Shown here: positions 1 through 64,000 of the stretch, in pieces | Numbering within the stretch: position 1 is the first letter of the stretch | Layout of the letters: each line of letters begins with the position of its first letter | NCBI GenBank assembly: GCA_016748015.1 | Contig: JAAOMT010000480.1 | Span: forward strand, 620,001 to 684,000 | From: Geosiphon pyriformis uo1 | Lineage: Eukaryota > Fungi > Glomeromycota | DNA: 64,000 nucleotides | Direction of reading: 5' to 3' | The notes under the pieces: generated by a model | The model's input: the letters and a program-made list of their open reading frames with translations, nothing else | Database searches by the model: none | Told to the model about the DNA's origin: nothing | Program-made: the position numbers and the translations under genes

Positions 1-247
1 TAAATTATTTAATTTGTTATATTGTATTGAATAATAATTGTGCACTATTTATTAAAAAAAATTAATTTTATGTAAAAATATTGTGTAATTTTGGCAATAT
101 TATTAATTGTTTTTGTTTAAAATTTATTTAAATTATATTTTTATATTTATTTTTTAATTGTATTTTTTAAATAAAAACCATATTTTTTTTAATTTAATTT
201 AATTATTATTAATTATGCTTAAATTTTTTTTAATTTTATTAATTTAA

Positions 248-278
<31 letters not shown>

Positions 279-587
279 AATTATTATCATTTTAATTTTT
301 TTATGATTTTTTTAATTTATTTTATTATTGTCTTTTTATGATTTTTTTATGTTTTTATGTTATTTTTTGTTAATTTTTTTCATGTTAATTTTTTTATTTT
401 TTAAAATTTTTATATTTTAAACATTTTAAGTTTATTTATATTTTATATTATTAATAAAAAATATAAAAAACTTCTTTTTTTATCTAAAAATTTTTTAAAA
501 GCAATATCTTAAAAAAGTTTTTTGTTTTTTTTGTTTTTATTGTAAATTTAATGATTGTTTTTAATAATAACATAATAAAAAAGACAG
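1..587 (-). mobile_element. Extremely decayed remnant, probably Gypsy gag-like; host of element E4
   Basis: Almost no G/C left. A (TTA)n run at ~250-280 is compatible with a decayed poly-Gln (CAA)n tract like those in the other gag genes in the window. Confidence 0.3.
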
Positions 588-1380
588 TATTATAAATGTT
601 TTTTTGATTTATTTGGATTTTTATAACTTGGTATTTAGATTAGTAATTTTTTAATTTAAAAATATTTCGAAAATTTTTTTAAAGATTTAACTATTGGAAT
701 TTTTTGTATAATAGACAGAGATTTAATATTAATAATATATAATACTTAATATTTAACTTTTTTAATATAATAACTGGTTTATTTTAGTGTTTTTTACTTT
801 TTTTGGTGTTTTTTACTTTTTAATAAGCAATTTTAGTTTTTTAACTATATTTTACACTTTTTTTTGGTGTTTTTATCAGATAATTTTTGATATTATTATT
901 TTAATGTTTTTTTTTATTAATTAATAAACACAAAACAAAATTCATAGAATTAAAAATAAAAAAATAAAAAAATTAGTATTTTGTTAATAACTATAATTAA
1001 AAATTATTGTCTTATATTAATAAAAAAATAATTGAATTTTAACAAAATAAATATAAATTTATAAAATTTATTTTGAATGAATATAAATTTTAAATATTAA
1101 ATTATTAATTATAAAAGTTATTTGATAAGATAAATTAAACTTGTTTTTAATTTAACTTGTTTGTCTTTTTTGTTTTTAATACTTTTATTATATATATATA
1201 AATCTTTATAATACAATATTCCTAAAATTTTTACAATTTTTTTAAATTATTGCTAAAATTTTTGGTATTCCTAAAATTTTTGGCATTTTTACTAGTTTTT
1301 TTGAAATTTTTAAAATTTCTATTAGTATTTTTAAAATTCTTAATTTTATATACTTTAATAATTTATATTATTTTTTGTTT
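588..1380 (-). repeat. E4 3' LTR (family B, decayed)
   Basis: Begins TATTATAAATG (decayed TGTTACAAATG). 661-1200 matches 23930-24470 and the reverse complement of LTR-B. Right boundary approximate. Confidence 0.65.
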
Positions 1381-3415
1381 TTTATTTTTTTTTAATGTTA
1401 AAATCTAGTTAAATAAATTATTAAGTTGTCTTTTTTAATAAAATGTTTTATTTGTTGTATTATTTTTTTGTAAAATATTTTTTTGGACTTGTTATTATAC
1501 AAAGTTTAAATATTCGGTTATTATTTCAAATAATAATAATATTATGTTATTTAAAAAAAAAATTATTTGTAAAACACTAAATATAAACTTAATATTTTCT
1601 AATAAAAAAAAAGTTTAAACTTAGTTAATGAGTTACTAATAGAACTTAAACAGAACTTAAATAAATTCTTCTCTTTAATTTACAATTTTTTTTACATAGT
1701 TATCTACTTATATTTATAGTTTATTATATAAAACTATTTAAATAGGTTTTTTTAAGTGTTTTTAAAGTAAATTTTTTAGCTATTAATTATTATTTTTATG
1801 TTTAATTTTTAATTTTTTAATATTTGAAATAATTATTAAATAATTGAGTAGATATTGTTTTTAATTTCTATTTTGTTAGTTATTTTGTTATATTTTAATA
1901 ATACTTATATATTTTTTTAATTTTGTAATATATTAATTTTAATGATAATAATTGGTTTTAAATTTTATAAAACTTTATCTAATTTAATCAGTATTTTTGT
2001 GTTTTTAATTATAATATATTAGATGTTGATAATAACTTAATATAAAATAATTATAATAAATTATTATATATTGCTTAAATTAAAATTTTTTTTTCTAATT
2101 ATAATTTATATGTTTTATTTTCAAGTATTTTTTCAATATAAAAAATTTATTTTACTTTATTGTTTTTTTGCTTTAATATAATATAATAATACTGTTTTTA
2201 ATCTTAAATTTAACTAGTTTGTTTAATAACTAATTATTATGTCTTTTTTTTGTTTTTTGTAATACTTTAATGTTATTAACTGTTTTTTTGTTTTTTAATG
2301 TTTTTATTAAGTTATATATTTGTTTTAATAATGTTTTTTAAAATATAATTTTTGTTATAAAAATAATATAATTAATAGAAATAATATTTTTTTGATTAGT
2401 AATTTTTTTGCCATATTAACAAAAATATTAATTTTTTTTTGTTTTTACTAAATTAATAAGATTATTTTAATCAAAGATAAAAATATAATTTGTGTTATTT
2501 TTACTAAACTATTTGAATTTCTGCTCTTTTAATAAATTAAAAAATATAATATATTGTTTGGTTTTGTAAATAGTATTTGAATTTTTGTTAGATTTAAAAA
2601 TAAAATTTAAATTAAATTACATTTTAATTCTAATTTTTTGGTTTTATTAATTAGTTTATTAATCTTAAAAATTTAATAAATAATATATAATAATAAATTG
2701 TAAATAAAAACACAATTATTACAATATTTAAAATAACATAAAATAAAACAATATTTATAAAATTGATCATTAAAACTAATGTCTTTGTTTTTGTTTTTTT
2801 GGTTAATATTAGTAATTAATAGTATTTATTAAATTTTACTAAATTATTAAACAGAATAAAAGATAAATCTTATATAAAAACTTTAACAAATTATGTTTTA
2901 ATAATATAAAGTTTTTTAATTATAATATTATTTTATTTTAATTAATATTTTTTAAATTTCTTTATTATATAAATAATCTTTTAAATATAAAAAATATAAT
3001 TGTAAATAGCTTGTATTAAAATATTTTATATACTTAGTTTTTTATAAAAAATATGTATTATTATAACTAATATAAAATGTGTTTTTTGTTGTTTAAATTT
3101 ATTAAAATATTTTAAAATATATAAATAACAATAAAACTTTATAAAAATTTGGTATTTTTTATTATTATCATAATATATATTTATATATATAAATTTTTTT
3201 TATAATTAATACAAATAAGTTTTAAGTATTTATATTTGAATTTTTTAAAAATATTATGTATTTAATTATTAGAAATTGTATTTTTTATTATTATTAATAA
3301 TTAACAAGTACAATTTAACTATTATCTAAGAATATAAAATCAAATAAGATTCTAAATTAAATATAGCTTATGCTTTTCTATATTTAATCAGCTACTTAAA
3401 TCAATTAAGGTAGTA

Positions 3416-6400
3416 CTATATATCTAAATTACTCACTATAGAAATATTATATAAAAAACTAAAATTTAATTTAGATAAACAAAAATGCAATTCAAAGTAA
3501 ATATGAATATTTAATTTAATACTAAAACTATAAACTACTTCAAAAAACCACAAAAATAACAAACCAAATACCAAAAAACAACAGATTTGTCATATGGCAA
3601 GAGATTATGTTTTTTGTAAAAAAATTACAACTTAGTTACTGGCAGCCAAACAGCAGATTTGTGATTTTTGGCAAAACCACAAACCAATTTGACAACTATT
3701 ACACTATTATTAGACCTAATACCAATACAACATATTATATTAACCACTCAATTCTTCAAAACAAAGTTTTTAGCCAGCACTGTATATAAATTAATAAAAA
3801 ATTTAGCTTTGTACAGAGATTAACAACCATACTTTTTTTAGTAAAGGCATTCAATAATCTATTTTATTCTAAAATAGTAGTTAACAACAATTTTTTTCTG
3901 GTGCTGTTATTATATGCACATAAGAAAGTATGATCAAAATTCTTTAACAACCTATATCAAATCTAATTTACACTTGAATATTTTGGATTATACAATTTTT
4001 TTCTTTTAGCTACCAGCAGCCAGCAGTACAGCACTTTTATAAAATAAAATTGAAGTACTATTGATAATAAACTGGTATACTCTAAATGAATTTTGCTATT
4101 TGGATGCCAAACACTAAAAGTTTTAGCCATATTAAAACCACTACCAATGCTCATATTTATAACACTAACAGCATATTTGAACTTCCATCCAACAAAATTA
4201 ACTATATTAAACAAACTTCTAACAAAGTAACAAGTATTTTTAGAAATTGGTCTGTCTTTAATATTAAGAAAATAATATGACATTCTAAAAAGTAACATAA
4301 ATCCAGAAACAGTTGCAACATTAGTGTAAAAATTAGCACATTTATTTTCAACATCACCAGAATAACTTTTAACCTTTCTCCAGATAACCAACAAATTTTT
4401 CTTTAAAATAACTTAATGGACATACTTTCTCTTGATTCAGTCTTTATTGTAAAAATCAGGACCAGACACATTTTTGTCATAATTGTACATATTCAGTGAA
4501 GCTTGGCTGTTTGTGAACAAAGTAACAAAGCTAAAAACTTATATGTAGTTTAACTCAAAAGCAATAGCCTGCAGTTTTACCAAAATTAATAGCAACAAAC
4601 CATTTATTTTTATTTCAACATTTGTGTTAATATTTGAAAAATAAGCAGTAATACTACTATAAACATTAATTAAACCCAAACTCTTAACAGAACTATTTAT
4701 GTAAACTTTCACAAAACTTAGATTAGAATTCAATAAATATTTACAAACATAACTAAAGTCAAGAAAGCAGGCAGAAAGAGTGAAATAAAAAGCCAAAATT
4801 TTTTTATTTATCAAACCATCTTTTTTAATAAACTTGATTAATAAATTGAATTAGACAGGAATTAAATCTCTAAGATCTATTTTTTTCTACCTGCAAAAAT
4901 TGTTCTATGTAAAACATATACCACAATAGTCTAAAAATTGGTTTGCAAAAATAACAGCATACTTTCTAAGAGACTCTAACATGTTTAAATAGCTATTCAA
5001 GCTTAATACATCCAAAACTGCAATGCTATTTTTAGCCCAAAAAACATCAGACAAATTACCACATAAAAACAGGTTGCATAAACAAGGAAACATATTGTAC
5101 TTACCAGAAAACAATTCATAGAATTAATTGACAGCTTAACTAAAACTTAGAAAGAATGTTGAAACATCTAGCTAGTAATTTGTAGATCTATTGTTCTATG
5201 TTAAAATAAACTGCCAAGAATTTCATCAACATTGGCAAAATTAATCAAATTAGCCATTAAATTCTTAATTAGCACTTGTTCAAAGTTTTCAGACCATATA
5301 ATTTAGAATGATACAATGCCTTATTCAGAAAATTCTTAGACAGATTAGTCTTAAGCTTTAATCTTTTCTCAATATTTTGTTTCATTTTTTATATATACTC
5401 TTTAAAACACAACTGAACTACAACCTATAACTAATAATTGGTTGCAAAACAATAAAAACCAAATACAAAAACTGCTTTTTAGTAATAATTTTTTTCAGAA
5501 GTATATTTGAAAAAACTTAACATCTGAATAAGCTTTAATTAAACTTAATTTAAACAGACTATTAGTTAATAAAAAAATTTCCAAATATTTAAAAAACTTA
5601 CTTTTTTTGGTCACTAAAATTTCTGAATTACTTATAAACAGTAAGACTTCTCTGACTCTTTGATTAATAGAAATGGCTATCATTTTATTTGTATTAATTG
5701 AAATATTATTAATAAAAAAAATTTATTTGCAATATTTAAAATATTTTGTGCAGCCATTATGTAATTTTCAACCCAAATAGTATTATTAACAAAAATACCT
5801 ACAGCAAAAAAAGAAGTCTTGTTAACTCTAGAATCAATCTTACTAGTTTTTATAAAAAACTTTAAACTTATCTTGTAACTAAACAATTGTTTATGTTTTT
5901 TAATATTATAGAGTAAAGAGTCATAAAAAGTACTTCACAACAGTGGTAAAAAAACTTTTTTTTGATTCAAACTATCATAAACAATGTACTTTTTAATAAG
6001 TTCAAAGTCTATTATAATCTAATTGACCCAATTATTATGTATATTTTCAAAAAACTTGACAAAGTAAGAACACATCTTGATTCTAATCAAACAACTACAC
6101 AAATAAAACCACCCAACAGAATCATATGTCTTGTGCATATTTTTAAGAACCAACTACAGTTTTCTGTTTTTTTTCAAAGCATTTTCGACTAATAAATCAA
6201 TAGCAAAGATTGAAATCTAAGTTGACATGTTTTTTAAAACTGAAAAGTTATTACTACACAAAATGTTAAATTTACTACAAGCCAGAGAAATTCTATTTGA
6301 GAGAATCTTAAACAAAACTTTATAAACTGTTTTAATCAAAGCTATCAGTTTAATATTAGTAAGAATTTTTTCTCAATTATACAATTTTAATATTATAGAA

Positions 6401-8097
6401 ACCTAGGCCTTTTTTTATTGTATAAAAATTGTATTTTATACCAAAAATACATTGAAATTATTCAACAGATCACCTAAAATTTGCATCTTACTATGTTTTT
6501 AAAGTTTATTAGAAATATTAAAAAGTTCAGCAGTTTTTTCATTAAGTAGATTCTTAACCATTTGTAAAAATTTATTAAACTTAATACTGTATATAATTTT
6601 TAAAAAAGCATCATTATTGATATAATTTAGAGAAACATATTGACTAAACCAACAATTAAACAAAACATTAGGCACTATGTATTTTCTGGTCTATTTTTTC
6701 ATAATTATATCAACTATAAATTTAACCTTATGTAAATCTAGAACCAATTTGTTATTAACAATTAAGTAATTAAGCACCATCTTTTGAAATAACTAATCCA
6801 AAACACTCTTAATTATTCTTTCCTTATTAAAACAGAAATTTTTCATGTATCTATTAATAGTCTTTCTAATAAAATTATTTCTGACAACTTTAAATTCATA
6901 ATACTTGAATTTATAATACTTTTTCTTGACTTTTGACAAATAATACAGAATTTTTTCTAACTTATTACTATTATTGAACATAATATATACTTTAAAGACT
7001 TCATTCTTATTAGTAATAGCCCAAACATTAACATAGTAATTAGTATTTGATCTCTAATTTGAATTTAACTCTTTAATAATTTTGACTATTAACAATTCCA
7101 ATTTGAAAAACTTAAAAAAAAGCTTATTCTTTAAACAATTAAATTCATTAAACCAAAGCTTAAAAAAAATTTCATCAACAGAATTTACTACTATCTCTTT
7201 TAAACTTTTCTATATTGTATCCAAATTACCACAATTTTTGTATTATTAAATCTTGGCTTATTATTCATAAATTTGTTCAATAAGTACTTTCTGAACTGTA
7301 ACTATTTACTGAAATTGACATCTTTGATTTTGAATTTCTATTTGTTTTTATTAGCCTGTTTGTGTATATTATTAAGATAAATGTTTAAAAGGTTATTCAA
7401 GCCAACTGTAACTGAAACTGCTTTGTAATTTATGTCAAAAAACTCAGACATCATATTAATTTTGCAATTTGTAGTCACAAAAACCAGATTTTAATTAACA
7501 AAAATGAAGTTAATAACTTTTTTGACACTTTTAAAATTGCTCTAAATAAGAATCTTGACTAATAAATATTAATTAAATAAGTTGATCAAATCCAAATTCT
7601 TGTAAAATCTAAAACTTGCACTTTTTTTTAATCTATTTTCATTAAAATTTTCACCCAATACCATAAAAATACTGAAATTAACTGTCTTAACAATAAGAAA
7701 GTTAACTTCTAATGCCTGATCAAATTTAGTTTTAGCAGAAGTATTATAATACAAACCTAAGATCATAACTAACAATTTTTTTTTGAATAAAAGTCTTATT
7801 ACAATAATTTGACCAGAAACTTTCTTCATCTTTACAGTATGTTAAGCCAAGAAATTATTCATAATAATGGCCACCTCAGCACCAAAAAAAACTTTTGTCC
7901 AATTTAGATGTAAAAATTTGCATTTCTCTAAATTTGTTTATAATTCAGGACCTAATACTAAATTTCAACTTTGTTTCTATAATAATTAAAATCATATTAC
8001 TTGAATTTATATGTTAATATACAATATTTTTTTGTTTAGCTAGAATGTTGATGTTATAAACATTGCATGTAGCAAATTTTCATACCAAATCATTTAT
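3416..8097 (-). pseudogene. LINE A ORF2 (AP endonuclease, reverse transcriptase, RNase H), many stops
   Basis: Fragments 7569-7829 (APE, G(E)NFNE), 6793-6981, 5680-5886 (RT), 4539-4814 (RNase H, KLQAI) and 3963-4394 are colinear with LINE C ORF2. Confidence 0.85.
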
Positions 8098-9980
8098 TGA
8101 ATAAAAAAGTTCACAAAAAAAATTGATTTAACATATAACCAATCCAATCTTTCTAAAACCAAATTGACAAAAACTTTGAGAGCTACTATTTTAAACTCCA
8201 ATCCACCTACTTTAGTGGTTAGAATTTTTAATTTGCTAAAGCCCAAATCTGAAACTATACTGTTTACAAATAAAAAAAAAAAGACAAGTAATTTGAATAA
8301 GTTCATTAAAATTATACCCAAATTTGATTTTACATTCACAAAAACAGACATGTTAAAAAAAAGAAACTAAGATACAAACACCAGAGGCAATAAATCTATA
8401 TTGGTTAACTTTCACACAATACTTGATACTTGATCAGCCAAAAATTCTAAAAAACATTTTAAAAAAACTAGATGGGCATCAATTAACAAATTATTTTGAA
8501 GAATAGATACACTTTCTTATTGTGCAAAGTGCAAGAAAAAAAAAAGCCAAGACTAGAACCAAAACAGATATCTTCAGAAAAAACAACAAGTAAAATCACT
8601 TGAGCTCATAATTTGCCACCAAAAACAGCAGAATAGAAGATAGAAACACTTTACTTAACATATAACCTTGCTAACTAAAGATAATTTTCATCTAAAACAA
8701 CCCTTTTAAATGTTTTTAAAGACTTAAAAATAGATGCAATTGGTGTATTATACTCTAAAACAGAATGTTTAAAGCATCCATACTTCTTACAACAAACTAA
8801 ATTTATTTTAGTCCAAAAATGCTTTATCCTATTAAAGATCAGCTCTGTGCAAAAAGCAGATTCAAGTTTCTTTTTTAATTCAAAGCCAATTATAGCATAG
8901 TAGACTTTATTATCAGATTCAAGTAAATAATTAATAATACAAGTTTTCCTACCAGCTCTTTCCAATAAAGTGTCTAGATTATAAGTCATTATTTTTACTA
9001 ACAGAATAAACAAAAGCATCTTAAAACAATTTTTAAATATCTAAACATTACAATTTCCATAGCTTTGGCTATATGCACAGAATTTTTTTGATTAAGAATA
9101 ACTACTTTGTTATTAACTGATCAACTTAACCTAATTTAGCAAATTCTATTATAGTTTTTTGCCATATTCCAATAAGTTGAACTTTGATTAACAATTTAAC
9201 CATACTTAATAACTGCAACAACAATCATTTTCTTTAACATATTTATAAAAATTTTCTTAATTACTATAGCCCAATCTGATCTAATTTCCTGTCTTTTAAG
9301 ATTATTGTTTGCTATAATGCTCTTTTTTTTGGCCAATAATATGATCTTTTTTATGTTTTTCTCTAAAGTAAAAGTAAATTTGATGATTTTTTTAAATTTT
9401 GAGAAAATAGTGGCCTTTTTAAAACTATTGATTGTTGAAAATAATTTTCTGATTAACTAAGTTTTTGCAATTACCAATTTGTCTTCCACAGTTAAAAGAT
9501 TAATATCTAATGCAAAAAATTTTCTAACTGCCACTTTAACCTAATTTTTGACTATTTTTGAATCAATTTATTTTTTGTTAAAAGAGATAGGTAGGCAGAA
9601 AGAGAGAGAAATCTCATTTTTATCATTCATATTAAAGACCAGAAAGCCAATAAGAGAACTAATTACAGCACTAATATCAACTCTTTTTGCTTTAAGTATA
9701 TTTAATTTAGAATCTGACTGAATTTTATTCTTACTACTAGTATTATTATTTGTATTCATATCAGCAAATTGGCCAGCAACTTTCTCTGAATTTCCAAAAC
9801 TTAAATTTGTTTTATTATTCAAATGCTTAATATTATCAAGTATTAACTTCTGCTTTTAAGCCAAGTTCTCACTAATAGAACTTAAAACTACAATTCTGGC
9901 TGACTTTTTTTTAACATTAGAACTACTTATAATAGTAACTAGTTTGACAACAAACAGGTTTGGTATTTAAAAAATAGATA
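8094..9980 (-). pseudogene. LINE A ORF1 (nucleic-acid-binding protein), disrupted
   Basis: ORF fragments 8094-8351, 8675-9019 and 9568-9822 are homologous to LINE B and C ORF1 pieces (LLFTL...GRKTC.I; IKKI..D). Start approximate. Confidence 0.7.
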
Positions 9981-10997
9981 AATATGTAATAATAAAACAG
10001 ATAAAACTTTTTTCAAAATTCTGAACTCTTTTTTGGGAATTAAGATAAAGAAAAAAAAGAAGTTTTTATTTTTTTGGCTAAATAAAATATATATTAAAAT
10101 ATTTATTTGTGATTTTTTTTTCTTAGATTAATATAATAAAAATTTAGTATTGAAATTATCAATTTAGAAAATTTAATAAGTTTTTAAAATAGATTTTTTT
10201 TTAGTTTAATTAAAAAATTTTTAAAGTTAATACTCTTAAAATAATTACAAATTACTAATATATATATATAATATCTTTAATAGCTTAATTAAAGTTTTTA
10301 AATATTTTAATTAAGTATTATATTAGTCTTAAATAGTTAATTATTATTAATATTATATAATTTTTATAATAAAAACTTTAATAAATATTATAACTATTAA
10401 TTTTTAATAAAAAGTTATTAATTTTACTAATCAAAGTTTTAATAATTTTATTAGTAATAATAATATATATATTTACAATATAATTAATTTAATAACTTAA
10501 TTAGTTTATAAGTTGTTTTGTAATAATATTGTTTATTAAACTACTATTAAAAATAAACTTGATAAGTTAGTTATTAATTTTAATATTAATGTATATAATA
10601 ATAATAAATTGATAGTAATTTTATTAAAAAAAGCTGTTTTATTTTTATTTTTTAATTTAAATAAAAAAATAACAGTAAAAGTACTGTTTTTAATAATAAT
10701 TATAAGTAAAATAATATTGTTATTATTATAAAATTGTTGGTTTTTAATTATAATAAAAAAACTTAAATAGTTCTAAAAATTTAAAAATTAAAACTACATA
10801 TTTTTTAAATTTTTAGCATAGTTTACTGATTATAAGTTAGTAGTATTAAAAAATTAACTAATAAGTAATTATTACTAATTATTAGTTTTGCTAAATAATT
10901 TTGGTCTTGGATTTTTAAATTGAACCAAAAATTATGATTGTGGTTATAATTATAATATTAGTTTTTATATTATAGTTAATAAACAATTTGTAACTGT

Positions 10998-11854
10998 TGT
11001 TATTAGAAATTTTTCTATTTTTTTTGTTCTTATTAATGCTATTTTGTTGTTAAATTTGTTGTTTCTAGAAACTAATAATTTTTAATAAGCTAATTTATCT
11101 ATTAAAATATTTTTTATACTTTGGAATATATATGCTATTGGATTTATAATAATATATAATTATTTTATAGTAAAAGTTAACTTTTTTACAATTATAATCT
11201 ATTTAATAATATAAAAAAAATTAAAATTTATAAAAAACAAAATAATAAGTTTAAAAAGATTATTTCAAATTCAGATCTAAAAATATTAATAGTTACTAAA
11301 ATTAATAACCAATTAATTTCAAAATATTTGTTTTAATAAATAAATTTAAAACAATAATATTTAAGAGTTTTTGAATTTTCAAGATAATTTTATTAAATTA
11401 ATTTGTAGTAACTAATTAATTTCTTTGGTAAAAATAAGATTCTGAATTAAAATTAATATATTTTTTCAAAAAAAAGCTTTTTTTTATACAACTTATTATA
11501 GTACTATTTTATAATTTATTATTATTATTATTTTAATATTTTAATAAACTAAAAATGTATTTTGTTAAACTACAAGTTATTTCTGTAAACTATAAATTAT
11601 TTTGGTAAACTGTTAGATATTTTGTCAAATTTTAAGAATTTTGACTATTATATATTTTAATATATTATATAATTTAATTATTATAATTTAGTTTTATATA
11701 TATTTTATAAAAATTAAGTTATTAATTGGATAAAAATTTGAATAATTTAATGGAATAATAATTAATAATTTAAAACAATAATATGTACTAAATAATAATA
11801 AAATTATAAAAATAATTTCATGCTAATTAATAATTTAAATTTTTATTGATAATA
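10998..11854 (-). repeat. E3 3' LTR (family A)
   Basis: Starts TGTTATTAG and ends TTGATAATA. Colinear with 46076-47048, but shorter because it lacks one copy of the internal duplication. Confidence 0.8.
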
Positions 11855-12535
11855 TAATTTTTTTCTTAAGATTAAACTTTATTAAAATCCAAGTATTGTC
11901 TGTAATTTTCAGATAGTAATCCAAAATTATTAAAGTAATTTAGTCTGAAAATTGTTAAAATTTTAGTTTTGTAAGCTTTTCAATGTATTAAATTTTCAAA
12001 AATTGCAAAATTGGATTTTGTAAGATGTTTTTACAAGTATAAAATAAATTATAAAGTCTAAAAACTGTTCTAATTTTGTAATAAGTATTTATTAGTTTAG
12101 CTGTTGTTTTGAATTTATTGTGGTCTTTAGATGATTTTTAGTATAAAATTTATTGTTTTAAGTTTTAATTTTCTTTTGCAAAAAAATTTTTATTATAAAA
12201 ATATCTATAAATTAAAGAATATTTATTGTTTTATTTGTTAAAACACTGTTAAAATTTTTGTTAAATTGTAGTATTTGGTAAAATGTTAATAAAAACAAAC
12301 AGCAAATTTTTTTTAAAGCTTGCTTTAAAAGTTTTAATAAGTAAATTTCAAAATAACTTCTTATTTTTTTATAAAAATAATAATTTCATATATTTGTTTT
12401 TAAAATTGTAATATATTTTGTTTAAATATAATTAATTTGGTTTTTAGTAATTGTTATAAATAATTCAGGAAATAATTTAAAGTTATATTAATTTCTAAAA
12501 TAATTATTAAATGTTTTAGGAAATAATTATTATAA
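11855..12535 (-). pseudogene. E3 accessory 3' ORF remnant
   Basis: Nucleotide-colinear with E1 47049-47737 (for example GTCTGAAAATTGTTAAAATTT and AATTGGATTTTGTAAGATG). Confidence 0.7.
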
Positions 12536-13380
12536 AAGCTAATTTAAATGTAAAAAAATTGAATTATTTTTGGTATATAGAGTTTTTATATTATTTTGCT
12601 TTGGTAATTTTTGTGTTTTCTTGATTTTTTTTTGTGCAACTGTTTTTATTAAAATATAAAAAATAAATGTAAAGTAATTTTTAATGTTTTAAATATTTAG
12701 ATTTGAATGTTATTTAATAATAATTATTGGTTCTAAGTTTTAGAAAATATTTTTAAATTAATTAAAAAAAATTGTGTATTAATTTATAAAATTAAAAATT
12801 AATTTTTAAATTATAGTGTTTAAGTCTGTTATTATGTGTAACTTTCTTTAAATCTTTATTATTAAGTCTTAACTTATAAGATCAATTTCTAAAAAATTTG
12901 TGTATATGAAATTTTTTATCTTATTTATAATAAAATTTTTTATTCTATTGTTTTTTAGTCTTAATTTTGTATAATAAAACTTTATTTTTAACATTAAATT
13001 TATTGATAACAGATGACAATTTGTTGTTATATCATTTTTTTGTTAAATTTAAAAGTATTTTATATAAGTAATTATAATTTATTGTTTTTTTTAGTATATT
13101 GAAAAGTAGATAAGCTTTTTATTAAAGTGTTTTTTATAAGTTTTTTTTTGTAATCAGTTGTACTAAATATGTTTTTATTGTAAAATTAATTGGTAATATT
13201 GCTGTTTTTTTATAAATCAGATTAAATAATATATATTTTATTGTATTTTGTTTTAATGTTTTATGTATTAATAATATTAATAAAATAAAAATATTTTATT
13301 TTTGTTGAGACTTTGGTTAATGATTTACAAAGTATTTTATTAAAATATTTTACAAGTTTATTTGTTTATAAATAATAAAA

Positions 13381-13576
13381 TCTGAATAGTATCATTGAGA
13401 GAATTCGTGGGTTGGGATTATTCCCACCTACTTTTGATTCAGCGTAGTGAGTCCTTGATTGGGCCGATTGTCTGATCACGTGTAGAAAATGCATGATTTA
13501 CGCCTATAATGTAATCCCTTATGTGGTATCATAGTTTTAGGTGGTATTTGGGTCTCACTCGTTAAAATATAATAAA
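13381..13576 (+). mobile_element. Young 5'-truncated LINE (last ~21 codons of ORF2, 3' UTR, A-rich tail)
   Basis: GC-rich island with intact CpGs. Reads LNSIIERIRGLGLFPPTFDSA* followed by a 3' UTR homologous to LINE A/B/C. 11-bp TSD AAATAATAAAA at 13370-13380 and 13577-13587. Confidence 0.85.
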
Positions 13577-16500
13577 AAATAATAAAACAAAAATAAAAGT
13601 TTTTAATAAGACATATTTTTCTTTTTTAACAACTATTACAAAACTTAACATATTAATAAATGTTTTTTTATTTTTAGTTAAAAATAATCTAATATTTTTT
13701 GGCTGTGTCATTTTTTTTAAAGTATATTAATAAAAATCTAAGTACATATTATATAAAATTGTTTTTTTTTGTGTTTTTGGATTATTCTAAATAAGTTGTT
13801 TAAATTTTTGTAATTTTAATAATAAATAATATTGTTATATAAAAAATATTGTTTTGTTTAATATTATTATTAATGTTTTTTACTTAGAAACTAATTTTTT
13901 AATATTGTAAATATTTCCAAATATTTTTTAAAATTGTTATAGTTTTTGGAATTTATTGTTTATTATTATTTTTGCTGGTTGTTTGTTAAATTAATTAATT
14001 TTATTAGTATTTTAATCTTGTTTTATTCTTAAAAACTTATTAATATTAATATATAGTTTTCTTAGTTTATAATATATAATATATTTGTAGTTTGCAAAAA
14101 ATCTGATTTAACAAATTTGTTTAGTATTTAGCTTTAAATTTTTGTTTTGAAGTCATTTAAATTTAATATTATTAGTAATAATATTAATTTTTTTGGGTTT
14201 AAAATATAAGTTAAAATAAAAAAAAGTCTAAATTACAGCTATTATTTTTAATTTAGTTATTAAATAATTTTATTTTGCTGATTTTAAAGTTTTACTAATA
14301 TAAACAAATATTTTTTTATTGCTATTATTGTTTAATTAAAATAAAATAATACTAAAAACTATATAAAACATCTATAATTAATTGAAATTTTTTGTTAAAG
14401 TCAAGATAAACTAAAATTAAGACTGTTAAAAGTTTTTTTAAGAGTGTTATAAACTTTTTGCTGTTTTAAAGTTTATTAATATTTAATATTTTTATTGGTT
14501 AAGTAGTTAAATGGTTTGGCAATTTTTAAAAATATTTTGATAAAATTTCAATAATAAAATACTAATTTCTGTAAATTTTTTTAATTCAATAGTGTTTTAA
14601 GAGATCTTAAAATTTTTTAATTAGATTTAATTTTTTTTTATTAATAATATAATTAAAAAAACCAAAATTGGTTTTTTAAAATAGTTTTTTTGTTTTATTT
14701 CTGTTTTTTATAATTGTTGAAAAACTTTCTGCAATTAAACTAATTAAAATTTAAATAATAATAAGTAAATATTAATATTATTAAAATAAATAACGACTAA
14801 TTATTATAAGAGTTTAGTATAAACAATATTTATGAATTATTAAAATATTACTAGTGTATTATATAATTTAAAAAACATTATATTAAACTTATAATTTTTT
14901 TTGGATAATAAAAACTGTTTTTAAATAGTCTTTAGAATCTATTATAACTTATTGGTATTTACTTTCTAAATTCAATATTAAAAAGTATTTAAATTTTCTA
15001 AGAATATTTAACATATTATTAATTTATAATAATAAATAATTATTTCTAATTATAATATTATTTAATTGATAATAGTTAACACAAAATTGTATTTTTATAT
15101 TTTTTTTAATATATACTATTAATAAAGTTTATAAACTTATTAATAGTTAAATAAGTTCATTGTTAAATATTTATTGGACTTTTTTTTAATAAACTAATGG
15201 CTACTAAATAGTATCTAATAGACTTATTGTTGTTTTAGTTTTGTATTTTTGATATAAATTTGGTATTAAACTAAATTAGATCATTTTAAATTATTATTGT
15301 TTTTAGCAAATATGTTTATATATTTTATAATAAGCTGTTTAAGCTGTTTTTGTTGTTGTAATTCTAATTGTTTTATGTTAATTTAAGACAATTTTTTAAT
15401 AATAACATGATAATTTTTGATTATAAGAACTAAATTGAATTTCAAAAAAATATTTAATAATTTCTATAAAGTTTGTAACTTTTTATGATAATTTTTATTA
15501 AAAAATATTATTATAAATAATTTTAATTTCTAAATACTTAATTAATATAACAAAATGGGTTTTAAAATTGTATAAAGTAATTTTAAATTCTTTGATTCTT
15601 TAAACAAATAAATATTTAAAATTAAAATTTTAAGTTTTTTGTAAATTTGTTTATTTGACTCAAAAATTTATTATGTAGTAATAAATTTTGGGCAAATATA
15701 TACTTCTTAAATTTTTCTAAAATATAAGAGAGTAATTGTTTTTAATAATCTAAGAATATAATAAAATTTGTTTTATACATTAAAAACTATATTTACTAAA
15801 ATTATAAATTGTTTAATTAATTCAAAATTTTGAGTTTTTTAATTATTTTCTCCAAAATTAATTCAATTTCTGATTAATTACAAACTTAAAATGTTAATTA
15901 AGAGTAAATAAATAACTTGAATAATGTTTTTAGCATATTTAATTGTGAATGATTTTTTAGTTTTATTTTAGAGTATTATTGTAATGTTTTTAATATATTT
16001 TACATTAATAATTAAAAAACAATTTATAATATTGTTTTTAATAAAATTTTTAAACCAATTTTAAGATTAATTTTGGTTAAAAATTTTGGTTATAAAATCA
16101 AGATATCTTTTTTTAAATAGTATAAATTATATTTAGTATTAATTTTATTTTTTTAATTTTGCCAAATTTGATTTTATCTTAATCTATTTTAATAAGTAAT
16201 AATATATTAAAGACATTGTATTCTAAATATTATTGGTTATTATACAGCATAATATATTCTTTGCAAAATTGAATATTTATTTGCTTTAAATATTAAATCT
16301 GAGTTTTTTTTGAAGAATAAATATGATTAAATATTAAGTAATAAAATTCAGTTAGTTCTAAAATATATTAAATATATTCTGTTTTTTTTATTTACCAAAC
16401 ATTTTTTTGAATTTTTTTGTTAATAAAAACGATTGTTAATTTGTAGATAATTTCAATATTATCTAAATAATAGTAAAGTTTGTTGAAATACTGTTGTGAG

Positions 16501-17891
16501 TGGTCATAAAAAATGGTTATTTTTTAATTTTTTGGAAATAGAAAGAACATATTAACAAATCTGATCACAAATATTTATTCTTATTAATATATCAATTTAA
16601 TTATATTCTTTTAGTAATAGTTTTTTACATATAAAACAAGATATATTGTTTTATTTTTTTCTTAAAAAAGCTAAATTATTTATTATGGCAAGTTTTGTAT
16701 TAGTAGCATATTTGGTTTTTGTATTTTTCTTTGGATAATATACAAACTTCTATAAATAAAAGTTTTTTGTTGCAATTTTTGCATTTTAGTAAAATATATA
16801 TTGGCTGTTTTTGTAATTCTTTTTTTGAGTATAAAATGTATTTATTTATTTATTGTTATTAATATAAATTATTGGTTGGAGTTTTTAAATTATAATAATA
16901 TTGTTTGTGGTTTAAAAGTTTTAAAAATCTGTTGTTTTGTCTTTTTGATTTAATTAAACTATAAACTGAGCATTATATAAGTTTCTGTAATTGGTTTTTC
17001 TTTTTTTTTCAAATTCAAATACAAAAACTTTCTTAAATTGTTTGTTGAAAGTATTAAAAATAACAAGTACTTTAATGTATTGTCTTTAATATAAAATTTT
17101 TAAATTTTGGGTTTTCTAATCTAAACTAGCATTGGTTTTGAAAAGCCAATTGTTTTTGACAAAAGCTTAATATTGGAATATATTTATAATTAATATTTTA
17201 ATAAGAATAGTGATTTTGTTAATTGTGAAGGAAAAATTGTCAATTTTTTTTACAAACATTTTTTTCATATTATTAGCTGTAATAATTATTGTTTGAACAA
17301 ATCTGTCAATATTTTTTTTAATTTTTGTATCAATTAGTAGATAATAATACTTTTGGCAGATTATTGTTTAAAATAAGCCAAATTAATTTTCTTTTAACTT
17401 TAGTTTCAGTATATATTGCTATAATTGCTTTTTGTTTTAATGTTGCTGTATTACTAAGTAAGAACAATTAATTGGCTTTGAATTTGAATAAAAATATGTA
17501 TAAAATATTGGTATTTTCAGCTATTTTTGTTGATAAAATTGCTGTATTGCTAGAAGAACTTTGTTGTTTTGTTGCAGTTCTACTTTTTGAGAGTGCAATA
17601 AGTAAAAATTTTGGTATTCAAATATTATAAAATAACTGGGTTGAGTGTAAAAGTGTTTAAACAATTAATGATTGTTGTTATAAGATACTAATTAGTTATT
17701 AAGATTACTTCTACAGTACCCCCGAAAAGTAATGGCGGGGTAACTCTTGCGGCGCGTAATTCTTATTATGGTCCGATCAGCTATTGTTAAGACATTTTAA
17801 GTAATAATTTGTACGCGCATACATTCCATGCTACTATTTTTATTTTTTAAAACAAAATTGTTTTGATCAATAACGCGTTTTATTTCTTGTA

Positions 17892-19238
17892 ATGAAATAT
17901 AATCCTGTAAAATTCAATCGTGAAGTCGTTAAGAGATTTTGGCAACAAGGTTATCGAAGTCCAACCGAAATATCGCGAAAAACTAATGTTCCTCTTCGCT
18001 CTTGTGAACGATATATAGGACAACTTCGTAAAAATGGTCAAATTCGAGCAATTCATCGTTCAGGTCGTCCACGAAAAACTTTACCAAAAATGCGTCGCCA
18101 GATTGGAAAAATCGTAAATCGAAATCACTTTACTACAGCAATTGAAATCAAGGCACAACTTGCAAAAACATATCCTGAGATTGAAATAAGCGAACNNNNN
18201 NNNNNNNNNNNNNNNNNNNNNNNNNNNNNNNNNNNNNNNNNNNNNTGGAAGAATAATCCTTGATCAAGATTATTCACGTTGTTACTAATTGATAAAAGCT
18301 TTATTGTAAGAATTAGAAAAGCGCTAAAGACCATTAACATTTTGTGTTTCTAGATTAGAGAAACACATCAGGCAATTGTAAGGATAGCCTCAGAGAAGAC
18401 CCCAGACAGTGGGTAGATTTCAGTTCAGCCTCTGAGAAGGAGTACATAAACACACACAACAATTAAGAATTAAAGAATAACTTACATCACAACAGTAAAA
18501 AAAAAGCCTTCAATGTAACAGTGACATTATCACACAAATAGAATTGAGAAATTCACGAAAGACTGATTGCAATTAAAGCGGGATATCAGCAATTAAATAT
18601 AACAAGAAAACCATCCCGTAACATTTAGTGAACCCTACAAGGAAAGAAAATCAAAAAGGAAATAATAATTAGCAATAATTCATTGCTAAAAAGGAAAAGA
18701 CAAAAGTGGCAACAAAAACCCCTAATCTTACTGTTCTTGAATTCTGCCATGCTATTTACACACAAAATCAGAGTGATCTTGGATTACCAGAAGGGTGTTG
18801 TCCAGCAGAATCTGTCCTCACTTATTATATCAATGCCAGAATAAATTATCATATAGGAAAGGAAGAAGAACCACACGACGCAAAACTTGGATTGTATAGA
18901 GAATTATCACAATACACTACAAAAGANNNNNNNNNNNNNNNNNNNNNNNNNNNNNNNNNNNNNNNNNNNNNNNNNNCAAATCGCGTTTTGTCTTGGCGAT
19001 CATATGGTCCAGATCTCAATCCAATTGAGAATATTTGGGCTATTCTTAAACGAAATGTTGAGAAAAAAGTCAAAGCAACAATATCACACAAAAAAATATC
19101 TCTCAAGCGATTTTTATTACAATAGTAGAAGAAGAATGGAATAATCTGTCTAATGAGGCCATTCTTAACTGTATTACTAGTATGCAAAATCGAATTCAAG
19201 ATTGTATTAGTGTAAAAGGAGGACATACTAAATATTAA
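17892..19238 (+). pseudogene. Tc1-like transposase, middle lost in assembly gaps, one apparent frameshift near 19095
   Basis: N-terminal HTH with GRPRK motif. C-terminal W.SYGPDLNPIENIW (WPxxSPDLNPIENxW with the catalytic Glu) and terminal ...SMQNRIQDCISVKGGHTKY*. Confidence 0.9.
18246..18926 (+). mobile_element. Gap-flanked fragment of a fourth LTR retrotransposon family (LTR 3' end, PBS-like site, start of a gag-like ORF)
   Basis: ...CGTAACA ends at 18623, followed by TTTAGTGAACCCTAC (PBS-like, TGG decayed to TAG). An ORF starts at 18706 (ATKTPNLTVLEF...ESVLTYYINARINYH), similar to the E2 gag start (ESAFNCYVNEKIVYY). Bounded by two 50-N gaps. Confidence 0.65.
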
Positions 19239-21061
19239 TTTTCTGCATATATATTCTTTACTTATATATCTATTAAATATTAAAATTTAAACAGAAATTA
19301 TTATGTATAAAAAAAATACTCCGCCATTACTTTTCGAGAGGACTGTATTATTGTTAGATTGAAAACAATTTTGTAGTGTAAATTGGTTAAATTGAATTGG
19401 TTTTTTTGCTGGTATTAAGTAGCTTTAAATTAAAGGTGATTGATAATACTGTTGTTGTTAAATTGGTAATAAAGACTAATAATAATTAAACTAAAGTCTT
19501 TGTAAATAATAAGTAGATAGTAGTAAATTACATAATTGCTATTATAATCATATTTTTAGTGTTCTGAAATTTTATAATAATAACAATTTAAGTTTTGAGA
19601 TTAATTGTTGTTTGATAAAAATAAATTGTTTTGATTTTGTTATTATGATAATTGATATTTCTGCTGTTGGTTAGTAAAATAACTTTCAATCTTTTTTATA
19701 AATTGATCAATTTTATCTTTTGTTATTGAACTTGTTTCTTCAATTGTTAGATTAACAAGCTTGGTTTAATTTGTTTTTTTATTGCTATTTTATAGTTTTT
19801 AGCATATAATATAGTAATGGCTAAATTTTTTGGAATATGTGATCAGACTTTTTTAATTAATTTGTCTTTTAGTCTAGTAGTAAACTGGTCTAAAACTTAA
19901 GCATTAAAATAATAATTGTTGTTTTTTAATTGTTTGATTTTTTTAAGAAGTTTATTAAACTATTTCAGATATATTATAATAGATTTAGATGGTTTTTGTT
20001 TGATATTATAGAAGCAATTTTAAAGAATGATTAAAGTATTATTGTTAGTAAATTGTTTAAGAAAAACAATTTAAATATTTGTTAATCTTTAAAAAATATT
20101 ATTATATTTTTGAACTATTTGCCTGTAGTTTTTTGTAAAAATTAAAAAATTATTTTTAGTATTTTGGTTATATTCTATTTATTTATATCTTTTACTTTTG
20201 AAATTTTGTTAAGTTATTTTTGTAGACTGGTTTTAATATTTCTCCTAAAAATTTAGGAATTTTGGCAATATAAGTTATTTTTTTATTGTTTTTTTCTTTA
20301 TTGTCTGTGGTTTTTTATTGTTTTTTTGTTTTTTGATAAATTGAAAAATATTTTTTTCATTAACTAATGTTTTTAAGTGTTTATTTTAGTTTTTAGCTAA
20401 ATAATTAAAAAAAATTAATACTTGTGTAAATTGAATTTGTTTTTTGTATTAGGCTTTTGAATAAAATTAAGTTTTTTGGTCTTGTTAATTAAATAAGTAA
20501 AAAATTGAATATTTGTGTTTAAACAAGTAAAATTAAAAAAAATGTGATAAAAAGTAGTAATTTAATACTTGTTTATTGTTTAAATGTTTAAATATTGTTT
20601 TTAATATATTGAAAATTATATAAATTAATCTGGTGTTTTTTTTTTGTTAATGGTTTTTAATTTATATTTAAGTTCAAGAACAAATTGTAAATTAACAAAA
20701 TTTTTTTTTTACAGAATTAAATAATGTTGTAGTTAAGTTTTTAAAAATAAATAGCATAAGCATTAACATAAATAGCATAAGCATTAACATTAATAGCTTC
20801 TGATTTTATGTTTAAATAGTAAATTAAATTTTCAAGACGATTTTATTTTATTTTTGTAATATTGTAATTTTTAAAAAAATAATTATTGATTTAATTTTCA
20901 ATATATTGAAAAAAGTTTTCTTAACAACTATAATTTTATCTTAAATTTCAAATCTTTGTTTACAATAAATATAAATTAACTGATAATATTCTAGAGTTAT
21001 TATGTTAAATATAATTAGTACTTTAATATAATTATTATTATATTATTAGAAAAGCACTAAA

Positions 21062-22032
21062 TATTATCAGAGTTTTTTTACTCTTTTTTTGTTGTTGTTA
21101 ATGTTATTTTGCTGTTAATAAAAGCTGGTAGATTTCTAATAAGCTAATTTATCTTTCAAAATATTTCTTTTATTTTGGACTGTATATGCTGTTAGATTTA
21201 TGATAAAATGACCAATTTTATGTTAATTATTTGTATAGTTTCTTTGCAATAAAAATTAATTCTTTTACAAAAAATTTTGTTTGTAAGCTTTTCAATAATA
21301 TGTAGTTACTTTGCTATAAAAGTTAATTTTTTTACAGAAAATCTTAATTATTGATTACTTAATAATATAAAAAATAAAATAAAATAAAAGTAAAATAAAA
21401 AATAAAAATAAAATAATAATTAAAAAAAATAAAAAAATAAGTTCAAAGAAATCATTTTAGATCCAGATTTGAAAATATTAACAGTTACTAAAATTGGTAA
21501 TTAATTAATTTCAAAATATTAATTTTGAATAAATAATTTTAAAGTAGTAATATTTAAGAGTTTTTTGGTTTTTAAAATAATTTTATTGAATTAATTTGTA
21601 ATAATTTTGAGTTACGATTAATATATTTTTTCGAAAAAAGAAGCTTTTTTTTATAAAACTTGTTATAATATTATTCTATAATCTAGCACTATTTTTTTTT
21701 TAATATTTTGGCAAACTAAAGATATATTTTATTAAATTACAAGTTATTTCTGTAAACTATTAATTATTTTAGTAAATTGTTAAATATTTTGTCAAATTTT
21801 AAATATTTTAACGAATTTTAAATGCTACATAATTTGGTGTATTACATGATTTAATTATTACAATTTAGTTATATTTGTATTTTGTACAAATTGGATTATT
21901 AATTAAATAATACTTTGGATAATTTAATAAAATAACAAGTAATAATTTAAAATAATAATATATGTTAATTAATAATAAGAATTATAAAGATAATTTTATG
22001 CTAATTAATAGTTTAAATTTTTGTTGATAATA
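21062..22032 (-). repeat. E3 5' LTR (family A)
   Basis: Starts TATTATCAG and ends TTGATAATA. Adjacent AAAGCACTAAA is a decayed reverse-complement PBS. Confidence 0.8.
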
Positions 22033-23812
22033 TTATAGTTGAAAATAAAATAAGTAAATTGTCTATGATTGAAGTTATTATTAGAATACAAATATATAAT
22101 ATTAAAATAAATGATATTATTTTTATAAAGCTATAAATCTATAGTTTAAAATTTAAAATCTGCAATAGAAGTTTTAATATTAATATTCTAATTGTTAATT
22201 GCTTAATCAAAAGTAATAATTAATTTTAATATGATCTTGTTTATAATAGTAGTTGTAAATCCAAATCTCTAACTATTATTATTGATTTAATAATAATTAT
22301 TATTACTAATTTTGAAAACAATTATTTTTTTAATTATTTTTATAATATTAAAAAAATTAATATACAGCTTGATTATTAGTTAAGTATTTTTTTATTTATT
22401 ATATTATTGAATTATTTTAAACTTGGTATTCAATTTAAATAATTTATTTATTATTAAATTTACAGTTTAAACATAATTGGTCTTAAGTTTGACTAATTTA
22501 AAATTTTTAATTAATATAATTGCTGTTAAATAATTTGTTAAATGTGTTAAACATACTTATTAAAAAATATTATTGTGTAATTTTTTGATAAATTAATTCA
22601 AAATCTAAAATACTATATAGTAATTAGTGTTAATTACTTAAATTTAACACAAATAATAATGAAAATATTCTAAATAAATAGTAATTGTTTTGCAATTTTT
22701 TTGTTTAATAATATTAAAATATTTTTATAATTTAATAATATTATTGTAATTGTTAAAATATTAAAAAAAGACAGTTTTAAAGACAGTAAATATAATAAGT
22801 ATAATAATTAGATTCTAATATTACAAATTTGTTATGATTTAAAAAAAAATAAAATTATTTAAGAACTTTAATATTATTTTAATTGTTAATAATAATAGTT
22901 TTTTTATATTATTAAATTATACTTGAACATTATTTTTTTGCTAATAAATATTTTTAATTTGGTAATTAAGATATATATTATTATTACTGTTAAAAAAAAT
23001 ATATATTAATAATAATAATAATAATAATAAAGCTATAATAATTAATAATATTAATGATAAATTTAATAATACAGTTGAATTTATTAGATTTTAAATTATT
23101 TTTAAAGTTTGAATTAATAAAATTTGAAATACAATAAATTTAATATTAAATTTTTTTTAATTATTTTTTAATCTTGATTTTTTTTCCTAATTTAGTTTTA
23201 TTTTAGTTATTAATAAAACTAAAATTTAATTTTGGTAATAATAATTATAATAAAATTATTAATAGTTATAATTAAAATTCTTTAAAAAATTCTTTATTAA
23301 TTGCTATTTTTATAATGGTTTTAAAAAATAAGTTTTGGTTTTGTTATAAATATAAACATAATTTTTAATAAAATCTGAATAATATTGTTAAAAATATAAT
23401 AATACAATAGTTCTAAAAGTAAACAGCTTATATTTTTTTCTATAGTAATAAAACTATTTTTTTGAATATTACTATTAAGTTTTAAATTAATAAGTTAAAT
23501 TAGTTGTTTTTTGTAATAAGTAAAATTGTTTTTAAATATCTTTATAGATTTTTTAATAAATTTCTATTAATATACTTGCAAAATTATAAAATTAATGATA
23601 ACTAAAATGTTTTTTAAATGCTTTATAAAAATTGGCTTTTGTAATTTTTGAATTAATAAAAATTAAAGACTGATTCTACTAAAAAATAATTAATAATTAA
23701 TTTTAAATTTTTTGAAAATATTTATATGAATTTCAGATAATTGGTTCTTGTAAATTTTGGTTTTACTGCTTTTGTTTTTTGTAAATTATATTTTATAAAA
23801 AGTACTAAATAT

Positions 23813-23843
23813 CAGTTGGGCTTCACTCGTTAAATGCATAAAA
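23813..23843 (+). mobile_element. 31-bp extreme 5'-truncated LINE insertion
   Basis: CAGTTGGGCTTCACTCGTTAAATGCATAAAA matches the LINE 3' end (TTGGGTCTCACTCGTTAAA at 13548-13566). 16-bp TSD AAAAAGTACTAAATAT at 23797-23812 and 23844-23859. Confidence 0.85.
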
Positions 23844-23856
23844 AAAAAGTACTAAA

Positions 23857-24563
23857 TATTATAAATAAGTTTTAGAGTTTATTAAATTTTGTATAATTTA
23901 ATGTTTAGATTGAATAATTTTTTAATTTGCAAATTTTTTGAAGGTTTTAAATAAGAAGTTTTTTATATAATAAACAAAAATTTAATATTAATTATAAATA
24001 ATACTTAATATTTAATTTTTTTGATATAATAACTGATTTATTCTAATGTTTTTTATTTTTTTGCTAAGCAATTTTAGTTTTTTTGATTATATTTTATATT
24101 TTTACTTTGTGTTTTTTACTTAACAATTTTTGTTATCATAATTTTAATATTTTAATTAATTAATTAATAAATATAAAACAAAATAAAACAAAAATAAATA
24201 AAAATTAGTATTTTATTAATAGTTTTAATTAAAATTATTATTTTAATATTATTAATATCAATAAAAAATAAATTAAATTTTAATAAAGTAAATATAAACT
24301 TATAATATTGTATTTATATAATATAATTTAATAAATTTATTTTAAAATAATTATAAACTTTAAATATTAGATTATTAATTATAAAAGTTACTTAATTAAA
24401 TAGAAATTAAACTTATTTTTAACTCAATTTGTCTTTTTTTCTGCTTTTAATATATATATAAATTTTTATAATTTGAAATTTTTGAAATTTTTAATATTAT
24501 ATGTTTTAGTTATTTATTATTATATTTTTTTATATTTTTTTTTGTTTTATTTTATAAATAATA
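23857..24563 (-). repeat. E4 5' LTR (family B, decayed)
   Basis: Matches 588-1380 and the reverse complement of 43322-44192. Ends TATTTTATAAATAATA (decayed TATTTTATGAGTAACA). Confidence 0.7.
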
Positions 24564-27500
24564 ATATATATTTTTTTTAATATTAAGCTTTAATAAAAAA
24601 TTTTTAATTTTTTTTTTGAATAAATTTAAAATATATATATTTTTTATAATATTAAAAATTTTTGTTTTTAATTTTTTATAAGTTAGTTATTTTTTTAATT
24701 AATTTATTGTTAATATTTTAATAATTAAGAAAAATTCAAATTATTTTTCTTTAGTTATTTCTTTTAATATTTTTTTTTTATTATAATAAAATTAATAGGC
24801 TCTTTTACTAATAGGTTTGATTTAAGTTCAGCTGATTTTGAAACTTATTCAAGCACTAAGTAAAAATATATAGAAAATATATATTTCTATAGTGTATTTT
24901 ACAAAAAACTGAAAAAACCTGATATAAATGTTAGTGTGGTTAACTTATCTGCTGGTTTTTTGAGACTTGAAAATATTGATATTTTTGATAGAAAATTCGT
25001 AATATTTTGAAGAAACAAAGTTGATAGTAAAATTAGTAATATTAATAGTCTATTAAATATAGAAAATATAAAAAACATAATTACTAAAAAAACTAGTTAT
25101 GTAAATTCAGATATTTTGATGGTTAATAAAAATATAGATAATATTATACTACAGAAAACTTACACTCAAATATATGTATTGAGCCACTCACCAAAAGCTC
25201 TTTTATTTGTGGATTTGAATAATAATAAAGATGTTTTAATGCTCTTGTTATCTAAGTTTGATGTCTTTAGACAATTTTTATTGATTGGATTATGTGTTTC
25301 AGAAAAACAGAGTTTTAATTCAACAAAATATTTTGTGTTAGATATTGAGTTTTTTGTTATATCTAACAAAACTTTTGGTAATAAATTATTGAGTATTAAA
25401 AAAATGTTTTATTGTATAAATAGTTTTGAGAAGATGTTAACTTCTTTAAAGTTTCTTAGAATAATTAGATCATTTTTTACATTTAAGTTTAGTTTAAGAA
25501 AAACTAGAGAAATAACAATTAATAAAAAAATTTTAGTTAATAATAATATTAAAATGGCAAAAAAATTTACAAATTGAAAAGTGATAATCAAAGAAATTTC
25601 TGTTAATTTTCTAAAATTGACTATAAAATCAGTTTTTTTTAAATTTAGTAAAATTGTGTTTATTAGAATACAGCTAATTGGTCTTTGGCAAAAGATCTTA
25701 ATAGAGTTTAAGTTAGCTAAAATCACTGATTTGGTCACAGCTAAATGGTTTGTTCTTATAAAAAAAACTCTGTTTATGTGACAAAGATTATTAACAATAA
25801 TCAAACATAAATATTTAGAGATCAGCATCAAGCTTTATTGTATACTTTACTAGTTAGTATTATTGCTTATAATCTTACTGATTTATTAAAATTATATAAT
25901 AGAAAAATTTGCTCTATTGGTTGCAATCTGAATTTTTATATGCATAACAGATGTGCTGTAATTTATTTTGCCAATAAAACATCAAAAAAAGCTGCTATTG
26001 ATTTTCTTCTTGTTTTTAAGGATGTAAATTTGTATTGGACTGGTTTTTTTTGGTCTATTGTGTTTGGTTCTAATAAACAAATAGTCAATTTTCAAGATTA
26101 GATTCATTTGACAAATATACATAAAAAAACAGATGCCAATTGTTCATTTAGTATTATTTAGTAAAAAAACTTAGATGTAAATTGTTAGTAGTTCTATTTT
26201 TTATGTTATATTTTTAGTTGTTTCTAGTGCTGATTTATTTTTAGATACTAAACTTTTCTTGCTAGTTTCTTTAAATATAAGTAATAAGTTTGCTATTTTT
26301 GAGTACAGTCTTACTAGTCTTGTAAAAAAAGTTAACAAGCTAACTAAGAAATTAAATGCACTTGGATCAATGATTTTCTAGCTTAGTCTTAAATGTCAGC
26401 CATTGGTAATCTTTTTATCACAAAATTAAGAGATAAATATAGTAATGAATAAAAGTTTAAATACAGTTACAAATAATAAGATTATAATAAAAGCAGAGTT
26501 ATTGAATTAATCAATATTAAGAAATTTAAAAACAAAATAAACAATTTATCTGATATGATTATGAGCCTACTGGCTAAAATAAATAACAAAAATTTGAGTT
26601 TAGACACTTTTCTTTAACAATAACTGATTTGATTTGGAAGATTGTTATATGCAATATTTAAGATATAAACAACTCTGCTAAGCAAGAGGATATTTTTTGT
26701 TGGCACAAAAAATAAACAATTTGATTTTTATTATTATTAAGACTAAATTAAAAGAAAAAATTTATTCATGGATTATAAAAAAGTTTGATGGTATTTAGGT
26801 GTTTATTTCTAGTTTAAAATCTAGTTACTTGGGTTTTAATATTGCAATTATCATAAACATTGGTTTAGCAAAACATATGTGCAAGATTTTAGAGATTGCT
26901 AATAGGTTTTTGTTTATAAAGCTGCTTTTTAAAAATAAACTCTTTATTTTAATTTTGGGACTGTATACTAATACCATTCTGGTAATATGCTTGACTCAAG
27001 CAGAGAAGATCAATTCATTAATTGCAAAAGCATAAATGAAATCTTATTTGTAATTTTAAATAATAATTTCAATGAGAATGATTCTTACAAGTATGTTAAT
27101 TTTAAGAGATGTCTTAATCTGGAGCTGGTTAATTCTTTGATGAAAAGTTCAGTTACAAAAGCCTTAATGTGGAATAATTCTAGAGATGTTAAAAAAAACA
27201 ATTAATTCTATATTTGTTTCTTCAAATTTAATTAATACAATAATGAATTATAATATTCTGGATATTAAAAAGCATTTTGAAACTAATTATTAGATAGTTT
27301 TTATTTTTATAGATTTGGATGGCTTGTTAGATATAAATTTGAACTTTTTTTGTAAATAAACAAATAAAAATTGTTAAAAGTTTGATTTTAAAAGTGCCAA
27401 TAATACTAAAAAAACCAGATTCAAAAATATTATAATGGTCAATACTACCATGTTTTATAATAAGTTTGTTGTATTAAAAAAATTTTCTGATATAGATATA

Positions 27501-30303
27501 ATGTAGAATGTTATTTGTAAAATTAAAAATTCACAAAAATAGAACATCTTAGAAAATTATAAAAGTAATAATTATTAGAACTATAAAAATAAACTACTTG
27601 TGATTTAGAAAAACATTATATTATTACTTTAAAAAAAACTTAAAAATACCAACACACTTTTTCTAATTAATAAAAAAATTAAGTTATATATCTAAAAACA
27701 GTATTTTCAGTTAAAAAAAAACATTAAAATCCAACTTCAAAGAATTTAAGTTTGACTCTAATAATAATACATAAACTATACAAAAAAAAATTTTATTTAT
27801 AATTAATAAAAAATTGAAGTTTTATTTATTAACAACTTTTTTATATTATCAAATTTCAAAAAATAGAATTTTACTTAATTAACTTATTAAATCACAATTA
27901 AAAACTCTAAGAATTTTTATTTTTGGAACTTTAACTGAAATTTTAAAACTAAATCTTTAAGGAAATATGAATTTTTGTTTAAAAGTTTTACTCTAACAAT
28001 TAGTAATTCAATTGGTAGCACTTTTTCTTAGACACAACTTTTATTATAATTTCTAACTAAATTAACAACTATCTTTTTAAAAAAAATATTTTTATTACAA
28101 CTTATTATAATAATTAACAAAAAACAACAACTAATTTTAAGTTCAATAAAACAATTAAACATATTTCTTTCAATATTTTTTTTATTAACAACTAAACAAA
28201 TTTCTATTATTTAAATCATGATTTACAAAAATATCACTAAACTGAAAAAAAATTTTGGCAAAAAAAAATTGCATATATATAGATTACAAAAGCTAAAAAA
28301 GCAATTACAATTAACAATTAAAATAAAACCAGAATAATTTAAGTCTTATCTTTCTTTTTAATCAAAACTATAAACTTGTAACATCAAAGTTTCAATAAAA
28401 AACTGACTAACTTTGTTATCTTTAAACTTGTTTTTTTACAATATTTTTGCAATTTAAATATGTTTATTAGACTATAAAATTAATTTAACATAATAAAACA
28501 GAAAGATTACAAAACTGTAATTACTTATTTTAAAAGATTTAATCAAACTTTTTGCCAAATTTAGGCAATTAAAAAAGATTATTATATTTCAAGTCAAATT
28601 TTTAATTAATTTATTAAGAAACTAAAAAACAGTATTCTTTAATCTGTTAGATTCTAATATCTTAGAAACTTATAAAAGACAATAATATTTGTTCATAATT
28701 TCGAATTAGCAAAACAAAAAGCTAATTATATTCAAGTTATTAATTTAACCATAAATAATACTTCAAACATTAATACAAAGCTTACCTAATTAAGTAAAAA
28801 ATTGATTCAAAAAATTAATGAATTCTTTATCAAAAATTTAGAGACTTATTAGCCATTATAATATAAAAAAAATACTAATAAATACTAATAACAACAATAT
28901 TACCAATAATAACAGCAATTCTAAAAACAAAATTCTCATAATTGTTATTATTGTTAAAAATCTGGTCACATTATAAAAGATTTTTACAAAAAATTATCAG
29001 ATTATAATTGTAAAAACCAATATTAACAACAATTCAAATATTCATAATTTATAGAATTTCAATATTTTTTGTCTTTATATTAACAATTCTAATATTTACT
29101 TTAATTATTATAAAATTATTATTAATATTTATAAGCAATATTACAGATATCATTTCAATAGTAAGTTTTATCATATAGCAATCCAAGATTTTGAACTATT
29201 GACTATAATTAAAAATAGTAAAACAACAATAAAAATCAAACTCAACTTATTACAATACTATCTCAAACTATAAATTATAGCAATTTATTATTTTAAACAT
29301 CTTCAACAAAATATTCAAACTAAGTTTTATATTTTAGTTTTATGAAAACTTTGAATTTTGGTAATAATACATCTTTAAAAAAAAAAACTATAATTAAAAT
29401 TACCAATTATTATTTTTTAACAACAATTAAGTCATCTTTAATACAATTTTTTCTGCCATAATTATTAAAGATAATATACTTGCTGCCATATTTTCATTTA
29501 ATATTAACAACTTAAACATTACTGATCTTTTTAGCAGAACTGTTATTAACCAGAACAAACCAATTATAACAATGTACATTAATGCCAAAGTAGAATAAAT
29601 AAACATTAAACTAATATTTAATAATAAATTAATAAGCAGCATAATTATAAAACAATTCATAAATCAATTAAATTATTGAGTAGATTAGTTTTTATTAGAC
29701 TATTTTTAATAATATTATACAATTACTACCAAAATAATAATAGTAAATAAAAACACTAAAACACTAATAAGAAAAATTAACACTTTTTTCTTTGAAATTA
29801 ATAAAATTAAAATCTTAATAAAAATACTTATTATGAAAATTATTTAGTATTAAATCTTTATAAAATATAATTGGTTAACTAAAATCCATATTACACTTGA
29901 TTAAAATACACAAAAACTTCAGATTATTTTTAATAAACAATATATTAAAGTACTTGTTATGTGTGAATATTTTAAAATAGTCTTAAAACAAGTTTTAATT
30001 AAATTTGAAAAACTTACTTTTTAATCAATTTTGAAAACTTATTAAGTTTTTTAGATTAATAATTTTAAAACAGAGCTATAATCATTGTTACCAGACGAAA
30101 TTAGAGATATTGTTTAGCATGAAGTTACCCTTATAAATCTTATCATTAATTAGCATATATTATCGTTTCAAATTATCACTTATTACAGTAGCAAAATATC
30201 CAAAATTATCATTTAATTAATAACCCAATTTGTACATAACACAAATGTAATCTAATTGCAATGATCAATTATGCAATACCCCGAACTATATAACATTCAA
30301 AAA

Positions 30304-30417
30304 GTTTGCCGAAATTTGTAAGAAATTTGCCGAAATAATTGATAGTTTGCTGAAATATTTAATAGTTCGCAGAAATAACTTGTAGTTTACCGAAATATAT
30401 CTTTAGTTCAGCAAAAT
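30304..30417 (+). repeat. Tandem array in LTR-A: six units, 20-21-bp period, core GTTTGCCGAAAT
   Basis: Units start at 30304, 30325, 30345, 30365, 30385 and 30406. Equivalent arrays occur in all LTR-A copies. Confidence 0.85.
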
Positions 30418-30467
30418 TATAGAAAATAGCAAAGTTCAAGTTCATAGAATAGTGTTATGACAAGTTG

Positions 30468-30475
30468 TATAAAAG
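30468..30475 (+). promoter_or_regulatory. Candidate TATA box of LTR-A
   Basis: TATAAAAG lies just downstream of the motif array. The surrounding sequence (reverse complement TTTTATACAACTT) is conserved in most other LTR-A copies. Confidence 0.4.
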
Positions 30476-33073
30476 AAGAGCTTCTTTCTTCAAGAAAATG
30501 TATCTTACTTCAGATTTAATAATTAGAATCATCCTTTACACATAAAAACAAAATAAATATCAAATAAATTCGAAAAAGCCAAATTCTTAATTACTTCCTT
30601 CGAAATTAACCAATTCTTACTAACAGTTGAAATTGATTAGCTACCAATTTCAGTAGACTGTTAAAGCACTTCCAGGTCTGGATCTGAAACAACTTCCATA
30701 AATTACCAGTTTTACTTTTTCTTTTACATTTCTTTTATTCTCTTTCTTTTCTTATTATAAATCATTTGGGTAGCCTATGGACAAGAATTCCTGTAGAAGA
30801 GTTGACTTTTACAGCAAAGTAACTACACATTTTAGTAAGCTTTCAGACAAGCAATTCCTGGGAAAGAGTTGACATTTACTACAACATAACTATACAAAGT
30901 AACTGGCATGGAATTGGCCATTCCACTTATAAGCCCAGCAGTTCAAATTATAGGAGATAATTTGAAGATAAATTCAGTTATCGGAGGTTCAAACACTTCC
31001 CATAATCGTGAATTAACAGCATTACAACAAACATACAAGAGCTAAGAAGAGACCAAAAACCTCCAGTAACATCATCTTTTATATAAGAAAAAAAAGGCAA
31101 AAAAAAACTAATAAAGAACTACAAACATTAATATTAGTTTATTTAACTTTGAAATAAAAAAATCAATCATATCAATCTTGAAATTAATTTGTATTGATTA
31201 TAAAAAAAGTTATTTTTAATAGATACATGTGTTAAAAATAATAAAATATAATCAATTACTATCAGATACTATTACTATCTTTATATACTAAAACAATTTA
31301 AGTAATCAAAACAACAAAACAAATAGAATAATATGTTTTAAATATGACAAAATTTTATTAAATAAAAAACTATAGAATAATATTTCTGGCAAAAAAAAAC
31401 ATGTGACAAATTCTGTTAATATATTATTCTAATTAATAATTAGACCCAAAAAAAAATTTTATTTATTATAGTCTATAGTTAAACAATAAATTAACTAGAT
31501 TTATATCTTTATAATAATAATAAAATTTAGAAAATAATTATTGTAAAATGAAAAAATGCTATAAATAAGGAAATAAATATCATAAAAAATGTCTTGGTAA
31601 TTATAAAAAAAATGAATAATTTATTTATTAATAACTTTAAAGTATTTTAAGACCAGTATTAAAAACTTATTATTATTTAAAAAAAACAAAAACAAAAACT
31701 AGCCAATTTTAATACAAAACTGTACAATTATTGTTTAATTTTTTGTTATTTTTAGTATTATAATAAGTATAATATTTTATTTAATTTATTTTTATAAATA
31801 CTTTATTCTATTTTTAAGCTTAAAAAACTTATAAAAAAGTACACATTAGCAACAAAAAACATGATATTTTAAGAATTAAGTATTGTTATCAAAATAAAAC
31901 AGTACCTTGTCTATTTTAATTTCTTTAAAAAATTAGAACTAAAATATTATAACAATAAAAATAAAGACATATGTTTTAAAAAAACATATTCAAATAATGC
32001 TAGATTTAATTTAAGATATCTCAAACAATTTTTTATAGTTATAATATCTTATTTTTTTATAAAAATAGATTTAAAATTAGCTTTAAGAATTTTCATTAGT
32101 ATTATAATCTAAATTGCATTCTAATTTAATCTTATAAATAAAGAAATTAATATTAAAAAAGAAATAATTAATACTAGATATATTGAAAATATAATTATAA
32201 TATTTTAAAACAATTTTGATAAGTCTTATATAATTAAATCTTAAAAAAAAATCGCACAAATTATCTTTCTATTTTTCATACAAATTTTTTAACTAATTTT
32301 AGTAATTATGTAAAAAAAATTAGGTTTTATTACTTAAGAAATTCAAAAATTTAAGTCAAGTAGAAAAAGAAATATACAAGTTAGTTTCGTAAAAAACACT
32401 AATAACAAAGTAAAATTTATTTATATTAATACTGTTATTTTTATTTTTTTATATTAACAGTACATTTTGAAGATTAATCAAAAAGTTCAAAACCAAGTTT
32501 TACTATTTAATATGGTCTTAAAAATCTGTTTTCTAATTGATATTGCAAATTTGTATATATTTATCAAAGTTTATAAATATTTTAATATTCTTATTCACAA
32601 TTTTACTAAAAATATTATTAAGATTTTTGAAAAAACTCTCATTAATTCTATTATTTTAGATATTTAAAATTCTGAAAAATCTTTAATTTTACACAACTGT
32701 TCTTATTTTGCAATATTATTTTACAAATATAAAATTTGCTAAAAAAAAGCTATTTATTTATTATAAAAAAATCAATAAACTAAACTTGAAAAATTTAAGT
32801 ATCCTATAGCAAATAATTTATTAAAAGAAACAACTTAATATTATATTATAAAACAACATACTAATTGTATTTAGTATTTAAATATTGTTTAATTATACTA
32901 TTAAACAATTTACTAAAGACAATTATAGTTAATAATATAAAACAAATAACAAATTTACAATTTAAAGATCTACAAAAAGCAATACTTAATACAATAATTA
33001 AATATTATACTAAAAAAACAATTTTTATAAATACATATAATTTTGCAAAAACTTAATTCTAAAAAAAAAAAAA

Positions 33074-34119
33074 TACTACTCAAGTAAAAAAACCAATCTA
33101 AAGCTATTGAAAAAACATAATTAATACATAATAATAAAGAAAAAATATAATAACATAAAATAATACAAAATAATATATAATAATTTAAGATAATATAAGA
33201 TAATACACAATAATATGAAATAATACAAAATAACTAGTCATAATATAGAATAATTAGATATAGCATAAAAGAATAAAACAATAATAAAAATAAGTAAACA
33301 ATAGTTAATAATAATAAACAATTAAAAGCAATCTTGTAAAATTAAAGAATATATATAAAAATAAGTAGTTTTAGCAGATAAAAAAGAACAAACAGAAAAC
33401 AAAAACCAATTTTCTTTTAAACATTTTATTTTTAAACTTAATAAATTCTTTTATCTTATTTTTTTTATATTTTTTTATTAATTATTAAATAAAATAATAT
33501 TTAATTTACTCATATATAATTTTAGAATTTATGTTGTTAAAATCAAATTAATCATTTTTTTTTACTTTTGTTTCAGGCCAAATGCTATTAGCATAAACAG
33601 TTTTGGAATCTAAATAACTTGGATTAATTATTTTTAATTATGATAATTAACAATAATAATTTTTTTTCTTATTTTTTTTTTTTTTTTTTTCTTATTTTTT
33701 TTTTTTTTTTTTTTTCTTAATTATTTTTTCTTTTTTGTGGAGTGACAACATTAAAAATTAACTGTCTGAAAATAAATTTTGTAATAATTTGGTAAAAGAA
33801 AAAAGCTTTTCTTAAGTTTAAATATTAATTTTATTTTATTTGCTTATTAAAAAAGTAAAAAAACAACACCAAATCTTAATAACTATACTTAATTAGCTTA
33901 AAAAAAAATAGCTCATATTCACAACTGTAAATTACTAAAATACATATTTGTATCTTATAATTAAAAAACTTTATGAATAAATTTATATATAACAAAAATT
34001 TTTAGAAACTGATACTTTCAATATGTTTTTTATGTATTTAAAAAAAACTTTACAGCTCTCTTACTTAAATTTAAAGCACTAAATATTACCATAATACCAT
34101 ATTAAGTTTATTTGTAACA
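33074..34119 (+). repeat. E5 3' LTR (family C)
   Basis: Follows an A-run PPT, begins TACTACTCA (compare TGTTACTCA) and ends TGTAACA. Contains a tandem array and a T-rich tract like the other LTRs. No partner LTR is in the window. Confidence 0.65.
33151..33270 (+). repeat. Tandem array in LTR-C: twelve 10-bp units (TAATAYRNRA-like)
   Basis: TAACATAAAA TAATACAAAA TAATATATAA TAATTTAAGA TAATATAAGA TAATACACAA TAATATGAAA ... in an exact 10-bp register. Confidence 0.85.
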
Positions 34120-36034
34120 ACAGTTTTTATATTTGGTCTTAGTAATGTTTTATCTTATACTTAGCTATAAAATTTAATTTAGTTTTATTTCTAATAGTGT
34201 TCAATAAATAAGACACTATAATTTATAAAAACTTAAAGTCTAAATTTTGTTTATCTTTAAACTTTTTAAATAATGCAATTCATTATTTTTTTTGTATGGC
34301 CTAAAAATTTTTAAATAGATACAAATTAAAAGCAATTTAGCTTTTGTGCTAAGTTTTTTTAATATATATTAGACTGTTTATTTATTTATAAATTTTTTAA
34401 TTTACAGATTTTAAGTTGGTTTTTTTATTATTTTTTATACTATTTAGTCTATTTTAAAATTAATCTATCAAACAACTTTTTGGCCTGTATAGTTCATATT
34501 TTTTATAATTATAATTTGTTTTTGGTTAATTTTTGTGTTTAATATTTTGTTTTTAGAATAAAATCTCAATATTAATAGTCTTAAATAAATTTGTTTTCTT
34601 TAAAATGTTTCATTTACTTAAACAGTTTGGTATTATCTTTATTAAACAGTTGTATAATAAAAAAAGTATTGTTTTTGGATAGAAAATTTTTAAATATTAG
34701 AAAAAATTAGATTTTTGGAATTTTGTTCCTAGTTGATTTAAATTTATTATCAAGTTTTTAAATAAATTGGCTTTTTGTTCTTTTAATTTTTTTTTAGTTG
34801 TTAGCTTTCAGTTCTTAAATGTTTTTGGTTTGTATAAGTTTGATTTGATTCATAACTAGTTGTTGAGTACTAATATAGCTTGTTTTTTTGTTTATATTAA
34901 TAGTTTTTTTAGCAATTTGAGTACTGTTAAAATAAAGACTAACACTACAGCTTTTTTTAAGAATGTAAATTTAAATTTAAGTATTAAAATATTTGAATTA
35001 GTATTTTTTATTATGGCTAAAATGTAGACTATTGTGTTTGCTTTAAAATATGTTCTCTTTTTTTGTGTAGTTGAATTATTTTTTAACAGCCAAATAGTTC
35101 TGAATACATGTTATTTGGAATTGGCTTTGGTTTTGGCAGATTTTTATAATTATTATTAAATTAAGTATTAATACATTGTAAATATTATTAAGAAAAAAAA
35201 CTTGAGTATTAAATAACACAAAATTAAAAACTATTTAGATGTTTTAAACAATGAAAAAGCTGATGTTTTAGTTAATACAATTTTATTCTCAAATGTAGTG
35301 TTTTTAGTTTATATATAAAAACATTTTTTTAAGATTAGTAATAAAATTCTTTTAGAAAATACAAGACATTTTGTTTATAAAATTTTTTAGGCAATTTATT
35401 ATACTTATTAAAAAGTTAAATTTGATACTTATGTTTTAAAAAACAACTTACTTAGAAATGTAAACTAAATTAAATTATTACTAGTATGGTATTTTAATTC
35501 TTATATGTTAACAGAATTTATAAACAGAGTTATAGCTAAAACATATTCTTATTTTATAAAGGTTTTATATTACAAATTGCTTATGGCTGTTTATAAATAT
35601 ATATATAATAAATATTACTATAATATTTTTTGTTTGTTTTGTAAAAATATTGAGTTTTTAAATTATGTTTTCTCTTGCAAATTGGATGATAAGTTTTATA
35701 AAAAACTGCTAAATATTTATGTAGTTATTTAAAAAACATTTTTTGGTTTATTTAAATTTTTTTTATGTGTTTTATAATTATTTTTTTGGTGTTTTTTTGA
35801 CATTTTAGTATACTTAACTTTGTGTAAAGAGTTTGTTTTTAAGAACTAGTTTTAAAAATTTTTCTTAATTTTTAAAGATATTAAAATTGCCAATAAAAAG
35901 ATTATAAACTTTGTAAATAGTTTTGAATTGGCTCATAAAAATAATATTTGGTTTGTTTATTTTAAGCATTAAGCTTTTATAGAAAAAAGTGGTTTTATTT
36001 TGTGCAATAAAATTATTATTGTAATTGTTACTAA

Positions 36035-36964
36035 TATTATTAAAGGGTTTTTTATTCTTTTTTTAACGTTATTAATATTATTTTACTGTTAATTCTGCTG
36101 TTAATAAAAGTCAATAAATTTCTAATAAGCTAATTTCTTTTTTAAAGTATTTCTTTATACTTTAAATTATATTTGCTGCTGAATTTATAATAAAATAGCC
36201 AATTCTATACCAATTATTTATATAGTCATTTTGTGATAAAAATCGACTTTTTTACAAAAGAATTTTTTCCGTAAGCTTTTTAAAAATATGTGAGTTTTTT
36301 GCTGTAAAAGTCAATTTTTTTACAAGAAATTTCGACTGTAAACTACTTAATAATAATAAAAAAATTAAAAAAAATTAAAAAAAAAGAAATAAGAAAATAT
36401 TAAAGAAGTTATTAACAATTACTAAAATTAGTAGTTAATCAATTTCAAAATATTAATAAAAAATAATTAAGAATTTTTATGTTTTTTAAAGTAAGTTTTA
36501 TTGAAATTAATTTGTATAAAAGATACTAAAAATAATATTGGTTCTAATTAAGATATATTTACTTAAAAAAAAAGCTTTTTTTTATACAACTTATTATAAT
36601 ATTATCTTATAATTTAATACTCTTTTTTTTTTAATATTTTGGTAAACTAAAGATATATTTTGGCAAACTACAAGTTATTTCTGCAAACTATAAATTATTT
36701 TAACAAACTATTAAATATTTTGCTAAATTATTAAATATTTTAACAAATTTTAAATGTTTATATAGTTTGGTATATTACATAATTTGATTATTACAATTTG
36801 GTTATATTTGTGTTTTGTATAAATTAAGTTATTAATTAAATAATAATTTAAATAATTTGTTAAGATAATAAGTTATAAATTAAAATAATAATATATATTA
36901 ATTAATAATAAAAATTATAAAAATAATTTCAACTAAATAATATTTCAAATTTCGACTAATAATA
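36035..36964 (-). repeat. Solo LTR, family A, decayed, inserted near the 3' end of LINE B ORF2
   Basis: Colinear with 46076-47048. 4-bp TSD CTAA at 36031-36034 and 36965-36968. LINE ORF2 continues across the site. Confidence 0.88.
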
Positions 36965-37407
36965 CTAATCTGTTATTTGTATTATTTGATAATATAATTA
37001 AGCTGTTTAAAATTACTAAAGTTTTTAAAATTAGTCTTAGTATATACAAATTATGTTTATTTTTTTAAGGTATTAGAAACATAATTTTTGTATATATAAA
37101 TATATAGTGTTGTTTTAATTGGTTTAAGTAACTAGTTACATATAGCTAAATACATAATTTATATTTAGTTAAAGTTATTTAGTTTAATATATTATATTAG
37201 ACTGTATTTAGATTTTATTTATTAAATATAAAAAAAATTAGTATAAAATTATTTTTATAATTTTTATTATTAATTTTTTTTATTAATATTTAACAAGTAA
37301 GATTCAAATACTGTCTAGTACAATACATCACATATAAGCAATCTAAACTAGGTGTAAATCATGCATTTTCTATATGTAACCAGCTATTCAGGCTAATCAA
37401 GACAACA

Positions 37408-40400
37408 CTAAGCATCTATATAAACTAAAACCAAGTTATCTATACTTAAAAAAAACAAACAAAGTTTATAAAATCTGAAACTAATACCAAAAGCTTCAGC
37501 AACACCCAAAAATTTAATCATATTAGCCAAAATCACCAAAAAAAGCTCAGTTATTAAGATTGGAATAGACTCATTATATAGAATCAATCTATTTTTTTCT
37601 ATAAAAATCTGGTGTTTAGTACGAGCCAACCAGATTTTATCCCAGAATACAAGGCAGAATTTGCACACAAAATCCACAATTTTTTGGTTTGCAATCTTAA
37701 AATCTTTAAAAACAGAAAAAAACTTATGGTATCAACCATTGAAAACAAAATCTTTATATAGAGCCACATATATTGTAATGTCAGAAACACAGAAAGACAA
37801 CAACTACAACATACATAAAGAAAAATAAGAAAGACCAAAAAGCATTTTCTAATTAATCATATAAGTGTTTAGTAATTAAGCATGAGCAACAAGATTAAAT
37901 AAGCAAGAAAAAGCATGGTTCAAGACCTTAACATCTCCACAAAACAAACATATTATACTGGGATAATATCTGTTATACAAATGCTTACAAACAGCAACAG
38001 AGAGTTGGTAATATAAAGTCTTTATAAAATATGTGTGAGTATTAGTAGTACATCTATTAATAAAACTAGTGGCCAAGTCGAAATCAAAATGCCACATTGA
38101 TAATAATCTAAACCAATTAACATCTACATACAGATTGTTTGCTACAACCCAAGAACCAAAACCAACCTTTCAGCATGTACAATAAATAGAATGGAAAACA
38201 TCACAAACAAAATATCTAGAATTACCAAAAACAATGCTACTACTAGCCTTGATATAACACTCTTTAATCTAATAAGAGAGGTACCAACCAGAAAGAGAAA
38301 CAGCTTTTATAAATACATTGGCATGTTTATTGCTCAAAACATCTAAATAATCTTTTATTTTATGCCAGCTGACATCCAAATTTTTTTCATGAATAATGTT
38401 TACAATTTGATAATATTTAACTCAACATTTGTTCTAAAAGTCTGAACACATCAAACCCAATTCTGATTTGCAAGCATCTAAAGCAGTCTGGCTGTTTAAA
38501 AAAAGTTGAATTGAACTTGAAGAAAGAACACATTTGAGCACCAGCAAAATAGCCTGCAACTTTGTTATAGTAAAAAACACCAAACCAGAAATCTTAACAC
38601 CTAAACCAAAATTAATATTTTCAAAAAAAACAGCCACATCAGCTCTTATGTTAATAGTCTCCAAACTACACAAAAATTCATCTGTGTAGACAGAAAGACA
38701 ACTGGCATTAACACTCAATAAACAATTACAGATAACTCTAAATTCACAAGAACCAAGAATATTTGATGAGCCAATGTTTTCTAAAAAAGAAAAACAAACA
38801 GAAAGAAAAGCCACACCATTAAGAAAACAAACTAAAAGCTTGAACCAATTGGGAATTGGGTCATGTGGGTCTAATTTCTTTCACTTTTTGAATGTCTTTC
38901 AATTAAAAACTGTACCAATGTAGTTGCAAAGTAGGTCTACAAAAGCAATTTCATACTGCTAAAGTAAAAAGATACACTTAAAGTATATTGACTCACCAAG
39001 AACAAGCAATACAGAAATACTATTCCAAAACAAAAAACATTGATCATAAGACCATCCAAAGACAGATTATATTCTAGAAAAATATGAATTATACCAGCCA
39101 AGAAATTATTTGATAGATTAATATTAATACAAGCCAAAAAAAGCAAAAGGTGGTGTAGATACCAGTTAAGAATCTGCAAGTCATGTAATCTATGTACAAA
39201 AAAACAAACCAAAACTCCAAAAAAAATTGTAAAACAAATAATAAAAGCCAACTTGTTTTCTGCCTAAATCTCTTGAAAGTTTTTAAACTATATAAAAAAG
39301 GGTAGTGTATTGTATCATTAGAAAAATCAAGTGGCAGACCAGATTTGGACTTTAAGCCTTTGCAAATCAGAGTGTCTTATTTATTATACACACTAATAGA
39401 AATAAAACTGAATTAAATTTTGTAGCTAATAATAGAATAAAAAACTGTTAACACCAAATATGAAAACTGCTTATTAGAAATTGCTTTCTTCAAAACAAAA
39501 TTGGCAAAAAACAAAACATTCAAATGTGCTTTGGCTAAGTTAAACTTTGACAAACCTTTAGAAAATAAAAAAATACCCAGATAGTGATGAGATTCTCCTT
39601 TTTTGGCAACAAAAATAGGTATGTTACTGACAAATAAAGATAGATTTACAACCTTATAGTTAATAAAGATGGCTATTGTTTTATTATTATTTATAAAAAT
39701 ATTATTAATCCTAAAAAATACATTAGTAACACTGAGAATGTGCTGTGTAACAGCCTGACTACTACCAACTCAGATTGTATCATTAATAAAAACATTAATG
39801 GCAAGAAAAGAGGTCAGTCTAGCCTAAGATTCTATTTAGCAGTTTTGGCAACATAATAAAAATTCAACCTATAACTATATATACTCTCTTGTCTCATGAT
39901 TTTACATAAAAATAAATCATAAAATATATACCAAAGAAGAGATAAGAAGACTTTTTCTTGATTCAACTTATTGTGAATCTGATAATCATTAGTTAAACCA
40001 AAATTAGTTATAATTTTGTTAATTTGATTATTGTGAATACTACCAAAAAATCTAATAAACCTGTTATATATTTTGATCCTAATTAAACTCTTTTTGAGAT
40101 GTTCCCATCCAACAAAATCATAAGTCTTATACATGTCTTATAAAACCAGTCACAGTTCACAGTTCTTTTTTAAGACATCTTTTATTATTAAACCAATAGC
40201 AAAAACAGAAGATTGTGTTATTGTATTTTTTAGAACAGAAAAATTATCTCTATAGAGAACATTAAAAGTGCTGTAAGTCAAAGAAATCCTATCTGAAAGA
40301 ATTTTGGAAAAAATCTTACAAACTGTTTTAATCAAAGCAATAGATTAGATATTTGTAAAAATGTTTTTCCACTTATATGATTTGGGAATTATTAAAATTC

Positions 40401-42092
40401 AAGTCTCTTTCCAAGAACCAAGCACTGATTTACAAGTCAAATAAAAGTTTAAAAGCATTAAAACTATATCTAAAACAAACTTATTACAATGCTTTCATAA
40501 TTTATTCAAGATGCCAGAAAAACTGGCAGCCTTCCTATTAAGCAGAGTTGAAATCACATTAAACATTTTAGTAAAACTAACCAAACACATTATATTTGAA
40601 AAAACATTATCAAAAACATAATCCAAAAGTTGATACTAACAAAACCAATCATTAGAAAGATCTGTAACCACTTTATGCTTCTGAGTCCAGTCTTTCATAA
40701 TTACATCTACTTTAGACTTAACAAAATTAGGCTTCAGAATCAGCTTATTGTTAATAATCAGATAGTCTAATACTATTTTGTAAAAGGGCCACTTTAATAT
40801 ACTCCTAATAATATAGTCTTTATTTACTACAAAATTCTCCATTCTTTTATTAATAATTGATCTGATTTGAGATTCTCTAGCATGCTCTAATTCTAGCAAT
40901 TTAGAGGAATAATAAAACTTTCTAACCTTAGCCAAAACAGATCTAACATTATTAAAATAAAATCTTAAAAAGAAAAAAAATTTACTACAGAAGCATTAAC
41001 AGCATCAAAACTTTTCCATTTAATCAGCAATGATGCAAACTTATTATAAAAAACTAGTTAAGAGGCCTTAACAATCTTAGACACCAGAAGTTCTAGTTTG
41101 TAAAACCTCGATGACTTTTTAGTAAAGACATTATTGTAGTTCTTGAACTATTTCTTTTTGAAAACTCTTTCAGTTAACAGATATATCATCTTGTAAATAA
41201 TATTTCACATCATGTTCAAATTCAAAAACTTCTTAGACTTTGTAAAATCATCAGAAAACATAGCAGTATTTGCCACCAAAGCTTCCTTGAACTTAGCTTA
41301 TTTAATATCATTCACATCTTTAAAATTGAACTTTCAATGATTTCTATTTGCATGTTTGTAAAAAGAGTTCAATTGCACATTCAATAATTCTCCCAGACCC
41401 ACTAACACAGAAACAGTTTAATGATCAGTATTAAAATAGTCACTAATATTCAATATATTATAACAAATCACTGTACTAACTAAGTTTGAGAATACAAATA
41501 TGTAATTAATAGTTTTTTCAGTATCCCTTAAAATTTTTCATGTGGGATTCTTTGCAACTGAACTACTTAACAAAGAATTGACCAAATCCAGATTGAGACA
41601 TTTCCTAAAACTAGCACATCTGTCTGAACTATCTTCATTAAAATTTCTATTCAAGATAACAAAAAAAGATTTACCCACAGCTTCTGTAATTAAAAAGTTG
41701 ACATTACTAACTTGAAATAGACACACATTTAGAGCAGCACCAGCATAAAGTCCCAAAATTGAAATGGATAACTTATTTTTGAAAAGCAGTTTAATTGACA
41801 AAAATCTATCAGCAATTTTTGAAATTTTGTACACATGTTTTGTCAAATCAACATTTATTATAACAACAACACTAAAGCCCAAATGACCAGATTCCAAACC
41901 AGAAGTAAAAACACAAATACCATTAAACTTGTTTATAATCCATAGATAAATCTTATCTTTCAATTTTATTTTAGTAATAATAGAAACCAAATTGTTTATT
42001 TTATTGTGCCAACAGATAATATTCTTTTGCTTAGCAGGATTGTTTATTCCTTTAATATTACATATGGCAATTTTTCACATTAGACTACTTAT
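37408..42092 (-). pseudogene. LINE C ORF2: AP endonuclease, reverse transcriptase, RNase H, C-terminal CCHC
   Basis: APE (KIAICNIKGIN; TKLK; RNFNED), RT (LIKTVCKIFSKIL; DMYKTYDFVGW; FINDTI), RNase H (VYTDEF; TKLQAI; FLNSQTAL) and CLFCGDVKVLNHAFSC. Confidence 0.9.
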
Positions 42093-43321
42093 TAAGAAGA
42101 AGTTTAAAGAAGCACACCATCAGCCAAAACCAAATTATCAAAGCAAATTGACAAGCAAAGAACTGAAACAGAGAAATCATCCAACATATTTTCCAATTTA
42201 ATTATTTCAGAGAGGACAAATGAGCCCAAAATTACAGCAGTTTTATCACTAATAGTTTTATCCAAGCTTTTTCTCATTATTACATCACTCATTTAATTCT
42301 GTAATGGAAAGGTCACTGGCAGCTGATATTTAGGGTTAGGCTAAGAAACTGCTAGCACAAGTGATTTTAATCTCTTAGCCAACTTACTTATTTGTCTTAC
42401 AAGACTAGTAAAACTGCTCTCAATATTAACCAAACATAATTCCAACTTATTAGCAATAGACAAAAAGGGTTTTATCTTTGAAGAGAAACCAGAATTAGTT
42501 AAACTATTTTGCACAGGTAAAGAGGAGAAAAAAAATTTACCAGCAATACTTGCTTATAAAGCACCACCAAAAGTGACCAGTTAAACAACAGAAATCGAAT
42601 GTTTGGCATAAATAGTGATCAGTCTGCTTTTATCTGTTTTTGAAAAGGCTTGATGTGATAAAGTACCAGAAAGAAATTTCGCACCAACTGTACAGTCTAA
42701 AGATATATAATCTGAATTCTTATATTTAGAACACTTAGCAGAAACCAGACAAGACCAGCACAGATTAGCACTCCTAAGTACTAGAGTAGTTTCTATAACA
42801 GCATCTAATAACTCAACAGAATTGAAACAAACAGTAGCATATTTGGCTCAAGCATATAAAATCTAATAATGATCAATGACACATGTTTTCTTATCAACAG
42901 AATTAATAAAATCTCATATGTTATAAGTATTAGTTTCTATTGGCAGAATATAAAGCAATATTCTATAACAATCTTTTGTGTTTCATGTTTTCTTGTTCAA
43001 GTCAGTTCTGGTAATTTACACAGTATTTTTTTTAATTAAAATAGACTATTTGGCTGCGACCAAATTAACATGATTTGAATGCTCAAATTTAACCACAGCC
43101 TTTTGTCAAAGTTCTATCAACTGTATTTTGATTGACATAGTTATCTCAAACTCAGACAACACAGTACACACAGTTTTAGCCAAAGTTCCAACTGGAATTT
43201 TTTTTACTACTACAGCCCAATCTGAATGCCCAGCATATTTTTTGAAATTGGTGTTTACCAAAATTTTCACACTAGTAGTCTTTTCAAAAGCCTGCACTAA
43301 ACTCGATTCAGAAGTAAATGT
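42089..43321 (-). pseudogene. LINE C ORF1, 3' part
   Basis: Fragments 43106-43297 and 42104-42292, plus a degenerate zinc knuckle (CSKYKNSDYISLDC) at ~42690-42735. Confidence 0.8.
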
Positions 43322-44192
43322 TGTTACTCATAAAATATAAGAAGTATATTAGCATATAAATTAGCCAATTAGAAGTAGCTGTAGTAAATGTGGAATTCCA
43401 GAATTTCTCTTAAAGGAATTGTAGAATTTCAAGAATTTCAGGATTCTTGTACAAAGAATTGCAGAATTCCAGAATTTCAGGATTTTTTTCAAAGAAATTA
43501 CAGAATTTCAGAAATTTCAGAATTCCTGGTATGAAGAATTGAGAAATTAAGAAATCTCAATTATGTATATATAATGATAGTATTAAAAGTAAAAAAAACA
43601 GACTTTTTCATTTAGATTTGATCTAAGCAACCTTCTACATTACAAATATTAATAAATAATTATTTGATATCTCAATTCACTCTTCACTATCAACACTTCA
43701 TGTTAATAATCTTGAATACTTAACCACACTGGAACAATAGTTCTTGATCACAGTTATTGATAGAATACTAACTATTATTGCCTTGGCTTATTTTTTTATT
43801 TTTTTTTATTTTTTATTTTTATTTTTTTTGTTGTATTAACTAATTAAAAGATTAAAGTGCTGAGTTATTAATGTCATGGATAGCTTGGTAAAAAACCCAG
43901 AGATAAGAGTAGAATTATATATATATTAACAGATAGCTTACTAAAAAGGCATGACTGCCAGATTAAACCTGTCATCATGTTGAAGACAAAAATTGGGAAA
44001 ACAACTTGAGAAATCAACCAAAACCAATCATAGTAAATTTTTGTCTATTATACAAAAAACTTGACTCAAAACCTTCAGATTACAAAAACCTTCAGATACC
44101 AACAACTTTCAGAGATTACCAAATATTATTCATTGAACACCAAGTTATGAGTTTGTTATTTGATTTGAGACTCCAAATAATCATTTGTAACA
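43322..44192 (+). repeat. E2 5' LTR (871 bp)
   Basis: TGTTAC...GTAACA; direct repeat of 62414-63307. Confidence 0.96.
43392..43555 (+). repeat. Tandem array in LTR-B: 8-9-bp GAATT(C/T)CAG units in ~39-bp higher-order repeats
   Basis: GGAATTCCAGAATTTC...GAATTGTAGAATTTCAAGAATTTCAGGATTC...; a second copy lies at ~62485-62675. Confidence 0.85.
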
Positions 44193-44194
44193 TT

Positions 44195-44211
44195 TGGTGC
44201 TCCCTATGAGG
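44195..44211 (+). promoter_or_regulatory. E2 primer-binding site
   Basis: TGGTGCTCCCTATGAGG lies 2 nt after the LTR. TGG is complementary to tRNA CCA. TGGTGCTC fits Ile(UAU)- or elongator-Met-type acceptor stems; the identity is not established. Confidence 0.85.
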
Positions 44212-46075
44212 TATAATCCAACAAAAAAACCAGCACCACAACACTTATCCAAAACAGTGACAGAATCCAAAGAAACAGAGACAAACCATTTGAAATTTGC
44301 AAAATTTTTATTCTAATATTATCACACCCACTTTGGATTAACAAATAATAATTGGCCAACAGAATCAGCTTTCAATTGTTATGTTAATGAAAAAATTGTA
44401 TATTACTTGAGAAGCCAAAAAGATCCAAAATCTGCCTTTAATAACTTTTTCAGTGAACTACTCTAAAGTACCACTCTTTCACAAAACTACTTATTTGTAC
44501 TTCTAATTACAGAAATAAACTGAAAAATTGAAAAATACACCAAGCAAAAATTCCCTATTACTTTTGCCAACAAAGAAAAAGGAAGGTTACAAACACTAGC
44601 AGAAACACCAAAGCAAATTCAATTATTCACTTAAAAGAAAAAAAGATTTTATTCATCTGCTAATTCATTATACCACTATATACCTAGAAGTATTATCAAT
44701 ATAATAAGCATGAATACAGCAAGTGGGACAGCACTATTAAACAGAATTCTGTTTCAAAGTAAACAAAAAAAAGCAGAGTTATTAGAAACATATGGAGATT
44801 ATTTTGAAAAATTTAAATCGCAATCCCTAATGCCATCAGGAATTTGATTACCACCACTACAACCAAATTTTGAAGTCATTAGTCCTTAAAAAATAACCAA
44901 CTCTGAGAAAGAGAAGAGTAGTAATCAGGAAATTAGCAAACAAAACCCAATCCTAGAAAATTCAGAAATTAAAACTTCAGTTAATCAAACTCCAAAAAAT
45001 CAGAATGATCAAAACCCCAATAGTATTACTCAGAAAAACTTACCTTCAGTAATTGTGATCAATCCACCTCCAGCTCCACCAATTAACAAACAACAACAAC
45101 AACAGTTACAACAACCACCCCAGCAGCAACTACAATAACAACCACAACAATAACAACAACTATTATTAATACTAATAGCATATGGACCTATTGCCAAAAT
45201 CGAGAAATTTACCAGCGAGGAAGACAACACCCAAGTATGGCTCAACAATATAGAAAAAGCCATTGTAGTTAATGGTTGAAATGATAACAGAGCCCTTCAA
45301 GCAATCCCTTATTTCTTACAAGATACTGTTGACTCATGGTATCAAAGTTTAGCCACCAAATCTCAAATGTTCCAGAAATTTAAAATTGCATTTTTGGAAT
45401 ATTTCAGTAATAATAACAGTATTAATCACCTAGCTAATGCATTTACCACAATTAAACAGAAAGAAACTGAAGCAGTCACTACTTACCTAGGATGCTTTTA
45501 CAGGAACTTGTGCCAAATCTAAGCCATCAACACCAATTATTTTACCATAGCCCAAATCTTGAATCAATTCATTCATAGATTACACAGCAACATTCTATAA
45601 TAAATACGTCCATTATATTCAGCCAACTTTTAAGCAGCAGTTATCCAAGCTAGAGATTTTGAAGCAGCTGAACTTAAAGCCAATTATGCCCAAGCTGTAA
45701 ATTTAGTAATAAACAGATCATCTGAATTGGATTCCAAATTAAAACAACTCAATAATTTAATTAATCAGAAATTAGAAAGATACTTAGCTGACAATCGTGT
45801 AATTTATCAGCCACCTCAATAACACAATAATTCTGGAAACATAAATTGTTTCCAAAATTAGTCGCATCCTGTTTTATCATTCAATCAGCTGTGACAACAG
45901 GAAATACATGCTTGCCACTATTGTGGTAGACAAGAACACTTGCAAATCAACTGCTGCCAACATTTAAATAACCAACAATCAGGAAATCAATATCAAAACT
46001 CCAATCGCCAGTCTCAAACTCCAAATTATCAATCAAACTCAGCTTCATATCAACCAACTTACCTGTCACTAACAC
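44206..46075 (+). pseudogene. E2 gag, 5' part (capsid-like domain and CCHC zinc knuckle)
   Basis: IAKIEKFTSEEDNTQVWLNNIEKAIVVNG, AIPYFLQDTVDSWY, IKQKETEAVTTYLGCF and CHYCGRQEHLQINC (~45910-45955). Start approximate. Confidence 0.85.
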
Positions 46076-47048
46076 TGTTACCAGAGGTTTTTGGTCTCTT
46101 TTCTTAAATGTTGTTAATGTTGATTTGCTGTAAATTCACGTTTTCAGAAAGTAGTTGGATCTTCAATAACTGAATTTATTTTTAAATTATCTCTTATAAT
46201 TTAAACTGCTGGACTTATAAGTGGAATGACCAATTCTGTGCCAGTTACTTTGTGTAGTTACATTGTAGTAAATGTCAACTCTTTCCCAGGAATTGCTTAT
46301 TTGGAAGCTCACTAAAAATGTGTAATTACTTTGTTGTGAAAATTAACTCTTCTACAAAAATCTTGTCTGTAGGCTAGCCTAATAATTATGATAAAAAAAG
46401 AAAAAAAAAAGAAAAAAAATGTAAAAAAAATAGAATTTTATCAAGAGAAACATTTTCTATTCAGGCCTGGAGTCACTAACAGATTACTGAAATTGGAAGC
46501 TAATTAATTTTAAAAACATTAGTTGTGTTGAGAAAATTTTAAAAGCAATAATCAAAGGTTTTGGTTTTCGAATATTTAATTTTTATTTGAATATATAAAA
46601 AGGTAATTTGTTTTAATTAAGATATCTAAAGTGAGATATTCTGTTAAAATACTATGAGAAAATACATTTTTTTAAAGAGAGAAGCTTTTTTTTTATACAA
46701 CTTGTTGTAGTACTAGTCTTTAAACTTGCACTTTTCTCTTTGCTACAATTTGGGTAAACTAATAATACATTTCGGCAACTATAAATTATTTCACTGAACT
46801 ATTTGATTATTTCGGCCAATTTTCATTAATTTCGGCGAATTTTGATTATGTTAAATGGTTCAGAATATTGTGTAATTTGATCATCTTAATTTCTAAAGTA
46901 CAAATTAGATTATTGATTGAATAATGATATTTGATAATTTGATTAAATAATAAGTAATAATTGAAATAATAATAATATATGCTAATTAATAATAGGAATT
47001 ATGAAGGTAATTTTATGCCAATTAATAGTTAAAATTCTACTGATAACA
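46076..47048 (-). repeat. E1 3' LTR
   Basis: Direct repeat of 55017-55989, preceded on the minus strand by the PPT. Confidence 0.96.
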
Positions 47049-47737
47049 TAATCTTCTCCTTAAGACTAAGCTCTATCAAAGTCCAAGCATTATTTGTGAT
47101 GTCAAGATAGTAGTTCAAGATAATTGAAGTGATCTGGTCTGAAAATTGTTAAAATTTCAGTTCTGTAAACTTTCCAATATATTGAATCTTTATTAGATAG
47201 AGTATTGGATTTTGTAGAATGTTTTCACAAGTGTTAAATAAATTATCAAGTCTGACTGCTGCTCTAAGTTTGTAGTGAGTGTTTGTTGGTCCAGCTGCTG
47301 TCTTGAATTCATTGTGGATTTGTTTTTGTATAGTCTTAAGAGTAGTGTTAGTTGTTTCAAGTTTCAGTTTTCGTTTATACAGTGTTTTTCCAATATGAAA
47401 ATATCTATATATGAGAGTATGTTCATTGTTCTGTTTATTAAGAAATAGTAGAAGTTTTTGTTGAATTGTGGCATTTGGTGGAATGTCAATAGGGGCAATT
47501 AAAAGATTTTCTTTCAGTGCTTGCTTCAAAAGTTCAAGTAATCTATTTTCAGAGTTAATCTCTTGTTTTTCTTCTATAAAAATAATAGTTTTGAGAATTA
47601 TTTACTACTGGAGCTGTTGTTTCTTTCTGAATGTAATTAATTTGACTTTTATTAATTGTTATGAATAAATCAGGAAGTGTTTTTAAGGCTAACATTAATT
47701 TTTGGGATATTTGTTGAATATTTCGGGGAATAATCAT
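47029..47737 (-). pseudogene. E1 accessory 3' ORF (~235 aa, unknown function); one frameshift and one CAA>TAA stop
   Basis: ORFs 47555-47737 and 47149-47529. The second frame continues past a TAA through the PPT into the LTR (…TLIELSLKEKIMLSVEF*). Confidence 0.75.
47049..47061 (-). promoter_or_regulatory. E1 polypurine tract
   Basis: AAGGAGAAGATTA lies immediately before the 3' LTR TG. Confidence 0.8.
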
Positions 47738-47949
47738 GATAAAATGACCAACTAACTAATAAATAAAAAGAATAAAAAAAAAATTATTTTTGGATGTGAG
47801 GGTTTTTATTTGTTTTTGGATTTGGGTGTTTCTTGTAATTATTTACTATTTTTGTTTTCTGTTTTTGTGTGTTATTAAAAAAAAAATTATTGTAAGAATA
47901 TGTTAAATTAAATATTCAAGTTTGGTTGTTGTTCTATTATAATTTTTGG

Positions 47950-49293
47950 TTCTAAATTTCAGAGAATATTTTCAGGATTAATTAAAGAAGAATGTGTACC
48001 AATTTGTGGAATTAATGGCTCAGAATTGTTTCTGGAATAATAGTGTTTTAATCTATTTTCATGTGCAACTTTTGCTAGTACTTTGTTATCAAGTCTTAAC
48101 TTGTATAAACTATTGCCTAGAATTTCATGAATATAAAATGGTTCATTTTATTTGTGTTCAAATTTTCTACTCCATTGTTTTTTAGCCTTAGTTCTATATA
48201 AGAGAACTTTATATCCAACTTTAAATTCGTTGGTAACTGGTGGTAATTTGTTGTCATGTCTTTCTTTTTATTGAGCTTGGAAGTGTTCAATATAAGTTGC
48301 TGCTATCTGTCTTTTTCCTTTCAATGTACTAAGAAGAGTGTAGGCTCTACTTTGGAGTGTTTCTTGAAAGTTTTTTTCATTGATTGGTTGTACTAGATAT
48401 GTTTCCACTGTGAAATTAATTGGTAATGTTGCTGTCCTTCCATAAGTTAAATCAAATGGTGTGTGTTTTATAATATCTTGTTTTAGTGTTCTGTATATTA
48501 ATAACACTAATGAAATAAAAATATCCCATTCCTGTTCAAAGTCTGTTGAGACTTTGGCTAAAGATTTATACAATGTTCTGTTGAAACGTTCTACAAGTTC
48601 ATTTGTTTAAGGGTAATAAGGTAATAATAAAGGTCTTTTGACATTGAATTGTTCACAAATTTTTTGTATCAGGTTGTTCACAAAATGTGTTCTTTGATCA
48701 GATAAAAGTTCAATTGGGCATCCATGTCTACAAATAATGTTTTCATAAATAAAATTTGCTACTGATTTTGCATTTGCTCTTTGGATGGCTCTAGTTTTAG
48801 GCTATTTGGTAAGATAATCTATTGCAACTACAATATAATGATTTTCTTGGGTTGTGATAGATAATGGTTCGACTAAATCAATTCCAATTTTGTCAAAAGG
48901 TTGTCCAACTTTGATTGGATTTAAAAGTTCTGTGGGGTGAGTTCTTTCTCTTCTTTGACAACTATCACAAGATTCTACATATTGTCAAATGTTTTTTTGC
49001 ATGTGAGACCAAAAATAATGTTCAAGAGTTCTTTGGATTGTTTTATCTCTTCTCAAGTATGCTGAAGATGGATCTGTGTGCATGTTGTATAGGATTGTTT
49101 CTTTTTTATTTTCCTGTACTAATCTGAATGATTGGTTTGGGTTTCTATAATTTTTGTAATAAATTTTGTTGTAGTGTATAAAATATTGTTTGAATTGGTG
49201 TTGTAATCGATGTTTTTTACTTGGAGACCAATTTTTTGGCATGGTTAGAGTCTCCAAATAGTTTTTAAAATTGTTGTAATTTCTGGAATCCAT
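47950..49293 (-). pseudogene. E1 integrase
   Basis: MHTDPSSAY…CDSCQ (HHCC), PFDKIGIDLV, LSDQRTHF, LVERFNRTL and a GPF-like C-terminal module. Confidence 0.9.
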
Positions 49294-49369
49294 TGTTGTT
49301 TGGTTGTTTTGTTGATAGTAGTAAGTTGTAGTGGATTTGTTGATGGTATTAATCTTATTTTATTCTTAA

Positions 49370-50700
49370 AAGGCTATTAACATTGGTGTGTAGTTTCCCT
49401 GGTTTGTGGTGTATAATATATTTGTAGTCTATTAAGAAGTCATTTCATCGAGACTGTTTGGCACTTTGTTCAGTTTTCTTTTTATTGAGCTATTTGAGAC
49501 CAATATTGTTAGTTATAATGTCAAATTCTTTTCCATTTCTCAAATATTGTTGAAAATGTTTAAGAGCCCAAATAACTATGGCAGCTTCTAGTTTTGTTGA
49601 GCCATATTTGAGTTCTGTTGGCTTAAGTGTTCTACTAGCATAGACAATCACTTGTTTCTGGCTATTTTTATTCAATTGTGATAAGATGACACCAAAAGCT
49701 ATGTGTGAAGCATCAGTAGCTAGTTGGAACTATTTGTTGAAGTCTAGGTAAGCAAAAACTGGGGCTGTTGTCAATCTTGTTTTCAGAGTTTTAAAAGCTT
49801 TTTGTTGTTTTTTTGTCTATTTGTATGGCACATTTTTGTTGGTAAGATAATTGAATGGTTTGGCAATTTTTGAAAATTCTTTAATGAATTTTTGATAATA
49901 AGAGACTAATTCTACAAATCCTTATAGCTCTGTGGTATTTTTGAGAGTTTGAAAGTTTTTGACAACACTGATTGTTCCAGAGTTTGGTTTGACTCCATCT
50001 TTGCTAATTATGTGTTCAAGAAAGATTAAGCTTGTTTTTTCAAAGTAATATTTCTTAATGTTCAACTTCAATCCTGCTTTCTATAATCATTAAAAAACTT
50101 CTCACAGGTGAATAAGATGAACTTCAAAGCTTGATAAGTACACATTAGTGTCATCAAGATAGACAACTACTGACTGCCATAAAAGTTTTTCATATACAAT
50201 ATTCATGAATCACTGAAATGTTACTGGTGTATTGCAGAGTCCAAAAGGCATAACATTGAACTTATAGTTTCCTTCTTGAGTAGTAAATGCTGTTTTAGAT
50301 TGATTTTTTGGATCTATTTCGACTGTCAGTATCCACTTTCCAAGTCTAAAGTTGAGAAAAACTTGGCTTTTCCTAAAGCATCTAGCATGTCATCAATTCT
50401 TGGAAGTAAATAGGCATCTTCAATTGTCATGCTGTTAAGCTGATAATAATCTATGCAGAATCTGATTTTTCCGTTTTTTTTTTAACAAAAACTACTGATG
50501 AGACCCAAGAACTTCTTGATAGTTGAATCAATCTATTACTGAGCATTTTTTGGACTTCTTCTTTAATAAATTGGTGGCTAGCAGGTGGAACTCAATAGAC
50601 TTATTGTCATTTTGGTAGAGCATTTCCTGTGTGGATTTGATGTTGAACAATATCAGTTTTTCCAAGGTTATTGTTGTTTTTTGCAAATATATCTGCAAAT
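49370..50700 (-). pseudogene. E1 reverse transcriptase and RNase H
   Basis: [35 protein letters not shown] (~50147-50167), ATDAS and YASRTL...LEAA. Confidence 0.92.
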
Positions 50701-51189
50701 TCAGCTATCAGTTGTTTTAATTGTCTTTGCTGTTGGGGTTCTAAGAGACCCATGTTAATTCGAGAGAGTTTTTCTTTCAAAAGATGGTAGTTTTCAGTAA
50801 TAGGAATGATATTTGAATTTGGGAGTAGAGTATGCCTTACAATTTCGATAAAATTAGAAACAATTTGAGGGTTTTTATCTTGAAAGATGTTACTGTATAT
50901 AATTCCAATCTCTAATTTGTTCAATAAGACAATGGAGTAATTATTGAAGTTGTAGAATATAACTCAAAATTTTTTCATTTCTTTGGAAATATAAACGTTT
51001 GGGATTAAGATTTCATGCTTCAAACAAATTTGTTTATTGGATTCAAAAATTTGTTGGGTAGTGGTGGGTTTTGAGCAAGTGTAAATTTCGTAATGTTCTC
51101 CAAAAAGTGAAATGGTAATTGGTTGAGAAAGTTGAAAAATTTGGTGAGATTTATTCTGTACATTAAGAGCTATGTTTACTGACACTGTA

Positions 51190-51635
51190 AATTGTCCAGT
51201 TGAACCAAAACCTTGTATTCTTCTTTTACTTTTTTCCAATTGTTCTCTGTTGTTAACTGATTGTAAACCTGAAATGTTGATTAAGGGTAGATAAATTGCT
51301 TGGGCAATTTTTTCAGCATGTTCAATCCTGAATGGTTTGTCTGTTTCATTCTGCAATATGATAATAATGTCTTCAGTATATCCTGCATCTATAATTCTTT
51401 CTCTAACATTAATTTTTTTGCTTGCCAGTAATGATTGAGAAGCAATTTGTACCATTGCTCCTAGTGGTATTTCAAGAGCAATTCTGAGGTTGATTTTGGT
51501 TATGAATTTTGGTTGAAGAACTAAAGTGTCTTTGTCAGAATATCTGAAGTTGTATTCTGTATCAATTTCATGAGCTTTTTCTGGTTTTATTTCTTGTCCA
51601 TTGTTGTCAAAGTATTTGAGTTGTATAGCAGGCTG
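51190..51635 (-). pseudogene. E1 dUTPase domain within the polyprotein
   Basis: In ORF 50964-52313: motif 1 DTEYNF (decayed DAGYDL), motif 2 SQSL (SRSS), motif 3 IIDAGYT, motif 4 EKIAQAI and motif 5 RRIQGFGSTG. Confidence 0.92.
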
Positions 51636-51734
51636 GTTTTCAGTAAGATAGATTGGTGTTGTTGTGATTTCTTTTTTTGTTTCAGGTTTTCCAAATTCGA
51701 TTTTTTTTTGGTCATTTTTACTGGGCAAGAAAAT

Positions 51735-52345
51735 GTTAAAAACATAGCATTCTGGACACCATTTGTCATCACAAAGCATGATGTATTCTTTACACAATTG
51801 AATGTTCATTTGTTCTAATTGTTGAATTTGAGCTTTTTGGATTGGATAAGTGTGGCTTGCAATTTGGTGGTAGGTTTCTACTTTATCTTCATAATCAAAT
51901 CCAGCTAATTTTATGGTATATTCAATGTATTTAGCTTCTTTTATTTGGTGAACATCTTCTTGAGTGGCTCTATTAATTAATGTCATTGCTAAGTCAAAAA
52001 TTATTTCAGCATCATGAGAATAGTAGTAAAGTTTATTGAAAGCACTGTTATATACTGCATTAAATGGTGTTTCTCTTCTGACTTTTTTCGAAATTAATAA
52101 AACATATTGACAGGTTTGATCACATACTTCTCCTTTTATTGCAACATCAATCCAGTTGTATTCTTCTGGTAGCATATCTCCACATGTGAGGCAAGATGTG
52201 TTATCCCATTTTCCATTTTTTTTTGGGGATCCAAATCGTTCTCTATGACATGCTTTGCAGAAGTAGCAGGTGTGAGTTTCATATTTCTCTTCTGGGGAAA
52301 TACAGGCTTTCATAAATAAAAGCTTCTTTTTGTAATCTTTGTATT
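51735..52345 (-). pseudogene. E1 Cys-rich domain of unknown function between protease and dUTPase
   Basis: CYFCKACH...WDNTSCLTCG...CDQTC...LCKEYIMLCDDKWCPEC, in frame with the dUTPase. Confidence 0.75.
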
Positions 52346-52544
52346 TTAGTGGGATGTATGGTGGTTCTTTTCATAGTTCTGATGTGGAATACTAAACTTT
52401 CTTCTATCTTCTTGTTTTTTCAAAACTTTTTTGTTCTGTTTCCTTAGCCTAATTGAATGTTGATCCAAAAGCCATGTAGGTTTCAGTGAGTGGCATTTTT
52501 TTCTTCTTCTCAAATTCAAATACTGGGGCTTTTTCTGATTATTT

Positions 52545-52935
52545 GTTGAAAGTACCACAAGTAGCAGATACTATGGTGTATTGTCCTTGGTATGAAATTT
52601 TTAGTTCTTGAGTTTCTCAGTCTAAGTTTGCATTTGCCTTAAAAAGCCAATTGTTTCTAACAAGAGCTTAGTATTGGGGTGCATCCATAACTAAAACTTT
52701 GACTGGAATGATGATTCTATTAATGATGAATGGGGAATTGTCAATTTTTTCTACTGGTGTCTTTTTTATATTATTTGCTATAACAATTACAGTTTGGGCT
52801 GATCTGTTAACAGTTCTTTAAAGCTGTTGCATTAACTGGTAGGTGATAATACTTCTAGCTAATCCATTGTTTAGAATTAATCAGATGGGTTTTTCTTTTA
52901 CTGTAGCTTTAGTGTACATGGCAGTGATAGCTTTT
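52545..52935 (-). pseudogene. E1 aspartic protease
   Basis: ITAMYTKATVKEKPI*LILNNGLARSII (decayed LILDSGSAGSII) and a decayed ALVGNDWL. Confidence 0.8.
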
Positions 52936-55000
52936 TGTTTATTAGCTGCTGCATTACTAAGCAAGAATGGTGATTCATTTGCTTCAAATTCGAATGGAAA
53001 TATATCTGAGAGATTGGCATTTTGAGCAATTTGGGCTGGTGGAATAGTGTTGTTGGAAGAGTTTGATTTTGGTGCTGCAATTTCATCTTCAGAAAGTGAA
53101 ATTTGTTGAAAATTCGATCCTTCAGACATTATAAGATAACTGGGTTGAGTGTGATAGTGATTGGGTCTTTGCTGACCAGAATTTCGGGGAACCAACTGGT
53201 TATTTGGATTGATTCTGTTGTTGTTATTCTGAAATTGATTTTGGGGTGTGAATTAGTTATGTTGAACCAATCTTCTGGCTGGTACTTGGTATTGTTGAGT
53301 GGGTGGTGTTTGATATTGCTAAATTGGTAAAGATTGCTGATATTGTTGCTGCATTAGTTGTGAAGCTGGTTAATAGTAACTGTTTTAATTTTGTGGTCTT
53401 GATAAATAATAAGTTGGTAGTGAAAGTTGGTAATAAGATTGTTGTGGTAAAGAGTAATATTGATTACTCCTGTTTTGTTGGTCTCTTTGTAATTTCCTAT
53501 AATCTTGTTTCCAGTGTTCTGAAATTCCACAATAATGACAAATTTGAAGTTGGTTGTTAGATGGTAATCTAAAACTGTTTTGGTTGTGTTGTTGTAAGGG
53601 TTGATATTTTTGTGGTTGTTGCTGCTGTTGTTGTTGGTTTGTAAAATAGCTTTCAATCTTCTTTGTGAGTTGGTCTATCTTTTCTTCAGCTGCTGAGCTA
53701 GTTTTTTCAATGGCTAGGTTGACAAGTTTGGTGTGGTTTGCTTCTTCCATTGCCATTTTATAGTTCTTTGCATGTCTAATGGCAGTTGCTAAGTCTGTTG
53801 GTACATGTGAACAGACTTTCTTAATCAATTTGTCTTTTAATCTTGCTATAAACTGATCCAGAATCTGAGTATTGAAATAGTAGTCATTGGTTTCCAATTG
53901 TCAAATTTGTTAAAGAAGTTTGTTGAATTTCCCAAGATAGATCATGACAGTTTTAGATGTTTTTTGTTTGATATTGTGAAAGCAATTGTGGGGAGTAATA
54001 GAGATGTTGTTTTTAGTAAATTGTTGTAAGAAAGCATTTTTGAATGCTTGTCAGTTTTCAAATGATTCTTCTAAGTTTTCAAACCATTCTTCTGCAATTC
54101 TTTGAAGAAAGTATAGGATTGCTTTGAGCATTTTTGCTGCATTTTAACCATCTGCATCTCCTGCTTTTTGAACTTTGTTAAGCCATTCTTGAAGACTGGT
54201 ATTATTATTTTCACTAATAAATTCTGGGATTTTTGCAATGTAAGCAGTTGTTATTTCTTCTTTATTTTCTGTAATTTTTTCTGGTTCTGATTCAGTTTTT
54301 TCATTGTCTAAGTTCTCTGAATGATTACTTTCATTTTCCTGTAAGTAATCAATGATATTGGTGCTTGTTGATATTGGTTTCTGCTGTTGAGTAGAATTTC
54401 TGGATAACTGAAAGTCTTTTGGTCTAGAAAAACGGTTAAGTAGTGAATTTGGTGTTTGTAGTCAAGCAAGTAAAATTGAAAATAGTGTAATAGAAAGTGG
54501 TAATTTGACACTGGTTCTTTGTTCAAATGTTTGCAAGTGTTTGGCAGTTGTCTTTGGTAGTATTGAAGTGTTTGGAGTGGTTCTTGAGTATTGTTTCACT
54601 TTTTGTTTGCCTTTGTTGCTTGTTTCTGTTTCTGATTCAAAGTCAAGAGAGTATTTGAACTGTACTAAGTATTTTTCTTCACAATATTCAATAATGTTAA
54701 ATTTAAGTTCTTGGAAGTAGGTAGCAAGTGTTTTACTATTCAGGTCTTCTGTTCTCAATTGTGAATAGTGCACTAAATTATTGTAGAGATTGTTTCTGAC
54801 TTCTAAAATATTGTAATTTCCAAAAAAATAGTTGTTAATACGATTTTTAATGTATTAATATAGTGATTTCTTGAAAATTTCAATTTCGTCTTGGATATTG
54901 AATCTTTGCTTGCAGTGTGTATAGATTGACTGATAATACTTTAGAGTTGTTGTGTTTGGTGTGGTCACTACTTTGAATTTGTTGTTGCTGTATTATTTCC
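52936..55000 (-). pseudogene. E1 gag (capsid-like domain, CCHC knuckle, Q/N/P/Y-rich linker)
   Basis: ORF 53385-53897 (QILDQFIARL…CHYCGISEHWKQD), AYIAKIPEFISE and AILYFLQRIAEEWF. Confidence 0.85.
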
Positions 55001-55014
55001 ATAGGAGAGCACCA
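55000..55014 (-). promoter_or_regulatory. E1 primer-binding site
   Basis: TGGTGCTCTCCTATG lies 2 nt after the 5' LTR; same type as the E2 PBS. Confidence 0.85.
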
Positions 55015-55016
55015 AA

Positions 55017-55989
55017 TGTTACTAGAGGTTTTTAGTCTCTTTTTTTGAATATTGTTAATGTTGATTTGCTGTGAATTCACATTTCCAGGAAGTAGTTGGA
55101 TCTCCAGTAACTGAATTTATCTTCAAATTATCTTCTATAATTTGAACTGCTGGGCTTATAAGTAGAATGGCCAATTCTGTACCAGTTACTTTGTGTAGTT
55201 ACATTGTAGTAAACATCAACTCTTTCTTAGGAATTGCTCATCTGGAAGCTCACTAAAAATGTGTAGTTACTTTGCTGTAAAAGTTAACTCTTCTACAGAA
55301 ATCTTGTCTGTAGACTACCCTAATAATTATGATAAGAAAAGAAAAAAAAAATAAAAAAAATGTGAAAAAAATAGAATTTTATCAAGAGAAACATTTTTTA
55401 TTCAGGCCTGGAGTCATTAACAGATTACTGAAATTGGAAGCTAATCAATTTCAAAAACATTAATTGTGTTAAGGAAATTTCAAATACAATAATTCATGGA
55501 TTTGGTTTTCGAATATTTAATTTTTATTTGAATATGTAAAAGGTAATTTGTTCTAATTAAGATATCTAAAGTGAGATATTATGTTAAGATACTATAAAAA
55601 GATACATTTTCTTGAAGAGAAAAGCTTTTCTTTTATACAACTTGTTGTAGTACTAGTCTTTGAACTTGCACTTTTCTCTTTGCTATAATTTGGGTGAACT
55701 AATGATACATTTTGGCAAATTACAAGTTATTTCACTAAACTATTTGATTATTTCGGCCAATTTTCATTAATTTTGGCAAATTTTGACTATGTTAAATGGT
55801 TTAAAGTATTGTGTAATTTGATCATTTTAATTTCTAGAGTACAAATTGGATTATTGATTGAGTAATAATATTTGATAATTTGATTAAATAATAAGTGATA
55901 ATTGAAATAATAATAATGTATGCTAATTAATAATAGAAATTATGAAGGTAATTTCATGTCAATTAATAATTAAAATTCTACTGGTAACA
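55017..55989 (-). repeat. E1 5' LTR
   Basis: Direct repeat of 46076-47048, followed on the minus strand by the PBS. Confidence 0.96.
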
Positions 55990-56870
55990 ATGCAACAGCC
56001 AATGTATTAACTACCTGTATATCAATCTCCAATTTATCAACCACAGCTACAAGTAATATATTAACCATAGTCACAAGTAATATATCAGCTTCAACAAATT
56101 TGAACACTGCCACAAAACTTACTTCAAAACAAAACCCAAAGGCCGAGAATAATACAACAAAGCTGGAGATTGGCAATAATAGTCTATCAACCAATTCCCA
56201 GTTCTTCAACCCAGCCATCAGAATTTTGACAATAGAATTCAGGCATCAGGTACAACCAAAACCCAAATGCCCAACACTATTTAAGTTTTTTGATTACCCA
56301 AAAGATGCCGCATTCAATAATCAGAACCCCAGCCAAAACCAATCACCTATCAGCAATATATCCTTAGCCATCATAATCAATGATGAATTGTTAGCAGCAA
56401 TTTTCTCCTTTGAATTTGAGAAACTGTTACAAACACTATTATTCAGTGGAGCCGTTCTTAACACCAAATCAATCATTGCCATGTATACCAATGCCAAAGT
56501 CAATAGGCAACCTATCAAACTTATCTTTAATAGCAGATCAGCTGGCAGCATCATAATAAGACAACTCATAAACCAATTAGGTCACCAAATTAATCACACT
56601 GCCAATACTAAGATTATTATTGCTAATGATATCACAAAAACATCTATTGGTGAGATTAACAAGTTTCTATTTGAAATCAATGGTCTTATTACACCCATTA
56701 AAGTCTTGGTAATAGAAGCCACCCAATACCAAGTTCTAATTAGTAATGACTGGCTGTTCAAGACCAACACTGTATTTGACTGGATCACCCAGAAACTACA
56801 ACTCAGCCAAAATGGTTAATACATATGAGTTCCAGCCATATATAGACACTTTAAAGCTCTTTCAAACAAA
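55990..56870 (+). pseudogene. E2 gag linker and aspartic protease
   Basis: YQPQ-type repeats, then AMYTNAKVNRQPIKLIFNSRSAGSII (decayed LILDSGSAGS) and VLISNDWL in ORF 56100-56819. Confidence 0.85.
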
Positions 56871-57184
56871 CAACCATTGATCAAGCTAGAGAAAAAAAAA
56901 GAAAAACCTACATGGGAAGTGTATCAAGTCTTTTGAGCTGACGAAAACCACAACAAGTTACCACCAATACTCTCTTGAAATGGCAATAAAAAAAAAAACA
57001 AAAAGAAGAACTTACCTGAAATTCTAACCAAGCCTGGGAAATTAACAATGACCAGAAAGATTTAATAACTTGAAAAGAAGAAAAAAGCAAGAAAAGAAAA
57101 AGAAAAGAGAAGGAAAAAGAGCCAGCACCAACCACCACCACTTATAGTTCACATGCTTACACTTTACTACAACTATCTAACTAT

Positions 57185-57835
57185 TGCTGACCAAAATTGG
57201 TATGCATTAATTGTAATAAGAAATTGTTATTAATGAGCACATATTGTGATAATGATAAGAAATACCAAACAGCAACCAAGTTTTATTGCCACCCATGCAT
57301 CTTTAAATACTTTAGAAGACCAAAATGAGTTGAAAAATGGGATAACAAACCATGTTTGGCTTGTGGAGAAACTCTTTTAGATAAAAGAATATAGAATAAC
57401 ATTCTTGGACGAGGAGAAATATGTAATAAATTGTGTTAATACATGATTCTAATAAGTGACTGGGTTAGAAAAAGAACACCAATAGAAGCTGCCTGAAGAA
57501 GAGCTGTAAAATGTCTGAATGGATGTCCACACAATGATGACAAAATCTGGCAAATGACACTTACCAAAATCGAAAGAGTCTTATTAGAAGAAACAAGAAT
57601 GATCAAAAACAACCTACCAGAACTCATAGAATTAGACTGAGACCCAGAACCAGTCATAAATTTTCTGGATTCAGAACAATTTTATGAACACTACCAAGAA
57701 TTAGCACTCACAAGAGAAGAGCAAAAACAATACTTAAAGCAGCTGAACACTTGACTGTATCAACACTGCCTAATTCTATGTGACTTTCAATATTGTAATA
57801 AGTGTGACCTTATTTACAATCTATCACCACACATG
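57185..57835 (+). pseudogene. E2 Cys-rich domain of unknown function
   Basis: CINC...FYCHPC...WDNKPCLACG...CNKLC...CPH...HCLILCDFQYCNKC, homologous to the E1 domain. Confidence 0.75.
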
Positions 57836-58045
57836 ATCTACACAATTCTGGAAAAGAAAAAACCAATCAGCAGTTGTGCATCAGAATTGGAATCAACTTT
57901 CAATTCCAATTCAAACTCTGACAATGACAACAACAAAAACAATGGTTCCAGTTTCATTCAATATGGCAATGAAAATAACAATGATTCAGACTCCAATTCA
58001 AACCCTGAAACATACATAGTACTTCCTGATCTCTCTAAAAAGTAG

Positions 58046-58478
58046 GAACTTAGATGGTTCAGCAATAATAATAAAAATATTATGCCAGAACATGCACATA
58101 ATACTGATGCAAAGTTTGATTTGAGATATTCTAGAAAAGATGTCATCAAATTAGAACCATATTTTCACACATGCATTGATCTCAAAGTAGCACTGGAAAT
58201 TTCAGCAACAACAATGGTTCAATTAGTATTCAGGAGTAGTTTAGCAAAAAAAGAAATCAACATCAGAGGAGAAATAATTAATACAGAATATGTAGAAAAT
58301 ATTATTGCTATGCTACAAAATAATTCATAAAAGGCCTATATCATAGAGCCAAATGAAAAGATAGCACAAGTAATATTTCTGTCTTTGGTTAAAGTAGCTT
58401 AATTAGTATTAGTAGAAAACAGAAAAGAATTGGGAATTACAGCTAAAAAAATACAGGGATTTGAATCAATGGGTAGGA
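58046..58478 (+). pseudogene. E2 dUTPase domain
   Basis: DAKFDLRY, RSSLAKK, GEIINTEY, EKIAQVIF and IQGFESMG. Confidence 0.88.
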
Positions 58479-58878
58479 TAGATGTACCAGTTAATATGGC
58501 AGAAGAAGAAATTATTGACAAGGAAGAAATTATCTTCACTAGTCAACCAATTTTCATTCCACCATATGATCAGTACATGGTAATTATAAAAAAAAAGTAA
58601 AAGATCAGATCCAGATTTTTGAGGCAGAAGCAACACTTTGTAAATCAGGAAAGATTGGATTAGTTAATCTACACATACCAGCCAAAAACCACAGTCACAT
58701 CAAAATTTCCATCTACAACAACACAAAAGATATCATTGAGATACTGAAAGGAACCACCATTGAATATTTAACTATCGAAATTGAAAAACAATTACCAAAT
58801 TTCATTTCAGACTTTCTACAACTGTGCAGATATTTAGATATTACATTTCAAACAATATACAGATGAGAAGAATGTTAT

Positions 58879-60290
58879 TTGTTCCAATCAGAACAATTGG
58901 AACAGATAAACTTAGAAAATCTAGACCCACTACAACATATGCAGCTTAAGATATTACTTAACAATTTTAATAATATTTTTGTTAGCAAAAATGAATTTGG
59001 CAGAACTGACATAATCCAGCACCAGATCAAGACTGAAGATGCAATGCCAATTAAACAAAGAGCATACAAAGTATCACTAGCCAGCTATGAGATTATTCAT
59101 CAAGAAATAAATCAGATGCTTAACAATAGATTAATTCAATCCTTAATGAGCCTATGGTCATTACTAGTGGTATTAGTCTATAAAAAGAATAAAAAAATCC
59201 ACTTTTGTGTGGATTACCGAAAACTGAATAGATTAACCAAAGGAGATAGCTATCCAACACCAAAGATCCAAAAGCTTTTTGATGCTTTTGGAGGAAAAAA
59301 ATGGTTCTCAACTCTAGACTTAGACAGCAGTTATTGGCAAGTAGCCATGAAACCAGAAGATAAAAAGAAGACAGCATTTACAATATGAGAAGAAAATTTT
59401 GAATTCAAGATTATGCTATTTAACTTGATGAATACTTCTACCACATTTCAACAATTCATGAAGATTGTCTATATCAGACTGCTATGAAAATTAGTAGTTG
59501 TATACTTGGATAATACCAACATGTTTTTAAAAACATTTGATAATCATCTGTATCATCTTCAACAAGTATTTGAAAAACTCAGAAGAGCCGGATTGAAATT
59601 AAATGCAACTAAATGTTTCTTTGGAAAAACTGAACTCAAGTTTTTGGAACATGTTATAAGCAAAGACAGTATCAAAACAGACTCAGATAAGATTGCAATA
59701 GTAAAGAACTTTCCAGTACCAACCAACTTGATAGAACTAAGAGCATTTTGGGATTTGCAGGCTATTACCACCACTTTATCAAAGATTTCTAAACTGGCTC
59801 AGTTACTCTATTATCTACAAACCAAGAATGTAAACTACAAATAGACAGAAGCTCAACAGAAGACATTCAACACACTAAGAAGAAAGCTTATTCAAGCTCC
59901 AGTGTTGATATATTTAGATCACAGCAAACCATTTATCATCACTACCAATGCATCAGACCAAGCATTGGGAGCAGTACTATCTTAGAAAGGACCAGATAAA
60001 AGAGAACACTTAGTAGCATATGCTAGCAGAAGTTTAAGTCCAGCTGAAAAGAACTATGGAACTTCAGCATTAGAATATTTAGCTATCTATTGGACTGTTA
60101 TTAAATGAAAAGAATACTTGAGTCAAAAGTTTGATGTGTACACTAATCACAAAGGATTGACTTTAATCCAGAAGCAAAAATTTGGAGACAATTGTTATGC
60201 AAGATAGAAAATAATACTATCATCATATACATTTACAGTACATTATAAAAAAGGAAAAGACAATGGAAATGCTGACAGTTTGTCATAAAT
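58879..60290 (+). pseudogene. E2 reverse transcriptase and RNase H
   Basis: FCVDYRKLN, FSTLDLDSSYWQV, VYLDNT (YLDD), LKLNATKCFFG, TNAS...LGAVL, YASRSL and NADSLS. Confidence 0.92.
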
Positions 60291-60333
60291 GAAACAAATC
60301 TAAAAACATTTTGACTCAAAAATATAACAAAAA

Positions 60334-61710
60334 ATGAATATACAAAAATACCAACAACTCCAACATTATATAAATACCCAATTGTTCAAGAAGAAATTAT
60401 CTTAAAAAGAACAAAACAACATAAAACAACAATCAAAATATTTTATCAACTACCAAAATATACTTTACCAAAAAAACAGAAAGAATTCAGATCAACCAAC
60501 CAGAGTAATTACAGAACCAGAGAAAGAGACAATATTATTCAATATGCACTCAAATTCAACAGCAGGACATTTTTATAAAGAAGCAACCATGGAAAAAATC
60601 AGAAGAAGATACTATTGGCCATTAATATATCTGAACATTATTCAATATGTTCAAAGTTGTAATGCTTGTCAAAGAAGAGATGGAACAAAACCCAGTAAAT
60701 CATTAAAACCAATCAAAGTGGAACAACCATTTGATCGTATCAGAATTGACTTAGTTGGACCATTAACAATCACTAGCAAAGACAACAGATATATTGCAGT
60801 AGTCATAAACTATCTTACAAAATGGCCAGAAGCAAAAGCCATTCAAAAAGCAGATACAGAATTTGTTGCTGAATTTGTTTATCAAGATTTAATCTGTTGA
60901 CACGAATGTCTAAAAAAACTATTATCTGATCAAGAAATTCACTTTGTGAATAGAACATTGACAGAATTGAGTCAAAGATTTGGAATAAAAAGACTATTAT
61001 CATTATCATATCATCAACAAACAAATAGGTTAGTTAAATAATTCAACCAAACATTATATGAAGCAATAGTCAAAATCAGCCAAGAAAACCAGAATAAATA
61101 AGATTTGTTTATATTATCAGTATTATTTGCTTATCGAACAATAAAGCAAAACATAACACAAACAACACTGTTTGAATTAGTATATGGTAGAACAGCAATG
61201 TTACCAGTTAAGATAGAAGTTAAAACATATCCAACAGAACCAATAACAGAAGAGAATTTTCAAAGAACATTGTTAAAAAAAGCATATAACTTAATAGAGA
61301 CACTAGAAAACACATGACAAAGAGCAGCTGATAACATTCAAAAGTCACAAAAAAAACAAAAAAAAAGACACAATAATCAACTACCAGAGAAACCAGTTGA
61401 ATTTAAGATTGGAGACAAAGTATTTTTACATCGTACCAAAGTAGAAAAACAATAGAGTGAAAAATTTGACCCCAAATAGGACAGACCATTTTACATAGAA
61501 GAAATTTTTGGAAATGAAGCTTATAAATTAAGGTTGAACAACAAAATCTTAACCAAAGCAGCACATGGTAATTAACTGAAACAATATTACCATATAGCAT
61601 CAACATCTATCAGTAATATTTCACAATTAAAAGTACAGAGAATACTAGTCAAACCAAATAAGATTCTATGAGATCTAGAACCAATTATAATTATTGAACC
61701 AAACATATAA
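60334..61710 (+). pseudogene. E2 integrase
   Basis: MHSNSTAGHF…CNACQ (HHCC), IDLVGPL, LTKWPEA, LSDQEIHF and PK*DRPF (decayed PKWDGPF). Confidence 0.92.
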
Positions 61711-61749
61711 AATTGAACAACCAAAAGAGTATATAAAAACATAGTATAC

Positions 61750-62399
61750 ATGACAAAAGACAACAGAAAATGGTGATTACTGACAGCATTCACTTACTAG
61801 CACAACAACTCTTTCAACTAATCCAACAATGAAAGATAGAAATTATAATTAACTAACAAACTATCAAATACACCAACACCAGAAAAGGAACACAAGATAA
61901 AATACAGAGAAAAACAGAAAACACTGTTGACAAAATAATCACAAAAGTGAAATTGGCAATAAAAACACAACCAAAAGTAATCCAATATTAAGAATTGACT
62001 ATAGAAACTTGGAATTAGTGGATGCAACAATTTCCAAGAAACTTTTGTTACTTTTATTTGAGACAACACTTGAACATTTAAGACTTGTACATGGATAAAA
62101 CAAAACAATTATTTGACACATCAATACTACAACAGCTAGAACAATTTGTGAAAAAAAACAATTTAACTACACAAGTCAGAGCCATTTATTGGCTATACAC
62201 CAGATTTCAAGATTGACTAGAAATCTTACTCAATTTAAAAATAGACTCTATTACCATTAACCAAATGAGAAAAATAACCAATGCTCAATTTGAAGACTTA
62301 CAGAACAAGATAGCACAAATAATTCTTGAAAAAAAAGTCCAAGAAATACTCAAAGATAAAGAATTAAAATTAGAAGATCTCGACAGAGCTCAATATTAA
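61750..62399 (+). pseudogene. E2 accessory 3' ORF (unknown function), disrupted
   Basis: The C-terminal frame reads YFYLRQHL…QVRAIYWLYTRF…ITINQMRKITNAQFEDL…EDLDRAQY* and ends at the PPT. Start approximate. Confidence 0.7.
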
Positions 62400-62413
62400 A
62401 AAAAAGAAAATAA

Positions 62414-63307
62414 TATTACTCATAAAATATAGGAAGTATATTAGCATATAAATTAGCCAATCAGAAGTAGCCGTAGTAAATATAGAATTCCAGGATTTCT
62501 TTCAGAAAAATCACAAGATTCCTCTCAGAAAAATTACAGGATTCTAAGAATTTCAGGATTCTCATACAAGGAATTACAGGATTTCAATATTCTAGGATTT
62601 CTCTCAAAGGAATTGCAGGATTTCAGGAATTCCAAAATTCCTGGTATAAAGAATTAAGGAATTAAGGAATCTTAATTATGTATATATAGTGATAGCATTA
62701 GAAGTAAAAAAGACAGATCTCTCCATTTAGATTTGATCTAAGCAATTTTCTACATCATAAATATTAATAAATAATTATTTGATATTTCAATACACTCTTC
62801 ACTATTAACACTTCATATTAATAGTCTCAAATACTTAACCATGCTGGAACAATAGCTCTTGATTATGGCTATTAATGAAATACTAACTATTATTGTCTTG
62901 GCTTATTTCTTTATTTTTTTTTATTTTCTTTTATTATTTTTTTTGTTGTACTAACTAATTAAAGGATTAAAGTGCTGAGTTATTGACATCATAGATAGCC
63001 TGATAAAAGACCCAGAGATAAAAGTAGAATTATATATATATTAACAGATAGCTTAACAGAAGGACATAATTGCCAGATTAAACTGGCCACCATGTTGAAA
63101 ACAGAAATTGGGAAAATAACTTGAGAAATCAATTAAAACCAATTATAGTGAATCTCTGTTCATTATACAAAAAACTTAACTCAAAACCTTTAGATTATGA
63201 AAACCTTCAGATACCAACAACCTTTAGAGATTACTTAATATCATCCATTGAGCACCAAGTTATGAGTTTGTTATTTGATTTAAGACCCCAAATAATTACT
63301 TGTAACA
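62414..63307 (+). repeat. E2 3' LTR (894 bp)
   Basis: TATTACTCA (decayed TG)...TGTAACA, preceded by the A-rich decayed PPT at 62398-62413. Confidence 0.95.
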
Positions 63308-63311
63308 ATGT

Positions 63312-63919
63312 TACTCTGATGATTCCAAGAAATTTTAAAAAAGTAGATGCCCCTCCAAAACTATTAATTCCTGAAAATAATTTTTTAACTATCATGCATT
63401 TTTTTTGAGATGTTTTCTCAGCAATTTTATCTAGCCCAATATCTAAAGCAAAAAATTTGCAAACAAAAACATTGACCAAATTTTTTAAGAGAGAGAGAAG
63501 TTTTAAAAGAGCATTTAAGAGAATATTATCATTATATTATTACCTGAAAAATTAATTTTTTCCAATGGTTTATTTAAAGTCTTCTTGGTTTTAACCCATA
63601 AACTTTTAGGTGTTTAATCAGAATCTTTATTAACATAAGCACTACTTTTCTCATAATCAAAACTGGTTTCTTCTACCAGACATTCTTTCTTCATATTAAT
63701 ACTATCAAACTTAATGATATCACCAGTCTTTGAACTCCATGAATAACCACTCTGCACTTTAGCTAAATTTTTTCTGTTATCAACACCATCTTCTAAAACA
63801 CCATCTTTTCTCTTTTTTCTTGACAAAATGGCCTTAAAACCACCACCAGAACCAGAATTTTTAACAGTCTTTTTCATAACAGCAACACTAAAGTTTACAA
63901 TGGCCTTGTAATCAAGCAA
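63312..63919 (-). pseudogene. LINE C ORF1, 5' part
   Basis: ORFs 63614-63919 and 63231-63479 (KFFALDIGL…FGGASTF…GIIRVT), homologous to LINE A and B ORF1. Confidence 0.8.
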
Positions 63920-64000
63920 AAATGGTTTAGATTTATCATATTTAATAGTAAAAAACTTCTTGCAAAAAACTTTTTGACTCTTTTTTGGGAATTTGGAACA

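What the first reader, a model, noticed from the sequence alone, without database searches (positions are those of the whole stretch)
47029..47737. Conserved accessory ORF between integrase and the 3' LTR in three Gypsy families
Seen: E1/E3, E2 (61750-62399) and E5 (~32815-33060) all have a sense ORF after pol that ends at or through the PPT. The copies are highly divergent but share a pattern: YF(H/Y)x(G)xxL…(L/V)RAxxxLxxxF…IxIxxxxKxTxxxFxx(L/F). I see no signal peptide or transmembrane segment, so it is not env-like, and it looks helical and partly basic. From memory it resembles abundant unannotated Glomeromycotina proteins (unverified). Inference: a transposon-encoded regulator or anti-silencing factor that may act on the family-specific LTR arrays. 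With the dUTPase and Cys-rich domain it would form a three-part accessory module in a genome that mutates repeats heavily. This is my best candidate for an undescribed system.
Basis: partly seen in the sequence, partly recalled or inferred. Interest (0 to 1): 0.8.

Follow-up and report, generated by a model that had tools for sequence, protein, structure and literature searches.

The report
Unnamed third gene of fungal retrotransposons
Several very different jumping genes of the Gypsy type in this fungal DNA carry, after their integrase, the same extra gene for a protein of no named family, which is predicted to fold into a compact helical domain and likely works in the nucleus as a switch for the element's own promoter, though that job is untested.

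Summary
The ORF is real. 47029-47737 (-) is a decayed copy (one frameshift, one stop) of a 210-240-aa gene between integrase and the 3' LTR of a Ty3/Gypsy element. Relatives lie at 11835-12487, 61770-62399, 32811-33020 and, newly, 1407-1883. Searches gave three Geosiphon pyriformis families and two metagenomic lineages, 22-36% identical. Each lineage is found by a profile of the other four (89-131 bits; shuffles at most 9). An intact 230-codon copy in an unrelated metagenomic element (L001) has the same position and also reads through the PPT into the LTR. Codon-position tests show protein-level constraint. No Pfam, PDB or fold match is significant, and there is no transmembrane segment or chromodomain. 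The model has a confident helical core. Four of five lineages carry a PY-NLS-like motif; only weak hints point to a ParB-type helix-turn-helix. These elements also encode integrase as a separate ORF with its own ATG. Best guess: a nuclear, LTR-directed transcription regulator (0.4). Anti-silencing and the three-part module are untested. Extra ORFs are a known kind; this family was not found in my searches.

The parts
47029..47737 (-). Accessory ORF3 of element E1 (family 1), decayed: frameshift near 47555-47575, stop at 47149-47151; last codons overlap the PPT and the first 20 nt of the 3' LTR
   Evidence: 84% identity to intact 221-aa Geosiphon copies
47738..47907 (-). G-poor, AT-rich spacer between the integrase stop and the ORF3 ATG (4% G, no ATG); does not align with the L001 spacer
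47908..49293 (-). E1 integrase ORF with its own ATG (H2C2, rve, weak SH3_Tf2-1; no chromodomain hit), with internal decay stops
49294..49351 (-). RNase H stop (49349-49351) and 55-nt G-free A/C-rich linker that puts integrase out of frame; same length in E3
51195..51518 (-). dUTPase domain between protease/Cys-rich region and RT in E1
   Evidence: PF00692 E 9.5e-11
47052..47061 (-). E1 polypurine tract, inside ORF3
46076..47048 (-). E1 3' LTR (TG...CA), with a short 20-bp-period motif array in U3 near 46770-46850
55017..55989 (-). E1 5' LTR, 90.8% identical to the 3' LTR, followed by a PBS-like sequence
61770..62399 (+). Accessory ORF3 of element E2 (family 2), six internal stops; ends just before the PPT
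60334..61710 (+). E2 integrase ORF with its own ATG after the RNase H stop
62414..63307 (+). E2 3' LTR with 39-bp array (62517-62634)
43322..44192 (+). E2 5' LTR with 39-bp array (43416-43545); E1 is inserted in the gag of E2; 4-bp target duplication around E2
11835..12487 (-). Accessory ORF3 of E3, an older, more decayed family-1 element
32811..33020 (+). C-terminal remnant of ORF3 in internally deleted element E5 (family 3-like or 2-like)
1407..1883 (-).

Best explanation
This is a conserved third gene of a fungal Ty3/Gypsy lineage, lying in sense between integrase and the 3' LTR, and its product is likely a nuclear protein whose predicted helical core would bind the element's own LTR DNA and raise its transcription. 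Shown: separate reading frame, fixed position, homology across five lineages, protein-level constraint, no transmembrane segment, and a separately initiated integrase ORF upstream. Predicted: an all-helical core at residues ~80-205, with two helices joined by a conserved G-x-x-N turn and followed by a basic helix carrying an invariant Arg. Inferred: expression from its own short transcript, since it sits behind two stops and a G-poor spacer; nuclear import through a PY-type signal in a disordered loop; family-specific recognition, because the start of the basic helix varies between families as the LTR arrays do. It would then work like foamy-virus Tas or plant VANC proteins without being related to them.
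For: Homology: hhalign family 1 vs 2, probability 89.8, E 1.8e-6, 182 colinear columns. Leave-one-lineage-out profiles score 88.7-130.7 bits against at most 8.8 for 300 shuffles each, 5 of 5 lineages; 16 invariant positions among the 5 representatives. Position: L001 has RT-RNase H, integrase, a 316-nt spacer and an intact 230-codon ORF that runs through the PPT into the LTR. P0220 ends in the same PPT/LTR-encoded residues, but its DNA was not seen. Selection: with the base-specific substitution spectrum held fixed, identical residues exceed the null in 5 of 5 ORF3 pairs (E1/E3 86 vs 73.2, 0 of 1000 permutations; E1/L001 45 vs 29.4), and the E1/L001 spacers do not align. Fold: mean pLDDT 77.9, 81-96 per block of ten over residues 71-200. 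Nuclear signal: R/H/K-x2-5-PY (consensus in the PMC2408616 abstract) in 39 of 86 family-1, 8 of 9 family-3 and 3 of 3 metagenomic proteins, against 6-11% in shuffles; it falls in the low-confidence loop. HTH hints: three ParB-family DNA-binding domains among the top 50 of 48,161 chains (Spo0J 1vz0 Z 4.5, rmsd 3.9, 87 aligned; KorB 1r71 Z 3.8; ParB 6s6h Z 3.3); DUF1016_N is the Pfam family hit by most family-1 members (6 of 40, best E 0.008). Family-specific short arrays lie near the start of both LTR types.
Against: No DNA binding, localisation or transcript was tested. All fold matches are below Z 5, in the range of common helical arrangements, and the ParB rows are tied with unrelated chains. 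Foldseek found nothing at E <= 0.001 in PDB or BFVD. A profile-profile test against 58 DUF1016_N sequences was not significant (probability 0.7%, E 0.08; 8 of 60 block shuffles scored as high). Family 2 lacks the PY motif (0 of 45). The two intact metagenomic proteins are net acidic. No promoter or splice signal is shared by the three spacers examined: a TATA-like word occurs in L001 and E2 but not in E1. Only 3 families pair a protein with an LTR, too few to test co-variation with the arrays. dN/dS of ORF3 is 0.22-0.58, above integrase in the two comparisons with L001 (0.47-0.58 vs 0.29-0.31), and is distorted by post-insertion decay and protein-guided alignment.
Confidence: 0.4

Rival explanations
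1. RNA-level factor: the protein binds the element's RNA and either exports it from the nucleus (Rev/CERV-like) or helps ribosomes reach the downstream integrase and ORF3 frames of this split element.
For: The elements have at least three separately initiated frames: RNase H stops and integrase begins with its own Met in E1, E2 and L001, and out of frame by the same 55 nt in E1 and E3. Such a layout needs special RNA processing or reinitiation. The PY-NLS-like motif and basic loop fit a shuttling RNA-binding protein. CERV of Cer1 is a precedent (PMC10309623, abstract and section 9).
Against: No RNA-binding family or fold was matched. The short G-free linkers (24-55 nt, no ATG) could allow reinitiation without a helper. 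No spliced transcript is known.
Confidence: 0.25
2. Integration helper: an adaptor that binds integrase or chromatin and brings the cDNA complex into the nucleus or to preferred sites, standing in for the chromodomain these integrases lack.
For: No chromodomain hit at the end of three integrases. ORF3 directly follows integrase in 5 of 6 places where the DNA was seen (E1, E2, E3, the site at 1407, L001; not E5). The PY-NLS-like motif fits. Elements are nested in repeats (E1 inside E2).
Against: No chromatin-reader fold was matched, and ORF3 is not fused to integrase in any DNA copy seen. Nesting is expected in a repeat-dense region anyway.
Confidence: 0.15
3. Captured host or foreign domain that interferes with host silencing proteins (RNAi or methylation machinery) by protein contact rather than by binding the LTR.
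For: The Atlas top hit is an unnamed Mucoromycota cluster (0.94, 176 of 256 features, 98 members). Repeats here are strongly CpG-depleted (o/e 0.09-0.12) and transition-mutated (81 of 88 LTR differences). CG methylation and small RNAs act on TEs in a related fungus (10.1101/2021.03.30.436303, passages).
Against: The Atlas recognition value (2186) is below the level at which high scores are reliable. phmmer over 1.84 billion representatives found no recognisable host family (35 hits). All copies in the window decayed regardless.
Confidence: 0.12
4. Env-like or membrane/movement protein.
For: It occupies the env position; sense ORFs there are often env-like (PMC7264820, main text).
Against: Maximum 19-residue hydropathy is 0.27-1.29 in 8 of 8 proteins. 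It is only 210-240 aa with a soluble helical model, and has no match among viral folds. HA2 and PRRSV_Env rows are at chance level.
Confidence: 0.03
5. No functional gene: a chance open frame or an integrase extension.
For: All five window copies are broken, and within-window E1/E2 similarity alone is weak. Some database gene models fuse it to integrase or dUTPase.
Against. A stop and a non-coding spacer separate it from integrase in E1, E2 and L001. The fused records are gene models whose DNA I could not see; they most likely reflect predicted introns or deletions (inference).
Confidence: 0.02

Closest known systems
Sense additional ORFs between pol and the 3' LTR (aORF-3S) of LTR retrotransposons (Vicient & Casacuberta 2020, PMC7264820; main text read, parts 1-2 of 3)
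   Same: Position, orientation, presence in many copies, conservation across families, unknown function.
   Different: The described sense aORFs are env-like, often with transmembrane segments, in plants and insects. This one is soluble, fungal, overlaps the PPT/LTR in some lineages, and matches no library family.
Foamy-virus Tas/Bel1 (PMC7390438, passages)
   Same: Regulatory gene of a retroelement made apart from gag-pol; Tas binds LTR and internal-promoter DNA and activates them. Pol there is also made separately.
   Different: No sequence or fold match. Here neither an internal promoter nor transactivation is shown, and the split is between RNase H and integrase, not between gag and pol.
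VANC anti-silencing proteins of VANDAL DNA transposons (PMC5735166, abstract)
   Same: Transposon-encoded, divergent between families, in elements with family-specific tandem repeats.
   Different: VANC belongs to plant DNA transposons and its demethylation is shown by experiment. No homology was detected, and nothing here shows demethylation.
CERV of C. elegans Cer1 (PMC10309623, abstract and section 9)
   Same: Novel, highly divergent accessory protein of an LTR retrotransposon, with a candidate nuclear signal.
   Different: CERV is 517 aa, spliced from the gag region, with H, M and G domains. ORF3 is ~230 aa at the 3' end and shows no such domains.
ParB/KorB/Spo0J-type HTH DNA-binding domains and Pfam DUF1016_N (PF17761)
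   Same: Weak fold rows (Z 3.3-4.5) and an in-register Y-x-x-I-G ... G-x-x-N ... R-x-Y motif likeness.
   Different: Not significant by profile-profile test. That DUF1016_N is HTH-like is recalled and comes from no call.

Membership tests
Ty3/Gypsy (Metaviridae) LTR retrotransposon (host element) | Direct TG...CA LTRs, PBS, PPT, short target duplication | tested here: met
   (E2 4-bp duplication exact; E1's differs at two transition sites)
Ty3/Gypsy (Metaviridae) LTR retrotransposon (host element) | Domain order protease, RT, RNase H, integrase | tested here: met
Ty3/Gypsy (Metaviridae) LTR retrotransposon (host element) | Integrase in one frame with RT-RNase H (canonical Pol) | tested here: not met
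   Stop and own ATG in E1, E2 and L001; same 55-nt out-of-frame linker in E1 and E3. A variant layout, not grounds to drop the superfamily.
Additional ORF, sense, 3' of pol (aORF-3S) | Separate sense ORF between pol and 3' LTR | tested here: met
Additional ORF, sense, 3' of pol (aORF-3S) | Present in many copies and conserved at protein level | tested here: met
   177 and 73 hits
Additional ORF, sense, 3' of pol (aORF-3S) | Transcribed (spliced or subgenomic RNA) | not testable with these tools
   No RNA data were at hand
Env / env-like protein | Transmembrane segment or signal peptide | tested here: not met
   Hydropathy maxima 0.27-1.29 in 8 of 8; no signal-peptide predictor was run
Chromovirus chromodomain / integrase extension | Chromodomain fused to the integrase C-terminus | tested here: not met
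   No chromo hit in 3 integrases or in ORF3; ORF3 is a separate frame
ParB-type HTH / DUF1016_N | Significant profile match | tested here: not met
   hhalign probability 0.7%, 8 of 60 shuffles as high; Pfam best E 0.008, below cut-off
ParB-type HTH / DUF1016_N | Same fold | tested here: inconclusive
   Z 3.3-4.5, tied with unrelated chains
VANC-like anti-silencing factor | Binds family-specific tandem repeats and removes methylation | not testable with these tools
   Arrays exist; binding and demethylation need experiments
Tas-like transactivator | Own internal promoter and LTR activation | not testable with these tools
   Spacer scan gave no signal shared by the three spacers

The most novel reading that the evidence does not exclude
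A lineage of 'complex' fungal Gypsy elements with three separately initiated frames (gag-pro-dUTPase-RT-RNase H, integrase, ORF3) encodes a sequence-specific DNA-binding protein of a new helix-turn-helix-like family. It recognises each family's own LTR array and keeps that family active against host methylation: a retrotransposon counterpart of VANC or Tas, and a source of programmable anti-silencing proteins.
Probability: 0.2. Interest if true: 0.8.

Novelty: new variant of a known kind. Interest (0 to 1): 0.5.

Why it matters
LTR elements expanded strikingly in Geosiphonaceae and Ambisporaceae (PMC11952901, passage). A conserved accessory gene is a concrete candidate for how, and an intact natural copy (P0221/L001) makes it testable. 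If it is an LTR-specific activator or anti-silencer, fungal retrotransposons would have reached retrovirus-like self-regulation independently. In practice, several hundred 'hypothetical proteins' in the Geosiphon annotation (177 + 73 + 8 hits, possibly overlapping) are copies of this transposon gene rather than host genes.

Tried and rejected
Pfam, PHROGs, NCBIfam and PDB-sequence scans gave no credible family. The FtsQ hits (NCBIfam best E 0.00046 in 5 of 15 members; PDB E 0.17) were rejected: the PDB rows came from the family-1 profile only, and the model is all-helical, whereas FtsQ is rich in beta strands (recalled). Importin-5, HA2, GA and others are at chance level. P0224 and P0225 are repetitive unrelated proteins and were dropped. 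Fold searches with the good model found nothing at Z >= 5 or E <= 0.001; this does not show the fold is new. The DUF1016_N profile test was negative; no ParB or DUF3102 alignment was built. tblastn against phages found nothing. Four scans of viral contigs found nothing. The last word-indexed search with the mixed alignment returned only 9 proteins and missed known members, so it says nothing about range. No RNA holder was listed. No whole genome was held, so copy number, intact window-species elements and genome-wide dN/dS were not measured. Only one Atlas search was answered. CpG retention in the E1 LTR array (4 of 6 CpGs of the 3' LTR, 1 of 2 in the 5' LTR) is too thin to count as protection. 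The ten paper searches showed no paper on this ORF or on a separately initiated Gypsy integrase. Subscription journals and Repbase entries are outside the library and no supplements were opened, so the TE library in the supplements of PMC11952901 may hold these families.

Full report
1. Setting. The window is AT-rich (11-34% GC per 2 kb) and packed with decayed retroelements. All 120 listed of 177 hits to the E1 ORF and all 73 hits to the E2 ORF are named Geosiphon pyriformis hypothetical proteins, up to 84% identical. The source is therefore most likely this fungus or a close relative (inference). E1 spans 46076-55989 (-) with LTRs 90.8% identical. It is inserted in the gag region of E2, which spans 43322-63307 (+) with an exact 4-bp target duplication. 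Of 88 substitutions between the E1 LTRs, 81 are transitions, and CpG observed/expected is 0.09-0.12.

2. The observation. The E1 ORF starts at ATG 47737 and stops at 47029-47031, with one frameshift and one internal stop. It reads through the PPT and 20 nt into the LTR. E3 (11835-12487) is an older copy of the same family. E2's ORF (61770-62399) ends just before its PPT. E5 (32811-33020) is only a C-terminal remnant that follows a dUTPase trace directly, with no RT or integrase found between, so its position is not shown. A fifth remnant lies at 1407-1883 behind integrase traces. From window sequence alone E1 and E2 are barely alike (Z 3.3, one shuffle higher).

3. Homology and range. Alignments of 40 family-1 sequences (39 of the 120 listed, plus the window frame) and 25 of the 73 family-2 proteins match over 182 colinear columns (probability 89.8, E 1.8e-6). 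phmmer over 1.84 billion representatives gave 35 hits. Twenty-nine are close, 50-88% identical; names were seen for four of them, all Geosiphon. Two belong to a third Geosiphon family, two are unnamed metagenomic proteins of 234 and 230 aa, and two are repetitive proteins that I dropped. The five lineage representatives are 22-36% identical and share 16 invariant positions. A profile built from four lineages finds the fifth at 88.7-130.7 bits in 5 of 5 tests, against at most 8.8 for 300 shuffles and below zero for reversed sequences. The contig of P0221 (L001) holds RT-RNase H, an integrase with one internal stop, a 316-nt spacer and the intact ORF, which also runs through the PPT into the LTR. 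L001's ORF bridges E1 (Z 22.6) and E2 (Z 15.9). Integrases of E1, E2 and L001 are about equally distant (49-52%), as are their ORF3s (27-34%). This fits inheritance from a common ancestor, with ORF3 evolving faster.

4. Selection. NG86 dN/dS is 0.22-0.58 over six ORF3 pairs; for E1/E3 it is 0.48 against 0.47 for integrase. These values are distorted by decay and by protein-guided alignment. I therefore permuted letters among sites with the same base in the first sequence. Identical residues exceeded the null in 5 of 5 pairs (p <= 0.002), including E1/E3, where the DNA alignment is unambiguous. Stops were fewer than the null in 4 of 5 pairs, not in E3. The spacers of E1 and L001 do not align (28 vs null mean 26).

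5. Protein. There is no transmembrane-like stretch in 8 of 8 proteins. AlphaFold2 on a 15-sequence, five-lineage alignment gave mean pLDDT 77.9. It shows a less certain N-terminal helix-hairpin part, a disordered basic loop (40-51) and a confident helical core (H82-93, H100-119, H126-141, H146-160, H177-181, H185-220). Invariant residues cluster in the core: Y102, Y104, G108, G142, N145, R155, F160, L167, G181, I195. G142-N145 forms the turn between two helices and R155 lies on the following basic helix, a helix-turn-helix-like arrangement (inference). Fold searches found no clear relative. The best Z was 4.7; three ParB-family DNA-binding domains are among the top 50 but are tied with unrelated chains; Foldseek found nothing significant. 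DUF1016_N was the commonest weak Pfam hit (6 of 40, best E 0.008), but a direct profile test against 58 such sequences failed (probability 0.7%; 8 of 60 shuffles as high). The loop carries R/H/K-x2-5-PY, the PY-NLS consensus (PMC2408616, start of abstract in a search listing), in 39 of 86 family-1 proteins of 200 aa or more, 8 of 9 family-3 and 3 of 3 metagenomic proteins, but 0 of 45 family-2 proteins of 150 aa or more. The Atlas placed P0221 nearest an unnamed Mucoromycota cluster (0.94), with a recognition value below the reliable range.

6. Element layout. In E1, E2 and L001 the RNase H frame stops and integrase starts at a Met in the same aligned position, after a 24-55-nt A/C-rich, almost G-free linker without ATG. 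E1 and E3 share a gap-free 55-nt linker that is out of frame, so this is not random decay. The element thus has at least three separately initiated frames. Two earlier AI notes report the same split elsewhere; they are leads only. The dUTPase (PF00692) lies between protease and RT, a position known from fungal LTR elements (PMC6431247, passage). The Cys-rich stretch has no Pfam hit. Nothing links either to ORF3 beyond shared residence, and L001 is too short to show them.

7. Mechanism. Shown: a selected, separate, soluble accessory gene. Most likely (0.4): a nuclear protein that binds its own LTR and activates it, as Tas does (PMC7390438, passages) or, if it counters methylation, as VANC does (PMC5735166, abstract). 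Short family-specific arrays lie near the start of the LTRs (20-bp period in E1, 39-bp in E2) and are candidate sites. Rivals: RNA export or translation helper (0.25; precedent CERV, PMC10309623, abstract and section 9), integration adaptor (0.15), inhibitor of host silencing by protein contact (0.12), env-like (0.03), no gene (0.02). TEs in a related fungus are CG-methylated and targeted by small RNAs (10.1101/2021.03.30.436303, passages), which makes counter-silencing plausible but does not show it.

8. Known versus new. Extra ORFs between pol and the 3' LTR are a known kind, and a regulatory role for them has been proposed (PMC7264820, parts 1-2 of 3 read). This protein family matches no library entry, and ten paper searches showed no description of it. 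PMC11952901 (passages) reports the LTR expansion in Geosiphonaceae; its three uses of 'ORF' concern methods. PMC12440569 (abstract, introduction, start of methods) and PMC5911963 (two passages) were read for a split integrase and gave nothing relevant. Earlier AI notes describe similar helical third genes in other windows; sequence look-ups returned none of them, so kinship is unchecked.

9. Verdict. Observation confirmed with corrections for E5; interpretation partly supported. New variant of a known kind; interest 0.5.

Noticed in passing
window 49294-49351 (-), about 13957-14015 (-), 60304-60333 (+); L001 772-798: Integrase is a separate ORF with its own ATG after the RNase H stop. The linker is short, A/C-rich and nearly G-free: out of frame by a conserved 55 nt in E1/E3, in frame in E2 and L001. 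This suggests reinitiation or a separate transcript.
   Followed up: partly
window 43322-63307 and 46076-55989: E1 is nested in the gag of E2. E1's flanks differ at two sites in a way that fits one 4-bp target site whose CpG decayed on opposite strands in the two copies.
   Followed up: yes
window 51600-52370 (-) and about 57150-57900 (+): Cys-rich stretch between protease and dUTPase in E1 and E2 (trace also in E5 at 31402-31809); no Pfam hit for the E1 stretch.
   Followed up: partly
window 28295-33040: E5 is an internally deleted element (gag, protease, Cys-rich, dUTPase, then the ORF3 C-terminus), interrupted by a family-1 solo LTR at 30083-31072.
   Followed up: partly
window about 37650-43300 (-): Long decayed element that reads like a non-LTR retrotransposon (endonuclease-, RT- and RNase H-like stretches by eye), with further copies at 34110-35914, 5378-6387 and 26285-27467; the Pfam scan of its short open frames found nothing.
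   Followed up: no
window 17874-19125 (+): Remnant with weak HTH_24 and DDE_3 hits, probably a Tc1/mariner-type DNA transposon inserted in E3.
   Followed up: no
window 44180-44210 (+) and 55000-55020 (-): E1 and E2 have nearly the same primer-binding-site sequence despite unrelated LTRs; the primer tRNA was not identified.
   Followed up: no
window 46770-46850; L001 3150-3310: Both the E1 and L001 LTRs have a roughly 20-bp-period array near their start containing a CpG-bearing word, in opposite orientation relative to the element; possibly chance.
   Followed up: partly

What the first reader, a model, noticed from the sequence alone, without database searches (positions are those of the whole stretch)
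51735..52345. Unassigned ~200-aa multi-Cys domain between protease and dUTPase
Seen: E1 and E2 (57185-57835) conserve CxxC…CxxC…GKWDxxxCLxCG…CxxxCxY…H…CxxCxxxCxxxxCxxC with a helical middle part, and decayed copies exist in E3-E5. Standard Ty3/Gypsy polyproteins have no such domain, and I cannot match it to RING, PHD or CXXC by eye. Inference: a multi-zinc module for chromatin or methylation sensing, integration targeting (I saw no chromodomain on the integrases, yet the elements land in other repeats) or counter-defence.
Basis: partly seen in the sequence, partly recalled or inferred. Interest (0 to 1): 0.72.

Follow-up and report, generated by a model that had tools for sequence, protein, structure and literature searches.

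The report
Unnamed three-zinc domain in fungal retrotransposons
Dead jumping genes of a fungus carry a real, unnamed ~210-residue domain with twelve conserved cysteines between their protease and dUTPase; it likely binds three zinc ions and likely helps the element's copying machinery grip nucleic acid, but that role is untested.

Summary
E1 (51735-52370, minus strand), E2, E3 and E4 carry the same domain between protease and dUTPase of Ty3/Gypsy elements. All named homologues seen are from Geosiphon pyriformis; three unnamed records extend it, one being an uninterrupted protease-domain-dUTPase-RT polyprotein. No Pfam, PHROGs, NCBIfam or PDB sequence profile names it. AlphaFold (pLDDT 76) gives two small finger-like units and a helical core; the best Foldseek rows are GATA, LIM and FYVE fingers but none is significant. 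Best reading: a three-zinc accessory of the particle whose basic arm and treble-clef-like fingers likely bind nucleic acid beside the dUTPase (40%). Methylation sensing, integration targeting and counter-defence found no support here: all window copies decayed by C-to-T change, and nesting is expected in an LTR-rich genome. The scan earlier noted smaller Cys/His modules at the same position in other genomes; none resembles this one in sequence. A new variant of a known kind; moderate interest.

The parts
51735..52370 (-). E1 multi-Cys domain (212 codons), in frame with gag, protease and dUTPase
52248..52343 (-). Predicted zinc finger 1 (CX2CX24CX2C; first two Cys now Tyr codons in E1), preceded by a basic arm
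   Evidence: fold inferred
52110..52193 (-). Predicted zinc finger 2 (KW-x4-CX2CG-x-W-x9-CX3C-x-Y): knuckle, hairpin, helix; treble-clef-like (inferred)
51801..52109 (-). Helical core, acidic, about five helices; pLDDT 83-97 over its first part in the model of P0310
51747..51794 (-). Predicted zinc site 3 (CX2CX8CX2C; second Cys now a Tyr codon in E1)
   Evidence: pLDDT about 70 in one model, under 50 in the other
51195..51518 (-). E1 dUTPase (Pfam-matched part)
52374..54599 (-). E1 gag and protease frame, broken by many stops
   Evidence: (Retrotrans_gag E=9e-6)
47995..50481 (-). E1 reverse transcriptase, RNase H and integrase (H2C2, core, SH3-like end; no chromodomain hit), broken by stops and frameshifts
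55017..55989 (-). E1 5' LTR (TG...CA)
46076..47048 (-). E1 3' LTR, 90.8% identical to the 5' LTR
57203..57805 (+). E2 copy of the domain (second family), stops inside, 11 of 12 core Cys kept; dUTPase follows at about 58046-58498. E1 is inserted in E2 (E2 LTRs about 43312-44192 and 62404-63307)
16233..16786 (-). E3 decayed, frameshifted copy; dUTPase remnant follows at 15788-16149
31198..31752 (+). E4 heavily decayed copy; dUTPase remnant follows at 31933-32256
3080..3205 (-). Possible fifth remnant (finger 1 only), marginal score
   Evidence: 6.4 bits against at most 3.1 in 20 shuffles

Best explanation
This is a conserved, unnamed ~210-residue domain in the single Gag-Pol frame of a Ty3/Gypsy lineage, predicted to bind three zinc ions through twelve cysteines, that likely acts inside the retrotransposon particle as a nucleic-acid-binding helper beside the dUTPase and reverse transcriptase. 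Shown: position, fixed order protease-domain-dUTPase-RT, twelve Cys kept across families, a basic arm and first finger and an acidic helical half. Predicted: two tandem treble-clef-like fingers, a helical core, a third C4 site. Inferred: the element's protease cuts the domain from the protease at a Y-hydrophobic-small/hydrophobic site; it is packaged with Pol; the basic arm and fingers hold RNA or nascent cDNA and keep the dUTPase (covalently where the downstream junction is not cut, otherwise by contact) near the site of reverse transcription, as proposed for the nucleocapsid-dUTPase fusion of betaretroviruses. The window's own copies are dead.
For: Order: of 184 stored proteins holding both the domain and a dUTPase, 183 have the domain directly before it; of 30 that run from the domain into RT, 29 have the dUTPase between (set chosen by the domain, so elements without it could not appear). 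All four clear window copies are followed by a dUTPase. Selection: 11 of 30 columns invariant over the groups are Cys although Cys fills 17 of 211 columns; P0310 against Geosiphon copies gives median identity 45, 46 and 48% for the fingers, 35% for the helical core, 26-29% for flanking linkers, 58-59% for protease and dUTPase. Fold: pLDDT 76, pTM 0.58; finger 2 shows knuckle, hairpin 72-80 and helix 83-96; the 7 best of 185 Foldseek rows are GATA, LIM and FYVE zinc fingers, though at E 0.58-1.3. Charge: the 25 residues before the first Cys are net basic in 13 of 17 proteins with an anchor match. Precedent: betaretroviral NC-dUTPase (PMC4531489 section 9) and an extra Zn knuckle after the dUTPase of bdelloid Juno elements (PMC5408684 section 3.1).
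Against: No binding or zinc data exist; the function rests on position, charge and analogy. The whole domain is net acidic (24 K+R against 38 D+E in P0310), unlike nucleocapsid. Finger 2 has Asp residues where GATA fingers have DNA-contacting Arg (recalled motif). E1's gag already has a CCHC knuckle. A protease-site-like motif also lies just before the dUTPase in 27 of 150 anchored proteins, which would uncouple the two in those families. No fold match is significant, model coordinates could not be inspected, so the pairing of Cys into three sites is inferred from spacing. The cleavage motif was drawn up after seeing the junctions and is not more frequent in P0310 than in shuffles (2 against 1.5).
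Confidence: 0.4

Rival explanations
1. The domain is released by the protease as a stand-alone regulator that binds the element's LTR or host chromatin (basic GATA-like fingers plus an acidic half) and raises transcription or counters silencing.
For: Basic arm and fingers with acidic helical half; GATA DNA-binding domains lead the non-significant Foldseek list; the same tetrapeptide TYVA stands at the Gag/protease and protease/domain junctions of P0310 and the motif recurs there in 68 of 99 and 122 of 190 aligned relatives; the host attacks these elements (81 of 88 and 114 of 123 LTR differences are transitions), so pressure for counter-defence exists.
Against: All window copies are CpG-depleted and dead; no CXXC, PHD, ADD or other reader profile passes its cut-off (best hint zf-HC5HC2H 18.8 bits against a cut-off of 29.1 in one protein); a Pol-encoded protein matured inside the particle is poorly placed to act on host chromatin (inference).
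Confidence: 0.2
2. It is a protein-interaction scaffold (LIM/MYM-like) that organises Gag, dUTPase and RT in the particle or recruits a host protein, without binding nucleic acid.
For: LIM domains appear among the best Foldseek rows and PINCH1 LIM aligns to residues 1-43 (Z 2.0, rmsd 2.2, 36 residues); overall acidity; invariant surface-type aromatic and Lys residues (KW, W, Y).
Against: LIM spacing and His ligand are absent; matches are at noise level; the basic arm needs another explanation.
Confidence: 0.22
3. It targets integration to heterochromatin or repeats, standing in for a chromodomain.
For: No chromodomain hit on E1 or E2 integrase; E1 sits in E2 and a solo LTR sits in E4.
Against: RT, RNase H and putative cleavage sites lie between it and integrase; known targeting modules sit on the integrase C-terminus (recalled); nesting is expected with 41.2% LTR cover (PMC11952901 passages).
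Confidence: 0.1
4. It is a dispensable spacer or passenger captured together with the dUTPase.
For: Narrow distribution; helical half only modestly above linker identity.
Against: Twelve Cys and several Trp/Tyr/Gly kept across groups at 34-64% identity while linkers vary in length and sequence.
Confidence: 0.08

Closest known systems
dUTPase-bearing Ty3/Gypsy elements of fungi (PosPlaTy3-5 of Postia placenta; Phanerochaete and Tuber elements; PMC2864245 passages)
   Same: Ty3/Gypsy order PR-RT-RH-IN with a dUTPase between protease and RT.
   Different: Those are described as chromodomain elements and the passages read mention no Cys-rich domain before the dUTPase; here there is a 210-aa 12-Cys domain and no chromodomain hit.
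Juno LTR retrotransposons of bdelloid rotifers (PMC5408684 section 3.1)
   Same: dUTPase between PR and RT with an extra zinc module beside it; no chromodomain.
   Different: Juno has one CCHC-type knuckle after the dUTPase; here a large C4-C4-C4 domain lies before it.
Nucleocapsid-dUTPase fusion of betaretroviruses MMTV and M-PMV (PMC4531489 section 9)
   Same: Zinc-finger part N-terminal to a trimeric dUTPase, proposed to bring the enzyme to sites of DNA synthesis: the functional model used here.
   Different: There the zinc part is Gag NC itself (81-95 aa, basic, joined by frameshift); here a separate, larger, net acidic domain with no CCHC motif, downstream of the protease.
Tandem treble-clef zinc fingers (GATA, LIM, MYM/TRASH, FYVE; class names recalled)
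   Same: C4 fingers with knuckle, hairpin and helix; lead the weak Foldseek lists.
   Different: No significant sequence or structure match; spacing, ligands and the helical core with a third site differ from each.

Membership tests
Ty3/Gypsy LTR retrotransposon (host element) | pol order protease-RT-RNase H-integrase | tested here: met
Ty3/Gypsy LTR retrotransposon (host element) | paired LTRs with TG...CA ends and gag | tested here: met
   E1 LTRs 46076-47048 and 55017-55989; Retrotrans_gag
Chromovirus | chromodomain at the integrase C-terminus | tested here: not met
   No Chromo hit at E<=0.1 on E1 or E2 integrase read with X at stops; both end after an SH3_Tf2-1-like part. Decay lowers sensitivity; RT phylogeny not done.
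PHD finger | C4-H-C3 ligand set with His as fifth ligand (recalled) | tested here: not met
   No His conserved at a ligand position over the nine groups; only a sub-threshold zf-HC5HC2H hit
RING finger | C3HC4/C3H2C3 cross-brace in 40-60 aa (recalled) | tested here: not met
   All-Cys ligands, spacing 2-24-2-20-2-19-3; zf-RING_5 E=0.88 in 1 of 16 members
CXXC zinc finger | two CGxCxxC repeats (recalled) | tested here: not met
   Motif absent from alignments A2, A3, A6; no Pfam hit
GATA zinc finger | CX2CX17-18CX2C with W-R-R DNA-contact motif (recalled) | tested here: not met
   Finger 2 is CX2CX19CX3C with W followed by acidic residues; finger 1 has X24
GATA zinc finger | treble-clef fold | tested here: inconclusive
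   GATA chains fill 5 of the best 7 Foldseek rows but at E 0.58-1.3, TM-score 0.14-0.16 over the query
LIM domain | two fingers joined by two residues, His as third ligand (recalled) | tested here: not met
   20-residue linker, all-Cys; weak structural likeness of finger 1 (Z 2.0)
TRASH/FCS/MYM fingers | CX2CX19-22CX3C treble clef (recalled) | tested here: inconclusive
   Finger 2 spacing fits; no Pfam hit; MYM-type viral model at E=1.9; a 60-residue archaeal ribosomal chain aligns at Z 3.0, rmsd 4.9
NC-dUTPase fusion (betaretroviral type) | CCHC nucleocapsid fused to dUTPase | tested here: not met
   No CCHC motif in the domain; the gag knuckle lies upstream of the protease
NC-dUTPase fusion (betaretroviral type) | zinc part stays joined to the dUTPase and binds nucleic acid | not testable with these tools
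   Needs processing and binding assays; junction motif differs between families
Any zinc-binding domain | zinc bound by the conserved Cys | not testable with these tools
   Inferred from 12 conserved Cys in CxxC-type pairs; model coordinates not available

The most novel reading that the evidence does not exclude
The domain is a protease-released, three-zinc regulatory protein encoded inside pol that binds the element's own (methylated) LTR or host chromatin and shields or activates the element: a retrotransposon-encoded anti-silencing factor of a new fold that helped this lineage fill much of its host genome.
Probability: 0.12. Interest if true: 0.8.

Novelty: new variant of a known kind. Interest (0 to 1): 0.42.

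Why it matters
It adds an undescribed, sizeable, predicted three-zinc domain to the parts list of Ty3/Gypsy polyproteins, in the lineage behind hundreds of 'hypothetical proteins' annotated in Geosiphon pyriformis; recognising it would clean that annotation. An uninterrupted natural version exists (P0310), so zinc content, fold, processing and binding can be tested directly. If zinc modules beside retroelement dUTPases arose several times, they point to a common need to place dUTPase at the site of reverse transcription; if instead it acts on chromatin, it would be a rare counter-silencing factor in a fungal LTR element.

Tried and rejected
Profile searches without a hit above cut-off: Pfam on the window domain, 8 members of A1, 6 longer proteins and 16 members of A6; PHROGs on 8 proteins; NCBIfam on A6; PDB sequences with A1, A4, A6 (A3 was swamped by its dUTPase columns). 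Fold searches: Foldseek PDB and viral, no E<=0.001; VIA-align best Z 5.2 and 4.7 among 48,161 chains, to unrelated helical bundles; the fingers were not folded alone, so a known fold is not excluded. No relative among viral contigs (172 pattern matches), metagenome contigs (213 and 592 matches) or phage records; these scans need near-exact motifs. The ESM Atlas gave no answer. Complex prediction of the domain with the dUTPase trimer: no verdict. No RNA holder listed. No whole genome is held, so genome-wide copy counts and nesting statistics were not made. The three fingers show no profile likeness to one another, and the segment after the dUTPase is not shown to be a second dUTPase (hhalign probability 3%). 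Rejected: within-family Cys conservation as proof of selection; a catalytic or fourth-zinc role for the His (Glu in three relatives); nesting as proof of targeting. Paper searches with no description of this domain: 0 papers; 0 papers; the Geosiphon genome papers themselves and supplements of the cited papers were not read and may bear on the claim that it is undescribed.

Full report
Setting. The window is AT-rich repeat DNA. E1 is an LTR element on the minus strand with LTRs at 46076-47048 and 55017-55989 (90.8% identical, TG...CA ends), inserted in the gag-protease region of a second element, E2, on the plus strand. Pfam places gag, protease, dUTPase, RT, RNase H and integrase in Ty3/Gypsy order and finds no chromodomain. 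Gag, protease, the domain and the dUTPase share one frame in E1. A DNA run laid on 50900-52500 gave 7,798 matching contigs, with transitions at 243 of 264 differing places: a high-copy, decayed family.

Observation. The domain is at the stated place, in a 468-codon stop-free frame with the dUTPase. E2 carries a homologue at 32% identity. A domain profile that does not contain E2-E4 finds E2 (250 bits), E4 (92) and E3 (41, 34, 17 in three frames) against at most 3.1 bits in 20 shuffled windows; a fifth remnant is marginal. E1 keeps 9 of 12 core Cys and E2 11 of 12; the lost ones are Tyr codons.

Relatives. Word-index searches gave 178, 188 and 61 hits; all 120, 120 and 61 listed are named Geosiphon pyriformis hypothetical proteins (Glomeromycota, Archaeosporales). 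The full profile search of 1.84 billion representatives gave 368 hits at E<=0.001, of which 150 were listed and 125 were new; I looked up 20 of these, chosen as most divergent: 17 Geosiphon, 3 unnamed ENA records. The 218 weaker hits were not seen, so wider distribution is open. One unnamed record, P0310, is an uninterrupted 1,064-aa polyprotein with protease, the domain, dUTPase and RT.

Selection. Among 240 E1-family copies substitutions are almost all of the C-to-T/G-to-A kind (Cys to Tyr, Glu to Lys, and so on), so within-family conservation says nothing. I grouped 68 of the 70 rows of alignment A3 by eye into six Geosiphon families and three unnamed records (representatives 34-64% identical; two poorly aligned rows left out). 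Of 30 columns invariant over the groups 11 are Cys, and a twelfth Cys holds in 8 of 9 groups; finger 3 is covered by only six groups. The pattern is CX2CX24CX2C, CX2CX19CX3C and CX2CX8CX2C. Identity of P0310 to Geosiphon copies is 45-48% in the fingers, 35% in the helical core, 26-29% in linkers and 58-59% in protease and dUTPase.

Identity and fold. No Pfam, PHROGs, NCBIfam or PDB sequence match passes a cut-off; the strongest hint is zf-HC5HC2H at 18.8 bits against 29.1 in one protein. AlphaFold2 gave pLDDT 62, pTM 0.37 for an E1-family copy and 76, 0.58 for P0310: two finger-like units, each ending in a helix, then a helical core; the last cluster is poorly predicted in the better model. 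Foldseek finds nothing significant; the seven best PDB rows are GATA, LIM and FYVE fingers (E 0.58-1.3) and the viral list is led by NinG with HNH, MYM-type and DUF2116 entries below. VIA-align Z stays at or under 5.2. That these families are treble clefs is recalled. The fair statement: fingers 1 and 2 are likely treble-clef-like, and the domain belongs to none of the named families by their motifs.

Mechanism. The domain directly precedes the dUTPase in 183 of 184 stored proteins that have both and in all four clear window copies; the set was chosen by the domain. The arm before finger 1 is net basic in 13 of 17 proteins, the helical half acidic. In P0310 the tetrapeptide TYVA occurs at the Gag/protease and protease/domain junctions; a motif drawn from these after the fact recurs there in 68 of 99 and 122 of 190 aligned relatives and, 12 residues before the dUTPase strand, in 27 of 150. 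Its count in P0310 is no higher than in shuffles, and copies are related, so these are only candidate protease sites. The nearest working model is the betaretroviral NC-dUTPase, where nucleic-acid binding is proposed to bring the enzyme to sites of DNA synthesis (PMC4531489: passages and section 9 read); bdelloid Juno elements have a Zn knuckle after their dUTPase (PMC5408684: passages and section 3.1); fungal Gypsy elements with a dUTPase between protease and RT are known (PMC2864245: passages). I put 40% on a nucleic-acid-binding helper of the particle, 22% on a protein scaffold, 20% on a chromatin or transcription regulator, 10% on integration targeting, 8% on a passenger. Against the first: overall acidity, acidic residues in finger 2's hairpin, an existing gag knuckle and the possible cut before the dUTPase.

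Nothing here points to methyl or histone reading. The host does attack these elements (CpG O/E 0.14 and 0.10; 81 of 88 and 114 of 123 LTR differences are transitions), which gives a motive for counter-defence but shows no protection. Nesting is expected where LTR sequence covers 41.2% of the genome (PMC11952901: passages).

Novelty. Eight completed paper searches on the element or domain found no description (listings and abstract starts only, plus passages of PMC3248453, and PMC11105155); the library lacks most subscription papers and no supplements were read. The scan's own notes hold no look-alike by sequence but list small Cys/His modules between protease and dUTPase in other genomes; these are unchecked leads suggesting a recurring theme. 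Verdict: real, undescribed accessory domain in a known kind of element; function untested; interest 0.42.

Noticed in passing
window 47050-47991 (-); copy at 11958-12338 (-): E1 has a further decayed reading frame between integrase and the 3' LTR (150 codons open at 47152-47601), with no Pfam hit and a 46% identical copy in E3: a possible extra ORF3.
   Followed up: partly
window 54600-54992 (-): Gag has a helical-looking N-terminal extension of about 130 aa with no Pfam hit, shared with E3 and stored gene models.
   Followed up: partly
window 50967-51185 (-): A beta-rich segment of about 105 aa follows the dUTPase; it shares one short motif with the dUTPase but the profile match is not significant (probability 3%).
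   Followed up: partly
window 30083-31072 and about 36006-36969: E1-type LTRs without internal sequence; the first sits between E4's protease and its Cys domain.
   Followed up: partly
window E1 and E2 LTR pairs (46076-47048/55017-55989; 43312-44192/62404-63307): LTR differences are 92-93% transitions and are enriched after T: 93 changed against 109 unchanged cytosines in TpC, 30 against 114 in ApC. This exceeds plain CpG decay and hints at a RIP-like or deaminase-like process with a TpC preference.
   Followed up: partly
window 46072-46075 and 55990-55993: The four bases flanking E1 differ (ACAC and ATGC) in the way a target-site duplication holding a CpG would after decay on opposite strands (inferred).
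   Followed up: no
window 39838-40953 (-) and 5899-6870 (-): Decayed RT-like sequence of another type, probably LINE-like, matched by the N-terminus of stored protein P0152.
   Followed up: no
P0310 (unnamed ENA record, 19,119-base contig): An uninterrupted 1,064-aa Gag-Pol fragment of this lineage with all five dUTPase motifs recognisable (motifs recalled): a potentially young element outside the named Geosiphon set.
   Followed up: partly
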